Positions 1 through 64,000 of a DNA stretch of 64,000 bases are shown piece by piece. The stretch comes from Trichosphaerium sp. ATCC 40318. Its lineage: Eukaryota > Protista > Tubulinea. The notes beneath the pieces were generated by a model. It searched no databases. It was not told the DNA's origin and saw nothing but the letters and a program-made list of their open reading frames with translations. The DNA is taken from the NCBI GenBank assembly GCA_038496445.1, contig JALMLS010000371.1, forward strand, positions 1 to 64,000. The letters are read 5' to 3'. Position 1 is the stretch's first letter. The number at the start of each line of letters is the position of its first letter. Position numbers and translations under genes: made by a program.

Positions 1-213
1 TTGACGATTGGAGGCGATCGGCTTTGGGGTGAGATGGTTGAGTTTTGAGTTTGTCAATTTTTTTATTTTGAATTTTTCTCCAAATTTTTCTATTAAGGAC
101 AGGACATGGTTTAAAACACGCAAATGGCACGTTTTGGGCACATTTTGGGCACGTTTATTTTCCACGCAAATGACACGTTTTAGGCACGCGTATTTTGTCC
201 GATTACTCCACTG
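1..213 (-). mobile_element. Family A TIR element end, cut by the window edge (mirror of the copy starting at 6819)
   Basis: Ends in tgtccgattactccactg, a variant of the family A TIR, preceded by CACGTTTTGGG repeats. Confidence 0.85.
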
Positions 214-468
214 ATGTGGCACATACTTTTCACATGTACATTACATGTACATATTAAACAAAATAAGTACAATTTTTTTACAAAAAGAATTGTATCAAAC
301 AGTTTCTACTATGTACATCATAATAAACCATACTATTTAGAAATTGTATTTTATTTAACCATTAATTTGGAATGGTATGTTTGTGTAATGAATTTCCAAA
401 TATGTTTTGTTCCATTGGATCAAGTACTACAGCTGTGTTTCTGATTATGTTATTTGCTGTAACAATAC

Positions 469-1575
469 CAGTGGTGGAATCGGACAAAATACGCGTGCCT
501 AAAACGTGCCATTTGCGTGGAAAATAAACGTGCCCAAAACGTGCCCAAAACGTGCCATTTGCGTGTTGTATATTTGCAATAAACGTGCCCAAAACGTGCC
601 ATTTGCGTGTTTTAACCATGACCTGTCCTTAATAGAAATTTGGAGAAAAATTCAAAATAAAAAAATTGACAAACTCAAACTCAACCATCTCACCCCAAAG
701 CCGATCGCCTCCAATCGTCAACAATAAAACATGTATTTTCACCCAAGTAAGCAGTAGTTAGGTTTGTATTGGCATGGCTTTAAAAGTAGGCGAAAAATCT
801 AAAAATACCCAAAACCAACAATTTCTTGATTTTCCTATTTTTCGTGAATAACTCAGGTTACTAGTACGAATCCTTTAAAAAACGAAGTATGGCCCACTAT
901 TAGGTACGATGCATGGTTTCGTGGTGGTTGGGGTTCGGTGCCCCTTTTTAAGGCAAAAAACGATAGAAAATAGATATTTAGGGTAGATTAAGGATATTAT
1001 GGCTCAATAACTCCATTAAACCCCGTTTTAAAGACGATTATTGGATTTGAGATTTTTGCCTAATTAGGTAAGTTCTTGCTTAAGTATTTACGATAAGGCA
1101 GGATTGGCGAAAAAAGCAGGTAAAATGGCAAAAACATGAAGTTGGTTGATATAAACTGGGTATTGTTTATGTGGGGATAGTTTTATGTAAAGTTTGTAAT
1201 AATTGTACCAAACCTCTTTGTAATCGTTATGTGTTATGTATCGTAATAAACTGTTATTTTCTTTTCCTCTATAAAGTGGTGTTTTATGCGTGCCCAAAAC
1301 GTGTGATATGCGTGGCAAATATGCGTGCCCAAAACGTGCCCAAAACGTGGAAAATAACGTGCTAAAACGTGCCCAAAAACGTAGATAATAAACGTGCCCA
1401 AAACGTGTCCAAAACGTGTGATTTGCGTGGCCAGCATGTGGAAGAGAAACGTTGCCTTTTGCGTGGAAAAAAAACGTGCCCAAAACGTGTCCAAAACGTG
1501 TCTTTTGCGTGGAAAATAAACGTGCCCAAAACGTGCCCAAACGTGCGATTCGCGTTCTGTCCGATTCCACCACTG
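469..1575 (+). mobile_element. Non-autonomous TIR DNA transposon, family A, complete (1107 bp), 2-bp TSD AC
   Basis: 18-bp perfect TIRs CAGTGGTGGAATCGGACA...TGTCCGATTCCACCACTG with AAAACGTGCCC subterminal arrays at both ends. Flanked by ac|...|ac. The empty site gctgtaacagt-ac-tgtaatcaag is at about 8358-8380. Confidence 0.92.
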
Positions 1576-2959
1576 ACTGTAATCAAGATTTTGGCATATA
1601 CAAAACCTGTATGTGACACATACTTTTGTCTTGTATTAGTTCATATGTGGCACACTTTTGACATGTATCTAACCTGTATGTGGTGCATATTTACTCAAAG
1701 GTATGTTAAAGTATCTGACATTGTTAAACACAACCCAACGCAAACCAACTGATATAAAATGGCCTCCTACCCTAAAAATTATGTTAGATAACAGTTGAAA
1801 GGTTCACAAAATGCTTAAGGCTGTTAGTTCTCTATGGAAAAATCAACAAACCACATGATATTTTGGAGATTTCTATCAAAATTACTTTCTGCCAGACACA
1901 CAAAGCCAGTATCCTTTAAATGTCATTGTCTCTTTTTGAATGGAATTATGCCAAAACTATTGAAAGTATGCTTGTCAAATGTATTTCACCAAATCTAAAT
2001 GGATGGTTGACTATACTTTGAAATATCCATTTAACAAAGAAAAAGCCATACATATCAGTTTTGTTATGCATTGTATTTGATTATTAGGGCATTTACTTAC
2101 AAACTAGAGGAGAAAACTTAATAAAGTGCAAAATGTAGCTTTTTGCTGTGTTTTGTTGTTTTATTGCATAACTTTGGTCTTTCTGTACAAACCACTCAGA
2201 AAATGTAGCATTAGGTATGATGCATGGTTTCATGGTGGTTTGGGGTTCAGTGCACCATTTTTAGGCAAAAACGACAGAAAATATGTATTTGGAGTAGTTT
2301 AAGGATATTATGGCTTAATAGCTATATTAAACCACTTTTTAAAGGCGATTATGGGTTTCAAGCATTTTTCTGAAATAGTCACTAAGTTGTGGTGGTTAAG
2401 TTGCAGTTGTAGGTCAGTAAGGCATGATGATAGAAATATCTCCAGAAACATGGTCGTTTTGTGGTAATGTATTGTAATGTATTGTAATGCTGTAATCAGA
2501 GATCACTTGTGTCATTAGTTCTTGTGAAGAGTGATAAAGCAAAAAAACAAGGAAAAAAAACAAAACATAATTAATATTTTAACCTTTATGTTCTTGCTGT
2601 CATGGACAGTCCACAAACAAAGTGACCACATTGCCACTTTGTGTTGATAAAGTCACAATGAATACAGCAAAAAAGTCACAACCATGCTTATCAGTCCATA
2701 TATCACTGATTATGGCTGGTTAGAGAGATTTTGCCTTTTTCATTTGTAAGGCTTCTTTGATGGTCTCCATTTGATTGATAAACTTGTTTTTAGCTTTTAA
2801 TGCAAGTAATTGAAGAAAGGGTAACTTGATCACACATTAAGGCATTTAACAAATGTTCTGAGAGTATAGTTTGGATTACAATGAAAGAGCAGACATTTTT
2901 AGTTATGGGTAAGGATTCTTCATATTTTGACATGGTTGTTAAAACAGTTACTGCTAGGC

Positions 2960-3249
2960 TTGTTATGCTGGAACTAATCACACGTGCCAAGATTGGGGTT
3001 GTCATTAAAGAGAACTGTTCAAAATTCATTTGCTTTGGAAGAAAGGAGGCGCAAAAGCTTGTTCCCCGCATGTGTCCCCCACATTTTTCCAAATTGGTAC
3101 ATTATTTAATAATGTTGGGTATTAATAGGCTTTAAGGCAATGTTATGTTGTAATATGATCCTAAGGACAGACCTCCCTTTAAAAAGATTATAATGGCCCT
3201 AAAGCAAATGAAAGAGTCTTGGAAAAACACAGAGCTAAAAACCTACTAG
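2960..3249 (+). pseudogene. TKL-type protein kinase C-lobe fragment in the palindrome spacer
   Basis: MLELITRAK...VPRMCPPHFSKL, a GT-AG intron, then AMLCC/(frameshift)YDPKDRPPFKKIIMALKQM, i.e. kinase subdomains IX-XI. Confidence 0.6.
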
Positions 3250-4019
3250 ATAATAAATGTTCAATTGTTTTAAAGGATGGTGCCTTCTTTTTACCTGACA
3301 AACCTTTTAGTTAAGACCAAAACACTATTTTAGTAGCCAAGGCTGTGTTTAACCATTTTTTTCCATATTTGTTCAAAGGTATGCTAAAGTGTCTGACATT
3401 GTCAAACACAACACACCCAAAGCTTCTGAAAATACACTCAAAGTAAGGAAAAAGCAATTCATATAAGCTCCATTATGCATTGCATATGAAAATGTTGCAA
3501 TTCATTTATACATGATCAGGAAATTTCCAACACTCACAAGCAATGTTTTGGCATCAACAAAACAGTCTTGTAGCCTTGAATATTACCAATTCCCAATGTG
3601 AATCATTACCAGACAAAGACAAGTTTATACAAGTGGCCACTACTGGAAATTGCTAATTGGATGGTTGATTTTAAAGAAACATGGGAGGATTGGGGTGCTG
3701 GTTTACTCCACCTCCTGATCCACCCCCTTTACCACCTACCAACTCCAAAAAACACTTATATCAACAACCAGTTAAAATTACTAACCCCACCCATATGTAG
3801 GTAGTAGGCAAAGACACAACTATTACTTAGATGATGAAAGCTCAGACGAGTGGGATGAAGATCTTTATTTTGAACTATGAAAATATAAAATGTAATAAAC
3901 AGCACACATGGTTATTGTCGTCCACAGCACAATAAACCCATCTTTTTTATTAAAAAAAAAAGTGGCATACAAACTCTGCATCAACACTACTCAACAACAT
4001 CACAGAAAAACTCAAGTAT

Positions 4020-4433
4020 CTCAAATCAATGGGATTTAAAGCCCCTCAAGACATCACTGTGAGGAGAAAGAAGAAATTGACACCAGATTAGTCAACTGGG
4101 TATTACAGCACTTTAAACTTTGGAAATTGTTGGTGCAATTTGTTTTTTTGCTCAATAATCCAAACTATACTCTCAGAACATTTGTTAAATGCCTTAATGT
4201 GTGATCAAGTTACCCTTTCTTCAATTACTTGCATTAAAAGCTAAAAACAAGTTTATCAATCAAATGGAGACCATCAAAGAAGCCTTACAAATGAAAAAGG
4301 CAAAATCTCTCTAACCAGCCATCATCAGTGATATATGGACTGATAAGCATGGTTGTGACTTTTTTGCTGTATTCATTGTGACTTTATCAACACAAAGTGG
4401 CAATGTGGTCACTTTGTTTGTGGACTGTCCATG
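4020..4433 (+). pseudogene. hAT-like DDE transposase remnant (partial mirror copy at about 2600-2878, minus strand)
   Basis: Manual translation gives ...IKEALQMKKAKSL*PAIISDIWTDKHGCDFFAVFIV, matching the hAT first catalytic-Asp motif (xxxDxWTD...F/YxAV). Stops and frameshifts are present. Confidence 0.65.
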
Positions 4434-5456
4434 ACAGCAAGAACATAAAGGTTAAAATATTAATTATGTTTTGTTTTTTTCCTTGTTTTTTTGCTTTATC
4501 ACTCTTCACAAGAACTAATGACACAAGTGATCTCTGATTACAGCATTACAATACATTACAATACATTACCACAAAACGACCATGTTTCTGGAGATATTTC
4601 TATCATCATGCCTTACTGACCTACAACTGCAACTTAACCACCACAACTTAGTGACTATTTCAGAAAATGCTTGAAACCCATAATCGCCTTTAAAAAGTGG
4701 TTTAATATAGCTATTAAGCCATAATATCCTTAAACTACTCCAAATACATATTTTCTGTCGTTTTTGCCTAAAAATGGTGCACTGAACCCCAAACCACCAT
4801 GAAACCATGCATCATACCTAATGCTACATTTTCTGAGTGGTTTGTACAGAAAGACCAAAGTTATGCAATAAAACAACAAAACACAGCAAAAAGCTACATT
4901 TTGCACTTTATTAAGTTTTCTCTCTAGTTTGTAAGTAAATGCCCTAATAATCAAATACAATGCATAACAAAACTGATATGTATGGCTTTTTCTTTGTTAA
5001 ATGGATATTTCAAAGTATAGTCAGACCATCCATTTAGATTTGGTGAAATACATTTGACAAGCATACTTTCAATAGTTTTGGCATAATTCCATTCAAAAAA
5101 GAGACAATGACATTTTAAAGGATACTGGCTTTGTGTGTCTGGCAGAAAGTAATTTTGATAGAAATCTCCAAAATATCATGTGGTTTGTTGATTTTCCATA
5201 GAGAACTAACAGCCTTAAGCATTTTGTGAACCTTTCAATGTTATCTAACATAATTTTTAGGGTAGGAGGCCATTTTATATCAGTTGGTTTGCGTTGGGTT
5301 GTGTTTAACAATGTCAGATACTTTAACATACCTTTGAGTAAATATGCACCACATACAGGTTAGATACATGTCAAAAGTGTGCCACATATGAACTAATACA
5401 AGACAAAAGTATGTGTCACATACAGGTTTTGTATATGCCAAAATCTTGATTACAGT

Positions 5457-6566
5457 CAGTGGTGGAATCGGACAGAACGCGAATCGCACGTTTTGGGCAC
5501 GTTTTGGGCACGTTTATTTTCCACGCAAAAGACACGTTTTGGACACGTTTTGGGCACGTTTTTTTTCCACGCAAAAGGCACGTTTCTCTTCCACATGCTG
5601 GCCACGCAAATCACACGTTTTGGACACGTTTTGGGCACGTTTATTATCTACGTTTTGGGCACGTTTTAGGCACGTTTATTTTCCACGTTTTGGGCACGTT
5701 TTGGGCACGCATATTTGCCACGCATATCACACGTTTTGGGCACGCATAAAACACCACTTTATAGAGGAAAAGAAAATAACAGTTTATTACGATACATAAC
5801 ACATAACGATTACAAAGAGGTTTGGTACAATTATTACAAACTTTACATAAAACTATCCCCACATAAACAATACCCAGTTTATATCAACCAACTTCATGTT
5901 TTTGCCATTTTACCTGCTTTTTTCGCCAATCCTGCCTTATCGTAAATACTTAAGCAAGAACTTACCTAATTAGGCAAAAATCTCAAATCCAATAATCGTC
6001 TTTAAAACGGGGTTTAATGGAGTTATTGAGCCATAATATCCTTAATCTACCCTAAATACTATTTTCTATCGTTTTTGCCTTAAAAAGGGGCACCGAACCC
6101 CAACCACCACGAAACCATGCATCGTACCTAATAGTGGGCCATACTTCGTTTTTTAAAGGATTCGTACTAGTAGACCTGAGTTATTCACGAAAAATAGGAA
6201 AATCAAGAAATTGTTGGTTTTTGGGTATTTTTAGATTTTTTCGCCTACTTTTAAAGCCATGCCAATACAAACCTAACTACTGCTTACTTGGGTGAAAATA
6301 CATGTTTTATTGTTGACGATTGGAGGCGATCGGCTTTGGGGTGAGATGGTTGAGTTTTGAGTTTGTCAATTTTTTTATTTTGAATTTTTCTCCAAATTTC
6401 TATTAAGGACAGGTCATGGTTAAAACACGCAAATGGCACGTTTTGGGCACGTTTATTGCAAATATACAACACGCAAATGGCACGTTTTGGGCACGTTTTG
6501 GGCACGTTTATTTTCCACGCAAATGGCACGTTTTAGGCACGCGTATTTTGTCCGATTCCACCACTG
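5457..6566 (-). mobile_element. Family A TIR element, complete (mirror copy of 469-1575), TSD GT
   Basis: Same TIRs, flanked by gt|...|gt. Confidence 0.92.
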
Positions 6567-6818
6567 GTATTGTTACAGCAAATAACATAATCAGAAACAC
6601 AGCTGTAGTACTTGATCCAATGGAACAAAACATATTTGGAAATTCATTACAAACATACCATTCCAAATTAATGGTTAAATAAAATACAATTTCTAAATAG
6701 TATGGTTTATTATGATGTACATAGTAGAAACTGTTGATACAATTCTTTTTGTAAAAAAATTGTACTTATTTTGTTTAATATGTACATGTATTGTACATGT
6801 GAAAAGTATGTGCCACAT

Positions 6819-7740
6819 CAGTGGTGGAATCGGACAAAATACGCGTGCCTAAAACGTGTCATTTGCGTGGAAAATAAACGTGCCCAAAATGTGCCCAAAA
6901 CGTGCCATTTGCGTGTTTTAACCATGTCCTGTCCTTAATAGAAATTTGGAGAAAAATTCAAAATAAAAAAAATGACAAACTCAAAACTCAACCATCTCAC
7001 CCCAAAGCCGATCGCCTCCAATCGTCAACAATAAAACATGTATTTTCACCCAAGTAAGCAGTAGTTAGGTTTGTATTGGCATGGCTTTAAAAGTAGGCGA
7101 AAAAATCTAAAAATACCCAAAAACCAACAATTTCTTGATTTTCCTATTTTTCGTGAATAACTCAGGTCTACTAGTACGAATCCTTTAAAAAACAAAGTAT
7201 GGCCCACTATTAGGTACGATGCATGGTTTCGTGGTGGTTTGGGGTTTGGTGCCCCTTTTTAAGGCAAAAACGATAGAAAATAGGTATTTAGGGTAGTTTA
7301 AGGATATTATGGCTCAATAACTCCATTAAACCCTTTTTAAAGACGATTATTGGATTTGAGATTTTTGCCTAATTAGGTAAGTTCTTGCTTAAGTATTTAC
7401 AATAAGGCAGGATTGGTGAAAAAGCAGGTAAAATGGCAAAACATGAAGTTGGTTGATATTACTGGGTATCGTTTATGTGGAGATAGTTTTATGTAAAGTT
7501 TGTAATAATTGTACCAAACCTCTTTGTAATCGTTATGTGTTATGTATCGTAATAAATCGTTATTTACTTTTCCTCTATAAAGTGGTGTTTTATGTGTGCC
7601 AAAACGTGTGATATGCGTGGCAAATATGCGTGCCCAAAACGTGCCCAAAACGTGAAAATAAACGTGCCTAAACATGCCCAAAACGTAGATAATAAATGTG
7701 CCCAAAACGTGTCCAAACGTGCGATTTGCGTGGCCAGCAT
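6819..7740 (+). mobile_element. Family A TIR element, truncated at its right end
   Basis: Starts CAGTGGTGGAATCGGACA inside a decayed family B repeat array, is collinear with 469-1437, then joins family C sequence abruptly at 7741. Confidence 0.85.
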
Positions 7741-7953
7741 TACCACTAAACAACCATATTTGACCTTTTTGAAAAGATATTTTAGACATCATGCCTTATT
7801 AGCCTAACCCCAACTTAATATCCACAACTTAACCACTATTTCAGAAAAATGCTTGAAACCCATAATCACCTTTAAAAAGTGGTTTAATAGAGCACATGCT
7901 TACACATACATTGTATGGAAAAAAAAGGAGTATGTTTTGTAGAGTACAGATCA

Positions 7954-10180
7954 CAGTAGTGAAATCGGAATTTTGACACGTACAATATATGTACGTGGCA
8001 TGTACTTTTCACACGTACAATATACGTACGTGGCACGTACTTTTCACACGTACAATATACGTACGTGCCACATACTTTTTCACACGTACAATATACGTAC
8101 GTGCCACGTACTTTTCACACGTACAATATACGTACGTGGCACGTATGTGTTACATACGTATTAAACAAAATAAGTAAAATTGTACAAAAAGAACTGTATC
8201 AACAGTTTCTACTATGTACATCATAATAAACCATACTATTGAGAAATTGTATTTTATTTAACCATTAATTTGGCATGGTATGTTTGTAATGATTTTCCAA
8301 ATATGTTTTGTTTCCATTGGATCAAGTACTACAGCTGTGTTTCTGATTATGTTATTTGCTGTAACAGTACTGTAATCAAGATTTTGGCATATACAAAACC
8401 TGTATATGACACATACTTTTGCCTTGTACTGTGACACATACTTTTGACATGTACCTAACCTGCATGTGGTACGTACTTACTCAAAGGTATGTTAAAGTAT
8501 CTGACATTGTCAAACACAACCCAACCCAAACCTACTTTTTTTTTTTTTTTTCAAAAAAGGTGGGTTTATTGTGCCAACCCAAACCTACTGATAAAATGGC
8601 CTTTACACTAAAAATTATGTTGATAACAGTTGAAAGGTTCACAAAATGCTTAACTCTGTTAGTTCTTTAAGGAGAATCAACAAACCACATGATATTTTGG
8701 AGATTTCAAAAAATTTACTTTCTGCCAGACACACAAATAGCCAGTGTATCCTTTACAATGTCATTGTCTCTTTTTTGAATGAAACTATGCCAAAGCTATT
8801 GGAAGTATGTTTGTCAAACATATCTCACCAAATCTAAATGGATGGTCTGACTATACTTTGAAATATTCATCTAACAAAGAAAAAGCTATACAAAACAGTT
8901 TTGTTATGCATTGTATTTGGAAGTGTAGGAATTCACTTTTTTTTGACAATGAAATACCTCCACAAAAAGTCATGTTTTGGCACCAACAAAACATTCTTAT
9001 TACACTCAATATAAATAACTCTCAATGTGTATCATTGTTAGATGAAGGAAAATTTACACAGATAGAAATTATGGGAAAGCTAAATGGCCAACTTTATTTT
9101 TTTGAACTATATGAAAAACAACTTGTAAAAAAATGCATGCATGGCCTGTATGTGTGGCATGTACTTTCAAACTGTATCTAATTTGTATGTGGCATGTACT
9201 TTTAACATGTACATAAAAAAGGTAAAAAAAAATTTGCCCAAAAATTCTGGCATTTGGTAGCCAAAAAATTCAAAAAAAAATCTCAAAAAATAACAGACAG
9301 CTTGTAGTCGCAAGGTACGAAACCATGTATTATTAATAAAAGAGGGTGTTTAGGATTATTAGGGCATTTACTTAAAAACTAGAGGAGAAAACTTAATAAA
9401 GTGCAAAATGTAGCTTTTTGCTGTGTTTTGTTGTTTTATTGCATAACTTAGGTCTCTCTGTACGAACCACTCAGAAAATGTAGCATTAGGTATAATTAGG
9501 TACAATGCATGGTTTCATGGTGGTTTGGGGTTCAGTGCACCATTTTTAGGCAAAAACGACAGAAAATATGTATTTGGAGTAGTTTAAGATATTATGGCTT
9601 AATAGCTCTATTAAACCACTTTTAAAGGCGATTATGGGTTTCAAGCATTTTTCTGAAATAGTGGTTAAGTTGTGGTGGTTAAGTTGCAGTTGTAGGTTGG
9701 TAAGGCATGATGATAGAAATATCTCCTGAAACATGGTCGTTTAGTGGTAATGTATTGTAATGTATTGTAATGTATTGTATGTAGTGTATTGTAATGTATT
9801 GTAATGTATATGTAGTTGTAATTACCAATAAACCAATCCATCGTTTTTAGTATTTTTTGTTCAAAACGAGGCAAAATTCCAACTTTTGACACGTACAATA
9901 TACGTACGTGGCACGTACTTTTCACACGTACAATATACGTACGTGGCACGTACTTTTCGCACGTACAATATACGTACGTGGCACGTACTTTTCGCACGTA
10001 CAATATACGTACGTGGCACGTACTTTTCACACGTACAATATACGTACGTGCCACGTACTTTTCACACGGATGAAATACGTACGTGGCACGTATTTTGACA
10101 CGTACAATATACGTACATGCCACGTACTTTTTCACACGTACAATATACGTACTTCACACGTACTTCCGATTTTACTACTG
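7954..10180 (+). mobile_element. Non-autonomous TIR DNA transposon, family B (2227 bp with internal cargo), 2-bp TSD CA
   Basis: TIRs CAGTAGTGAAATCGGAA...TTCCGATTTTACTACTG. A 35-bp subterminal unit ACACGTACAATATACGTACGTGGCACGTACTTTTC is arrayed at both ends. (TGTAA/TGTAT)n tract at about 9745-9820. Flanked by ca|...|ca. Confidence 0.9.
8590..9140 (+). pseudogene. Decayed non-LTR retrotransposon ORF2 C-terminal (zf-RVT-like) fragment carried inside family B; related pieces at about 1750-2080, 3450-3670 and 4950-5285
   Basis: Translation includes SQCIL... and FVMHCIWKCRNSLFFDN, resembling the IWxxRNxxxF motif at the end of L1/Tx1-clade ORF2. Confidence 0.55.
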
Positions 10181-10699
10181 CAACAATACAGAATCCATAT
10201 GAGTTACATACTGGACAAAAGTGTACAGATTTTGTATTGAAAGATACAGGTTAGGTACAGGTCAAAAGTACAGGTTTTGTACAGGTTTAGTATGAGTCAA
10301 AATCCTGATTCCAGTACCAAGAATACAACACTGGCACTTTTCAAACATGAAAATAGAGCATGTGGGGATTTTTTCACTTTCACATTTCTCTCCTCTAAAG
10401 AAAAAAAAAGCTGTGTGAAACAACAAAACATCTTTAATGTCACTTGAAAATGAAGAAAAACATCTAGTGACCTTATTGCTCCGTGAAAAGATTTACAAGG
10501 TACTAGCCATGCAATTTAGGCATTTTTGTAAAAAACAAGACATTATTTGGATGAAAATGCCTTGTTGAGTTTCAATCCTGAAGATGGGTTATTGTGCTGT
10601 GGATGACAATAACCACATGCTTTGTTATGTGTTTGTTTGCATAATGCAAAATAAAACTTCATGTACATAATGCATGTTATTTTATAATGCATTGTTTTT

Positions 10700-10990
10700 C
10701 ATACAAGATATAGCTTAAGCCTCAAAATTCCAATGGGCTATTAATTGCTAAAATCCATGATATACTAAGCTTGCAATAGTTACACAAAGTGTGTGAATCA
10801 TGTCTGTGTTTTTGACAGTCTTTTCAATTTCTCTAAAAGTGTATTATTTTGAAATAAACTAAGGGTTTTAACAATTTGAGCTACAAACAATTTTGCTGCA
10901 ACTTTCAAGTCCATTGCCCTAAATTATGTGCAAAGACACCAAAAAAGCCAGCTTGCTTTAAGGCTTCACTAGTATTTTTGAGTGTCATCT
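10700..10990 (-). pseudogene. Possible second hAT-like transposase fragment (CxxH region)
   Basis: Minus strand tgg tgt [c] ttt gca cat aat tta reads WCFAHNL if one inserted base is removed. Heavily decayed. Confidence 0.35.
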
Positions 10991-11009
10991 CTTAGCAAGT
11001 TTCTTTTTG

Positions 11010-11997
11010 CAGTACTGGAATTGGGATTTTGACCCGTACTAAACCCGTACGGAACCCGTACTTTTGACCCGTACTAAACCCGTACAGAACCTGTACTTTT
11101 GACCCGTACTTAACCCGTACAGGTTCCGTATTGTTGACCCGTACTCTACCCGTACGGGTTACGTATGGGATCCGTACGGGTAGAGTACAATTAAATAATA
11201 TGAAAAATTGGATACAAAATATACTCCTCTTTTTCATACATTGTATGTGTACACATATATCACATGTGTGCCAAAACCACAACCATCAGTATACACTTGC
11301 AATCAAAAAAAAAATTTGGCCATCAAATTTTGTTTGGATTTGGCAATCAAAAAATCCAAAAAAAATTACTGCAATTAAATGGCAGCTTGTAATCGTAAGG
11401 TACAAAACATGTATTATTAATAGATGAGGGTGTTTTAAGGTTATTAGGGCATTTACTTAAAAAGTAGAGGAGAAAACTTAATAAAGTGCAAAATGTAGCT
11501 TTTTGCTGAATTTTGTTGTTTTATTGAATAACTTTGGTCTGACTGTACGAACTGCTCAGAAAATGTAGCATTAGGTATATTTAGGTACGATGCATGGTTT
11601 CATGATGGTTTGGGGATCAACTCACCATTTTTAGGCAAAAACGACAGAAAATATGTATTTGGAGTAGTTTAAGGATATTATGGCCTAATAGCTCTATTAA
11701 ACCACTTTTTAAAGGCGATTATGGGTTTCAAGCATTTTTCTGAAGTAGTCGTTAAGTTGTGGATATTAAGTTGGGTTTTAGGACAATTAAGGCATGATGT
11801 CTAAAATATCTCCTCAAACAGGTCAAAAACATGGTCGTTTAGTGGTAGTGGGGTTGTAATGTAATGTAATGTATGTATTGTAATGTGTTGTAATGTAAAT
11901 GTACTTGTAATAGTTAAGAAAACAATAAACCAATCCATCGTTTTTACTATTTTGTGTACACAATTATAACTGCTGACACATATTTTGACCCGTACCT
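11010..11997 (+). mobile_element. Family C TIR element, right end missing
   Basis: Starts CAGTACTGGAATTGGG, has 35-bp subterminal units built on GACCCGTAC, and shares the internal core and TGTAA tract with family B. Confidence 0.8.
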
Positions 11998-12234
11998 GCA
12001 AATGAATTGCCTATTGTTTTTTGCTAATTTGCAATAGCAAAACCAGGCATTTGCCAACAAACAGCAAATACCTACATTTGCCAGCAAATGACAAATATCA
12101 AAATTTGCCAACAACTTGCCATAGATATTTTTACATCATCAAATGTCATTTGGTAAGTGCCAACTCCAGTGACATTTGGTAGGTGCCAACTCCAGTGACA
12201 TTTGGTAGGTAATGAAACTCCAATTTCAGCCCTG
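11998..12234 (-). mobile_element. End fragment of a fourth TIR family (D)
   Basis: Minus strand begins CAGGGCTGAAATTGG (same TIR consensus as A-C), followed by tandem CACCTACCAAATGTCACTGGAGTTGG units and TTTGCCA repeats. Confidence 0.65.
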
Positions 12235-12421
12235 AAAGGATAGTATTGCTATTAAACCTGTTATCACCAGTAGAGGGCAAAAGTACATCTGTTGTAACAC
12301 CCCAAATGGCTTTAATTTTACAGTGTTAAGTGAAATAACCTGTTTTTATTTTCATTTTGGGTTTTGCCCAGATAATTAGTTTTGGCAGCCTAAGCCATAG
12401 CTTCAACATCTAATCACCAGC

Positions 12422-14400
12422 ATGATAACGTTTTTGTGGCTTGCTCTTGGTGTGACATGTGTAGCATGTGTAGTGTTGCAGCTATACAAACGAAGCCAAC
12501 AGCAAGAACAAACCACCAGCCCTGAATTTCGCACGTTTCAGCGCAACTACCTCCTGGTTTACTACGTCGTTGTTTGTACGCAATTTGAGCGCTTGTAACG
12601 TTAATGAAAAAAAAAACAGGTTCGGATTGGCTTCAAGGACCGTACGTGTATGCGCTGTACGACCACTATGGTTTTAAAAAGCAACAAATTGCCACGTTGT
12701 TTATCGCTGGGTTCGGATCATCAATGGTCTTTGGCACCTTCGTTGGCGCTCTGGCAGATAAATAGTACGCTCATCGCAAGCACCACATTTACTGACAGGT
12801 GGTGACACTTTAGTGGCAGAAAAACAATGGCGTTGGCATTTGGCGTCTTTTACATCGTCTCATGCGTCACCAAACTGTTTAACGACTTTAATATGCTCTT
12901 GTTGGGTAGAATAACTGGTGGCGTCGCTACATCGCTTTTGTTTTCTACATTCGAAGCGTGGATGATATGCGAACACAACAAGGTAACCATAACAAACAAT
13001 AAATGCGACAAACGTGGTTTTTTTTTTTCACCAACAGTTTGGTGACACATACTTCCATAGCACCAATTTTCAGAGTCGTGGCTGTCTGACACGTTCTCTT
13101 GGTCAACATTTGGCAACGGCGTTGTAGCAATCTTGTCAGGAGTGCTCGCTTCCTTTGTAGCAAGAAGCTATGGTAAGCTACCTGCAACCCACTCATAGAT
13201 AAAACAAAGTCTCCCCTTGACCTGACATGTTTACGTAGGCTTCGTGGCGCCATTCATGACTTCAATCCTGTTCTTGGCCGTTGAAATGATCATAGTCTTC
13301 TTCACGTGGACTGAAAACTATGGAGATGCCAAGATTGAGATACAGGGCACATTCACAAATGCAATTAATGCGATGCGTAATGGTAAGTGGCAACTGTCTA
13401 ACAAACTCGATCAGGTTTTTCCTTACACAGACAAAATCTATTCAACGTATGATTAACTATTGTCGCTACTAGACCTACGCATACCTCTACTTGGACTCAT
13501 ACAATCGCTGTTTGAGGGCTCAATGTACTTGTTCGTGTTCATGTGGACACCAATGCTGGAGAACGTTGCAAAGGAGGTACGTATTTCCACACATGACATG
13601 ACATGTTGCAGATTTATTGACATATAATTTTTTTTGCTTAGGATTTTAAAACTGAAGGCGGTTTGCATGGCCTCATATTCGCTGCATTCATGATAGCCAT
13701 GATGGTAGGCAGTTCAGTGTTTTCTCTTGCTGTCGGGACAATGAAGATGTCTATCGAGTCCCTGATAAAGGTGGTCTTCCTTACAGCTACATGCGCATTG
13801 GCTGTACCAGTTTTCATTAAGGTCAGCATCCACCGCGACAACAACACCACATCACTCACACTAGTTTTAGCAAGCGAATATAATATTGATCGCGTTCATG
13901 GTATTTGAAGCGTGTTGTGGCATGTACTTCCCTTGCATTGGATCTGTACGCACACTTTTAAACACGTGTTCAAAAATATTTGATGCAAAAAAACGCGAGA
14001 TTGTTGACACACTAACCAAACAAACAGTTACGTGGACGAATTATTCCAGAGGATAACAGAGCTGCTATTATGAACTTCTTCAGAGTACCATTGAATATTA
14101 TTGTAGTGTCCACGCTGTACTTTGTACGTCATTGTGCTTTACAACAAGAACGCAAATGTTATTAACGCAACTTCTCTCTTCTAGATCGATTCTCTTGGTG
14201 ACGATACCATCTTCCTCCTTTGTGCATGTGGTCTTGCAGGTGCCCTGGGATTAACAATGATCCTCACTTCAGCTACCACGCCAGAATCTAAGATTGGTAC
14301 GTGGCCTGTAATAATACAGCCGTTATTTTTATGCCATCAAAAAACAATGTGTATGTCGGCCATAATAATAACTATAGAGCATAGTGAGCAAGGAAACTGA
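12422..14400 (+). CDS. MFSD5: Molybdate-anion transporter (MFSD5/MOT2 family), multi-exon
   Basis: Spliced translation contains FRTFQRNYLLVY, SDWLQGPYVYALY, GRITGGVATSLLFSTFEAWM, LFEGSMYLFVFMWTP and RAAIMNFFRVPLN. Confidence 0.92.
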
Positions 14401-14725
14401 TTGGGTTTCACAAATGGAAGACGATAAAGCAAGCTCTGATGTATAATAGCGTTGTAACTTGTAATTTAGCTCAAATAATCTAATCTGCCCATCCAATACA
14501 TACATTTGGGCGGCACATCAATAACATACACGACATTTTCTAGTAGTAAAGCAAATGTATATGGTGTGACATGTCTGCGTGAGTTCTTCAGTGAATGGTT
14601 AAGTGAACTTTTTCTTTGTCTTTCAGGCACACCCAATTTCGCAGCTTTTACCTTCCAGGCAGGTAGTAAAAGGTTTTGAACGCAGCGAACAGTAGTTGTA
14701 AGGCTTGTGTGCTCACTTTGCAAGC

Positions 14726-16451
14726 ATGGAACGAAAACTTGTGCCTGTCGCCACCATTAATACACATAAAGACTACGTTACATGCGTGAGAACGCTTCCT
14801 ACTGGATCAAATAGTACGTGCTTGTTCATTTCTCGAGAAAGTCTTCATAATTTGCTTACATCTAAATAAGAGCTTGGTTTCATATCCACCAGCGCCTCTG
14901 GTAGCCTAAAATATACAGAAGTTGATATTAGGTACAATGCGCCTTACTCTTGCCGCTGACCGCGTCAAACAACGCCACTTACTAAAGTAATGCCCACAGT
15001 GCAATCAATGGAGACTCAATGGACACCTCAAGTAATGAGTCATCTCCCGAACCGCTGTACCAACACCAGACACTGTTCAACGCAAAGTTCTCACTTGTTT
15101 GCGCTGATGTTATCAACGCGTCAAATGACATGTGCCTGTGCGCCTGTGCTGGCCTCGACAAGAAGATAGATCTATTCCTCAGGAGTACGTGCTCCCACAC
15201 ACAATCCACTGCACAAGGGCACGACCCACTGATTTAGTATAATAGCGCCTACTTCGATGAACAGGTTCGTACACGCAATGTCCATACCAACAAAGTGCGG
15301 GATAAACACATTGCGCTTGATCAAAAGAGAATTCTCGACAAAGAAGCATGGTTCCGTATTGTCTGCATACTTATACGCTGGAGGTCACTCGTCTCACTTG
15401 TTTCAGCATTACATTGGTTAGTTCTCCACCATCTAGACATACTCATAAACACAAAAACTGGCTTACTTATTATTGTAGTCCTTGAAATCAAAAAAGATGG
15501 CAAAGTAGACGCACGCGTTACAGATAGCATAAGCGTATGGGTACGTGCACATCATTTTTGCTTCTACATAATTCAAATTGGTGTTATGTCACCCCGCCTC
15601 TCTGCCTCATGCTGTGTGTGATTTCTCGTTTGGGTCATATTGGCGATAGCTCATGCCACACGCTTCCTAATTTGATCAGCGTTCTAAAAACCCTCTCTAG
15701 GCGCACAAGGATCACATTAGATCACTGCAAGTCAACCACGATAACACGAGGCTATTAACGTATGAACTATCGAATTCCAATATCTGTAAAAGGGTGCTAA
15801 CGGAGATTGTTTAGCGCATCAGATGATGGATGCCTTCATCAGTGGGGACTACAACATGGCCAAGCTCCTAGTTCTGAAGGTACAATGCAGCGACACGACA
15901 ACGATGCTCTCACTGTTGATTTTGTGGTACGTACCAGCAAGTCAGTCCGTGCTTATTGCCAACTGCAACAAATAAAAACCAACTGACATGTTCTGTTTGC
16001 ACACACAGGGTAACAACACTGCCGTCAGTGGAGGGAAGGACTTTACAGTTCGTTTTTGGAGTCTATTGCGCTCCAAAGAGACTACAGAACGCCAGGCAGG
16101 TCAGGTTGACGTACCAGCCGTGATTTACAGCCTACACGCAGTAAAAAACGACTTTTTGTGCGGATGTGGCGACGGCTCGGTACGACTCTTCACGTATGCT
16201 AAGAACAACAAATCCAAACTAGTCACCACAAATAAACTGCACAAAGGCGCTGTCACTACAACGGTAAGTTCCACACACAGCGAATGTTAGCTACAGAATG
16301 GCAATTTCAAAAATTAAGATTAAGACCAACACACAAACACAAAGAGTAATTACTCACATATATTTAGGTAATGTTTCGTTTCGGTGATGAAGAGTACAGT
16401 TTATCCGGTGGCAAAGATAACAGCATTGTCCTGTGTCGGATAGTTGGATAA
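14726..16451 (+). CDS. WD40-repeat protein, multi-exon
   Basis: HKDYVTCV, SDDGCLHQWD, AVSGGKDFTVRFWS, CGCGDGSVRLF, HKGAVT and LSGGKDNSI. Confidence 0.8.
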
Positions 16452-16890
16452 GGGGTGGATCTTGGACGACGTGCTGCCCCGTCATTAACCCGCCCAACTG
16501 GCACTATTCTAAAGCGTCCTCAACGGAAAGCATCTGTAGAAGTGCGCTAACTTGTACATACGAGCACTGATACGGATCATTTTGCAACGCAGTGACGTGG
16601 CGGCCGTTGACACAATTTTTTTTTTCAGTGATAGGTGTCACAACCCATTCATTGTCATATGCCAAAGGCAACCCATAGAACTGCTACCAGCCCCCTATCA
16701 CAAGGCTGACTCGTCAAAAAAATATTTCCTTGTAATAAAAAAGCACAACAGACGTTGCAACGGCTTTACATGACGTTAGTTTTGTTAAGATGTTTACTAT
16801 GTCACTGTAGTTCGGGGTAATGTTACCCCAAAATGGGGTAAAGTTCCTGTATTTTCTACATTTTTTTTGTTCTCGCTTTTTAACCTAGCT

Positions 16891-18519
16891 ATGAGCACTA
16901 CGCAGACAAAAACGCTCACCACGGAGTATCAAAAGTCGCATGGCGTACCACCTGAGTACACTGGCGCTGGCCTTCCCTCAAAGTTTATAGAGGTGCCATA
17001 CAACCAACCTCACTGGAAAAGAAAGGCGCTCATTCAAAAAAAATACCCTGAAGTTAAAAAGGTAAGAACTTTGGTAACAATGCTCAAACGCGCATACTCA
17101 CGCGTGAATATAGCTACAAGTGCCAGATCCAGTCTCTGTACTACACATTATGTTCATTGTCGTTTCACAACTCGCTATAGCGTATTTTTTGAGAGATTAT
17201 CCATTATGGTACGGTCGTATGTCGTATGTTGCGTTTTCCTAATGTTCCGAAGGGTAAATTTTTTGGCTGGATATTGCGTTGGAGGTGCGTAAACCTGATT
17301 ACAGCGTTCTTTTTTGTATTAAAACTGTCCCAAAGCAATATTTGATCATGCCATGTGGGTACTCATTCACGACGCAACACACGACACCATATTTGCCTCC
17401 AGAACTTGTACGCGCCACAGCAGCTCGCGTATATCATGACACCTTGGTGCTAATTTTTTTTTCGCAGACAACATGATGTGCCTCTTGCTCGCCAATGTTC
17501 CTCTCCTATTTCCTTCCGCCATTCACTTCCGTCACTACCATCTACTACATCACGCTTACCTCAATGAAGCGTACAACGACCCTGATGTACCAAGCGCATG
17601 GTAAGGCTTTGAGCATTTAGGTGACAACATGAACAAACACTCATCCAGGCCCCTTTTGCCTTCATTGCATCAATCCAACTAACACCAAAATATTTAGGGA
17701 AAACGCCCTCCTTGGTGGATCTGCGCTAGGTAAAGCACTATGGCTCTTTCTCTTTCCAATATGGCAGGGCGTACGTACCGTTTAAATTTTCTTAGACGTC
17801 TCGTGTACACCCAGGATCTACACAAAGCACGAAATATGCCTTGACTCACCTCTATCTTAGATACGTATCCTGAGATTCTCATCTAAGCCAAAACTGGACG
17901 TATGGTTGGTTGGCAACGTCGCCATTCAATTGGCGACTGCTTATCTCGTATACACTTACATGGGATTGATGCCTCTGTTCTACCTATTCATTAGCACAAT
18001 GTTTGCAGTTGGATTACACCCTGTCGGTACGGTTTTTTGCGAATAAAAGGACCCTGTACCTATTATTACTGCAACCGAATACAAAGCTAATAGCGAACAA
18101 CAGGCGCACGATGGGTTGCTGAACACTATGCTACTGAACCTAATCAGGAAACATATTCATATTATGGAATACTAAACAGAGTTTCATACAATATCGGTAT
18201 GTTCAGCGGCTAGGCTAATACTTTCTTCTAAACCTAATTTTCACCAGGCTACCACAACGAACACCACGATCTACCTTCTGTCCCTTGGGCTAAGCTCCCT
18301 GCCGTCAAAAAGATTGCACCGGAATTCTATGATGTACGTACAAACAACCACATGATCGTTTTTATTCAAGACCAACGCACCCATCCACCTTACTTACATT
18401 GTACATAATAGAATTTGGAAACACACGATTCCTACTTTATGCTACTCTTCAAGTTTATTTTTACACCACGGTTTTCATTGGAAACGCGAGTGATCAGAAG
18501 ATCCAAGAAACAAAAGTAG
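16891..18519 (+). CDS. DEGS1: Sphingolipid delta-4 desaturase (DES1 family), multi-exon
   Basis: [19 protein letters not shown], His boxes HDATH, HLLHH and HNEHH, and [10 protein letters not shown]. Confidence 0.92.
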
Positions 18520-18711
18520 ATGTAGAGAGTCCTGAAAATAAAATAAAAAATAAATTACTTCAACGTACAAACACCCCTTATTCTCAAATACGTGAAGAAG
18601 TGATGTGTGACGGCCAGCAATGCAACCACCAAAAATAGCAAAAGAGAGTGGGCCAAATCGTCATTGTTGCTCGCGTGTACAAAATGAGATTTGGTTTTAT
18701 TTAAACTTAAA

Positions 18712-21700
18712 TTACTTGTAGCAGCACTGTAATACAATATTTTTCAAAATTCTCCTGGCGGTAGCGTTGGTTGTGTGTATTTCGGTGTTTGTCGGCGTAA
18801 GAATCAGTTTTGCCTCCAAAGATTTTATTATTAAAACGGATCCGCCGCTTTCCGCCTGCTCTGTGACGCGCACGTCTACTATCCTCGCCTGAGAGATATT
18901 TGGTTAGATCGTAATTTAAAAAACCAGAGATTTTGATGTCAAAACCCTGAAAGCGTCCAAATAAAGCGCAGCCAGAGAAAATATTATGGTCGTCAAATAC
19001 GTGCCTCAGACAATAATTTTAGAACCTTCTTGAGGCGCGGCGATCCCCACAAATGTCGTGGTGGCGTGGTATCAGTCGCGTTTTGGCGTGTATCCAATTG
19101 GAACCTAAAGAAGGGTTTAAATAAAAGAGCTCTTGTAGTTATTTAAAAGAGGAGATTATTTTTTGTTCCTTTTAGGGTAGGGTTGTATGGACCCAACAAC
19201 AGTTCCGAAAAATGAAAAGCGATTTTCGGCGTACAATCCATCTTGCATTGTTAGCGTAGCACTGACAGATGCGACTGAGCGACTACCAATATGATTGGGT
19301 GAAATTTCCATTGCCAACTATAGGCGTTAGCGCTTTGAAAATAGAGAGAATCACATGAAGTCAAAAAATAGATTTGCCGACATTGTGATATTCTGACTAT
19401 AGCCAATATAGGAAATAATACAAGCTGCGAATAGTATTCTAATACGTACCGCTGGCGTTATCTGGCAGGAAGCGTACTTTTGGCTGATTGGTATGGACAA
19501 AGTAGATAAATGGCCGTATTCGTGCAACGCACCATCATATTGCACTTGCAAGTAGCCTAATCGCGTAGTGAGATAAAAACAAGTGTAATTTATTTATTGC
19601 AATTCTCGGGCTAATGCAGTTTTTTAGAAAACTGGCGCTATTTTCACAGATCATAGGTATTCCTGCTGCGTGCATTAAATTTAGGGCTTACCTTGTTCTC
19701 GTTTTGGGAGAATTACGCGTTTAGGTTTGATATCCTTAAGAATCTGCGCAGATTGCTGGTAGTTGAGGCGCATATCGATCGGGTAGCGATGGATGTCACA
19801 ACTTATCGGCTCAAATGGCATCAACGTCTGTACAGGATCGTATTGAGTATCTAGAGAGAACGAGAAGGTTATTATTAAAAAAAAAGTGTCACAACAAGTC
19901 CGGTTTGAGTGCTTATTTTATCCTTCACCAAACCGATGTTGCCTTTTATGCCAAGCGACAAGTGTCGAGCATGATGGTGTAAAAAGTTTCATGCTTTTTT
20001 TTTTTGTGTACGGTTTTTCGGTTTGGGGCCGTCGTCGTAATAATAAAGTGGCCGGTGGTTTTGACGTACCCGTAAGAATAATACAGTTCCGAGCATCTGA
20101 CTTGAGGTAGTTAACCAGGTGAACGCCATCTCCAAAGCGCAATGAAGGATGTCCTGCGAAGACGATGCAAGGAGTTTGTAAAATCGAAAAAAGATTTCCC
20201 GCTTTAATCGATCTGTAGCAAAATAGTTTTTTAGTTTGTATCAACTGAGAATGCGGAAATGGTGGCTCAGGCAAGTAGACCTTCTCTTGTTTCGCATCGT
20301 CGACCCTAAAGGAATTTATTCTAAAATTCGAAAAAACCTGCAGCAGTTTCCCAAAAGGGGAAGAGAAAATTACACAGAGCAAAGGAAGGCAACGTATCTC
20401 CAAGAAACGCTCGTAAAACAATAATAACGAGCCATTTCAACAAACTGAGTACGTTGAAAGTGATTTAAAGAGACAAGAGAAATCAAAAAACAACTTTTAG
20501 TTGCAAAAACCCATCATAATGCACCACACTCTTTTTTAAACTGTAGGGAACACATACGTGCACCCTTTTTTGTTTTCAATTGTTGTGTGCTTGGTTTGGG
20601 GTTGTTCGAAAAAAATTCTTTCGGTAAACAAAACAATGCCATTTTCGCACAACTGTCGCTCTTTTGCACGAAAAAACGCTTATATAAGCGAAAATCGTAA
20701 GTTCAGGCGACTTTTTGGTTTTTGAAGAAAGCCTAAAAATAAGAAAAAAAAAGGGTTGTAGCCGATCGTCATGCAATCTCGACCGGCCTACTAAATGAAC
20801 ATGGCGATCTTTTTTGTTTTTTGGTGTTTTTCTTTTTTGTTTTTTTGTTGTGGTTTCTTTGCTCGGAACAAACTGCCCAAAAAAAACCCGACATAAAATA
20901 CGCTGTGGCAACCAACATAACGTTTTTTCATAGGCGTACCATTCAGCCACAATCTCAGAGTAAGCGCATATCGTCTCTGCAACCGGTGAGACCCAATACA
21001 TACAAGTTTCCTCGAGCCCCACGCCAATCAAGTATTGGTGTATGAAATTGAACAAATCGAATATAGTACCCGCAGGCGCGCATGGCAGTAGTACTACGCC
21101 ATTCCTCTTCAAAGTTACACCTTGACACGTAAGTACTCTTAGACAGCCAGATACAGGTGTCAAACCAAAACACACCAACTTTTTACAAAAAAACTACAAA
21201 ATAATTTTAGTAGCGAGAGTGAGAATGGAACCAAAATCTTTGTGCACACAAAAAAAAATAACTACGATGACGCCATAATTTCCATCAAATAATCTTTTTT
21301 CACTAAAATACCACTTGCCCATGTACCAGCCTTTCGGTACAAAACCCAAAAACCCAAAAAACGTCAAATAGTTTTTTTTTGATCTTGTAAAACAAAACGG
21401 CGTTCCACTTTTTTTTGTTAATACGCAATCTACTTGGGTTGTACTACAGTCACTGCAAAACTGGCTGTTGACATAAAAACCATAAAAAAAAATTAATGTG
21501 CACGAGTTCATGCGTAGGCGTGGTTTTTTGTACACCGTCACACATTACAAAATCATTTTCTGTTATTTGAACCCGGATCATTTTTCTACAATCAAACTAA
21601 TAACGAGGCGCGTTCAACACGTGACTTTGTCAAAACATATTATAAACTATTCGGTTAGTGAGTCGACTCGGAGAGCATTTCTTAAAACAACATTTGGGGT

Positions 21701-24585
21701 TTTTTGTGTGCACAAATCATACTTTTTTTTTTTTGTTTTTTTTTCGAGAGACTCAAAACCACCATGCACCTCGTTAAATCACCTTCGTTGTCTTCGACAC
21801 AATGCGCATCAGCGTGTCTCCCGCTTCGTACGACAGTAACTAATGCCTATACCAGACAGTCGAATCAAGAGTCTTTTATACAACAACTCAGAATGGACCA
21901 TCAACGTTCCCGAGCGATGGATCTTACCTTTATATGCTCAAACAAACAAGAAAGCGACCGTAATCAACGCCCCAACAACACAGTGAACGGCAGTGTACAA
22001 CAGCAACGACGATCGCCCCAAAGCAGCACAAATTGGGTGCCTACGAACTCTACTGCAGGCACTGCAAGAAGAACAACACAACCGAGTCAGGAAGATCTGA
22101 GTCGGTCCGAAGTAGAAACTGCGCAAATACTAGCAGGTTTGGAACACCGTGACAAGCCAGCCAAACACAAAGAAGCGGTTCCAGCACCAGAGCCAAGAAG
22201 AAAGAAAGTGGTGTTGCCGCGAAGCCTTGCTCCTCTTGACAAACTCAAAATCAAACAACAGAACCAACACGCAAACGCTAACTTATGGTCGTATCAAGGG
22301 GCGCCAACGTACCATCATCAACCGGTTAGAAACTACGGTTATCAAACAAACTTTTATCATCCGTATCCACCTGTCAACACAGCGTACGGTAGATTTCCTA
22401 CTTCTGCCACAAAGCCACAACAGGTCTACCACGCGAACTTGATGTATTATCCTCACCAGACAATGGCGACAACAACGAAGAGGATAAAACCGGAACGTTA
22501 CATTTTCAAGGAGTCAAAAGCGCAGTGCAAGTCAAATGGTAACGTTAAGGAAAAACAAAAATTGAAGCAAGTGCCGTCACCATCAAGGAAGCCTTGTCCT
22601 AACTGCTCATGTACAACCTCAACCCTTTGGAGATCTTGTGAACTGCGAGGCGGCGTTAAAGCGTACTTGTGCAACGCTTGCGGATTGCGATACAAGAAGG
22701 GCAAATTTTGTAGATATTGTTTTAAGGTATATTATGACGCTGACACCAACAGTTTGGAATGGTTACGATGTTCAACATGTCAAAATTGGTCTCACAAGAC
22801 TTGCGTTTTCAACACAACAAAACCTGGTCCTCGGTATGTTCACACATGTCCAACTTGTAAACAAAAAGGTGGCTCTACGACGGGGACACATTAACAATTC
22901 AAAAAAAACCAACACCAACACACAAAACTCACCTCACACACGCACACTTCTTTCTCAAAAAAAAAAAAAGACATGTGCCTATACACCCACTTTACACGTC
23001 ACGCACGCTCTTCTTTTGTACATAAAAAAATAAACTAATTTAAAACTATCAACCAACAAAAAAAAAGCTGCACACAAGTTCTTCTTCACACTTCTCTCTC
23101 TCGCTTTAAAATGGTTTTTTTGTGTTTGTATTTAAATTGTGCGTACCTATGTGATTGCACACTTTAGCCAGTTCTTGGTCCGGATGTTGGCAGTCGTGTA
23201 CTGCAAGTGTGTCCATTATTGCGATATCTGCGTTCATTAAACGGCTGCGGTCGAGATCTGACGCGTGTTTCATGTGCGTGTTACTAATTTCTGCGGAGGA
23301 AGACATGTAAATGATCTACAAAGGCGGTAGAGCCACGAAATGTTAATACACACAAATTGAGCACATTGTTCGGACCTTTTGATATTGCGATTCTATTACC
23401 CAGTTCGCTCCTCCGAGACAATAACCAGAGCTCGTTGGTATGATTTTTAACGCGTCGTAGATCATCTAAAAAGATCGAGCTGTCAGTGATCATGAGAAGG
23501 CAGTTGGTTATTAGTAGTTTTCGTCAGAATACTTCAAAAAAAAAATGCTAAGGAGAGGTAACAAAAAACAACAAATTTAAATTGCTAGGCTCCAAGTACC
23601 GCTTCTTGGTTAAAGTTCATTGTTGTAATCTGCGCTAGAGCGTTATCTATCATTTCTTTTGTGAGTTGAGGCTTCCAGTACGGCAAGTTAGGCAACTGGT
23701 TCTGTACTTGCTCTGATAGACTCCTATATCATCAAAACATGTTAACTCTTTTGTTTTCGATGCTCATAGCTGCAATACATACTCGTATATGGACTGTACT
23801 TGTGACGTGGGGACATGCTTTTCATTGCTCATGTCTGATGAACAACAAAATCCAGACAACTCGTATAGCAGTTGCCTATAAAAGTGTTAAGAGAGGTGAT
23901 TGCACGCTAATAGAAATGACATACCTCCCAATAAATACTGTTGGTTCTGTGGCGAATATCTTGCCTTGACAGAGCGCACGTGAGCTCAAATGAAACCATT
24001 GAATTGACAAGTGTTGTTGCAAACGTACCTTTAAAGTTTGTTGATGATGTTAGATAGGGTAAACCCATTATATTTTCGTAGTTTGAAATGAGTACAATGT
24101 CTATCGTGCTCAGATCGAGATAGGCTGAGTCGATTGGCACGTGAAATCTATGAATAACGTCAACATCACCTATAGGTGTACTCATGGCGCAATGTTGCAC
24201 GGTGGAGATGAAGTGTATCGGCGGGAAGATTTAAATCAAATGTCATACAAAAAAATGAAGAACTTTTAATTTTTGAGCTAAAACGCGGTGGGAAAGCTAC
24301 CAATGCGCGTATTTAAACGTACCGTGGCTCTCCGAAGTTGTAATACACGTAGTTTCCATGTTGTAAAAACAAATTTTGATCAGTGTATTGAGATGTGCTG
24401 TGAGTACGGTTTGGTATAAGATTTGATAAAGACTTGAACTCTATGCCACAATCGAGAAGAATAGTTGTATTTTTGAACGTAATGATAGTACAAGCCGCAT
24501 GTGGATTCTTCCCCAGCGAATGCTACGTAGTTTGAGCGTTTCTGGCGGTTACAAGCGAAATTTACTAATAACGCACCAATTTCAT
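18712..24585 (-). CDS. INTS9: Integrator complex subunit 9 (inactive MBL/beta-CASP), multi-exon
   Basis: MKL/HSLGKNPHAAC..ILLDCG, DLSTIDIVLISNYENIMGLPYLT, VLLPCAPAGTIFDL, KVYLPEPPFPH and PCIVFAGHPSLRFGDGVH. Unusually long introns at 20306-20939 and 21121-23146. Confidence 0.9.
21893..22894 (+). CDS. GATA zinc-finger plus PHD-finger protein nested antisense in an INTS9 intron (start could be upstream at about 21764)
   Basis: Uninterrupted ORF. CPNC-x21-CNAC with LWR and LCNACGLRY is followed directly by a C4HC3 finger (CRYC...CSTC-x4-H-x2-C...CPTC). Confidence 0.88.
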   Translation: MDHQRSRAMDLTFICSNKQESDRNQRPNNTVNGSVQQQRRSPQSSTNWVPTNSTAGTARRTTQPSQEDLSRSEVETAQILAGLEHRDKPAKHKEAVPAPEPRRKKVVLPRSLAPLDKLKIKQQNQHANANLWSYQGAPTYHHQPVRNYGYQTNFYHPYPPVNTAYGRFPTSATKPQQVYHANLMYYPHQTMATTTKRIKPERYIFKESKAQCKSNGNVKEKQKLKQVPSPSRKPCPNCSCTTSTLWRSCELRGGVKAYLCNACGLRYKKGKFCRYCFKVYYDADTNSLEWLRCSTCQNWSHKTCVFNTTKPGPRYVHTCPTCKQKGGSTTGTH

Positions 24586-24727
24586 CTCAACGAGCCAAAA
24601 TACGCCAAACTAATAGCTAGTGATGCTTTTCGTGTGGTTTTTCTCAAAAAGTCGGTTAAGCCACCCCCCAAAATGTAAAATACAATACAACACGCAAAAC
24701 GCAGACTTTAGTTTACTGGCAAGTACA

Positions 24728-25585
24728 TTACAAAGGACAAGCGTATTTTGAATTGATTCTAAAGTGGTACTGATCACCAAGTATGACACCTTCAGTTTTT
24801 TGGTTAGTTAGACGTCATAGTATGGCTGTCAATCACGCAGGTTAAAAACAATACTACAATCGTACCTGGATGAGACGCATCGTTGTAATCTTTGCATGTC
24901 CTACAACGGTGAGAAAGGAGATAATGACAGTGTTACTTTGGTACCTGACGTGCTCCACGTGAAATTTTCCAAATTGAGTGGCATCGCAAATGAAATAAAT
25001 ACGTGCTTGGGATGAGGTTACGTGGTTTATGTAGTCTCCATGGTACAGGCTGTAATACCCTTAGCGCCCTGACAATGCGACAAACTCGTACTTGAGCATC
25101 ACACCATCTTTGAAAGGTGTTTCGTCCCATGCATAGACTGTTGAGTCACCAAGTGCCTTGACACATATTCAATGACTTGGTTTTGTGTTGTACTTATTGT
25201 CATACCTTGCACGTGGTTTTATTGGCGGATACCTGGTTGAGTGGTGATGCTCGCTTACAGCTGTCGAAAAAGGGTGCTACATCACCACAAGGAGACAACT
25301 GAAACCAAAAGTTTTCCACGTGACCTTGTTGAGCCTATTATTCACTAAACGACCGTCATATATACGTGCCTGTATCATTCAGAGGCTGTTGCCACACGTA
25401 TGAACCGTTTCTAGGATAGTAAGCAAATGCCAAAGGGTAGTGGCGCCAAGGTGGGCACCAACGTACGATGGTATTAATGCTGTTAAATCGTAATTTTTTC
25501 CAGCCGCTGTAAACTTGCAAGGTATGGTCGTAGCGGTAGCACCAACGATGACGAAGACTGTCAGAATATAGTAAAATTTATCCAT
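24728..25585 (-). CDS. Small secreted protein with a mannose-6-phosphate-receptor-homology (MRH)-like domain
   Basis: Signal peptide, CKFTAAGKNYDLTAL, FQLSPCG and C-terminal YHFRINSKYACPL. Confidence 0.6.
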
Positions 25586-25808
25586 AATGATGACCCTTTT
25601 GTACGTGAGTTTTTAAGAACGGACCAATTTTTTTTTATTTAAGGCACGCCATTGTTTCTTGTTTTGAGCGCTATACAACAAAGCGCTATGAGCGCCTCCC
25701 AAAAAAGGGTTTTCTGTTATTTAAGTAAGTTTTATTTGGTTTTTTTTGTACATCACCGTTATTAGTATCCTTTTTGTTTCTGGAGCGTGAGGACCATTGA
25801 CGGGCTAG

Positions 25809-26430
25809 TTAGTTAACCCGGGCATTTTGGTTCGAGTTGTACCCAAAAAAGAAAAGGAGAATCTGCAGGAAGAAGCACAAGAAGTACAACACCGTGAAAG
25901 CGGCAAAGCTGGCCCATAATAGTGCGCGATTGAGGTATCGTACGCTATATTCCTCTTGCTTCTTGAGGAATAAGAACATACCGTGTACCAGTTCACCGAG
26001 GAGGTTCATAAAGCAGTAGATAAATATAATTTCGTTGGGTTCAAGTGCAACAATGAGCGCAGCCGATATGAGCAAATGACCAACTATCTGACATATTACG
26101 AAAGCGAGAGCTATGAGTTCGCCTTCGAGAAAGCGAAACACAACCCACGCTATGTATAACAGCATGATAAATACAAAGAATCCAATTTGTGCCTACGGTA
26201 AACGCATTAGAGAAACCTGGACAACTGTATGGTGTAGAGCGAAAACCACGGGCCGAATTGCTAAAATAGTATTTTACCCCTCTCATTGGCAACAGCTTGT
26301 TATCTATCGTCGTATAGTGCGCGAAGGATGCAAGGGACGCTCCAATTGCTATTGTTTTGAGTATCATCTCGATCCACCCCAAAGGTACATAGACCCTCCA
26401 ATCGCAACGCCATCGTGACTCTGAAGACAT
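25809..26430 (-). CDS. Uncharacterised small multi-pass membrane protein
   Basis: Spliced ORFs with several hydrophobic segments. No family recognised. Confidence 0.6.
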
Positions 26431-26780
26431 AGCTACACTGTTGTTATGTTATGCCGGTTATGAAGCGTAAAAACTTTGACGGGATCGCAAAAGGCGAAAG
26501 GGTAAAAAATTTGTAACTAATTTCATGGTTGAAGTGTACAAAACGAACTAATCGGGCCGCACCTGCGTAATCTGTGCCTGTCTCTCCTTCTGTCATGTTG
26601 AAATGAAGCGAAAGGTATATGGAATGGGTGGCTTGGTACAACTATGTGATTCTATCGTTGTTGACGTCGTACACGTACTTCAAATTTAAAGAATAAGCCG
26701 TTTAAGTCAAAATGCTTTAAAAATAAAACGTCAGAATGCGTCATTTAAGTGCACTGTACAATCCAAAGGTGTAATACGCG

Positions 26781-28263
26781 ATGGTCCTGATAATTGAGTT
26801 GTATCCTATTTAATTTACAATCTTACATTGCCTTTCTATGTTTTGCTTCATTCTAGTCGCATTCCGCTCCCATTTACGCAAGCAGAGGTGCGTAGCGCAA
26901 TGTATTATTAATCAACATTTTACATTGTGGGTTAACGCCTCTAGTACGCACGAGGACACGTATATATGGTTTCCAGAGCGTCTAAAGAAGAAACTGAAGG
27001 GAAAGAAGGCGTAGAGGTTACAACTTCGTCTAGAGGCGCGTAGACCACTAAATAGCCTCTAGGTAGTAAGCAGGACGCCATTTGAAACCGAAGATGGTAC
27101 TAAAGGCATTACATCGCATAAAGTTATTCATTTGGACACGTACGCGCCTGTAATCTCGTCATTTGGATTGACGGTAACTAGGAAATTACCACAGTGGGCA
27201 AGAACAATTGCTCGATCCATTGGCTTGGGTAAACACTTTGTAGTTGACGAGCGCTCCAAGAACATGTTTCCAAAGATAAGAACAGGTACGTTACCACTTG
27301 ACATTCACGTAATCTTCCTTACATCTACGCACCAACATTGCGCTTACACACCGAGTAGAGTACACGGTGCGCTGAACACCACAGATATAGGAGCGTTATT
27401 GATAGGCTGTTTAGTGCCCGCTTTTGGGTGACCGAGCGCATGTTGTAGTCAAGACATTGCATGCAGAAGATGCTGGAAACACATACAATGTAATATATTC
27501 ATTGTTTCGACATTGATATCAGCTCACGTCATGCTATTAGATTCATAATTTAGGAGCGAGAGCTCTTGATAAGCGAGAAATTGTGTACATAGATATAACA
27601 AGTGACAACTTCAATCAGGGTGAGTAGTAGTAGATGCACTTCATTATTTTTTTTTTTCAGTTCAGAAACAATTGAATGGAAAGTAAGTAACATGTGTTAG
27701 ACTACTACAAGCGAGAAGAGGATCCAAAATTCAAAAAATCATTAAAAGCGAACCGTGGACCACTAAAGCCCGGCTTTTGGGTGAGTAGCAGTCATCAGCA
27801 GTAGCTTTTGACTGTTGTGACTAAATGCCTCATTTTGTTCTAGAAGAATGGATTCTCACCTGTTGTTTGTGCTTACAAGTTAGTGACTATAGATATCAAC
27901 TTACCAGGCATACGTAATAGAGCTGAACGTTTAATGCAAGAGGTCCGTCATCTTCGACTGTACTGTTTCATCCAATTGTTGCTCACTACAATTGCAATAG
28001 ATAATTCGCGATGTAATATTGCGGATACACAGGTAACGATGACCTCTCGCTTTATTGTATGTCTTTAACACGTGATTTTTAGGCAATCCTTTGGTTGGAT
28101 AGATGAGTGGTATGACATGACACAAGAAGAACTCGATGAGATGGCACAACAAGTTGCTATTGCTCTGAAAGAAGTGAGTATTCAGTTTGAATTGCACAAC
28201 TTTAAAATAACATTTCCCGTTAGCATTTTGAAGGAAAGAGATCTTCCAATGGAGGAGCAATAG
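26781..28263 (+). CDS. Phosphatidylinositol transfer protein (PITP family), multi-exon
   Basis: MVLIIEF/RIPLP, EGVEV, REIVYIDI, EEDPKF..NRGPL, VCAYKLVTI and SFGWIDEWYDMT. Confidence 0.9.
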
Positions 28264-28571
28264 TGTCAACGCATTCGACAAACTCTAAACATGTGAGACG
28301 CCGGTGGTGGCGCGCAAAACTGTAAAATGAACCACGAAGACTTTGTAAACTATATTTTTGACAAATTCGCGAAAATTTCGCTTAGTAATTAGCTGACAGG
28401 CCCTTAGTCGTTGCGAAGCTACTACTGTATGCCTAGCGTACCAAGTGCGATGAATGAAACGGGCGTTGCTCGTATAGAACATTCTAGAAGCCCAAAAAAC
28501 AGCTCAGAAGTTTCACGTTTGTTGAATGGTATTCGTTCAGAAAATTCAAAAACCATTAAAATCAATCAGCA

Positions 28572-30180
28572 ATGCACCACGTCCTCTATCCGCAAATTGT
28601 TATTCAGCCACAGCAAGCTACAGTAGTGTTGCCTATGCTGGAAGTGCCAGAAGACACAAAACCCGGTCTGCAAATCGTAAAACAGCTATCTGAAGCTAGG
28701 GAAAAATACTCCTTCGATGGCGTGACGCTAAATGGGCATGTAGTTGTTAAAAACTGTCCTTTTCAAATTACCGCACGCATCTGCAAGAACGTACCCACAG
28801 CCGACTTGAATACAGCTAAAATCGAAGCGGTGTTATTCTACGAGGAAAAGAAAGACGGTAAAGACTTCCCTGTAGCCTCGTTTAAAAAATCGCCGCTCTT
28901 GGTTTCTACAACCGTACACGACGATGGTCGTTCAGTTACATCGGAATTCAAACTCCAGGTATGTTTTAACTTCGTTACTAACTTTCTAGTTGTTTCGACT
29001 TTTTTGGGCTTCGTTGGGCGGTTGGTAAGAGTTCTGGTTTACAAGGCAAGATTTACGCGCAACGAATCGCCGCCTCTCGATCCTCACAAGTTCTACCACT
29101 CAATTCACGTTGAAAAGATTACGTTGTTCTTCCATGTTGTTGCTAATAAACATGTTGAACTTTCGACTCTGCTTCTCTGTTAGATTTTTTTTTTTGTGAC
29201 TCCTTGAAATGACGGCTACACCATTCTTCCCCAATAGTTATATGCCTCATTTCAATAGTTGGCGTTATCGACAACGCCCCAAAAAACCTTTTTTTTTTTT
29301 TTTCCGCTCTTCAACCCAGTTCCATCGGTTATTCCCCCCAAGTTAGCCAAACAACTCTGTTAAAGAAACACCTCTGATGATTTGTAAAGGTTCTATCGTC
29401 CCAACACCAAGGGGCTCGATTTCGCATCAGGATACGAATCCTAAATCCTATGACAGAAGAGTTGATCCATCCCGACCTTGTTACGTTTTCAGAGGCAATG
29501 AGAGTCGTATCAAAACGCGACCAGTTGTACAGAAATACAACAGCAAAAAGAGCGCCAAAACGAAAGAGCGCTGCTGCCTCACAAGTCGATATTCTCTTGA
29601 AAATCGAAGAAAGATTGGTCGAACAGGAAAAGAGACAAGCCGAAGAGTGGAAGCAGAGAACTGCACAATTAGATAAACAAACACAGCAGCTAGCTCAACT
29701 TGTACAAACAATCACAACGGCCAACAACATGAAACAAGTACGTCTCGTCACATTTCCCTCTTTTTTCTTTTTTTTTTTCTGCATGTCTAGTAGGCTAACA
29801 TAAAGTGTCTCTTAGGAATCTCAAGACGAACAAAAATCAGCACCTGATTTATGCCAAGCACTTCACAACGTCATAAGAGCATACCACGCTACAGATGAGT
29901 GTGACCGACCTAAAAAATTGAGAAAAGTTATGCGAGAAACAGATGGAGAAGTCATCGCTGTTGTTGGTACGTCAAATTATCTTTTTTTTCTCTTTTTCGC
30001 GCCTCGTAACACCTTGTTCTAACGCTTTCACTAGGAGACATTACACAATCTATGGGAATGCTCGATGGCCAAACTGCGTCATGCCCTCTCCCACAGTGTC
30101 CAAACCGCGATAACATTGCACGTCAAGAACAATTTCACACTGAGATTGACGACTTCTTCTCAGACTATTTGAAAATCTAA
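28572..30180 (+). CDS. CudA-family (Amoebozoa-type) transcription factor
   Basis: HVVVKNCPF...EFKLQ/VLSSQHQGARFRI...SEAMRVVSK matches the CudA core DNA-binding region, followed by a basic segment and a coiled coil. Confidence 0.8.
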
Positions 30181-30522
30181 ACGAAGAACAAACACACCTT
30201 TGGCCTCATGATGAAGAAAAAAAAACCAACACAAAAACAATTTTAGAAAACCCTTGTAAACTTAATAATCAAAAATCCTTGTACTTTTACCCTCTCCACT
30301 CGCTTGTCGTTTACTACCCGTCCCAGTAATATTTCACGTCCTAGATGTAGTAGTACTATTACTGCGTTATGTGTATTAAAAATACGCCATCAGGTGGCAC
30401 GTGTCTATCGTTCTACTGATCTTGCAATCGGTTGATTTGTACTGAAAAAAAACCAATAAAATAAAGTGATCATTCGTTTTCTACAATCGTCTTTATTGCG
30501 CAACAGCGCTCCATTTTCATCA

Positions 30523-30879
30523 TCAACTCTCTGTTGTGCTTACCATATGTTCAAGCATCAACATTCTGTTTTCGAGGACTGTCAATTTTGTATTGATACG
30601 CGCTAACTTGGCACGTGTCCTCACTTCGAACATGTTTAAGAACTCTACAATTTTTTTAATGCTATCCACATAATGGCCAATCTCTTCGCGTTGGTTATAG
30701 TCCTGTTGTATATGAGACGAACCAGAGTCCACTACGAAAGAATTTTAGTCATTTTTAGAGTCATCACGTGTTAGGAGGTCTACCGGACGATATTAACCGC
30801 CTCTAACACTAATAGACGCACATGCAGGCGCAACCCCACCCGCTACGGTATGGGAACGTTTGTCCCGTTTGCGCGACAT
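30523..30879 (-). CDS. BRK1: BRICK1/HSPC300 subunit of the SCAR/WAVE complex (5' exons uncertain)
   Basis: IQQDYNQREEI...SIKKIVEFLNMFEVRTRAKLARINTKLTVLENRMLMLE. Confidence 0.85.
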
Positions 30880-31080
30880 AGTACAAACGCTAAATGGTTA
30901 CTTATCTAAATAGTACGTCGAAACACTCTGGTTACCCGACCTGGCAGGATTTTTAGCGTCACTTAGCTCTACCTTAACATTGGCGTTGGAAACTCTAGAG
31001 TTCTACAAGCTTTAACACTAACTATGGGCTTGCATAGTTTTTGAGAGTCTTACATTAAAAACAGTGAAAGTGGAGTTGCA

Positions 31081-31592
31081 TTAGTCGAAAGAGGATTTAT
31101 TTACACATCCGAATAAAATTTGTTTTAGACTTCTTTTTCGTGGTCCCACATGAAGTGATGTAAGTTTTGTAGATACTCTTGGTAGCCATATATCATTTAA
31201 TAGTTCTGTAGCTGTAGGTCGTTGACGTGGATGTGGTGTCAAGAGCTTATTTAAAAATTGTATGTCTTCTGAACTCAAGTAGTTCCAGTATCGCGACCAC
31301 GATAATCCGCCGCTCGCCCATATTGCAACTTGATCTTTCTCTTCACCTGTGAGTTGGTGGTGTACGAGTCCAGTTAGCATGCCGAATGTACATACGCCTA
31401 GACTCCATATATCAAAGGCAGGATGTATCGCACTTCCTTCTATCCACAGTTCAGGTGGAAAGTACTCCTTTGTACCAACCCACTCGTAATCGCAAGGTTG
31501 TGATTCTGTTGTTGTTATTGTTAGACCAAAGTCAGCTATCTTTATGAAACCGTCGACACCGATCAAGATATTTTCTAAAGAGGAAGTTAGTT

Positions 31593-31623
<31 letters not shown>

Positions 31624-32219
31624 GGCGTTGTAAATCATTTCGTTCTACTTACCAGGTTTGATGTCATGGTGTATTACATTAAAGGTATGTAGGTGTTTAA
31701 GTCCAAGCAGTACTTGTCGTACAACATTTGCGACAATGGGCCGTGTGAGCATGTCTTTGTAGTTTAGAATAATTTCCATCATATCAACTGTAGCACGTTC
31801 TAATACGAGCACTGGGTTTCCTACAAAGAAAAATTTAGAACACAAAAAAAATTCCTATCGTTGAAAAAATCACGTGTGATTTTATGATAAAAGATAAAAA
31901 AAATTCCTTTGTTGGGTTGAGAAAATATTAAACCCTTACCTTTTTGGAGAAAACAACTGTGTAATCGAAGTATATTCTTGTGTTTAGCGAGCTGCATTAC
32001 TTGAATTTCTCGTAAAACGAATTCAGCGTTATCAGCGCAAAAAGCCTTGGAAATGACCTTAAGCGCCACCTTATCCTTTGATTTCTTGTCTTTAGCGGCA
32101 AGGACGTATGCTGTCCCTCCAGTACCAATCTTGCGGGTTACTTTATAGTCCCTGAGACTAGATTGTTTGTAGCTATTTTGCTTTGCAAGTACATGTTGTA
32201 GAAGTGTTGTAACGTCCAT
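31081..32219 (-). CDS. Ser/Thr protein kinase, 3 exons
   Basis: GTGGTA, VALK, HHDIKP/ENIL, DFG, GTKEYFPPE and DIWSLG. Confidence 0.9.
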
Positions 32220-32648
32220 GTTGTTTTAAGATAATGATGTGAATCACGCAAAATTACTTGTTATCATCAAAAACTGCACGTCTTTCGAGAGCACTCGAGA
32301 ATCTGTACTACTAGCGCTTGTAATACTATACGAGGCGTTTTTTTGAGAGCTTGGTACCGACATTTATCACGCTACACGCTTTACTACCAAAAATTTAAAT
32401 CACGTGTACCACCCGGATAATTAGTTTGCCACAACAAGGGAACCGCCGGCAGTACTGTTTAGAAACGTAAAACCCAGCCAACAACCAAAACTTTAAAAAG
32501 GCGCCTGGAGGAAGAAGGAAAACTATATCGCTATCCGTTTAATGGAAATACGACCGATTTTAGGTGAAAAACCCACAAGAAGGCAGCTAGCGAATTTCGT
32601 TTATCTGAAAACTATTCATTCGCCTTTTGTTTAGGCTGTTGGGACAAT

Positions 32649-34062
32649 TTATTGCGCTACGCGAAGCACAAATACTTGGCGATCTTTAGACGATGTTGTA
32701 TAACCAGAAACGACTACAACGTCAGCAAACGATTGTCGGACGCATGCGTATTGTAGTTTTGGCGTAGTGTTTAGCTTTATAAAATGTGGGTAGCCAGAAA
32801 CCATTTTATAAATGCCGTCTTTGGCGCCCACAAACATATCACCATTGCTACGCACTGCCATAGACATGCCACTATAGAAACTACGAAATATTGGCCTGAC
32901 GTCACCTTTCGTCAGGATTGAGATGCCTTGGAAACACGTTCAGTCACCAAAACCCGAAAAACTTAAAACTTATAATTTTGGGATTTGCCCAAGGCACGCT
33001 TCTTACCTTCTATGGTTGCCACATACGTGTTACCGTTCTCAAGTAGTCGGTCAGCACATAAACACAAGGATTTTAAAAAAAAAGAAGTACCCCATCTCGT
33101 GCTACATCCGTTGGGTATAGTACGCTGTGTCCTAAAGCAATCAATGGTTATCTCATCGTTTTAAAGTGTGCGTTTTCTACGCAGTTACTTGCACAAATCC
33201 CGCGTACCTCCCGCTACAGTCGTGACGTGTCCATCTGGAGATACGCTTCGCACCTATACGTATAGCATCAGAGACTGTATAACGGTAATCAGAAGCAAAT
33301 TTCAACTTACTGCATGGTTTTTCCTATCTGCAACTAAGAGATTGGCTTGCGCGTCTACACATATTCCATAAGGTTTATGAAACAATGCAGTAGCGCCATC
33401 AGCGTATCCTAAGAATGGTATTAGCTTACTTTTAGAAATTGTTATTACTTACCACTCTGCTTTGGTGTTCCGGCAAAGGGCGTAATAGTTTTAGACTTGA
33501 CGTGGATTTTTTTGATGCAGTTTGCAGCCGTGTCGGCTACAAGTATATGCTCTCTGTAACAGAACGATTACGTACATGCAATATCTTAAATCGTACGTAC
33601 TTATCTAGTACAACTACTCCACCAATCTCGTTGATGGAATTGCACACAAGAACATTCTGCGTAGCTGAATCTATTTCGTCTTGAGTAGCCGACTCCGTCA
33701 GGAGACACAAAGGTTTCTAGTCGTGTAAGAAATATAACAATAGATGATGCGATCTTGCGTACGCAGCCAACGGTGATTTGCTTGTGTCGATATAGCGAAT
33801 GTTGCATATCCGCTTGGTGGAGTGTGTAGGATCTGACTGTTTCCTGGCGTTTGTTATGTTTGTAGCGCAAAGTGCTTTTTTTTCGTACTTGCATATAACG
33901 TGATGAATCAATCACCCTTTTAATACCTCTGCACGTTATTCGTGTGTTCATCAAGTACCGTGGTGACATTTCTAAGCAAATACAAGAAAGCAACTCAAAA
34001 GGTAGGTCGAGCAATGTCGTTGTGAATGAGTAACGGTGATGAGGTTGCAAGCTGAGTTTCAT
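32649..34062 (-). CDS. F-box protein with a beta-rich C-terminal region, multi-exon
   Basis: N-terminal LLDLPFELLSCICLEM...RITCR. Downstream exons are bounded by GT-AG. Confidence 0.65.
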
Positions 34063-34170
34063 ATTGCGTGTCAGTGAATGGTTAAGCACAATGGCGCGTA
34101 GCTACCTGCGGCACGTACATGCATAAAAGGAGACTTTTTTTGCACGTGTTTTTTATTTTATTTAAATAGC

Positions 34171-36125
34171 CTAGAGTGCCATGGACACATCAAGTGTATA
34201 GGAACCAGCGTCATTACAAGATAAAAACCGAGTTGTACATAGTTCATTGTAAGAAAAGAACCTACATTTAATGAGATCAACTTGTTTAGGTATAAAGAAA
34301 GGCGTACCGCTGTGTTTCTCAACAATGATGTACAAGAATAAATACTGTATCAAGTTCACTACACCTACGTGGTGTAAGATTACAGTAGTTCAATGTTATA
34401 CTCACCAGCAATGAACCCAGCAAGGCCATACAACTTTCCAATATTGGCGTAGCCGAAAATCTTTACAAGGTACATCGTACACACAGAGTAGAACCTAGAT
34501 GTAATTATGAAACGCCTATACGCCAGTGTATCATACCACATCCTATGAATGGAGAAAACAATAAACAAAAAGAACCAAAGTTCATCAACTAGCAACTGTT
34601 AGATTACAGCATAAGTTTGATTTGAAGCTCACTTTTAATGAAAATGAGGAATGACGCCAATAACCCCATGAAATGTACAATGGCGAAGTTAAAGACATGT
34701 GAGTATTTAGATAGATAACCTACGTTGTGTATTTAATAACTGATGTGTTGTAAATACTGTGTTCTTACTGATTAATGGTGCGACGATAAAAGCAGCAGGA
34801 ACTGTCGCGCTGAACACTTTGACAAGAAATTCTGTCCTGTCCACTTCCAAAAAGTCGTTCAATCTGGCTTCTATAGTCCCAAAGAAAAAGTTCATCCACA
34901 GCGTCTAACTCAATTATTATTGGCGAAGTATGGGTTGAATGATTCATCTCAAATCCGTACTCCACTAGCGAAATAGAAGATGAAGAAAATGTACTCCAAT
35001 GTGAAGAGTTGTTTATAAAAAGAGAGGTCCGAGTGAACACTAAACTTCCGCTTTTGTATCAACGTGTCTGTTATTGTGAACTTTTCTTCTCTGCCATCAC
35101 TGGTATTGTTTTGTAATCCAGCAAAAGGTTCTTCAGCTGGCCCTGATTGAGGATCACCTGCAACATGTCAAACAAAAAATATTTTAAACTCCCATCAAAA
35201 CCTTTTGCTCCGGTTGGCCAAAAAAACGTGAAGAGCATCCCAACTGCAGGCATGATTATCAAGTATTTAAAGAATATAACAGACTCGATCCCAATTGCTT
35301 CGTAGACGTACTATAAAATGCATGAAAAGGAAGACTTAATCATGATTGTCTTTTAACAAAGTTCATACCCAGTATCCTAGAAATAAGCCTGCACTGGCAT
35401 CAAACGCACAAACTATGAGTACGAGCACTACTTTATTCCACTTCCCGTATGCTTCACTGAGCCTGAATAGAGAAAAGTAAATGAACATACCACTCACACT
35501 CATAATCACATAACCAGGTATAAAAGCGTTAAACCCTACACGCAACAATTACAAGATGAACAACACAACGTTAAAAATACGCAAAATATGCACCTGAAGG
35601 TGTCCGGGCGTCGGAGAAACTGAGAAGAATAAAACTGATTGTGAGTGTCAACCAACCAATAGCAATAGAACGACGTGGTCCTATCCAATCGAGAACAAAA
35701 CCAGCAGGCAACTGGGCAGCTACAAAAAAAAACCCAGAAGTTATTTTTCATTTAATCACGTGATTTTAACTTACCAACTAGACAACTGACTGAAATGGTG
35801 TAGATTAAATTCAAACCAAGCTCTTGTTCCTCGCACTATTCTATTTTGAGTTTTAAAAACACTAATATGGTTATTACAGTGTCTGGAGGCGCTATCTCGG
35901 CTTTACACCTATGTATGAACTGTCCTTCGTGCTTATACACTATATAACGGATTGGAAGGCGTAATTAATACAGAACTTACCTAGAAGTATTGCAGGCCAT
36001 CCATACATTATTCCGGTGCATGTAAACGCTAAAATGATGACAAAGAACAAAGATAGCATTCTACTGATTGGCTTCTTTGGGTTCATTTGAAACATATAAA
36101 ACAACTTCCATATTTTCTCAAGCAT
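34171..36125 (-). CDS. MFS transporter of the SLC43/LAT3-FMP42 type, multi-exon
   Basis: TGIMYGWPAILL, CAFDASA, NFFFGTI and FGYANIGKLYGL. Confidence 0.8.
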
Positions 36126-36307
36126 TTGCCTTTAAACTCGCACTGAAATCAAAAAAAAAAGACAGAAAAATCACGTGTCAAAACTTAATTCAAAATTTGT
36201 ACAAAAAGTTAAGCCTTGTTTTTTTATAGTATAGTATAGTACTTCTAATTACACGTTACAGGGGTAGAAGCCTATGATGCTAGAATAAGTACCAAAGTTA
36301 ACGAAAT

Positions 36308-39300
36308 TTAAATAAATCCGTGCATGACACTGGTTGACTTTGATTTTTCAGCTCTCTGATTTCTCCTAGAGTTGATGGACAGTCTGGATGATCCTCTCAA
36401 GAATTTTATACTGGTAAGAGTAAGATTGGAGAGTAAGTCTTGGTTTCTAAGTATAGACGCACTCCATGTTTTCAACTGCTCTGCGCACTTTCTTGAATGT
36501 TGGACGATCAATAGGATCGTATTGCCAACAACGTTGCATCAGGAACTGCCAAAAGAATGAGCATTTTGGCATCTCTAGCTTAACACCTCCAAGGATACTC
36601 TCTTTTATGTCCTCTGTCGACTCCCTAACCAAACCACTTACTAACACAGCTATATAAATATACAAAGGACGTACCATGGTCTCTTTCTTGTATGCATCTC
36701 CCAAACTACAATACCGAAGCTGTACACATCGACTTTGCTGTTATATCCATGTTTACCAAATATCTCAGGAGCACAGTAAGCCAGTGTACCTATTTACAGA
36801 GGGTTAGAGGCGCTATAATTACGATAAAGGTTCTGTCGATAGTACCAACTTGAGATTTTATTCGGCTATTCTTCTCGATCGCTACAGCCAGTCCTTGGGT
36901 TGCCGGTTAGAACAGAATTCATCAGACAGTTTATTATGTATAGTACCAAAGTCTCCAACTTTAACATTCTGCCAACGGTCGCATACAAACAAGTTATCAG
37001 TCTTGAGATCTCTGTGAATAAATCCCTTGCTATGCAGGTACGCTACTGCCTCACTAGTATCCATGGCAACCTAATATCAGCGTCAGTCTCCACGTCTATG
37101 CTGTTCACGTGACCTTTCTTATCCTTGCTTCTGTAATTGCCACCCGTCTATCATCTCTACACAATTATTTAGCCCTTAATATTGCTAATAGTGTGTACAG
37201 AAGATCTCTGAGGGATCCAAAAGGTACTAATTCAGTGACAATACTGAGGTAAGGATCTTCTAAACTTTTGATTAGCCATTCAAGAATTGTCGTAAATATA
37301 TTCTTCACTTGCCGATACAAGCTCCTATCAGCCTCAGAATATTAGGATGGTTCGTTACTTGACTACATTCGTGAATATATGAGAGCAACAGCTATAAATG
37401 TCTAACCTCATCATCAACACCTCTGTAACAAACTGCTCCAAGAAAAGAGTCTCTATATATAAAAATTAGCACCAAACAATACGAGAGAGGGGAAGCATAC
37501 CCATATCAGCAAACTTGATAATTTTGATGGCAACTAATAGGCGGACGAGTTAATCTTTGATCCAAAATTTTTGGCTTACCTTCTTCTCCGCGGTAGTGGC
37601 CACTATAGACTACACCCATCGACCCTTCACCAAGGCGTTTGTCACTTTGGTATAGATCAACACGCTATTTAGGTAAAGTTAGATGAGCTTGAAAGACAAC
37701 CAGTGCAAACCTTTATCAGCTTGTTCATGTTTATTTCAACCTCGTGCAGAAGTTTACTTCGTTCGTCGTATTGGTCATCACGGAGGAATTGTTCGGGCTG
37801 GAATCTGTATGTCTCTAGAAGTACACACGTTAACGGTTATGGACTAAAGGGCAAGTGTAGGGGTACCTATCAACTCTATAAAGTCCAAGCGAATAATCTA
37901 AGAAAATTATTTGGTAGAACAAACAAAACTAGGAATTGTTGTACCATTACTATTGGACCAATTTCGTAGATGACATATATAGTGAAAAGAATAACAGCTT
38001 CTATAAATTCATCACTATCGAATCCTACGACTGCTCCTTCCAGTCTAAAAAATTTGAGTTAAACACAAAGCGCTTAATACCCGAGGATTTGTACAGTGCT
38101 GCAGCCGGTACAATGTTGAGCACCATGTGACAAACTATTGCGAAAACCCATGTCCAGAATACTATCGTAAACTAACGTCATAAGGAGTTAAAACCATGTT
38201 GCTATTGTAACTAACGCACGTGCAGTCTTTTCATCTTCGCAGTATGACCAAGTTTGGACTAACACATATTAATGAAAAAAAAAGTAAAAGAGAATCACAT
38301 ACTTTCTCTCCTCTGACAGTACAACGCATGAAAGATATAACAGCAATGGTGAAAACAAACCATCCAAACTGTACACTGCCTTCACACTTGTTAATGGGAA
38401 CATACAAATAGTATCGTACCTAGAATAAGCCTGTAATAGATTGCCATACTAGTGTCATCCAATACTGCGCTGAAAACAACTAAACAAATCTTCTCAAACA
38501 AATCATTATCGATATTGTTAATGATTATAAACATATCTTCAACGTACAATTATTGCAGTTGATACTGTAGATACGACAATAATTTCAACCCAAGCAAATT
38601 TGGTGTTGGTTGATGGGTTACTGAAGAAGAATATGTTTCTCCGTGACATAAAAATATCGGCCCTTATTTGCTTCGTTAGTTCCAACAGTACCTGCCAAAA
38701 AAACGCACCAGTAATGAAGTAAACAGACATAAGGCACAAACATGAGGATTTGTGGTAGACTCCAAAGAGGTATAACTTGCAGAAAAGTTAAAAGAATTCA
38801 ATTCCAAATTCTCATTTTTTTACTATGCTGATAAAAAACCGCGTATTTTAATTATGGATAAACGATTGGTATTGCAATAGGATGCAGCCACGTGCGAATA
38901 TTCGTTTAAACAACCTTTAGACTTTTTTCAAAAAATAACGTACGATAGTGCAGCTTATTATGCACAGTAGTGTTGGCGTCCCATTTGTCAGGGCAGAATT
39001 TATTAAATAAAGCTGTAACAATGAAGAAAGCTGCCCTTGCTACGATAAAGTTAACAATACGTGCGTAATGATAGTATTACCAAGGCAAGCGACGGATATA
39101 AAAGCCAATAAAAAGAATACTCTTTTGTTTTCACGTTTTCTGGCAAAAAGCTGCCAACACGTGTATGCTGATATGACTAGTAATAAAAAGCTGTTTAGAA
39201 AACAGAAGCTCGTTGTGAGAGGTGTGTACGGAGAAATATGCCTCCAAGGATTACCGACACTGCTGGGGCTGTGTTGAGCGACGCATTACCTTCGATCGTA

Positions 39301-39335
39301 CAAAGAGTGCCATTGGTTTCGCCTGTGTCGTTCAT
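36308..39335 (-). CDS. Multi-pass (about 7TM, TOM1/GPR137-like) receptor fused to a TKL protein kinase
   Basis: N-terminus [10 protein letters not shown], hydrophobic exons including [17 protein letters not shown] and IYEIGPIVM, then [34 protein letters not shown] and [12 protein letters not shown]. Confidence 0.75.
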
Positions 39336-39414
39336 TTTTGAAAACTTTCAGACACGACCCGTCGTGTCGTTTCGTTTTTTTTGAAACACGTGTTTTTTTG
39401 CGAATTATGGAAAA

Positions 39415-41946
39415 ATGGGGTTTTTAAAGTCTCCGTCTAGTCATTCGAGACATTTCGTACGGCATTTCCTAAACGTTGCGATGAAGCATAGATCACTTGC
39501 GGGACAAGTAATAAAGTACGGGGTTATAGTGCTGGCATTGTCGACGCTTTACTTTTTGCGTGACATTCAAGACGATGAAGCGCCTCAAAAGCGTATACAC
39601 AGAGTCTTACTTGAAGAGATGGAAGAAGATGACATTAAAAAAGAATGTGCTCAGTACGTATTTTAGATTAAACTATGTTTTTAAGCTTAATTGACGCGTC
39701 TAAGCCCTGGAAAACAGACGTGTGGCTTTCTTAAAGAAAATTGCCCACCAGATGGATACATTGACTATATTGGGCTTTATTATTGTAGTAGGCCTCCTAA
39801 ATGGCTCTCATTCATCGTATTCGTATGCTTCTTGACATTTACCTAACCTAAATTTGTACACATGTATTATGCCTTGCCATTAACAAGCGTAGTTGTGTTG
39901 GTTGATAGTCCTTTTTTATATTTTGGGTGTTTCCGCCGATGATTTCTTTTGGTAAGTGTCACTTTTTGTGTAACTTTTTTCACTTACCTGTTTATAGCCC
40001 TACCCTAGAGGTTATCTCAGATGCACTTCATATGGGTCCTGAATTGGCTGTATCCTTTTTTTTCTATCAAAGTTTTTTTACTGAATATTGCCTTTTGGAT
40101 TGATAAGAAATTTCCTCCTTGACGAGTTTTCAGGGTTTGACGCTCCTTGCTCTAGGAAACGGTGCCCCCGATGTATCTACGACTATTATTGCGATTAATG
40201 GTGCCACCGACAGTTTTGGTACATCTATTGGCGAGCTTCTAGGTAAGAGGAGCTAGCTCCTTCAGTATCTTCTTAAATTTAAGTTCCAATCAGGTGCTGG
40301 AGTATTTGTTACGACAATGGTTGTTGGTGCTGTGGCTATAGTATCTTTAGCGGACTTGGATCGTCTTAATTTTTTACGTGATATTGTCTTCTATGTCATC
40401 GGATTGCTTGCGATTATAGCTATCGTATGGGATAGGAAGATATATCTTTATGAAAGTATTGCATTCTTGTTGTATTACTTTGGGTAAACGTGTTCAACTT
40501 TTAGTACTAACGGATGTACATTAACAAGCTTTAGTTATGTTGGATTTGCAGCATCTATTAATTATTGTACATGTTTCTCAAAGAAGGTAGATGATGAAGA
40601 GGCTCCAGAAGGTTATGGTGCCATTCAAAACGATTCTGTAACTGCAGAGCTAGGTACTAACCTTGAACATCAATATAGTAATGTCTGTTGACAAAAAACT
40701 TGTAGAAGAAATAGAGAAGATGGGAGAAGACAGCGAAGCTGAGGCGTTTTCTTTTGTTGGATTCGTATGGTTTTTTTTCAAACACCTCACCCGCTCTGTT
40801 TTTTTCGCACGTGCGTTTATCTGAACCTTGGTTTTAGAAAAATGATTGGGACAAAAAAACAGTGTTTGGAAAAGTTGTATTTGCTTTCAGTTTTCCATTT
40901 GTAGTATGGTAAGTGGGAAGCTGTCAAACGCGTTTTTTTACCATATTTTGTTGATGTTTGTTTTTAGGTTAGTCATCTCTATTCCGAACACTGAGAGGTG
41001 GAACCGCTATGCAGCAAGTTTGGTCCCCATGTCTATGCCAATGTTAGTTTTTGTTGCTATAAATGATTTCAGCGCATCAATACACATGGGTTCTGTTGAC
41101 TTTCCAGTGTGGGCTCTCTGTCTCAGTACTTTTTTAATTTATTTTTGTTTTTTTGGATTCGTGTCCTCTAAACTCTCCTTTCAGTTATAGGATCTCTAGT
41201 TTCCATAGTTGTATTCCTCACAACAAAGACATACTCAAAACCTATCTACCATCCTGTACGATACTTGTTGTGCGAGATGACGAAAACTGACATTTTTTTT
41301 TAAAGGTGTTTGTATTGTTAGCTTTTGCAAACTGCATTCTTTGGATTTTTGTGGTTTCTTCAGAGGTAGTTTCGCTTCTGAAGGCATTAGGACATATTCT
41401 AAGTATATCAGATATCATTTTAGGCGCAACAGTACTTGCTTGGGGAAATTCAATAGGCGGCACGTGACATTTTTTTTCAAAAATACAACACTTGAAAACT
41501 TACTTCTTTGTAGATTTCGTTGCAGATGTCCTTATGGCCAAACGCGGTTTACCTAAGATGGCGATAGCTGCGGCATATGGAGGACCTCTTTTCAGTATCC
41601 AATACTTTTTAGAAAACCCACAAAAACATGAACAAGTTCATTTGTATTTTTTTTTCTCCTTAATTTGTTTCCAGATTTGCTTTTCGGATTGGGTGTTGGT
41701 ATGACTTGGAAGACAGCTACTACTTTCCCTAAGCACTACCATATTAATGTACCAAGCCTAAACGAGTTTTATTGCTCTGCGTTCTTTCTCGGTGGAAGTC
41801 TTGTAGGTAGCTGCGCTGTCATCTCATTTAACAAATTTTTCATTCCTAAAAAATGGGCAATTGTGTTGGTTGTATGGTACCTACTGTACACTCTTTTTCT
41901 TATTCTACTTGAATTTGAAGTTATATTCCCACACCACAAGAAGTAG
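39415..41946 (+). CDS. Cation/Ca2+ exchanger (CCX/NCLX-like), multi-exon
   Basis: Alpha-1 repeat GLTLLALGNGAPD and alpha-2 repeat LAWGNSIGD...AAYGGPLFNLLFGLG. Confidence 0.9.
40050..40133 (+). other. U12-type (minor spliceosome) GT-AG intron
   Basis: Donor GTATCCTTT. Branch site TCCTTGAC lies 10 nt before the end of the intron. Removal restores ELA/GLTLLALGNGAPD. Confidence 0.8.
41595..41674 (+). other. Probable second U12-type intron
   Basis: Donor GTATCCAA and branch-like TCCTTAAT 10 nt from the 3' end. Removal restores GGPLFN/LLFGLG. Confidence 0.6.
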
Positions 41947-42627
41947 ATGGATTTGGTATTAAGAAGGCTCTGAATGATTCGACAAACGCGATTTTGAAAA
42001 AACAACTGTTGGCGTTTTGTACACATTTTATAAATACACTCTTTGTTGTACCTCTTTGTAATTATATTTCCACTGGCCTTGAGCTTGATTTAACTCTTAA
42101 AAAACTCATGTTGACAATTGAGAGTTGTATCCTTAGGATGCATAAAATATAGCATATTCTCCACGACACTTTTGCTTCGGGAATTGATGTGAAAAAAAGT
42201 CATTTCGTCTTTCAAGCCTGTGTGCAAGGTCGTTAACTCCCTATGTGGGAAAAAACCAGTGTTGACTGCCTCGTAGGCGATCATTCAGAGACGTGTTGAA
42301 AGCTACAGCATTGTATGGCTCTAAATGCTTCCGAACCTGTCAGCAGTATTTTGGGCATTAAGACCCGGATTTATAGTATGTACACGGAGCTGGCTTTATT
42401 TTTTATTGTAGATACTTTATCCTACAAGATATTTTCACGTGTTACTGGGTACCTCAAAGAAACGTAATGATATTGGTGACGGTTGAAGTTGTACAAACCC
42501 TTGTGAAAGTTCAAACCATACAAGCTTTACTAGATGAAGCCATAGAACCACTCAGTAGGGCGCATTCATTAAACCTAGCTGTAGTCTTGACTAGTGGCTA
42601 AACTGTTTATTTGGTATACATGAGCAT

Positions 42628-43453
42628 TTACTTGTACAGCATATTAATACCAAACATTGCAGCGCACTCCGTTGTAATGCCAATATGTGAACAATTGATC
42701 GATAGTGTTTTAAGAGATTTAAAGTACATCAAGGAGTCATCTGTTAAATCAAGAATGGAACAATAAGATAGTTCAAGGTGTTCAAGGTTTACCAAATTCT
42801 TTAAACAAGCTTCTGTTATATTCTTGCTATGATTCAGTCTGAGGTGCTTGACATTAGACAAGGATTTTATGTGTTCATTGGATGTATTGCCAAGATGTAC
42901 AAAGTATACATCCTTGAGTGCTTTTATACCTTCAGCTGTGATTTTCGAACAGTAAGCAATAGCAATTGAGTGTACAGTACTCAGTGTATTTAATGAAGCA
43001 TCTGTTATTAGAGTACGTGTCACATTAATGGTATGAACACCTTTTAGTGCTTTAATACCTTCATCAGTTACTTGACTACAACCACTGAGGTCAATGGCGT
43101 GAACGCCCTTAAGTGCTTTAATGCCTTCATCTGTTATTTGACTACAACCACTGAGGTCAATAGAATGAACACCTGCCAGGCAAGCCAAATCATTATCTGA
43201 GGATTCCTTATTGCATTTCATCACAGTGTTTTTAAGCAATGGGCTACCTTTTAGAGCAACACAATCTAATGGTTCTTTCATACGCAAATAGACAAATCCA
43301 ATATTAGTACGTATTGTTAAACATGCGAGAAACAGCAGAAGCTGTTATACGATCGTTTTTTTGTAAATAAAATAGAATGTGTGTTAATGTCTCTGGTGGA
43401 AGATGCTGTGGCGTTTTTTCATTTTTTGGCGATGTTTCGCAATGATTTGCCAT
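42628..43453 (-). pseudogene. Intronless F-box/LRR gene with an apparent frameshift near 43315
   Basis: ATG at 43453 gives an F-box (QHLPPETLTHILFYL) that stops at FNNTY*. A frame change gives IRTNIGFVYLRM...SPLLKN and GVHxIDLSGC LRRs collinear with the neighbouring paralog. Could be a sequencing error. Confidence 0.65.
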
Positions 43454-43482
43454 AATAACAGAGCTGGAAACTTTTTATGTGA

Positions 43483-44814
43483 TTGACTTTCAGCGACTGG
43501 CTTGATCGCCTATTTTTTCATCTTTTGTCAATATTAGCGGCCTGGCCAGACCCCTTGTTACAATCGCGACAATTAGGCTTAATGGCGAGCGTATACAAAG
43601 AAACCAAAATGTTTAAGCATTCCACAAGCGACTTGAACTATATTGAGCTTTTGGATGTACCAACAGAGATACTGGCTCATTTACTTGCGTTTGTAGACCG
43701 TTCTTCTCGATTTCTTGTTTCTCAAAGCTGTAGACGTTTATCAGACATAATTCACCATCACGTTGGATACGATGTTATCAAAGTTAACTCTACTGAAAGT
43801 TGTGCCCTTCTTTCAAAAAGTCCTCTCCTCAAAAACAGCAAAATAATATTTTGGAAGAAAGGAACTGACACAGATCTTGCTTTTCTTTCTGGTGTTCATG
43901 AAATAGGAATAATGTTAAACAAGAACATAACAGATGCAGGATTAAAGAGTATTTGTGGTGTACATAGTTTAGTATTGGCAAGATGTCCACAAATTACAGA
44001 TGCAGGAGTAGTACCACTAGTGAAACATCTCAAACACATTGCTTTGAAGAGAAACGCCAAAATGACAGCATCAGGTATCAAAGCACTAGCAGGTATACGA
44101 AGTGTCTATATTGCTCACTCAAATGTTACAGATGACATATTGTCCATGTTTTCTGGAGTACACAATATATCATTACAGGGATGTGCCCTGATAACATGCA
44201 AAGGTGTTTCAGCATTAGCTGGAGTACACACAATTGATTTAAGTGGAACTTTTGTCAACAATGAAAGTGTTTCATCATTGGCTGGTGTACATACCATACT
44301 ATTGAGCAGAACATCTGTCACAGATGTATCAGTACTGGCTGGTGTACATACAATATATTTAAGTGGAACACCAATCACAGATAAAGGTATTTCAGCGTTG
44401 GGCGGTGTACACACCATATATTTGAACAGAACATCTATCACAGACGTATCAGCATTGGCTGGTGCACACATAATAAGTTTACGTAGTTGTCAACTCATCA
44501 CAGACAAGAGCTTATCAAAACTAGTTGGTGTTCATACAATTAATTTATCACAATGTATGAGTATTACTGCGTCGTGTATGAAAAGTCTTGCTGGTGCACA
44601 TACCATTGATTTGTCATCCACAAATGCAACAGATGATTGGCTTGTTCCTCTCAGTCGTGTAAAAAAAATACGATTGTATGAATGTCAGCAGATTACAGAG
44701 AAGGGTATTGAAGCGCTGTTAAGCGTCCGTGAAATAACTCTATCAAAAAGGTATACTTCAAAAGAAACTATAAATACTCTAAAAGAAAAAGGCATAAATG
44801 TAAAAGCACTCTAA
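43483..44814 (+). CDS. Intronless F-box/LRR protein (first ATG about 43581)
   Basis: LLDVPTEILAHLLAFV F-box followed by about 12 LAGVHTIxLSxTxITD repeats. Confidence 0.9.
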   Translation: MTFSDWLDRLFFHLLSILAAWPDPLLQSRQLGLMASVYKETKMFKHSTSDLNYIELLDVPTEILAHLLAFVDRSSRFLVSQSCRRLSDIIHHHVGYDVIKVNSTESCALLSKSPLLKNSKIIFWKKGTDTDLAFLSGVHEIGIMLNKNITDAGLKSICGVHSLVLARCPQITDAGVVPLVKHLKHIALKRNAKMTASGIKALAGIRSVYIAHSNVTDDILSMFSGVHNISLQGCALITCKGVSALAGVHTIDLSGTFVNNESVSSLAGVHTILLSRTSVTDVSVLAGVHTIYLSGTPITDKGISALGGVHTIYLNRTSITDVSALAGAHIISLRSCQLITDKSLSKLVGVHTINLSQCMSITASCMKSLAGAHTIDLSSTNATDDWLVPLSRVKKIRLYECQQITEKGIEALLSVREITLSKRYTSKETINTLKEKGINVKAL

Positions 44815-44859
44815 AGCGTAGATTTCACAAAGTCTGTAGAATGTTGTTGAACTTTAATT

Positions 44860-47690
44860 TTATTTAACTGTATCACCCTTAGTGAGCCAATAAATGGATT
44901 GCGTTATCAAGGCAGGAGGGTCATATCTAACGAATACTGTCTCGATTGTTATGTTGCTAAAAAATATTTGAAAGTCAAACATCTCAAGTCAACTAAACTC
45001 CACCAAACGTTGTACTAGAATCAACCTGTCCGTTTGTTGTTATTGCAGAACATAGCGTTTTCAAAGGACCAAGTACTGGCGAGATTACAGAACTAAGAAA
45101 AACAGATGTTAACATTTTTTAGAGAAGTTCAAAAAAAAATTTGTACCTAAAATAGGATAACATATAGAACGTTCTCGTGAACGGTGTCATTATTGCTGAT
45201 AAGCTAACATGTGATGGCTTCTGTTGCCTACTGTTCTCTGGGGCCTTTCTACTAACAAGAGACAACAAAGAAAATTTCCCAGGAATAGCTACAAACAATA
45301 AACAGTTAGTAAAGTCACCTCTTTTTCTCATTCTTTGATTATAGGTTCATTCATCGTACGTTCAAGTATCACTTTGGCATCTTTTTTGAGACCTAGTAGC
45401 TGGCGCACGTGATCTACAGCCGTATCTATACCACCCAAATCATCAACTAAGCCATGTTCTTTAGCCTGTAAGCCCGTCCAAACGCGACCTTGAGCCACTA
45501 CAATTGTACTTGATTAACATTTCATTCCTTTATATTCAAAACGCTTACCTTTTTCTACATCCTCCACGGACATGTTTCTTCCTTTGGCCACGTTTTCTAT
45601 GAACTGGTCATAGAAGTCGTCGAGCATTTCCTCTAATTTTTGCTTTTGTGCAGGTTTAAGGTTGTGAAATGCAGAAAATACAGTTGCAGAGTCGCTTGTC
45701 TAGTTATATCAGTTTGAGGGTTTTTTGAAAGAAACACTAGGGTTGATGTTGATGGGGTACCTTGACATCATCGAAAGTTATGCCAAGTTTTTGGAACATA
45801 TCTCTCATCACAAATTTAAGAATGACAACACCAATCGATCCAGTGATTGTAAGTGGTTGGGCTATGATCCTATCTGCATACATAGATATCCAATAGCCAC
45901 CACTTGCAGCAACATTTCCAAATGACACAACTACCTATGTAGATATCCCGTGAACACGTCAAAAACCTTCAAAAAAAAAGGAAAAAAGAAAGAAAAATTT
46001 TATACTGTACTTTTTTTCCTTTCTGCTTTGCTCGAACAATTTCTCTTGCTATAACATCAGAAGCTACTGCACTTCCACCACCCGAATTAACACGCATAAT
46101 GATAGCTTTAACCCTCTTGTCATTTGCTGCAGTTCTTATTTGAAGAGCAGTTGTATCCGATCCAATCGTTGGGTTGTTGCTGTAAACAGGATTGCTCTTA
46201 CCAGGTAAAATATTACCTTCCGCTATTTCGACCATCAAAAAACAAGCAACAAGATGATTCCTTCAATAAGCTTCTACGTACCTGTGATTAAAGCCACTTT
46301 GGTAGAACTGAAAATAACAGAGCGCTGAGGACGACCTACTTTTGCCAAGTACGTGTTCATGTAGAGCATGTTGTATTTCTTTACACCGAGTTTCTTTTTC
46401 AGAATCTTATTGTACACCTAAATCACCTTTCAGTTTAATTCATTTAACACGTGGTATATAAAATTCACCTCATCTTCATAAGCTAGACCGTCTATGAACT
46501 TAGATTCAACCATCGACTGTGTAGTATGTGGTCCCTCTAGTCAAGAGCTGTAAAAACAAACTGAAATGCGAATGAGTGTTTACCTTTGAATAGAGTTAAC
46601 ACCTCCTCTTCTGTAACACCACGGTCTTCGGCAATTTCTCTAGAGTATACACCCTGAACATCCTTTATTATAGCTTCCACCACTTCACGGTGTTCCTCTG
46701 TGAACTTGTCTTCACAAAACAAGTTTTTCGCATTCTAAAATTTTTTATGTTAGTCAACAAGAACCTTGTAGGTGTTTTTTGTAAAACGTACCTTGTATGC
46801 CTTTCTTGCACCTCCTTCTGTCTGAATACCAAGCTTTTCAAGCATTTGTTTCAAGAAGGGGTGTAAAACCATAAAGCCAGTGACCAAAGCATAACCGATT
46901 TTAGGCATATAAATCTCGTCAAAAGAGCATGCTAAATAGTACCTAAAAAAAAGTTACACTATTGGGTTTACATTATTTCTCTTTCTAGCGAAGCGTACAT
47001 AGCCATTGCGTTACCCGAGAAGGATTCTGCGAAAGCAACAGCTTTCTTTCCTGCTTTGCGGAAGCGTTTAATAGCAGCTCGAAGTTCCTTTTGGTCGTTA
47101 ACACAAAAGATGATTGCAGGGAAACGTGATTTCACAAATTCTTGCTTAATACACTGGTAATGTACCTGAACACTTGCATTGCCTATTTTAAGAGACCCTA
47201 ACTTTGCTACTAGACCTGTAATTCTAGAATCCTGTGAAATCGGTGAACTCAAAAGATGTTTTGATTTTTTTTTTTTTGGGTTCTGTAGATGTACCTTTGC
47301 CGCTATATCGATTGTATCGACCAGGTCACGCAAGGATATTTTATTTGAAGTCAATTTAGCTATAGTTGGATCCAGTGGAGTGTCAATCACCTTAAAAACG
47401 AATAAATTAGACACAATGACACGTGACAGGCTTATTTTTGTACCAAGTCGGCGTCAAGCCTCATTTCTAGTACAGTGTTGTTAGAAACCCACTTTTTAGC
47501 CATTCTTTTGTAAAAGAAACGCGCTACTAGGAGAGCTATACTGTATTAGAGGTTTTAAACGATACTACACCGTACGCGGTATTATCCACCACTTAAATCG
47601 GTGTGCGATGTCTCCCGCATGTTTACAATAGCTAAAAAGCGCTTGAGGCTGTATATGGTGTAAAAAATCGTAAGCACAAACTGCTGTCAT
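44860..47690 (-). CDS. sppA: Signal peptide peptidase SppA (protease IV, long two-domain type), multi-exon
   Basis: [62 protein letters not shown] and [21 protein letters not shown]. Confidence 0.9.
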
Positions 47691-48071
47691 GGACTTGCAC
47701 TTTTTCTTTTATTTTCACGTGGAAATTTCGGCAATTTTCCTCATTTTTTGCAGTTGTCAATTTCTACGAAATATCAAGCTGTGACAACTAATGTTATATT
47801 AGAGACTGTGCGTAATGTAAGACGGTTTATTATGTAATACAAACAATTAGGTAACTGGTACAAGATGGTTTTTGAATGTGGGATTGTCCATGTAAGTGCA
47901 AGTCCTTTTATTTGGAATTTTATTTAGTTAAGGTGGGACTAGTTAAGTGATCTCAGTGACCATTAGTTCTACGAACTATAGCTACATCTAAACCAAGCGT
48001 AGTGATTGTTGATTATCGGGAAGTGCAAGGTCTGCGTAGTTTTTTGTTAAGTAAGGATTGGATTGGAGTGA

Positions 48072-49494
48072 TCATGTGTTGATGTCTTTTAAGAACAAGT
48101 CGAGCTCTTGGTCGATTATATCTGGTAGTAGCTTATTCACGCGTGTATGCATGTGAGTATAAACTTGTGGTTTTTCTTTCATTCTTTGTCTATACGGGCT
48201 ATTAGGATCATCAACGAGTTTGGCGTTTTCTGCAAGAAGCTTAAAAAAACCGCATTAGTTTAAGAGTGCTTCAAGCTTTCATAGTCAAGTACGTTAAATG
48301 CAAGCCCTGTAAATCTTTTGAGTGCAAAATTGAGTAGCCATGTAGGTAAGTAGTCAAGCTTGGGATCCCCATTTGCCATCAAAGACACCTTTGTTTTGTT
48401 TGGCCCAATAGGCGTTAATAAAAATCTTGTGCAATATTATGAGAAACGTGGCTACTGGTGTCTACAACGCACCCTCCAATTTCAATATCCATACGCACTC
48501 TTCCTTTCTTTAGCGTAGGTATATCTTCTTCTACTATGTCGTTTGGAGATAAAACTATGGATTAGGAGTCAGACCATGTTTAAGTAGATTAATCTTACAA
48601 GGGTTGTCTGGAGATTCGATTGATTTTACAACACATAGCAATTGACCACTTGACTCTACGATGTCCACTCCAAATCCACACACTACCAGGGTGTTAGTAC
48701 ATATGCAATAATAATTTAGAGGCAGGTACCGACAATATCACGTGGCGCAAAGGGCCATGGAAGGTTAATGACAAACTGAGCCATTTTTTTAAAAAGGCTT
48801 ATGTGCTTCAACTCGTAACAATGCTACCACCATTATCACTCTTTATTGTTAAAAATAGGGCAAGTACCGTAAGCCCAACGCCATTTATACAGGGTATCCA
48901 CTGATCGTACATATCAACCTCCATGAGTAGAGCTGCAACATTAAACATGTTTGTGTTCATCACGCCTTAATTAAACAAAGGTAATTAAGCCATGCGAAAT
49001 AAAAAAATTCCAAATTTCTCATCAGGCATACCATCGCAACGAACAGTAATCAGGGAGGAACCTTCTTTTTGCTTGTACATGGTCTTCATGTCATGTTTAT
49101 CGTTTTCAAAGACACCTTGCCAACCGTCTTGGTCAGATAGCTCCAAAAGTAGTTTCTGGACTGCTTTCGCTTCTCTTTTTACGCTTTTAAGCGTAGATTT
49201 TACTGTTGATGCGAGTTTGGTGAGTTTTGTTGTTGACAGCCCATCCGCTACTGTATTTTAGAACAAAACGCGTCGCGAAGCTTATTTAGTACCTCGACGT
49301 TGCGTAATAGCATTTTTTACAGATTTCTTTAACGCACGTAATGGTTCAGGCGCCTAATAGTGTGTTTGAAGTGCTGATATTATCATACATACGTCTAGAA
49401 CCCTGCCTTCTGCTTTTAATTTGTTTATACGCTCTAATTCACTAACAAGCGCTTTTCTCTTTAATTCTGGCGTTTTTTCTCCACTATCACCCAT
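48072..49494 (-). CDS. START-domain lipid-transfer protein
   Basis: DGWQGV, LLMEVDMYDQWIP, NLPWPFAPRDIV and NGDPKLDYLPTWLLNF. Confidence 0.8.
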
Positions 49495-49602
49495 TGACAG
49501 GGCCCTGTTAATTTCGCGAAATTGCACAGTCCGAGAAGATAGTTGACTTTTTCTGTGAAGCGGACAACGAACCTGGCGGCTTTCTAACTTACAAACGCAC
49601 TG

Positions 49603-51196
49603 CTAAAGCTGGTATGCTTTTTGATTGAAACGCCAAGCTATGTAGACGGTAAAGGTCGTAGTGGTATCGTCAAGTCGTTGTTCTTTGAAGCAATAACACA
49701 AATGGCTGTTTGGGAAGATAAGTCGAGTTGACAGTTTCTTTATTGTACTGATATTACAGCATTTAGACGCCAATGTTCTTAGCCTCAAGAGTTTTTTTGC
49801 AAACTTTAAAGTCAGTAGACTTTATGTTGCCAACAATCGCCGCAGTCTTTGCGCTTGAAGCGCCATACCACTAAAGAAAAAAAGTAAATATAAAAAAACC
49901 TTCAACTTATTTTTGTTTCATACGTATTTTGTGCCCCTAGGTAGTCCAGTTGGGGTACATGCAAATAAAGCTTGTTTAACAGATTTACCGCGACTGTCTT
50001 TGAAATTTGTGCTAGGGTTGATACAATGGTTGGTTAGTTCAAGTAATTTGTTGGTGATTGCGACATTGCTGTTCACTTTTGAAATTCGCCATTGAAAAGT
50101 TTTTTCATCTGATTTATCACAAGCAGCAACAACAATTCCAGCATTAACAGAGTTAAGATAATCGGCTATAAGAAAAAAATAAGCACGTGATAATACAAGA
50201 AATAAACTGGAAAAAAAAGAGAAAAAAACCGCATTCGTACCGAGGAGTTCTACAAATGATTGAGTTGCTGTCTTTTGATGTTTGAATAGTAAAGTGATAA
50301 GGTTTACCAATTGTCCATACGCTGCAGAGTTTACATTCTTTAGTCCTGATTTTGGAATGTTGTGCTTTGCGTAGAATTTGTCGAGGTAATTCAACAGTCC
50401 ATCCTCTAAAGCGGACATTTGTGTTACTACAGTGAGTGATCTCGCAACAACAAACTGTTTCCAGGCTATATCGTAATTATGAGCGTTCGATGGATATTCC
50501 GTGGATCCTTGAACTTCAGCATAGCTTCTTGACCAGTTCAAAAGAAGCTCAATTTTACCTGATGAGGTAAAAATTAGCAAAATAATTTGTTTGGTAAAAG
50601 AAAGAATTATCACAGGTCGTACCACCAACGTCTGGAAGCATTTTAAGAAGATCAGTGAAGATACCAAAGAAAAAGTCCGCAAAATCCGAGTTCGATGGAG
50701 GTGGAGGGTCATCTTGTGACATGAGTGCTTGGAAGCCAACAAGATTTATTCTGTCGTAATCATAAGCCTTCTTAAAAGGCTCCATGAGAATATTTGACAA
50801 GAACCAATTGAAACTGATGCCTTTGTCTCCAGCTTCATTCTTCATGAGCTTTTTTAAAGAATCCAGACTATACTGTAGGTTGTCTAACTCTCGTTTGTGT
50901 GATGACGCATACGAACATTGATGGTTTGAGAAAGGATTATACGCCGATACTGTTAAATCACAAACGCAGTTTGCAGAGGTAGAGCAGCTCTTCGAACAAG
51001 AGTTTTTTGTTCCAAGACTTCCAGGGCAGCATCTTTCTCCTTGGCCTGATTTCTTGTTCCATGAAGGCCCGCAGGAAGTTTTACATCTCAATTTACCGCA
51101 GTACGAAACTTGAGGGTCTGTAGTATTTTCGTTTGAAGGTAGGTTGAACGCAAGTATAGCTGATATCGCGAGAACACAGAGTAAGAAGGTGCGCAT
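49603..51196 (-). CDS. Secreted Cys-rich protein of unknown function, 4 probable exons
   Basis: Signal peptide, Cys-rich N-terminal module, then a long helical region. Exons are bounded by GT-AG. Confidence 0.7.
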
Positions 51197-52329
51197 CGTG
51201 TTTGAAGGTTAGAATTATGAACTAACTGTTTTTTTTTCACATTTACAATCATTCACATTATTGCTAGCGTTTACTACTACAACGATATTACAAATAGGTC
51301 TGTCTTTTTAATCACGTGCTTGTGGTCAATCCAGACTATTACTTCTGATCTTCACAAGGTTCCCACTTTTTGAGCAAATAGATGTTAGAGCCACGTGATC
51401 TCGTAATCTTTTAGGAAATTTAATGTGGTACCGTTGACTGCTTCATTTAATTTCAATTAAATGTCCCGCGGGTTTTTTCTTTCCGGTGAGATCTGAGGTG
51501 TAAGAATAGCCATGATAATTGACTATAGAATAATGGTGTTAACGTTCAAACTTTTCGTTTTTTATTTGGTAAACCACCGTGCCCCAAACTTGTCAAAAAC
51601 ACCAAATAGGTATATTTCCACGTCAATTAGTGCACGGTAGGCATGTATCCAGCCGTACTAAATGAATACGAGCTGCGGAAAAGGCAACAAAAAATCGGAA
51701 AAATCCACGTTCTTAATAGCTTTAGTACTGTTTCGTTCATTCTCGCATAGTGAACGTTGTATTGGTACACGATAAAAATTGTAAGGGTGCACATTTTAAT
51801 AAAACCATGTCGTAGACACGTTGTTCCTAGCGCTGTTCGTGGTATTTTACCAGGCAAGTGAACGGGTATTGCCGTAATATTAAAAAACCAACAGCTTTGA
51901 AAGCGCAGCTCAATATTCGCTATTGTACTCACATAATTGTGGAGGTACATTATAGGAGTTACAATTCTGCTCAAACAATTCTGTCTAACGGTTGACACAT
52001 GTGATTTTTTTCCTTACAATTTTTGAGTGAATGCTGTATTTGTATCTTAGTACATGGTATCTTGACAATAAAGGGACAACATTGCGGCGCCTGAGATGTG
52101 TATCACTTCATCTTACACTAACGCTCTTCCGTTATGATTATAAGCAATATTCATATTCATAGCACCAAACGGCATATTCATGAGTATTCATTCATGAATT
52201 GTGGTGAGTCAGGATTTTGAGGAGATTTTGATTTGTAGCACCTAGCGATGTTCCAAATGGATAGATTCAACAAGTTGTATTTGAAAAACAAATTTCTCAG
52301 TTTTCTCTAGCTTTTATGGTGAGACAAAA

Positions 52330-52580
52330 CGGCATCAACAAATTGCATCGCAGCAAATTGTAAAACCGTCACTCACAACATATTCATGTGGATGTAAAAG
52401 TTTGGCTAGCGCCATGTTCTTGTAATGTAACAGAAGAAGGTTTCAAGGCTTTAGCTGGTGTACAATTACTTTACAACGCGTTACAATTACTGATTAGGAT
52501 CTGAATGCGTTGGATGATGCTCATGAGATTGACATATCAGTCATTAATTCTGACACTAAATCACTTAATACCTTGCAACT
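52330..52580 (+). pseudogene. Decayed LRR gene of the same family as 42.6-44.8 kb
   Basis: CNVTEEGFKALAGV...TITD*DLNALDDAHEIDIS with a stop and frameshifts. Confidence 0.6.
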
Positions 52581-52685
52581 TAACTGCGCATTTGTTCTTT
52601 TTTTTTCAAGTTTCTAGAAGGTTCTAAACGGAACATGCGATGAAAAAGCTTATCTTCCCAATAACTACTTAAAAACTAATCTCAC

Positions 52686-53372
52686 ATGCTGAGCCTACCA
52701 GTAGAGATGCGTTTCATGATATTTAGCGCTGATGAGTACGTTTTTAACATGTGGCCAATTTTGAGCAAGGAAACAGCATACACAAGTCGGTATAACGATA
52801 AGCTTGAGAAGCACGGTAAATTCAGACGTAAAGAGATTGTTTTTAACCAAATACGTAAAATTGAATGTTGGTACAGAGATGATAAGCTTGATGGCTTGTA
52901 CTCTGAGTGGTATGCATGGGGTCAACTTTGCTCAGAAACTATGTACAAAAACGGAGTAAAACATGGCAGTAGCCACATATTTCATTCAAATGGCAATCTT
53001 CTTTCAGAGAGCTCATTCAAGGAAGGCAGACAACATGGTAAGCAGATGATATTTAATGAGAGAGGAGATTTAAGAGAGGAACGTACTTTTGTTGAAGGTC
53101 GTATTGATGGCATGAGAAGAGAGTTGTTTGTTTGTAATCCAGGGACAATTGGGTCCAATACTCAGTTATGTGAAAGGAAGTGCTTTTACAAGATGGGCAA
53201 AAAAGAAGGGATGTGTGTCACACGTTTTGAGAAAGGAAACACGTTTGAAGAGTGTTTTTATTTGAATGGAAAGTTGCATGGTACATACAGGAAGTGGAAT
53301 ACTAATGGAGTATTGGAATATCACCTCGTATACAACGAAGGAGTTCTGGTTGAAATAATAAAAAAAAAATAG
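52686..53372 (+). CDS. Intronless MORN-variant (YwqK-like) repeat protein
   Basis: Repeats such as YKNGVKHGSSHIFHSNG, FKEGRQHGKQMIFNERG and YLNGKLHGTYRKWNTNG, plus a degenerate F-box-like N-terminus (LSLPVEMRFMIF). Confidence 0.88.
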   Translation: MLSLPVEMRFMIFSADEYVFNMWPILSKETAYTSRYNDKLEKHGKFRRKEIVFNQIRKIECWYRDDKLDGLYSEWYAWGQLCSETMYKNGVKHGSSHIFHSNGNLLSESSFKEGRQHGKQMIFNERGDLREERTFVEGRIDGMRRELFVCNPGTIGSNTQLCERKCFYKMGKKEGMCVTRFEKGNTFEECFYLNGKLHGTYRKWNTNGVLEYHLVYNEGVLVEIIKKK

Positions 53373-53695
53373 GAAAACTAAATCACGTGTTTGATAACAA
53401 ACTCTTATCTCAGGACGAAAAGTATTAATGTGGCCGTAATGAGTATATTCAATGTTACTTTTGACTTGTAGCAGAAACGTAGACAATAAAATCGAATACT
53501 TTGACAGCTTCCTTCTCGAATAGCATTGCTTTTGATATGGGGTTTAAACATTGAGAAAAAAAACAGATTTGGGTAAAAACAATCACACTTATTCCCGACA
53601 CAACACAGGTTACCATGATCATCGATAAACGGATTAAGGATAATACTGTTTTTGAGCTTGTTTTTGTTCATCAGTGTGAGCATAAGTACATTGTA

Positions 53696-56600
53696 TTAAA
53701 CTTTATTAGCATTTGGGCCAATAGTAGCCCATAGCTCTTTGCATGCATTTTTGGACGCTGAAGCAAGTAAAGATGTGTCTTCAACCTCCAAGCATATCGT
53801 ATGTCCTTTTTGCTTTGTAAATACAGCAGCTCGGCTCCACAAATGCTATATAACTTATCATTAACAAACACAAAATACAAACAACTAAAAACGTGCCGTT
53901 GCTGTCCAGCCTTTATCAAGGAGGAACACTGTCAATGAATCCTTCATTGAAGCTTCCAAAGAAGTAACTTGAGTCATATCGCTACAAGCCCTGTAAATAT
54001 CCATACAGGCATATTATTAAAAAAACACGTGCTCTGGGAGTGCTGATGCTAGCTCTTTCTTGGACGTTTCACCTAGAAGTGCAGGAAAAAAGATTTGTTT
54101 GTTGTTCTACAACACGTGTAAGAATGAAAGAGTAGTTATTTCTGTTGTTGTATACCTCAATAGTTGGTGCTACACCTTGAACACATGCGCGTGGATTTAC
54201 GATATATAAGACGCTGTGAAGTGCCAGTAAATTTGTAAAGTAAGACAAAATGCCAATGTCAAAATTCTCTAAAATGTATGCAAGCTACAGTCAAAGTCAG
54301 CATACGTAAAAACAGGTACAGATAAATAGTAAAAAAAATTAGTACACGTGTTGTCAAGAACCCTTTGTTGAATGCTGTTGCTTTTGAAGTAATTAAAACT
54401 CCAACTACGTCCATAATAACGTTAGGGTCCAAAACCACATAATTCGCAACATTGGGTGCATCATAGTATCTCTTGGTGAACCATATTAGAAAAAAAACTT
54501 ACGAAAATCCAACGAAAAGTTAGCTGTTCGTACAATGTATCCCATGTCACTTAAATATTTTGTTATAGAAAATAACTCATTATCATCATCTATACCACCA
54601 TATCCTTTTGCATATCTTCTCCATTCCTTGAAGGTGTTAAATGGATATGGAATGTTAGGGCTATATTTTTTTTTAACGTACTTGAAATTTTAGTATTTGA
54701 AAGTCACGTTTGAGACATGTTGCTAAGTATTGCATTCTCCAATGATTCATTCCTATTTTTTTCACCAATCCCATCGTTTTTCGTAAAGGCAGTTCACTTG
54801 ATACCTTGGATAATTGATTCGCAAGCTCTAAATTTATCAAGGGTTAACTCTCCATGTTCCAACATTTTCTACAAAAAAAAATACCTGGAATGCCTTTGCC
54901 AGTCATATTAGACACGAAACAAACACCCATGAAAGGAAATGAATCAACGTTATATCTTAAAACAAGTGCGCTATGTAGTTTACTAACATAGACCTTATTA
55001 GCAACATCTAGATGAGTTCCTGAAGGGCGTAAGACAAAACGTATAAACATTGAGATTAAAAAGTTTTTTGGTACCAACAATGAATATTGGAATTGAGCCA
55101 GAAGTGTCTAGTACGGACTGTATCCAAAAGTCCAGCCGATTTAGATCGGCATTACCTACATTGAAGCAAATGACAGCGGCACAATGTTCATGTGACAACA
55201 TCATCTTATAAGCAAGGTGGTAAACGGTTTGACCTGTCGTCAGTCACAACTTGTTTAAGAAAAAAAAAAATCTTAATCATTTCCGCACCTGCAAAGTCCC
55301 ACGTTATATGTTCAACTCTGTCCTCTTTTGGACCTTTTTGAGGTAGTTCTAGTAATCCTGTATCGACCCCATATGTAGTTAGAATTAAAAGTGGTTGATA
55401 CGAATGAGTGATCTGTTTACTGCTCAAAGAGTTTAAAGTTGTCGTCTTGCCAACATTGTTGTCGCCCAAAAATACCAAACGTGACCGATTTCCAACTTCA
55501 GCCGTAGCGCATACTGAGCGACAATAGTTCAATAGCGCTTTATCAGATTGACTAGCAAGTGCACTTCGTATACCACGAGGAATTGGAAAAGGTAACAAGT
55601 CCAAAGGGCATTCTGTGACAGCGAGGTTTGAAAGAGTCGGATGGACGAATAGAGACATTGGCAAGTCTTTCAAGTTCCTGTTGTAGCTTAAATTAATTGT
55701 TTCGAGTGCTGGAAGACATGAGAACATATCTGCTACAGTCGTAATATCGTTGTAGGAGGCATTCAGTGATTTTAATTGCGATAGATGTCTCAGAGATATC
55801 GGTAGTTCAATAAGCCCACACTCCCTCAATGTCAAGTGCGTTAAAGTGATCAGAGCTGATATTGCAGGGTAAGGTACATAAGTGAAAGTTGACTCTTCTA
55901 TCACAAGCTCTTTAACACCACCGCCCTATAGTCCAAGTCAGTTCAGACTATAACCAACGGGACGAAAAAAAAAGATTGAACAAAATCAAACCCTAAGTGC
56001 CTACCTTGAGTGCTATGAGTACATTGTCTATTGCGTTTAATTCAATATCATGACGCTTTAATAAATGAGCCTTAGTCACTAACCCTCTCGCACACTAGTG
56101 ATCGATTAATTTGGAAACAAAGTAACACGTGACTTTTTTCTCTTTTACCTTTATAACCTGCCTATTTCCGCCTAGAACTTGCTTCAAGGTCCGTACTGCG
56201 AGTTGAGCTTTTGCTGTTTTTTTACTCATATACATAGACTCCTTCCTTGATCTACTAGATGATAGAGATCCTGATACCATAATAACTGTTCCTTTTTTTG
56301 GATGAACTTCCTCTATAAGTACTTGTTGTAGCGTGAAATTCTTTCCAGATATATACTCCGCAAAGGCAAGTAATGAAGGAGGTTTAATATCATTCCTTGA
56401 TAAGTCTATAAGTTTTAATCTTTTGTTAAACGCCAAGCACTCTGAACCAAGCGTCATTAGTAGTTTTGGACCTAATCCATACGAAGGCAAGTGTAGCTCC
56501 TTTATAAAGTTATCTTCGCCTAATTTCTTGAAAAACAGAATAACATCATCAACGTTTACGCCACCACTACTTTTTTTAAGTAAAACAGTCGCTGGTGGTT

Positions 56601-56738
56601 TTAATTCGATTGATAGGCTTCGTTCCGCTTTAAACTTCTTTAACCATCTAGGCCTATAATAATAGCGTAAAATACTGTATTTTATCACGTGTTACGAACG
56701 GACAAAACTAACCATTTCGGTTTTTCTACTTTTTCCAT
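53696..56738 (-). CDS. Roco-family protein (LRR-Roc GTPase-COR), no kinase domain evident
   Basis: LRRs, then LVFLGDNNVGKTT, TYGVD, ITWDFAGQ, LDFWIQSV and IFIVG/THLD, then COR-like LSDMGYIV and YVVLDP. Confidence 0.85.
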
Positions 56739-58299
56739 CGTTTCTTCGTCTATACACTCCAGACGCTAATGACGCTCGATATAATACCCTGAGAACGCGC
56801 GGATATCCAAAAAAGATACCGCTAACCACCTGAACTGTAAAGTGAACAAGAAAGACGTTCGGTTACAGTTTTGGTGTATTCGTTTGTTGTAACCAGTTTA
56901 GTCATCGCTTTAAGTCACAGTTTATTTGCACGTGTTCTAAAACACGCTCACAACCGAATTCCAGCATTTTAGATCTCTACATACCAACACATTCGCTTAT
57001 AACCTAATTTGTAACAAAGCCACTTATCGACGAGGCCGAAGGCGCTTTATGCTTTAAAACCTTTGTGTATCACTCCACTCCCGAGACTTGTAACGCATAA
57101 AACTTTATGCTCTTATCATCACTTTACTCTAATGTACTGTTCGTCTTTACGATTAAGACAAAGTTGTATTCTACAAGTCATGTTTTCTATTTGTACCAAG
57201 CAAAGGCTAAGTGGTTTTTTTATTTGTGTATACATTTCGTATTACATACTCTTCGCTTTGATATGTTTACATTACGATAGCTTGATTGTGTGTACACTGG
57301 ACAGATTAAATCCAATTATATGTTGAATTTGGCATGGTAAGTTTAATGGCATTACACTTGCAAGACTGTTCGTACCTCCATTAATCGCAAGTTACTCAAA
57401 AATATATATGAAACCTAACAATTCTACAAGATTCTTTACAACTCATACTTACGCAACCACGCAAAGGTTGTTACTTCACTTTACACTCTCAATTTTATGT
57501 GCTGGTTCTGTATGCGAAACAAAGCCAAGATAACTTTAGACCATTGTTTTATTAGGCATTAAGCTTTGTAAGAAACCATGCAAAACAATAAAAAAGGAAT
57601 ACTGATGCATTCTTTTTTGCTAAATGAAAGAAAAAAAAAAGGAAAACTTGTGAAATGTTAATTAATAGAAGAAAAAGGATTTTATTAATTACAACAACCC
57701 CCTTGTGTGAACCAGCGAAACCCTATGTATAGAATAGAAAGTAAGTTATTAAAGGACACTACATATGTACCGTTCTGCAAGCCATCATCCCTTATCACCC
57801 AAAGCCAATCTGTGAATCCTACCTAATGATTACATCTACTGCACCCATCCTGTGCATCCACATCCCATTGTACCTAACCTATTGTGAGTTACACCTACTG
57901 CGCCTGTAATCTGTTCCTTTGTCATCTCAACACGTGTTAAACTCGGTCAACCAGTGAAAACTGACCCAGCTGGCATGTGCTAAGAGGATGAAGAACAGAC
58001 TACAGTACAGATACCACCACAGTCGTATAATGAGCAGTAGGTGTAACAATCCCAATACCCCCATCCTGTGAATCCTGCCTAACGCACCATCCTATGAATC
58101 TATACCCACCTTGTACCTACCTATTGTAAGCCAAGTTGCGAAGGTAGAACAGTTAGTCAATACACTTTTAAACATCCAATAAACACGTACTTATGCTAAG
58201 CCACCACTTGCACCCAAATCTGTATCCCTTTGCCAACATCTCTTAGCCAACCTGCACAGAAGTTACCATCAATTACACCACAACTTACCCTCATGTTTA

Positions 58300-59040
58300 T
58301 AGTTAATGCCAATAATAGAACCACCTGACATATACATCTGCTCATAAGATGAGCACCTAAAACTGCATATCCCTGGATCAATTGGCTATACACACCTTCA
58401 TCATTAGTGTGTATAGCGCAGTTAGTTAGCAAATGAACTTGTACCTCCTCATTGAACACCTCATCTTGTGCTAGTACCTAAGTTAGCACCTATTGCACCA
58501 CAACCTACCCATATGTAGTTAGCGCCAATAATAGAACCACCTGACATCTACATCTGCTCATAAGATGAGCACCTAAAACTGCATAACCCTGGATCAATTG
58601 GCTATACACACCTTCATCAATAGTGTGTATAGCGCAGTTAAGTTAGCAAATGAACTAACTCCGACATCTTGTGTGCTAGTACCTAAAACTGCATATCCCT
58701 GGATCAATTGGCTATACACACCTTCATCATTAGTGTGTATAGCGCAGTTAGTTAGCAAATGAACTTGCACCTCCTCATTGAACTCCGACATCTTGTGTGC
58801 TAGTACCTAAAACTGCATTCCCTGGATCAATTGGCTATACACACCTTCATCAGTAGTGTGTATAGCGCAGCTAAGTTAGCAAATGAACTAACTCCGACAT
58901 CTTGTGTGCTAGTACCTAAAACTGCATTCCCTGGATCAATTGGCTATACACACCTTCATCATTAGTGTGTATAGCGCAGTTAGTTAGCAAATGAACTTGT
59001 ACCTCCTCATAGAACTCCTACATCTTGTATTTGACCTAAA
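58300..59040. repeat. Tandem array of five 109-123-bp hairpin units with long/short alternation
   Basis: GCTATACACAC-n11-GTGTGTATAGC starts at 58385, 58601, 58711, 58834 and 58943. Confidence 0.95.
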
Positions 59041-59644
59041 CGTCAGTCAGCAGGCTGTACCTTTGTCCAAGTGCGATCCTCCCATCCTTTAAGTGCGCTA
59101 CTATGGTATAAAATAAAGGTTAGTCATACATCCACAAGGGCTTCACTACATACCTTTTGTAATGCCCAACCATTTCCGTCTTGTTTTGCTAGATGAGTTA
59201 GAAGGTGTACCACTACCTAAACGTACTTGGGTTGACTGCCTTTTCCTTTAATCTGCCATTGCCATTCAGACCATCCACATCTATTACCCACCCAAGTAAT
59301 AGAACTTGTCTTTCCTTTAGGTGTTACCTAGATGTGTTACACAGCGTATGAATTACCTTTCCTCTCAAGTACTTGGCTGGTCCCTTTCCTTGTCGAGGTT
59401 GAAGTTGTAACACTTGCATGCTCATGTTGATGTACTTGGCTTGAGTGCCTTTCCGTCAATTGAGTCAATGCATCACATCTGTTCCCACCCAAGTACTAGA
59501 ACTTGTCTTTCCTTTAGGTGTTCCCTAGATGTGTCATACAGTTGCTTGAATTACTTAGTTGGAATCATTGATTCCCTTCATCCACCCAGGCATGTTACAT
59601 TTGTACATGCTTAGGACTGTAATGATGTGTTACAATATCTCGAT

Positions 59645-60328
59645 TAGTATTTCTACACCTCCTTGATGGGAAGTGTTATAATACTAGAAGAGATAATAAC
59701 TTTCATACACAGGTAGTTTAGTTGTTGCCCACTGAGGACTTCAATACATACCTTGTGTAAATGCTTACCTGGCTTAGCACCCGATTAGCATTTCTACACC
59801 TCCTTGAAGAAGTGTTATAATGCTAGAAGAAGTGATGCAAGTTAGCGCCACGCTGTGTATTAGCTCTAGAACTCGATTAACATTTCTACACCTGCTGTAG
59901 GTGTTATAATGTTAGAAGAGAACAAAGGTCAGTTATACGTTCATATGGTTTGTTGTAGCCCATTAAGGACTTTAACACATACCTTGTGTAATGTTAACCA
60001 TGTGACTTGCACATTGGTGTAACATTGCTCAGAACTCGATTAGCATTTCTACACTTTTCCTTTTTTGGATGTGTGTTATAATGCTAGAAGAGAACAAGAG
60101 CATTGGTGCTTTCAAATGTTGCCTACTAAGGGCATCACTCTTGACACATTGGAGTCTTTCCTCCCATAAGTACTTGGACAAGTGCCGTTCCTTGTGGGTA
60201 AAAGTTGTAGCACCCCTACATCATAAAAGATGTTGAGGCAACTGATGACATGTACTTGTTAGGGTACTATGTCTGTAACCCAGAACTCGATTAACATTTC
60301 TACACCTGCGGTGGGTGTTATAATGATA
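59645..60328. repeat. Five dispersed copies of hairpin module alpha
   Basis: TAGCATT-TCT-ACAC-(variable)-GTGT-TAT-AATGCTA at 59645-59686, 59786-59825, 59878-59914, 60041-60086 and 60292-60328. Confidence 0.9.
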
Positions 60329-61321
60329 GAAGAGAACAGTTACAACACAACCAAATATTTGGTTGTGGTAAAGTGTGTAGAGTACAGTGTGCTCATCCCC
60401 ACCAAGGTACTTAAGACATGTCTTGTTCCCAAGGAGGCTAAATGCATTGAATGTAGTCTCTGCAGGTTGATGGTCCTGCAACGTCAAATATGAACCATTT
60501 ATTCACCATACTGCAGTATGCAGCTGTGGTGTACAGAACAGAAGTATTTGACAATGCATGATGTAGTTACATCATCACATCTTTCAAGCTGCAGATCGAT
60601 TAACACTGCCTATGCTATGTTTTTTACGCATTTTTCATAGGGGTTACGTGATAGAAGACCTGACAAGGGGTAAGAGAAGCGACTTCTAGGGCACATCACA
60701 CAAAAATTCTTTGTACCTGCCTTTTTTGGCAGAATTTTAGTTTTTTTGGATTGGTGCCTCAAAGTACTTTCTTCTTTTATGCTATATTAGGCTACACGGT
60801 TGTAAGACTGGAGGTCTATAGCGAAAATATTCAGTTTTCAAGGCACCTAGAACACTGTTGTAACAATCGTAGCTATCTACATACCCGTTGTGTACTGAGG
60901 TTGTCGGTTTGAAAAAAAAACCTCCAACACGATTATTGGTTTGTTGTTTCTGTGCTTTGGGCTGCTTTTTCGTTGTTGAAAGTGCACGAATAACTACTCG
61001 TTGGACCTAATACGCTCTTGAAAGACCCGTCACAGTATTTTATTGCGTCCACGCGTATTGAATATAAATAGAAATAGTATCAAAAATCCAACCGTTTTTT
61101 TTTACCAAAACTGCCTTTATTTATCTGTATCGCGTTTATAACCGCTAAGGCGTTGTTTTCCGAGACCTATTCGGCGTTTTCAGCGTTCCCCTCCACGACG
61201 AATTTCCATGACCTTCGAAAGAAAAAAAAATCCACAGATCCAATCTCGTTTCTTTTTTTGGAAATGGTTTTTTTATTGTTTAAACACAAACAAGCTGGCT
61301 AAAGTTGAGAGAATCTTGGGT

Positions 61322-64000
61322 TTAGTGAGGCTCAGAATGAGCAGCATTTAGTTGCTTTGCAAACGATTTTCCTCTGTATCCTCTTATAATGGTCCTACCA
61401 TTCGCATTTCCACCGGTGTATCTGTACTGTATACCTGTTCCGTCCTTGTTTAACAGAACATAACGAACTCCATCTCCTGTAGGTATCTTCTCCCCAAAGC
61501 GCTTATTCTGGTATCCATTCTCAAGAATAGTAGTAGATTTCGCTGCATAAGGTTGGTAAGAACCGTTATCTTCAAGCCAAAACCATGAACCACGTGCTAC
61601 GACAAAAAATAAGCAAAAGACTTCAAAAACCATTTCCTCGTTTTTTAAATAGAAAGTGTTTTTTACCTATTTGTCTTGTGAACCCTGTACTCTTCCTCTG
61701 TTGTGTCATTGTCTTTAAATTTGCAGTATAACGTCCTCCAACAACCTATGTGAGATTATTAAGAAGAAATTATACTTACAAAACGTACAGTGATAACTAC
61801 TTTGCCTTCTTTGTATCCATCTTCCAACTAAGAAAAAATCAGTTACGACGAAAAAAAAGTTAACGAAGTTGTACCGCTTTGTTGTCAGCTGGTCCATACT
61901 CATTCCATTGGGAGTCATCCTTGTAGAACCAATGAGGTTCAGGAACGTTAATACCTCCTTGAGAAGCGGAACCTTCTTCTTCATCATCGTATTCCTCAGC
62001 GTTAAGGAACTCAATTTTAAAAGCTATTCTGTCCTTATGGATAGCATAACGATTGACGTGCTGCATAATGAGCGCTTCGTAGCTACCAGTAGCAGCAAAG
62101 TACTGTAACGCAAGAGTAGAATCCAAAGGATCGTCAACGTCTGGGTTAAGAAGCAATCCATAAACACAATTCAACACGGTAGTCATAGCAGTGTCGGCTG
62201 TCCAATTTCTATGAAAAAAAGTTAGATAAAAAAACGAGCGAATTTGCTTACCTTGTGAAAATAGAGTGACATATTTTACCTAAAAGTAGGAGGTTAGAGT
62301 AATCGCTCGTGTATATATTATCGCACCGTATTGGTTGACGTTACAATGACGTATTGGTGTAATGAACCTCATTTCAGGAGCAGACATTGGGTAGTCTTCA
62401 GGGAACTGACAGTACAACAAGTACGTTCCATTCTTATATGGTGATGCCTCTGGCGCTTCCATAATAACTCTCCAGAAACCAATATCCTCTTGACAAGGAT
62501 ATATATCGAAAGCAGGATGCTTCGCTAAAACAACACGTCAAAACATGATCCAAAAACTGCAAAGCAAAAAAAAAAAAAAAGTGTTTTCTTGTTCTTACCT
62601 TTCATGAGTTTTGTCAACTCCTTCATTAATCGACGAATACGATTAGTCTCTACTGGCGCATCTTTCTCGGAAGCATTCTTTAAAGTAGTCTCAAGAGTTT
62701 GAACTGGTTTTTTCAAGTTCGTAGGTTGCTTCCTTGCAGGAACACGTGTGTCACTGCACTCATCGAGAGGGAATCTCCAGTTATTTCCGAATTTTAGTAA
62801 ATCTCCTCTATTAGATACAAAATTCTTGATTGCCTCCTAAATAACAAGTGTAAGGCTTTCAGAAAAGGCAGTAAAATGAAAAAATTACCTGATCTGGTCT
62901 CTCATATGAAGTCAATAGAGTTTCAAGCTCATTCAACCTAAGAGCTTGTTTTAAGTTCTCAGGAGCAAAAGCGTAACCGTTACTCGCTTTAGCTATTGCA
63001 CGCAACTATAAAATTCTGTAAGCTCTTTTATTTTGAAGTGGAAGGCAAACTGAAATGTGGAGAAAAAAAAGTCAAAACAATTTGCGTACCTTGACGTTTT
63101 TAGCGCCTTCACCAATCATAATCGCATCCAAAGTAATACGGTTGACCTAAGCAATAGCATGTCAATCAAGAAATTTACAGCTAAAAGTGTACCTGTAAGT
63201 ATTGCGCAACCTTCCATGGAATAGATGAAGACTTTGTGTCTTCACCATCAGTAAGACACATAACACGTAACCTAGCGTTCTTGTGCTTTTTCTTATATGC
63301 AACAAGCTCTTCTCCAGCTTTTTGAATAGCATCCCAAAGCTTGGTTTCACCCTCAGCATCAGCGGAATCAACTTGATCTCTGAATATTTCGTATCTATTC
63401 GGCGAAGGAAAAAAGTCAACAAACATCTTTTGCGATGTAATTTGGTTGGGAAAAAAAAAAGTGTAATTGCACGTACAGAGGTGTTAATTTACACGAGTAA
63501 TCAACATCATTTCCAAAAAGAATTAATCCAATATGATTAGGGTAATCATAAGCTTGAGACCTGTTGATGAAGGCATGGAACAGTTGTTTTACAGTCTCCA
63601 TACGTGTCAAGCGCGCCTCGTTCCTAAAAAATTAAATCAGCCCGCAAACCAGACAACCTGTTGTCTAGTACTCATCGTGTGGTGCTTTCATCTCAATTAC
63701 ACCACCAAGAGGGTATCTACTGATTTTTTGGTTGTCATGGAAGAGAGTACCAGTGTACCATCCATCTCCAATTTTTCTAAGTAAGGGTAAGTTCAAGTGC
63801 ATGTAGGCACTGTGTACCTCATATTGGTCCATAGTGAAAACGATTTTGGTTGGATGAGACCGAGTTTGTGCCAAATTAGTAACTTCAATTCGTATGTCTT
63901 AAAAACAACTAGAGTTAGCTTAACAACCACACTAAGTCACGTACGGTTAAGCTTGTTGATACTGTGACATCAAACATTGTACCATGCATGCTCTTAATCT
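61322..64000 (-). CDS. vWA - ubiquitin-conjugating (E2/UBC) - WWE - WWE protein, 5' part outside the window
   Basis: vWA motifs (IGLILFG, ETKLWDAI, CLTDGED), UBC motifs (SPYKNGTY, FPEDYPMSAPEMRFITPIRHCNVNQYG/KICHSIF, PDVDDPLD) and two WWE-like repeats (WFYKDDSQWNEY, WFWLEDNGSYQPY). Confidence 0.88.

Follow-up and report, generated by a model that had tools for sequence, protein, structure and literature searches.

A gene-free stretch of ∼3 kb (57.69–60.7 kb) lies within the 64-kb window (the whole stretch of DNA that was analysed) and consists of locally duplicated hairpin modules together with a five-unit tandem array (Table 1). An earlier, sequence-only reading had described three module types here, alpha, beta and gamma, in addition to the array; all were found in the places it had given, and in the minus-strand order it had listed. 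Repeat and covariance-model searches detected no further module copies in the remaining 61 kb. As had also been claimed, the stretch contains no credible ORF: the longest specifies at most 88 aa, and the ten longest matched no Pfam family above threshold (a single sub-threshold match had E = 0.39). A protein search with the 87-aa ORF of the array as query returned no homologue, and an exact-protein look-up for a nearby single-exon ORF returned no record. Rfam covariance models, among them those for miRNAs and ribozymes, gave nothing at E ≤ 1 in 55000–64000 and, across the full window, no match at gathering score, in agreement with the earlier impression that the locus is not rRNA, snRNA, SRP, RNase P/MRP or snoRNA. 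A search of the window with ARAGORN yielded no tRNA genes, and hence no tRNA or tRNA-derived SINE. Both strands were also scanned by script for C/D-box snoRNAs, defined by a C box (RUGAUGA) and a D box (CUGA) 45–140 nt apart with a terminal stem joining both, and no candidate was obtained. Within the locus, the string UGAUGA is confined to the array-hairpin loops.

Table 1. Features of the repeat-module locus, by position in the window
Feature	Position	Strand	Basis and remarks
CpG-depleted domain enclosing whole locus	57520..60800	.	CpG positions, o/e
AATAAA hexamer, low-coordinate end of transcript	57681..57686	-	Read directly from sequence
Transcribed, unspliced, ORF-less part	57683..59073	. 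(minus slightly favoured)	RNA contigs of runs X1 and X2
∼80-nt direct repeat flanking long hairpin, left copy	57805..57887	.	Repeat families D7 and D8, spacing 242–256 nt
160-nt long imperfect hairpin	57888..58047	.	Perfect 14-bp outer stem GTTACACCTACTGC / GCAGTAGGTGTAAC
∼80-nt direct repeat flanking long hairpin, right copy	58061..58128	.	Repeat families D7 and D8
Five-unit tandem array	58260..59030	.	Repeat finding; units 81–97% identical
Array unit starts	58355, 58571, 58681, 58805, 58914	.	Units 109–124 nt, first extended to 216
Array hairpins	58385–58417, 58601–33, 58711–43, 58834–66, 58943–75	.	Perfect 11-bp stem in each unit
Gamma copy c	59120..59162	.	Repeat family D5
Beta copies b1–b5	59214–55, 59280–338, 59360–98, 59423–63, 59477–535	.	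Module alignment; b2 and b5 variant form
Alpha 1 hairpin	59635..59691	.	Repeats and covariance model (81 bits)
Gamma copy a	59718..59760	.	Repeats; minus strand AAG/GTATGT resembles 5' splice site
Alpha 2 hairpin	59776..59832	.	Repeats and covariance model
Alpha 3 hairpin	59868..59924	.	Covariance model; 95% identical to alpha 5
Gamma copy b	59949..59991	.	Repeat finding
Alpha 4 hairpin	60030..60096	.	Covariance model; terminal loop 18 nt
Gamma copy d (weak)	60105..60150	.	By eye; missed by repeat finder
Beta copy b6	60161..60200	.	Module alignment
Alpha 5 hairpin	60282..60338	.	Repeats and covariance model
Beta copy b7	60398..60438	.	Module alignment
Possible degenerate sixth alpha	60587..60672	.	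Covariance model 9.7 bits, E = 7.6 only; alpha-like ends by eye

RNA contigs from runs X1 and X2 were colinear with the genome, their sole joint being the skip of a repeat unit. In run X1 coverage was confined to ∼57.68–59.07 kb, at a depth of 13–36 vs 41–76 for the neighbouring spliced gene, and was zero over 59.26–61.23 kb, a region that includes the alpha/beta/gamma half and the proposed promoter stretch. As the neighbouring gene is spliced and the flanks are silent in the same runs, X1 and X2 represent RNA without DNA carry-over. As it is transcribed but lacks both a credible ORF and protein homology, the interval 57.68–59.07 kb qualifies as a long non-coding RNA. Transcription of the locus, as had been proposed, is supported for this unspliced portion, whilst no single 3-kb transcript was seen. 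The promoter-like stretch at ∼60.7–61.25 kb is indeed CpG-richer, as had been noted (o/e 1.27 over 60.7–61.3 kb), but had no coverage in X1. We also considered a protein-coding gene of micro-exons and very short introns, as introns in this organism measure 43–70 nt and the minus strand is rich in strings that look like 5' splice sites or branch points (e.g. AAG/GTATGT of gamma, CTAAC...TAG of the array). Such a gene is extremely improbable: the contigs run unspliced through the putative introns, where the sequence-only reading had named spliced reads assembling an ORF as evidence against itself; the repeat periods (109, 110 and 124 nt) and the indels of variant contigs are not multiples of three; frames are inconsistent between modules; and neither Pfam nor the protein search gave a match.

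At the transcript's low-coordinate end, the AATAAA-type signal previously reported at ∼57685 proved to be a minus-strand hexamer, and one run X2 contig terminates at 57683 against adapter sequence. The orientation of this adapter is that found on the minus-strand neighbour, which favours the minus strand only if the library was stranded, and TATA-like and AATAAA strings are readable on either strand at both transcript ends. The minus-strand preference claimed for G-U pairs did not hold, the counts being 5 vs 4 in alpha and 2 vs 4 in beta; without strand asymmetry, these counts do not demonstrate RNA-level selection on one strand.

Among RNA, alpha and gamma modules were encountered only in short contigs of organism B, where they are differently arranged; the alpha-gamma contig has a depth of 18.9 vs 26 for the neighbouring gene. 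Organism B is a very close relative, with 14/659 divergent positions in comparable pieces of the locus and eight differences over 506 nt of the neighbouring gene, for which all of those listed (7/7) fall on third codon positions.

Within the transcribed part, the most prominent structure is the 160-nt hairpin, which the sequence-only reading had not recorded. Over 166 nt its MFE is -74.3 kcal/mol (minus strand) or -63.9 kcal/mol (plus strand), the inner part has z = -3.8, and the fold is retained in one variant contig and in organism B. Each array hairpin is made up of a GCTATACACAC arm, an 11-nt loop and a GTGTGTATAGC arm. The description of the locus as saturated with hairpins was nevertheless overstated: folding is in excess at 59.06–60.7 kb (mean z-score ∼-0.95 vs ∼-0.15 in the flanks, p ∼1e-3), but not in 100-nt windows at 57.69–58.3 kb, and perfect short hairpins show a modest excess over shuffles (z = 2.2) that is equalled in the right flank.

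The alpha arms are 24 nt long, with 18/24 positions paired and two conserved 3x3 internal loops. Both arms are conserved, whilst the terminal loops (5–18 nt) and flanks vary; the internal-loop sequences (AUA/AGA and UUC/AUC) do not vary. In the alpha alignment 92% of cells are paired, a value reached by 1/500 shuffles, and three pairs have changed on both sides, the 7-bp middle helix having been maintained through two independent double transitions. For beta, pairing amounts to 73% vs 61% in shuffles (6/500 reach it), with seven pairs changed on both sides. These compensatory changes agree with the claim that pairing is kept by covariation; they are drawn from five paralogous copies per module, and an appearance of constraint could also arise through gene conversion between modules. 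A metagenome scan with the alpha pattern returned 76 single matches, approximately the chance number, and when the locus was compared with these by BLAST, the matches spanned only 52 nt (81% identity); they are therefore not homologues. Helitron 3' ends and mirtrons were rejected as identities for alpha, as the end motifs that define them occur in just three of the five copies.

Two of the seven beta copies (b2 and b5) are of a variant form. The hairpins are thermodynamically weak, and their basal stems differ in sequence (CAAG/CTTG, TTGA/TCAA, TAAA/TTTA, CCCA/TGGG) around an invariant core, GGAA...AAGTAC. The loop E/sarcin-ricin (bulged-G) motif is an internal loop in which AGUA lies opposite GAA. 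Similarly, the minus strand of beta has an invariant GAA facing AGUA, likewise invariant, with a covarying basal stem on one side and a short apical stem on the other; relative to 5S rRNA loop E, the strand order is reversed (the GAA strand comes first), and b2 and b5 depart from the pattern. As such, beta may form a loop-E-type internal loop, a suggestion drawn from a sequence pattern on one strand. A likeness to 5S rRNA loop E through the common AGTACTTGG was discarded, since a 9-mer of this kind is expected by chance. Beta also holds the near-palindromic CCAAGTACTTGG. Together with the sequence conservation of the module cores, the silence of the array in X1 and its position directly upstream of the transcribed part (if the transcript is minus-strand), this element is what might be expected if the modules acted as DNA, forming a repeated cis-regulatory array (enhancer or promoter) that serves the adjacent 1.4-kb transcript or the Roco-type gene downstream. 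We regard this as very unlikely, given that only GTACTTGG is conserved rather than the palindrome itself, that stem positions covary, unlike in protein-binding DNA sites, and that the RNA of organism B contains alpha-gamma units.

For gamma, the multi-helix junction that had been proposed received no folding support (z from -1.5 to +1.3). Its conservation is apparent from an alpha-gamma-alpha segmental duplicate, in which the alpha arms are 83–91% identical and the gamma segment 73% (86% in an ungapped 43-nt core), vs 43–53% for spacers and 17–45% for terminal loops. The earlier observation that spacers diverge whilst modules are kept was therefore borne out.

The whole locus is enclosed by a CpG-poor domain, confirming a further claim: CpG positions become sparse after 57515 and return at 60797, and CpG o/e is 0.33 over ∼57.5–60.8 kb, compared with ∼0.9–1.2 in the adjacent flanks and 0.87 for the window. 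The TG/CA o/e in the domain is 1.37. The window's only other CpG-poor island, at 1.5–5.5 kb, is a giant foldback repeat without a long ORF, whose 1.3-kb arms are 99–100% complementary. From the CpG loss common to the two we infer that the domain is probably CpG-methylated and treated as repeat DNA. This depletion, with its sharp edges, also fits silenced multi-copy repeat DNA, as do variant contigs by which parts of the locus exist in more than one version within the transcriptome, with loose ends at 57768 and 59137 that run into unrelated flanks not found in the 64-kb window. On such a reading the locus would be decaying, CpG-methylated, repeat- or transposon-derived DNA without function and with incidental transcription; its hairpins would stem from palindrome-prone tandem duplication or from small foldback/MITE-like pieces, and gene conversion would account for the similarity of the modules. 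The 160-nt element, with its perfect 14-bp terminal inverted repeats, does look MITE-like, alpha 3 and alpha 5 are 95% identical over a sharply bounded segment of exactly 57 nt whose flanks are unrelated and do not align, and the wobble pairs lack strand bias. In disagreement with this, however, no target-site duplication was seen at the 160-nt element, and the window holds no further copy of it or of the modules. The 3-kb domain also lacks the terminal repeats of an LTR- or TIR-type transposable element, the best direct or inverted alignments of its edges scoring 20–22 vs a shuffle mean of 21.8. Neither decay nor gene conversion accounts for the double compensatory changes seen in short stems, the old duplicate keeps its modules far better than its spacers, and expression is comparable to that of the neighbouring gene in two organisms. 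We therefore judge repeat decay to be somewhat unlikely. Dispersed copies with transposon-like features, which the sequence-only reading had held would speak against it, are thus missing as in-window copies and terminal repeats, whilst the variant contigs with other flanks and the repeat-like CpG-poor domain remain in keeping with them.

A further possibility is that the long, array and alpha hairpins serve as small-RNA precursors, cut by a Dicer-type enzyme into miRNA-like products or siRNAs that could direct local CpG methylation. The stability of the 160-nt hairpin (∼-74 kcal/mol) would suit such a role, and the CpG-poor domain matches that of the other hairpin-forming repeat in the window. 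The absence of the module half from an ordinary RNA-seq run would be expected if its products were too short. As in polycistronic miRNA clusters, the alphas are tandem, diverged hairpins with both arms (∼24 nt) conserved, free loops and flanks, and compensatory changes. They differ from such clusters in the two fixed 3x3 internal loops per hairpin, which leave only 18/24 arm positions paired; moreover, beta and gamma are not miRNA-like and would be poor Dicer substrates, and the long-hairpin region was recovered as intact contigs at good depth. A role as a small-RNA source is consequently rather improbable.

This is a real repeat-module locus, probably one for a lineage-specific and functional non-coding RNA, its function being a prediction. 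The reading that we favour, although with a little less than an even chance of being correct, is a lineage-restricted non-coding RNA locus built by local tandem and segmental duplication and acting as a multivalent RNP platform or sponge. Under this proposal, duplication of both kinds would have assembled a low-coordinate 1.4 kb (∼57.68–59.07 kb), yielding an unspliced, ORF-less RNA with the 160-nt hairpin and five 11-bp hairpin units, and an adjoining 1.6 kb (59.1–60.7 kb) arraying the three short modules. Alpha and beta are hairpins whose stems are maintained by compensatory change and whose internal-loop letters are fixed, whilst terminal loops and spacers drift. RNA would be the acting form, presenting repeated protein-recognition hairpins on one or a few transcripts, and the whole domain would be CpG-methylated as repeated DNA. 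The array half and the module half may be parts of one RNA. A more specific version is unlikely, namely that alpha and beta represent two new structured RNA motif families, beta being of loop-E type, arrayed with gamma on a dedicated transcript that serves a marine protist as a multivalent protein scaffold or sponge, and that this RNA, or a stable 3' product of it, also includes the long hairpin and the tandem hairpins next to the modules.

The NORAD repeat units, Xist A-repeats and Drosophila roX stem-loops all belong to repeat-module long non-coding RNAs. The present locus resembles these in that several short structured units of a non-coding transcript locus are kept whilst spacers drift; each copy of a unit is thought to present the same protein-binding site, which is a prediction in our case. 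Unlike those RNAs, to which it has no sequence relation, it interleaves three module types, has been shown to be transcribed only in part, and is known from sequence and RNA contigs. Among protist RNAs, the Class I RNAs of Dictyostelium are multi-copy, hairpin-type non-coding RNAs of 42–65 nt with conserved stem structure and a fixed motif (PMC7919456), and alpha is similarly a short, multi-copy hairpin with a conserved stem and fixed sequence motif. Class I RNAs are, however, encoded by separate genes with a DUSE ∼60 nt upstream, and possess AAG...CUGU ends and an 11-nt motif (PMC7919456). By eye, the ends of the alpha alignment differ from these, and gamma has loose DUSE-like strings at inconsistent distances; no upstream element was seen to recur at a constant position.

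With a single locus and a single close relative as its basis, the claim is a modest one. To our knowledge, structured long non-coding RNAs are almost unknown beyond animals, plants and yeasts. The locus supplies two short hairpin motifs whose copies themselves carry signs of selection, as well as a transcript amenable to further study, and through it one could ask directly whether protists employ repeat-module RNAs as protein platforms. If the locus instead turns out to yield small RNAs or to be a methylated repeat, it would still mark the recognition and silencing of hairpin-forming repeats by this genome. Each of the five alphas retains its single CpG (TCGA) despite the CpG-poor surroundings.

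Both genes flanking the ~3-kb locus (57.69–60.70 kb) were found to lie on the minus strand, and no ORF longer than 88 aa was present between them, in agreement with the sequence-only reading, which had described a gap with no credible ORF. Public RNA contigs show splicing of the upstream WWE/E2-type gene, whose introns measure 43–70 nt and have GT..AG ends; its five introns were spliced in two runs. The transcript contig of this gene stopped at 61297, and as this end falls 25 nt past the stop codon, with an AATAAA ~20 nt beyond, its 3′ UTR looks very short. Searches against Rfam gave no match to any family, consistent with the earlier statement that no known family could be recognised, and neither tRNAs nor C/D snoRNAs were found. 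No Pfam domain passed threshold on the ten longest ORFs of the locus, the one ORF searched had no protein homologues, and a scan of metagenome contigs recovered no relatives. Elsewhere in the window, a plus-strand 228-aa ORF had no record in the public gene-call collection.

Coordinates of the locus features and neighbouring elements
Feature	Position	Strand	Description
Giant foldback	1536–5496		Arms 1536–2878 and 4156–5496, 99–100 % complementary; 1.28-kb spacer
228-aa ORF	52686–53372	plus	Complete-looking, single exon, ATG start, MORN-repeat-like sequence
Roco-type LRR/GTPase gene	55206–56688	minus	Exons
AATAAA	57686–57681	minus	At the point where RNA coverage ends
160-nt long hairpin	57888–58047		Perfect 14-bp closing stem; downstream of array, within transcribed part
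Tandem array	58260–59030		Units of 216, 110, 124, 109 and ~120 nt; perfect 11-bp hairpin in each
AATAAA	59112–59117	plus	Near opposite end of coverage
U1-like string	59763–59773	plus	GCTTACCTGGC
WWE/E2-type gene	61297–62400	minus	Five introns, all with TAG end

Parts of the locus were present in two public runs, X1 and X2 (the latter labelled as organism B). Since the neighbouring gene appears spliced in both, these runs represent RNA, and as both were silent at 56.5–57.68 kb and 60.24–61.23 kb, the coverage of the locus is not DNA carry-over. In X1, coverage was continuous, colinear and unspliced over ~57.68–59.07 kb, at a depth of 13–36 vs 41–76 for the neighbouring gene; this stretch is a real unspliced RNA. 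Transcription, as proposed from sequence, was borne out for this part, but a single locus-long transcript was not, as X1 contained nothing over 59.26–61.23 kb. In X2, 57.68–58.05 kb and parts of the array were covered more deeply than the neighbouring gene, and in a contig of ~170 nt (depth 18.9) an alpha module with a different terminal loop preceded a 14-nt spacer and the initial 26 nt of gamma. None of the joints in the RNA contigs of the locus was suggestive of splicing, and a micro-exon gene is extremely improbable. Additionally, one X1 variant contig over the long hairpin had nine substitutions and four indels (not multiples of three), whilst others had loose ends at 57768 and 59137, with unrelated sequence absent from the window. 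There are therefore at least two versions of some parts of the locus, either alleles or paralogues.

The repeats of the locus were all local and direct: BLAST against the whole window gave no matches beyond 58260–60338, and a covariance model of alpha matched only the five alpha copies (78–86 bits), plus a 9.7-bit trace at 60587–60672. The module order given previously was recovered on the minus strand (5′ to 3′: a questionable alpha6, beta7, alpha5, beta6, gamma-d, alpha4, gamma-b, alpha3, alpha2, gamma-a, alpha1, beta5 to beta1, gamma-c, tandem array), but the beta cluster comprised five copies rather than three, the difference being due to b2 and b5, which are of a variant type. Array units as back-to-back introns were unsupported, as no contig joint suggests splicing. 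The array and 59.06–60.7 kb folded more stably than the flanks (mean z ~−1 vs ~−0.15, P = 4 × 10−4 to 1 × 10−3), on both strands alike. Nevertheless, 'saturated with hairpins' proved too strong a description, as 57.69–58.3 kb had no folding excess in 100-nt windows and perfect short hairpins in the module region exceeded shuffles only modestly.

Alpha is a convincing hairpin of 18 pairs, with 92 % of cells paired, a value reached by 1 of 500 shuffles; sliding the partner by 1–3 columns lowered pairing to 34–44 %. In its 7-bp middle helix, both partners of a pair had changed together twice and independently (G-C to A-U; C-G to U-A), and the internal-loop letters AUA/AGA and UUC/AUC were invariant, with terminal loops of 5–18 nt. 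For beta, an invariant GGAA...AAGTAC core was bounded by basal stems of quite different sequence and by a short apical stem; 73 % of cells were paired vs 61 % in shuffles (6/500), as scored on the same sequences from which the structure was derived, with seven pairs altered on both sides and slid controls at 28–53 %. Beta hairpins were thermodynamically weak, and b1, b2 and b5 alone do not adopt the beta fold. Gamma, a block of conserved sequence, did not fold significantly. The U1-like string resembles the 5′ end of U1 snRNA, and on the minus strand it forms a perfect 5′ splice site (CAG/GTAAGC) adjoining gamma AAG/GTATGT; present in one gamma copy only, it is probably due to chance.

Alpha and beta behave as hairpins under selection would, the internal loops being fixed and the terminal loops free, a pattern more in keeping with elements for protein recognition than with substrates of Dicer. 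We therefore prefer a putative multivalent RNP platform, on which these hairpins would act as protein-recognition elements, to a small-RNA precursor cut by a Dicer-type enzyme, which the loop pattern matches more poorly and which we consider improbable. More broadly, we tentatively favour, at a little under an even chance, a lineage-restricted non-coding RNA locus that would have arisen by local duplication. In an old alpha-gamma-alpha segmental duplicate, alpha arms were 83–91 % identical, compared with 43–53 % for spacers and 17–45 % for terminal loops; the gamma segment was 73 % identical (86 % over an ungapped 43-nt core). The spacer divergence claimed earlier holds for this duplicate, but selection is not the sole possible cause of module conservation: module arms so far above spacers in identity point to selection or to conversion.

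The gap is indeed CpG-poor, with an o/e of 0.33 (depleted zone ~57.52–60.80 kb) vs ~0.9–1.2 in the flanks on either side and a window-wide 0.87, and with TG/CA raised to 1.37. TCGA, the single CpG of alpha, was retained in all five copies even though only a third of the CpGs remain in the domain, and no terminal repeats bounding the domain were found. The only other island of such depth in the window (2–5 kb, o/e 0.11–0.15) is the giant foldback, which has no long ORF and for which a source of long-hairpin RNA, a foldback transposon and an artefact of assembly are candidate readings; CpG loss thus marks hairpin-forming repeats within the window. Absent from the earlier description is the 160-nt hairpin, a MITE-like or plant-MIR-like element with perfect 14-bp terminal inverted repeats; 166 nt folded at −74.3 kcal/mol on the minus strand vs −63.9 kcal/mol on the plus strand, and an ~80-nt direct repeat has one copy on each side. 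The main rival explanation, debris of methylated repeats or transposons that is transcribed incidentally and whose module similarity is kept by conversion, accounts for the CpG loss, the variant copies, this MITE-like element and the absent strand bias, yet leaves the compensatory changes and the module/spacer contrast unexplained; we regard it as rather unlikely. A regulatory array acting at the DNA level is highly unlikely.

In mode of working, the locus would be most like the repeat-module lncRNAs NORAD, Xist A-repeats and roX, and its layout is similar to that of miRNA paralogue clusters. Dictyostelium Class I RNAs (PMC7919456) are likewise a protist hairpin RNA family, but on comparison by eye the alpha ends differ from their defining ends and no consistently placed upstream element was seen. 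Between the window and X2, all seven listed differences in the WWE/E2-type gene (61370–62153; eight counted over 506 nt) were at third codon positions, of which ~4–5 % differ, so organism B and the window organism are close relatives. Over the pieces compared, the locus differed at 14 of 659 positions, a weak hint of constraint from a comparison biased in that only pieces at least 90 % alike entered it.

With respect to strand, the AATAAA-type signal expected at ~57685 is present where coverage ends, and the bona fide minus-strand neighbour has the same relation of contig end to hexamer, but a plus-strand hexamer rivals it. G-U pairs did not favour the minus strand as had been claimed (alpha, five minus vs four plus; beta, two vs four), whereas the proposed loop-E motif did, as the beta reading of GAA opposite AGUA holds for that strand only. 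Furthermore, in X2 the adapter at 57683 is oriented like that on the minus-strand neighbour, which favours the minus strand only if the X2 library is stranded. The transcript is thus probably, if not strongly so, from the minus strand.

Follow-up and report, generated by a model that had tools for sequence, protein, structure and literature searches.

Five paralogous hairpins in a hairpin-rich non-coding locus of Trichosphaerium, possible miRNA-like precursors

The window analysed here is a 64,000-nt stretch of DNA from Trichosphaerium sp. ATCC 40318 (contig JALMLS010000371.1, positions 1 to 64,000). Within it, two minus-strand genes bound a locus of about 3 kb, 57680-60700, that contains no ORF longer than 88 aa and gives no coding signal. 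AAUAAA motifs lie near 57685 and near 61277. Because the second of these follows the stop codon of the upstream gene by about 45 nt, the hairpins probably belong to a transcription unit of their own. Its main features and neighbours are as follows.

55206-56688, minus strand: downstream gene, LRR-Roc
about 57680-60700 (about 3 kb), minus strand: hairpin-rich non-coding locus, with about 25 local hairpins and several repeated families in a local-fold scan
57903-58005, minus strand: long, near-perfect hairpin of 103 nt, -46.7 kcal/mol, z -7.0
58300-59040, minus strand: tandem array, five units that each measure about 109-124 nt
59120-59162, minus strand: third gamma module
59705-59759, minus strand: gamma-3 (conserved segment at 59718-59760), immediately upstream of alpha-1 and part of a duplicated super-unit of a beta or gamma module plus an alpha hairpin
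59921-60003, minus strand: gamma-2 (conserved segment at 59949-59991), immediately upstream of alpha-3 and likewise part of the duplicated super-unit
60482-60552, minus strand: separate hairpin of 71 nt on the 5' side of the locus, -24.5 kcal/mol, z -4.3, equally stable on both strands
61322-62462, minus strand: upstream gene with UQ_con (E2) and WWE domains, stop codon at 61322

Elsewhere in the window, 42628-44814 and 52686-53372 hold a MORN-repeat gene and two LRR genes that lie side by side, one of them with an F-box. For the F-box-LRR protein, Nucleocytoviricota supply nearly all of the closest Atlas clusters (LRR clusters), and the best public homologue has only 47% identity; the gene content of these two segments may be related to giant viruses. 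Positions 1-12000 have a low GC content (33-36%) and carry repeated ORFs on both strands with common motifs such as FWARFGHV. This segment has the appearance of tandem or dispersed repeats and not of genes.

Part of the hairpin locus is covered by RNA. In one public RNA run, contigs of 60-230 nt span 57903-59137 at a depth of 16-42, and a depth of about 3 extends over 57700-57800 and up to about 59214. No contig of this run lies over 59215-60700, the stretch that includes the alpha hairpins described below. The depth over 57903-59137 and its sharp boundary to zero argue that the 3' half of the locus is truly transcribed and does not reflect DNA carry-over. Some ends of the RNA contigs continue into sequence that is absent from the window, and these loose ends do not map anywhere inside it. 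They show that related modules occur elsewhere in the genome.

The transcribed half holds two conspicuous structures. The long hairpin at 57903-58005 is covered by contigs of the RNA run and is 9 kcal/mol more stable on the minus strand than on the plus strand. A variant contig retains the lower ~25 bp of its stem despite seven substitutions and three indels. This hairpin is in its own right a strong candidate for a hairpin RNA or miRNA precursor. The tandem array is covered at a depth of 20-40, without spliced joints, and each of its units contains a perfect 12-bp hairpin with a UGAUGA loop, a branch-point-like GCUAAC motif, and a junction of UUUUAG with GUAC.

The uncovered half contains the hairpins that are our main subject. 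The original prediction was of five similar hairpins, here called alpha, and the window indeed contains exactly five, whose predicted coordinates are off by no more than about 6 nt. A search for ATTATAACAC-N(6-30)-GTGTAGAAAT gives five matches, on the minus strand only, where dinucleotide shuffles of the window lead us to expect none. Each of the complete 20-nt arms is likewise found five times in the window at up to one mismatch. We built a covariance model from the five copies and searched the 64-kb window with filters off. The five copies score 82-88 bits and the next minus-strand match scores 12.9 bits, so that this search finds no further alpha copy in the 64 kb. The five cores lie in a cluster of about 700 nt. 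In the list below, z-scores compare the extended hairpins with shuffles, and bit scores are those of the covariance model.

alpha-1, 59625-59711 (core 59639-59692), minus strand: U-A double substitution in the 7-bp stem; 8 further basal pairs; -26.1 kcal/mol; z -4.5; 85.6 bits
alpha-2, 59766-59850 (core 59780-59831), minus strand: consensus 7-bp stem; outer stem changed to wobble pairs (UUC/GGG); two U.G pairs in the apical stem; z -2.6; 85.7 bits
alpha-3, 59858-59939 (core 59872-59920), minus strand: A-U double substitution in the 7-bp stem; weak basal stem; z -1.7; 87.9 bits
alpha-4, 60021-60111 (core 60035-60092), minus strand: both arms equal to the consensus; apical part of 18 nt, the longest of the five; 8 additional basal pairs with loops between them; basal stem p 0.03; z -3.6; 82.5 bits
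alpha-5, 60272-60353 (core 60286-60334), minus strand: U.U mismatch in the 7-bp stem; basal helix of 8 bp (including UGUAACU/GGUUACA) plus 3 more pairs; z -0.6; 87.5 bits

Single-sequence folding with RNAfold and consensus folding with RNAalifold both reproduced the predicted architecture, which is common to all five copies. From the base upwards, it consists of a basal stem, three CUC/GAG pairs, a 3x3 internal loop (UUC/AUC), a 7-bp stem, a second 3x3 internal loop (AUA/AGA), and an ACAC/GUGU stem that is extended by 0-4 pairs and closed by a variable loop. The core is 49-58 nt long and has arms of 20-24 positions and 12-18 predicted pairs; the 3x3 loops leave 5-6 positions unpaired. The 7-bp stem varies just as had been described: two copies read UAGCAUU/AAUGCUA, one reads UAGUAUU/AAUACUA and another UAACAUU/AAUGUUA, and the mismatch reported for the fifth copy is a U.U. 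ACAC and GUGU are separated by 9-18 nt, which extend the stem, with one U.G pair in copy 1 and two in copy 2, again as predicted. The proposal that the basal stems pair in spite of unrelated sequences fared less evenly. Pairing is better than in shuffled flanks in only three of the five copies (p 0.03-0.09), and in copies 2 and 3 it does not exceed that of shuffled flanks (p 0.59 and 0.70). The basal stems of copies 1, 4 and 5 contribute another 8-11 pairs, for about 32-35 stem positions in all. In copies 3-5, a small loop below CUC/GAG is conserved and the basal stem beneath it varies yet remains paired.

The repetition and the hairpin potential of the alpha copies are beyond doubt. Is the hairpin also what selection has preserved? 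Each 20-nt arm differs from the consensus at no more than one position (95-100% identity), and loops and flanks cannot be aligned. All eight differences found in the 200 nt of arm sequence fall at paired positions. Of the seven substitution events that we infer, six preserve pairing: there are two compensatory double changes (one in copy 1 and one in the ancestor of copies 3 and 5) and two wobble-preserving changes in copy 2, and a single disruptive change in copy 5. This covariation is real but thin, and the formal statistics are weak with five sequences. Ten of the 16 pairs are invariant, and when columns were shuffled, two double-changed pairs appeared in 124 of 500 shuffles and the observed covariation score was reached in 29 of 500. 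The internal loops carry no change in 60 nt, against 8 changes in 140 paired nt (hypergeometric p ~0.054), and the invariance of the loops is therefore not separable from the conservation that the arms show as a whole. Purifying selection on the hairpin core is indicated most strongly by a contrast: arms at 95-100% identity sit in duplicated units whose surrounding homology has decayed to noise.

Which strand carries the functional hairpin is not decided by energy, as the summed minimum free energies of the extended hairpins are -109.7 kcal/mol on the minus strand and -110.7 kcal/mol on the plus strand. The substitution pattern mildly favours the minus strand. A C-to-U change in the 3' arm that is common to copies 3 and 5 implies a G.U intermediate on the minus strand, where the plus strand would have an A.C mismatch. 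Moreover, both changes in copy 2 give U.G pairs on the minus strand, and the apical extensions of copies 1 and 2 contain U.G pairs on that strand. The remainder of the locus folds better on the minus strand, and both flanking genes are encoded there.

The alpha hairpins do not stand alone. Alignment of the units identified a duplicated super-unit of about 130-240 nt that comprises two hairpins, a beta or gamma module followed by an alpha hairpin. The two beta modules that precede alpha-4 and alpha-5 can be aligned with gamma, and beta and gamma thus look homologous. The unit alignment shows the combined units as products of old tandem duplications that have decayed everywhere but in the hairpin cores. 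The gamma module conserves UUACA(C/A)AAGGUAUGU, which resembles a consensus 5' splice site, followed by an apical mini-hairpin of 4 bp. The beta motif, GGAA...(C)AAGUAC(U)U...GGG, occurs at seven sites on the minus strand between 59195 and 60450. It resembles a segment of eukaryotic 5S rRNA, AGUAC-UUGG-GGGAG in loop E / helix IV, but Rfam gave no 5S match for it. Folds of the beta hairpins are no more stable than those of shuffled sequences (z +1.7 to -1.0).

A coding explanation of the repeats is contradicted by the arms themselves. In all five copies, the frame of the peptide HYNT/RCRNANRVL is closed by UAG or UAA immediately upstream. On the minus strand, stops occur in two of the three frames of the 5' arm and in one frame of the 3' arm. 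A minus-strand open frame does cross four of the five copies (those with loops of 9, 9, 12 and 18), and in copies 3 and 4 it ends a few codons past the hairpin. On the plus strand, an ATG within the arm opens ORFs of 26-55 aa in four of the five copies, and the encoded peptides are unrelated outside the hairpin. We therefore uphold the part of the original prediction that called alpha a repeated, structure-selected, non-coding RNA element, since six of seven events keep pairing and stops interrupt the arm frames. Its further suggestion of a protein- or ligand-binding motif with fixed loops is putative and is not specifically favoured by these data; a ligand-binding aptamer has no support.

We also considered whether alpha belongs to a recognized class. 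Box C/D snoRNAs are defined by a C box (RUGAUGA) and a D box (CUGA) that are joined by a terminal stem. None was found at the alpha copies, and the lone C/D pairing in the locus belongs to the tandem array and has a terminal stem of 2 bp. In box H/ACA snoRNAs, the pseudouridylation pocket has its top 14-16 nt before the ACA or H box, and the hinge carries an H box, ANANNA. The ACA spacing of copies 3-5 agrees with this, but their loop measures only 3 x 4-5 nt, and an adequate pocket and a consistent H box are both absent here. An intron reading takes GGUAUGU in gamma as the 5' site, followed by a branch-like motif and by a YAG downstream of alpha; the introns would be about 131-133 nt long, and the reading fits only copies 1 and 3; copy 2 would be exonic, copies 4 and 5 have no 5' site, and the RNA run contains no joints. 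A MITE-like element is likewise disfavoured by the lack of copies outside the 700-nt cluster in the 64 kb and by imperfect arms with fixed mismatches. No flanking duplication shared around the alpha copies appeared in the unit alignment.

Searches for relatives returned only matches at the level of chance. Rfam gave no match anywhere in the window at gathering thresholds, and at E values up to 10 over 56-64 kb it gave chance-level matches only; no Rfam miRNA family was matched, and SNORA69 appeared at E 2.1 only, on the opposite strand. A scan of public DNA for the exact two-arm pattern returned 61 metagenome loci and one viral locus. All 62 were judged to be chance, as their flanks agree at no more than 10 of 23 compared positions, and these metagenome and viral scans thus provided no alpha orthologue. 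The arm sequences are absent from searchable paper text and from the supplements of PMC11014262. Within the window, neither arm has a target at up to three mismatches. A stretch of 28 nt near the putative 3' end of the locus (57635-57662) is 82% complementary to the loop and 3' arm of alpha-4 (60039-60066); it is A/U-rich and the complementarity is probably due to chance. Alpha is a new RNA family, of a kind (clustered paralogous hairpins under structural selection) that is already known.

Our leading interpretation, which we hold tentatively and at a probability of roughly 40%, is that the alpha copies are paralogous miRNA-like precursor hairpins of one family within a non-coding locus of about 3 kb that is probably polycistronic and transcribed from the minus strand. 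An RNase III enzyme of the Dicer or Drosha type would excise a duplex of about 21-22 nt from the two conserved arms, a duplex in which both symmetric 3x3 loops would form fixed mismatches. The likelier guide would be the 3' arm, starting GUGUAGAA. With this start, nothing changes at positions 1-10 and 13-17, and the variation falls at positions 11-12, which in guides generally is the region least used in seed-type targeting. The variable positions of the 5' arm would sit in the seed.

Several features argue for miRNA-like precursors. Both arms of about 20 nt are kept, and the flanks are free, as is the apical loop with regard to its sequence and its length; this conservation suits a family of small-RNA precursors no less well than a binding motif. 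Among known RNA classes, a pattern of preserved arms and a free loop is most typical of Dicer/Drosha substrates. Higher conservation of the arms than of loop and flanks, which is a criterion for miRNA precursors, is seen here among paralogues only. The core is of pre-miRNA size and has the same architecture in all five copies, and the changes within it (two compensatory doubles, two wobble-preserving, one disruptive) all affect paired positions. The locus contains other strong hairpins (57903-58005 and 60482-60552) among its approximately 25, its 3' half is transcribed, and it lacks long ORFs. There is a precedent in amoebozoan miRNAs, for which conserved arms, a free loop and compensatory changes between the arms served as supporting evidence (PMC11014262); such compensatory arm changes are reported for Acanthamoeba mir-1228 (PMC11014262).

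Other observations weigh against miRNA-like precursors. The one RNA run has no contigs over the alpha hairpins. The duplex of a miRNA precursor is about 20-24 nt long, contains about 16 pairs or more and leaves few positions unpaired; with 5-6 unpaired positions, alpha is a borderline case under strict miRNA criteria. Copies 2 and 3 have weak basal stems, and the fold of copy 5 is no more stable than those of its shuffles. Furthermore, the neighbours (beta, gamma and the 12-bp stem of the tandem array) are not miRNA-like, no Rfam miRNA family matches, and energy leaves the strand unfixed.

What else could the alpha hairpins be? They could form a structural binding module in a lncRNA or a UTR-like transcript that serves as a scaffold or sponge, with the internal loops as a putative docking surface for a protein, possibly a dimer. 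Both loops are invariant in all five copies and the stem between them varies by compensation; separated by about one helical turn (3+7+3 positions), they would face the same side of the helix. A free apical loop, which leaves the conserved information in mid-stem, would suit such a module, as would the persistence of the 3' half of the locus as longer RNA (contigs of 60-230 nt). The beta and gamma neighbours, which are unlike Dicer substrates, also suit a modular lncRNA better than a pure miRNA cluster. However, loop invariance does not significantly exceed arm conservation (0 of 60 against 8 of 140 nt), known protein-binding hairpin arrays usually conserve the very apical loop that is free in alpha, no protein partner or motif match is known, and the alpha part is uncovered in the RNA run. 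We regard a binding module as somewhat unlikely, yet as the main rival to miRNA-like precursors. A fuller version, in which alpha is a module of a new modular structured ncRNA, built of covarying hairpin families, whose invariant loops recruit protein and which acts undiced as a scaffold or sponge, we regard as unlikely.

Processing into small RNAs of another kind is improbable in our estimate. Here, the duplicated unit would be an H/ACA-like pair of hairpins, or the alpha hairpins would be RNase III processing signals in a polycistron. The unit is a two-hairpin module of about 130-240 nt, and an ACA follows the GAG of the core at 13-14 nt in copies 3-5, at 10 nt in copy 1 and at 21 nt in copy 2. 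This ACA comes immediately after the basal stem in copies 1, 4 and 5, and copies 3-5 conserve the loop below CUC/GAG above a varying but paired basal stem. Against an H/ACA-like RNA, the pocket measures only 3 x 3-5 nt, and copies 1 and 2 have none. A consistent H box is missing, and the most strongly conserved part is the upper stem, not a guide pocket; C/D boxes and a significant Rfam snoRNA match are absent as well. The least probable reading that we weighed places function, if any, at the level of DNA. The repeats would be what is left of a short palindromic mobile element or a satellite, or paired half-sites for a transcription factor, and the hairpin would be incidental. It is consistent with this reading that 59215-60700 has no RNA contigs and 57903-59137 is expressed, such that the alpha region could be upstream regulatory DNA, that both strands fold equally well, and that the RNA contigs point to related modules elsewhere in the genome. 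Yet six of seven events keep pairing and two of these are exact compensatory doubles, which is unexpected for independent half-sites. The invariant, non-complementary loops argue against homogenization of the arms by palindrome repair, the spacers of 9-18 nt are unlike those of dimeric binding sites, and no dispersed copies exist in the 64 kb. Arms at 95-100% identity beside unalignable flanks additionally imply selection on the core.

Comparison with known systems helps to place a family of miRNA-like precursors among these possibilities. Polycistronic miRNA clusters with paralogous hairpins include mir-17~92 and mir-430 in animals and MIR395 and MIR166 in plants. Alpha resembles such clusters in that several pre-miRNA-sized hairpins share one intergenic non-coding locus and preserve their arms with loop and flanks free, and it shares compensatory changes between the arms with these clusters and with amoebozoan miRNAs. 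It differs from them in its two 3x3 loops (5-6 unpaired positions), in the weak basal stems of two of five copies, and in the non-miRNA-like modules alongside. The 3' UTR of the transferrin receptor contains five IREs, and the U1A-binding element has two internal loops. Like arrays of this type, alpha has five similar hairpins in about 700 nt, invariant unpaired nucleotides with variable pairs, and two internal loops about one helical turn apart. IREs conserve their apical loop, whereas that of alpha is free in sequence and length. Box H/ACA snoRNAs, which consist of hairpin, hinge, hairpin and ACA, are often clustered in protists and plants. The alpha unit shares the two hairpins and, in four copies, an ACA soon after the basal stem; it departs from these snoRNAs in its small pocket, inconsistent H box and upper-stem conservation, and Rfam matches remain at chance. 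Among protists, miRNAs are described from Amoebozoa (PMC11014262) and Ichthyosporea (PMC6206976), and alpha matches neither Rfam miRNA families nor the sequences in these two reports.

Why would this locus matter? Accepted miRNAs are known in few protists, 15 species in all (PMC11014262). The five alpha copies constitute a ready mutational series, with two compensatory variants, one wobble variant and one mismatch. If no dicing of the alpha hairpins takes place, the locus would provide a rare example of a protist lncRNA composed of repeated modules under structural selection. If they are diced, Trichosphaerium, a unicellular eukaryote, would possess a miRNA-like family of several copies within a large polycistron of hairpins, and clustered paralogous miRNA families of this kind offer a route to studying the evolution of seeds and their targets.
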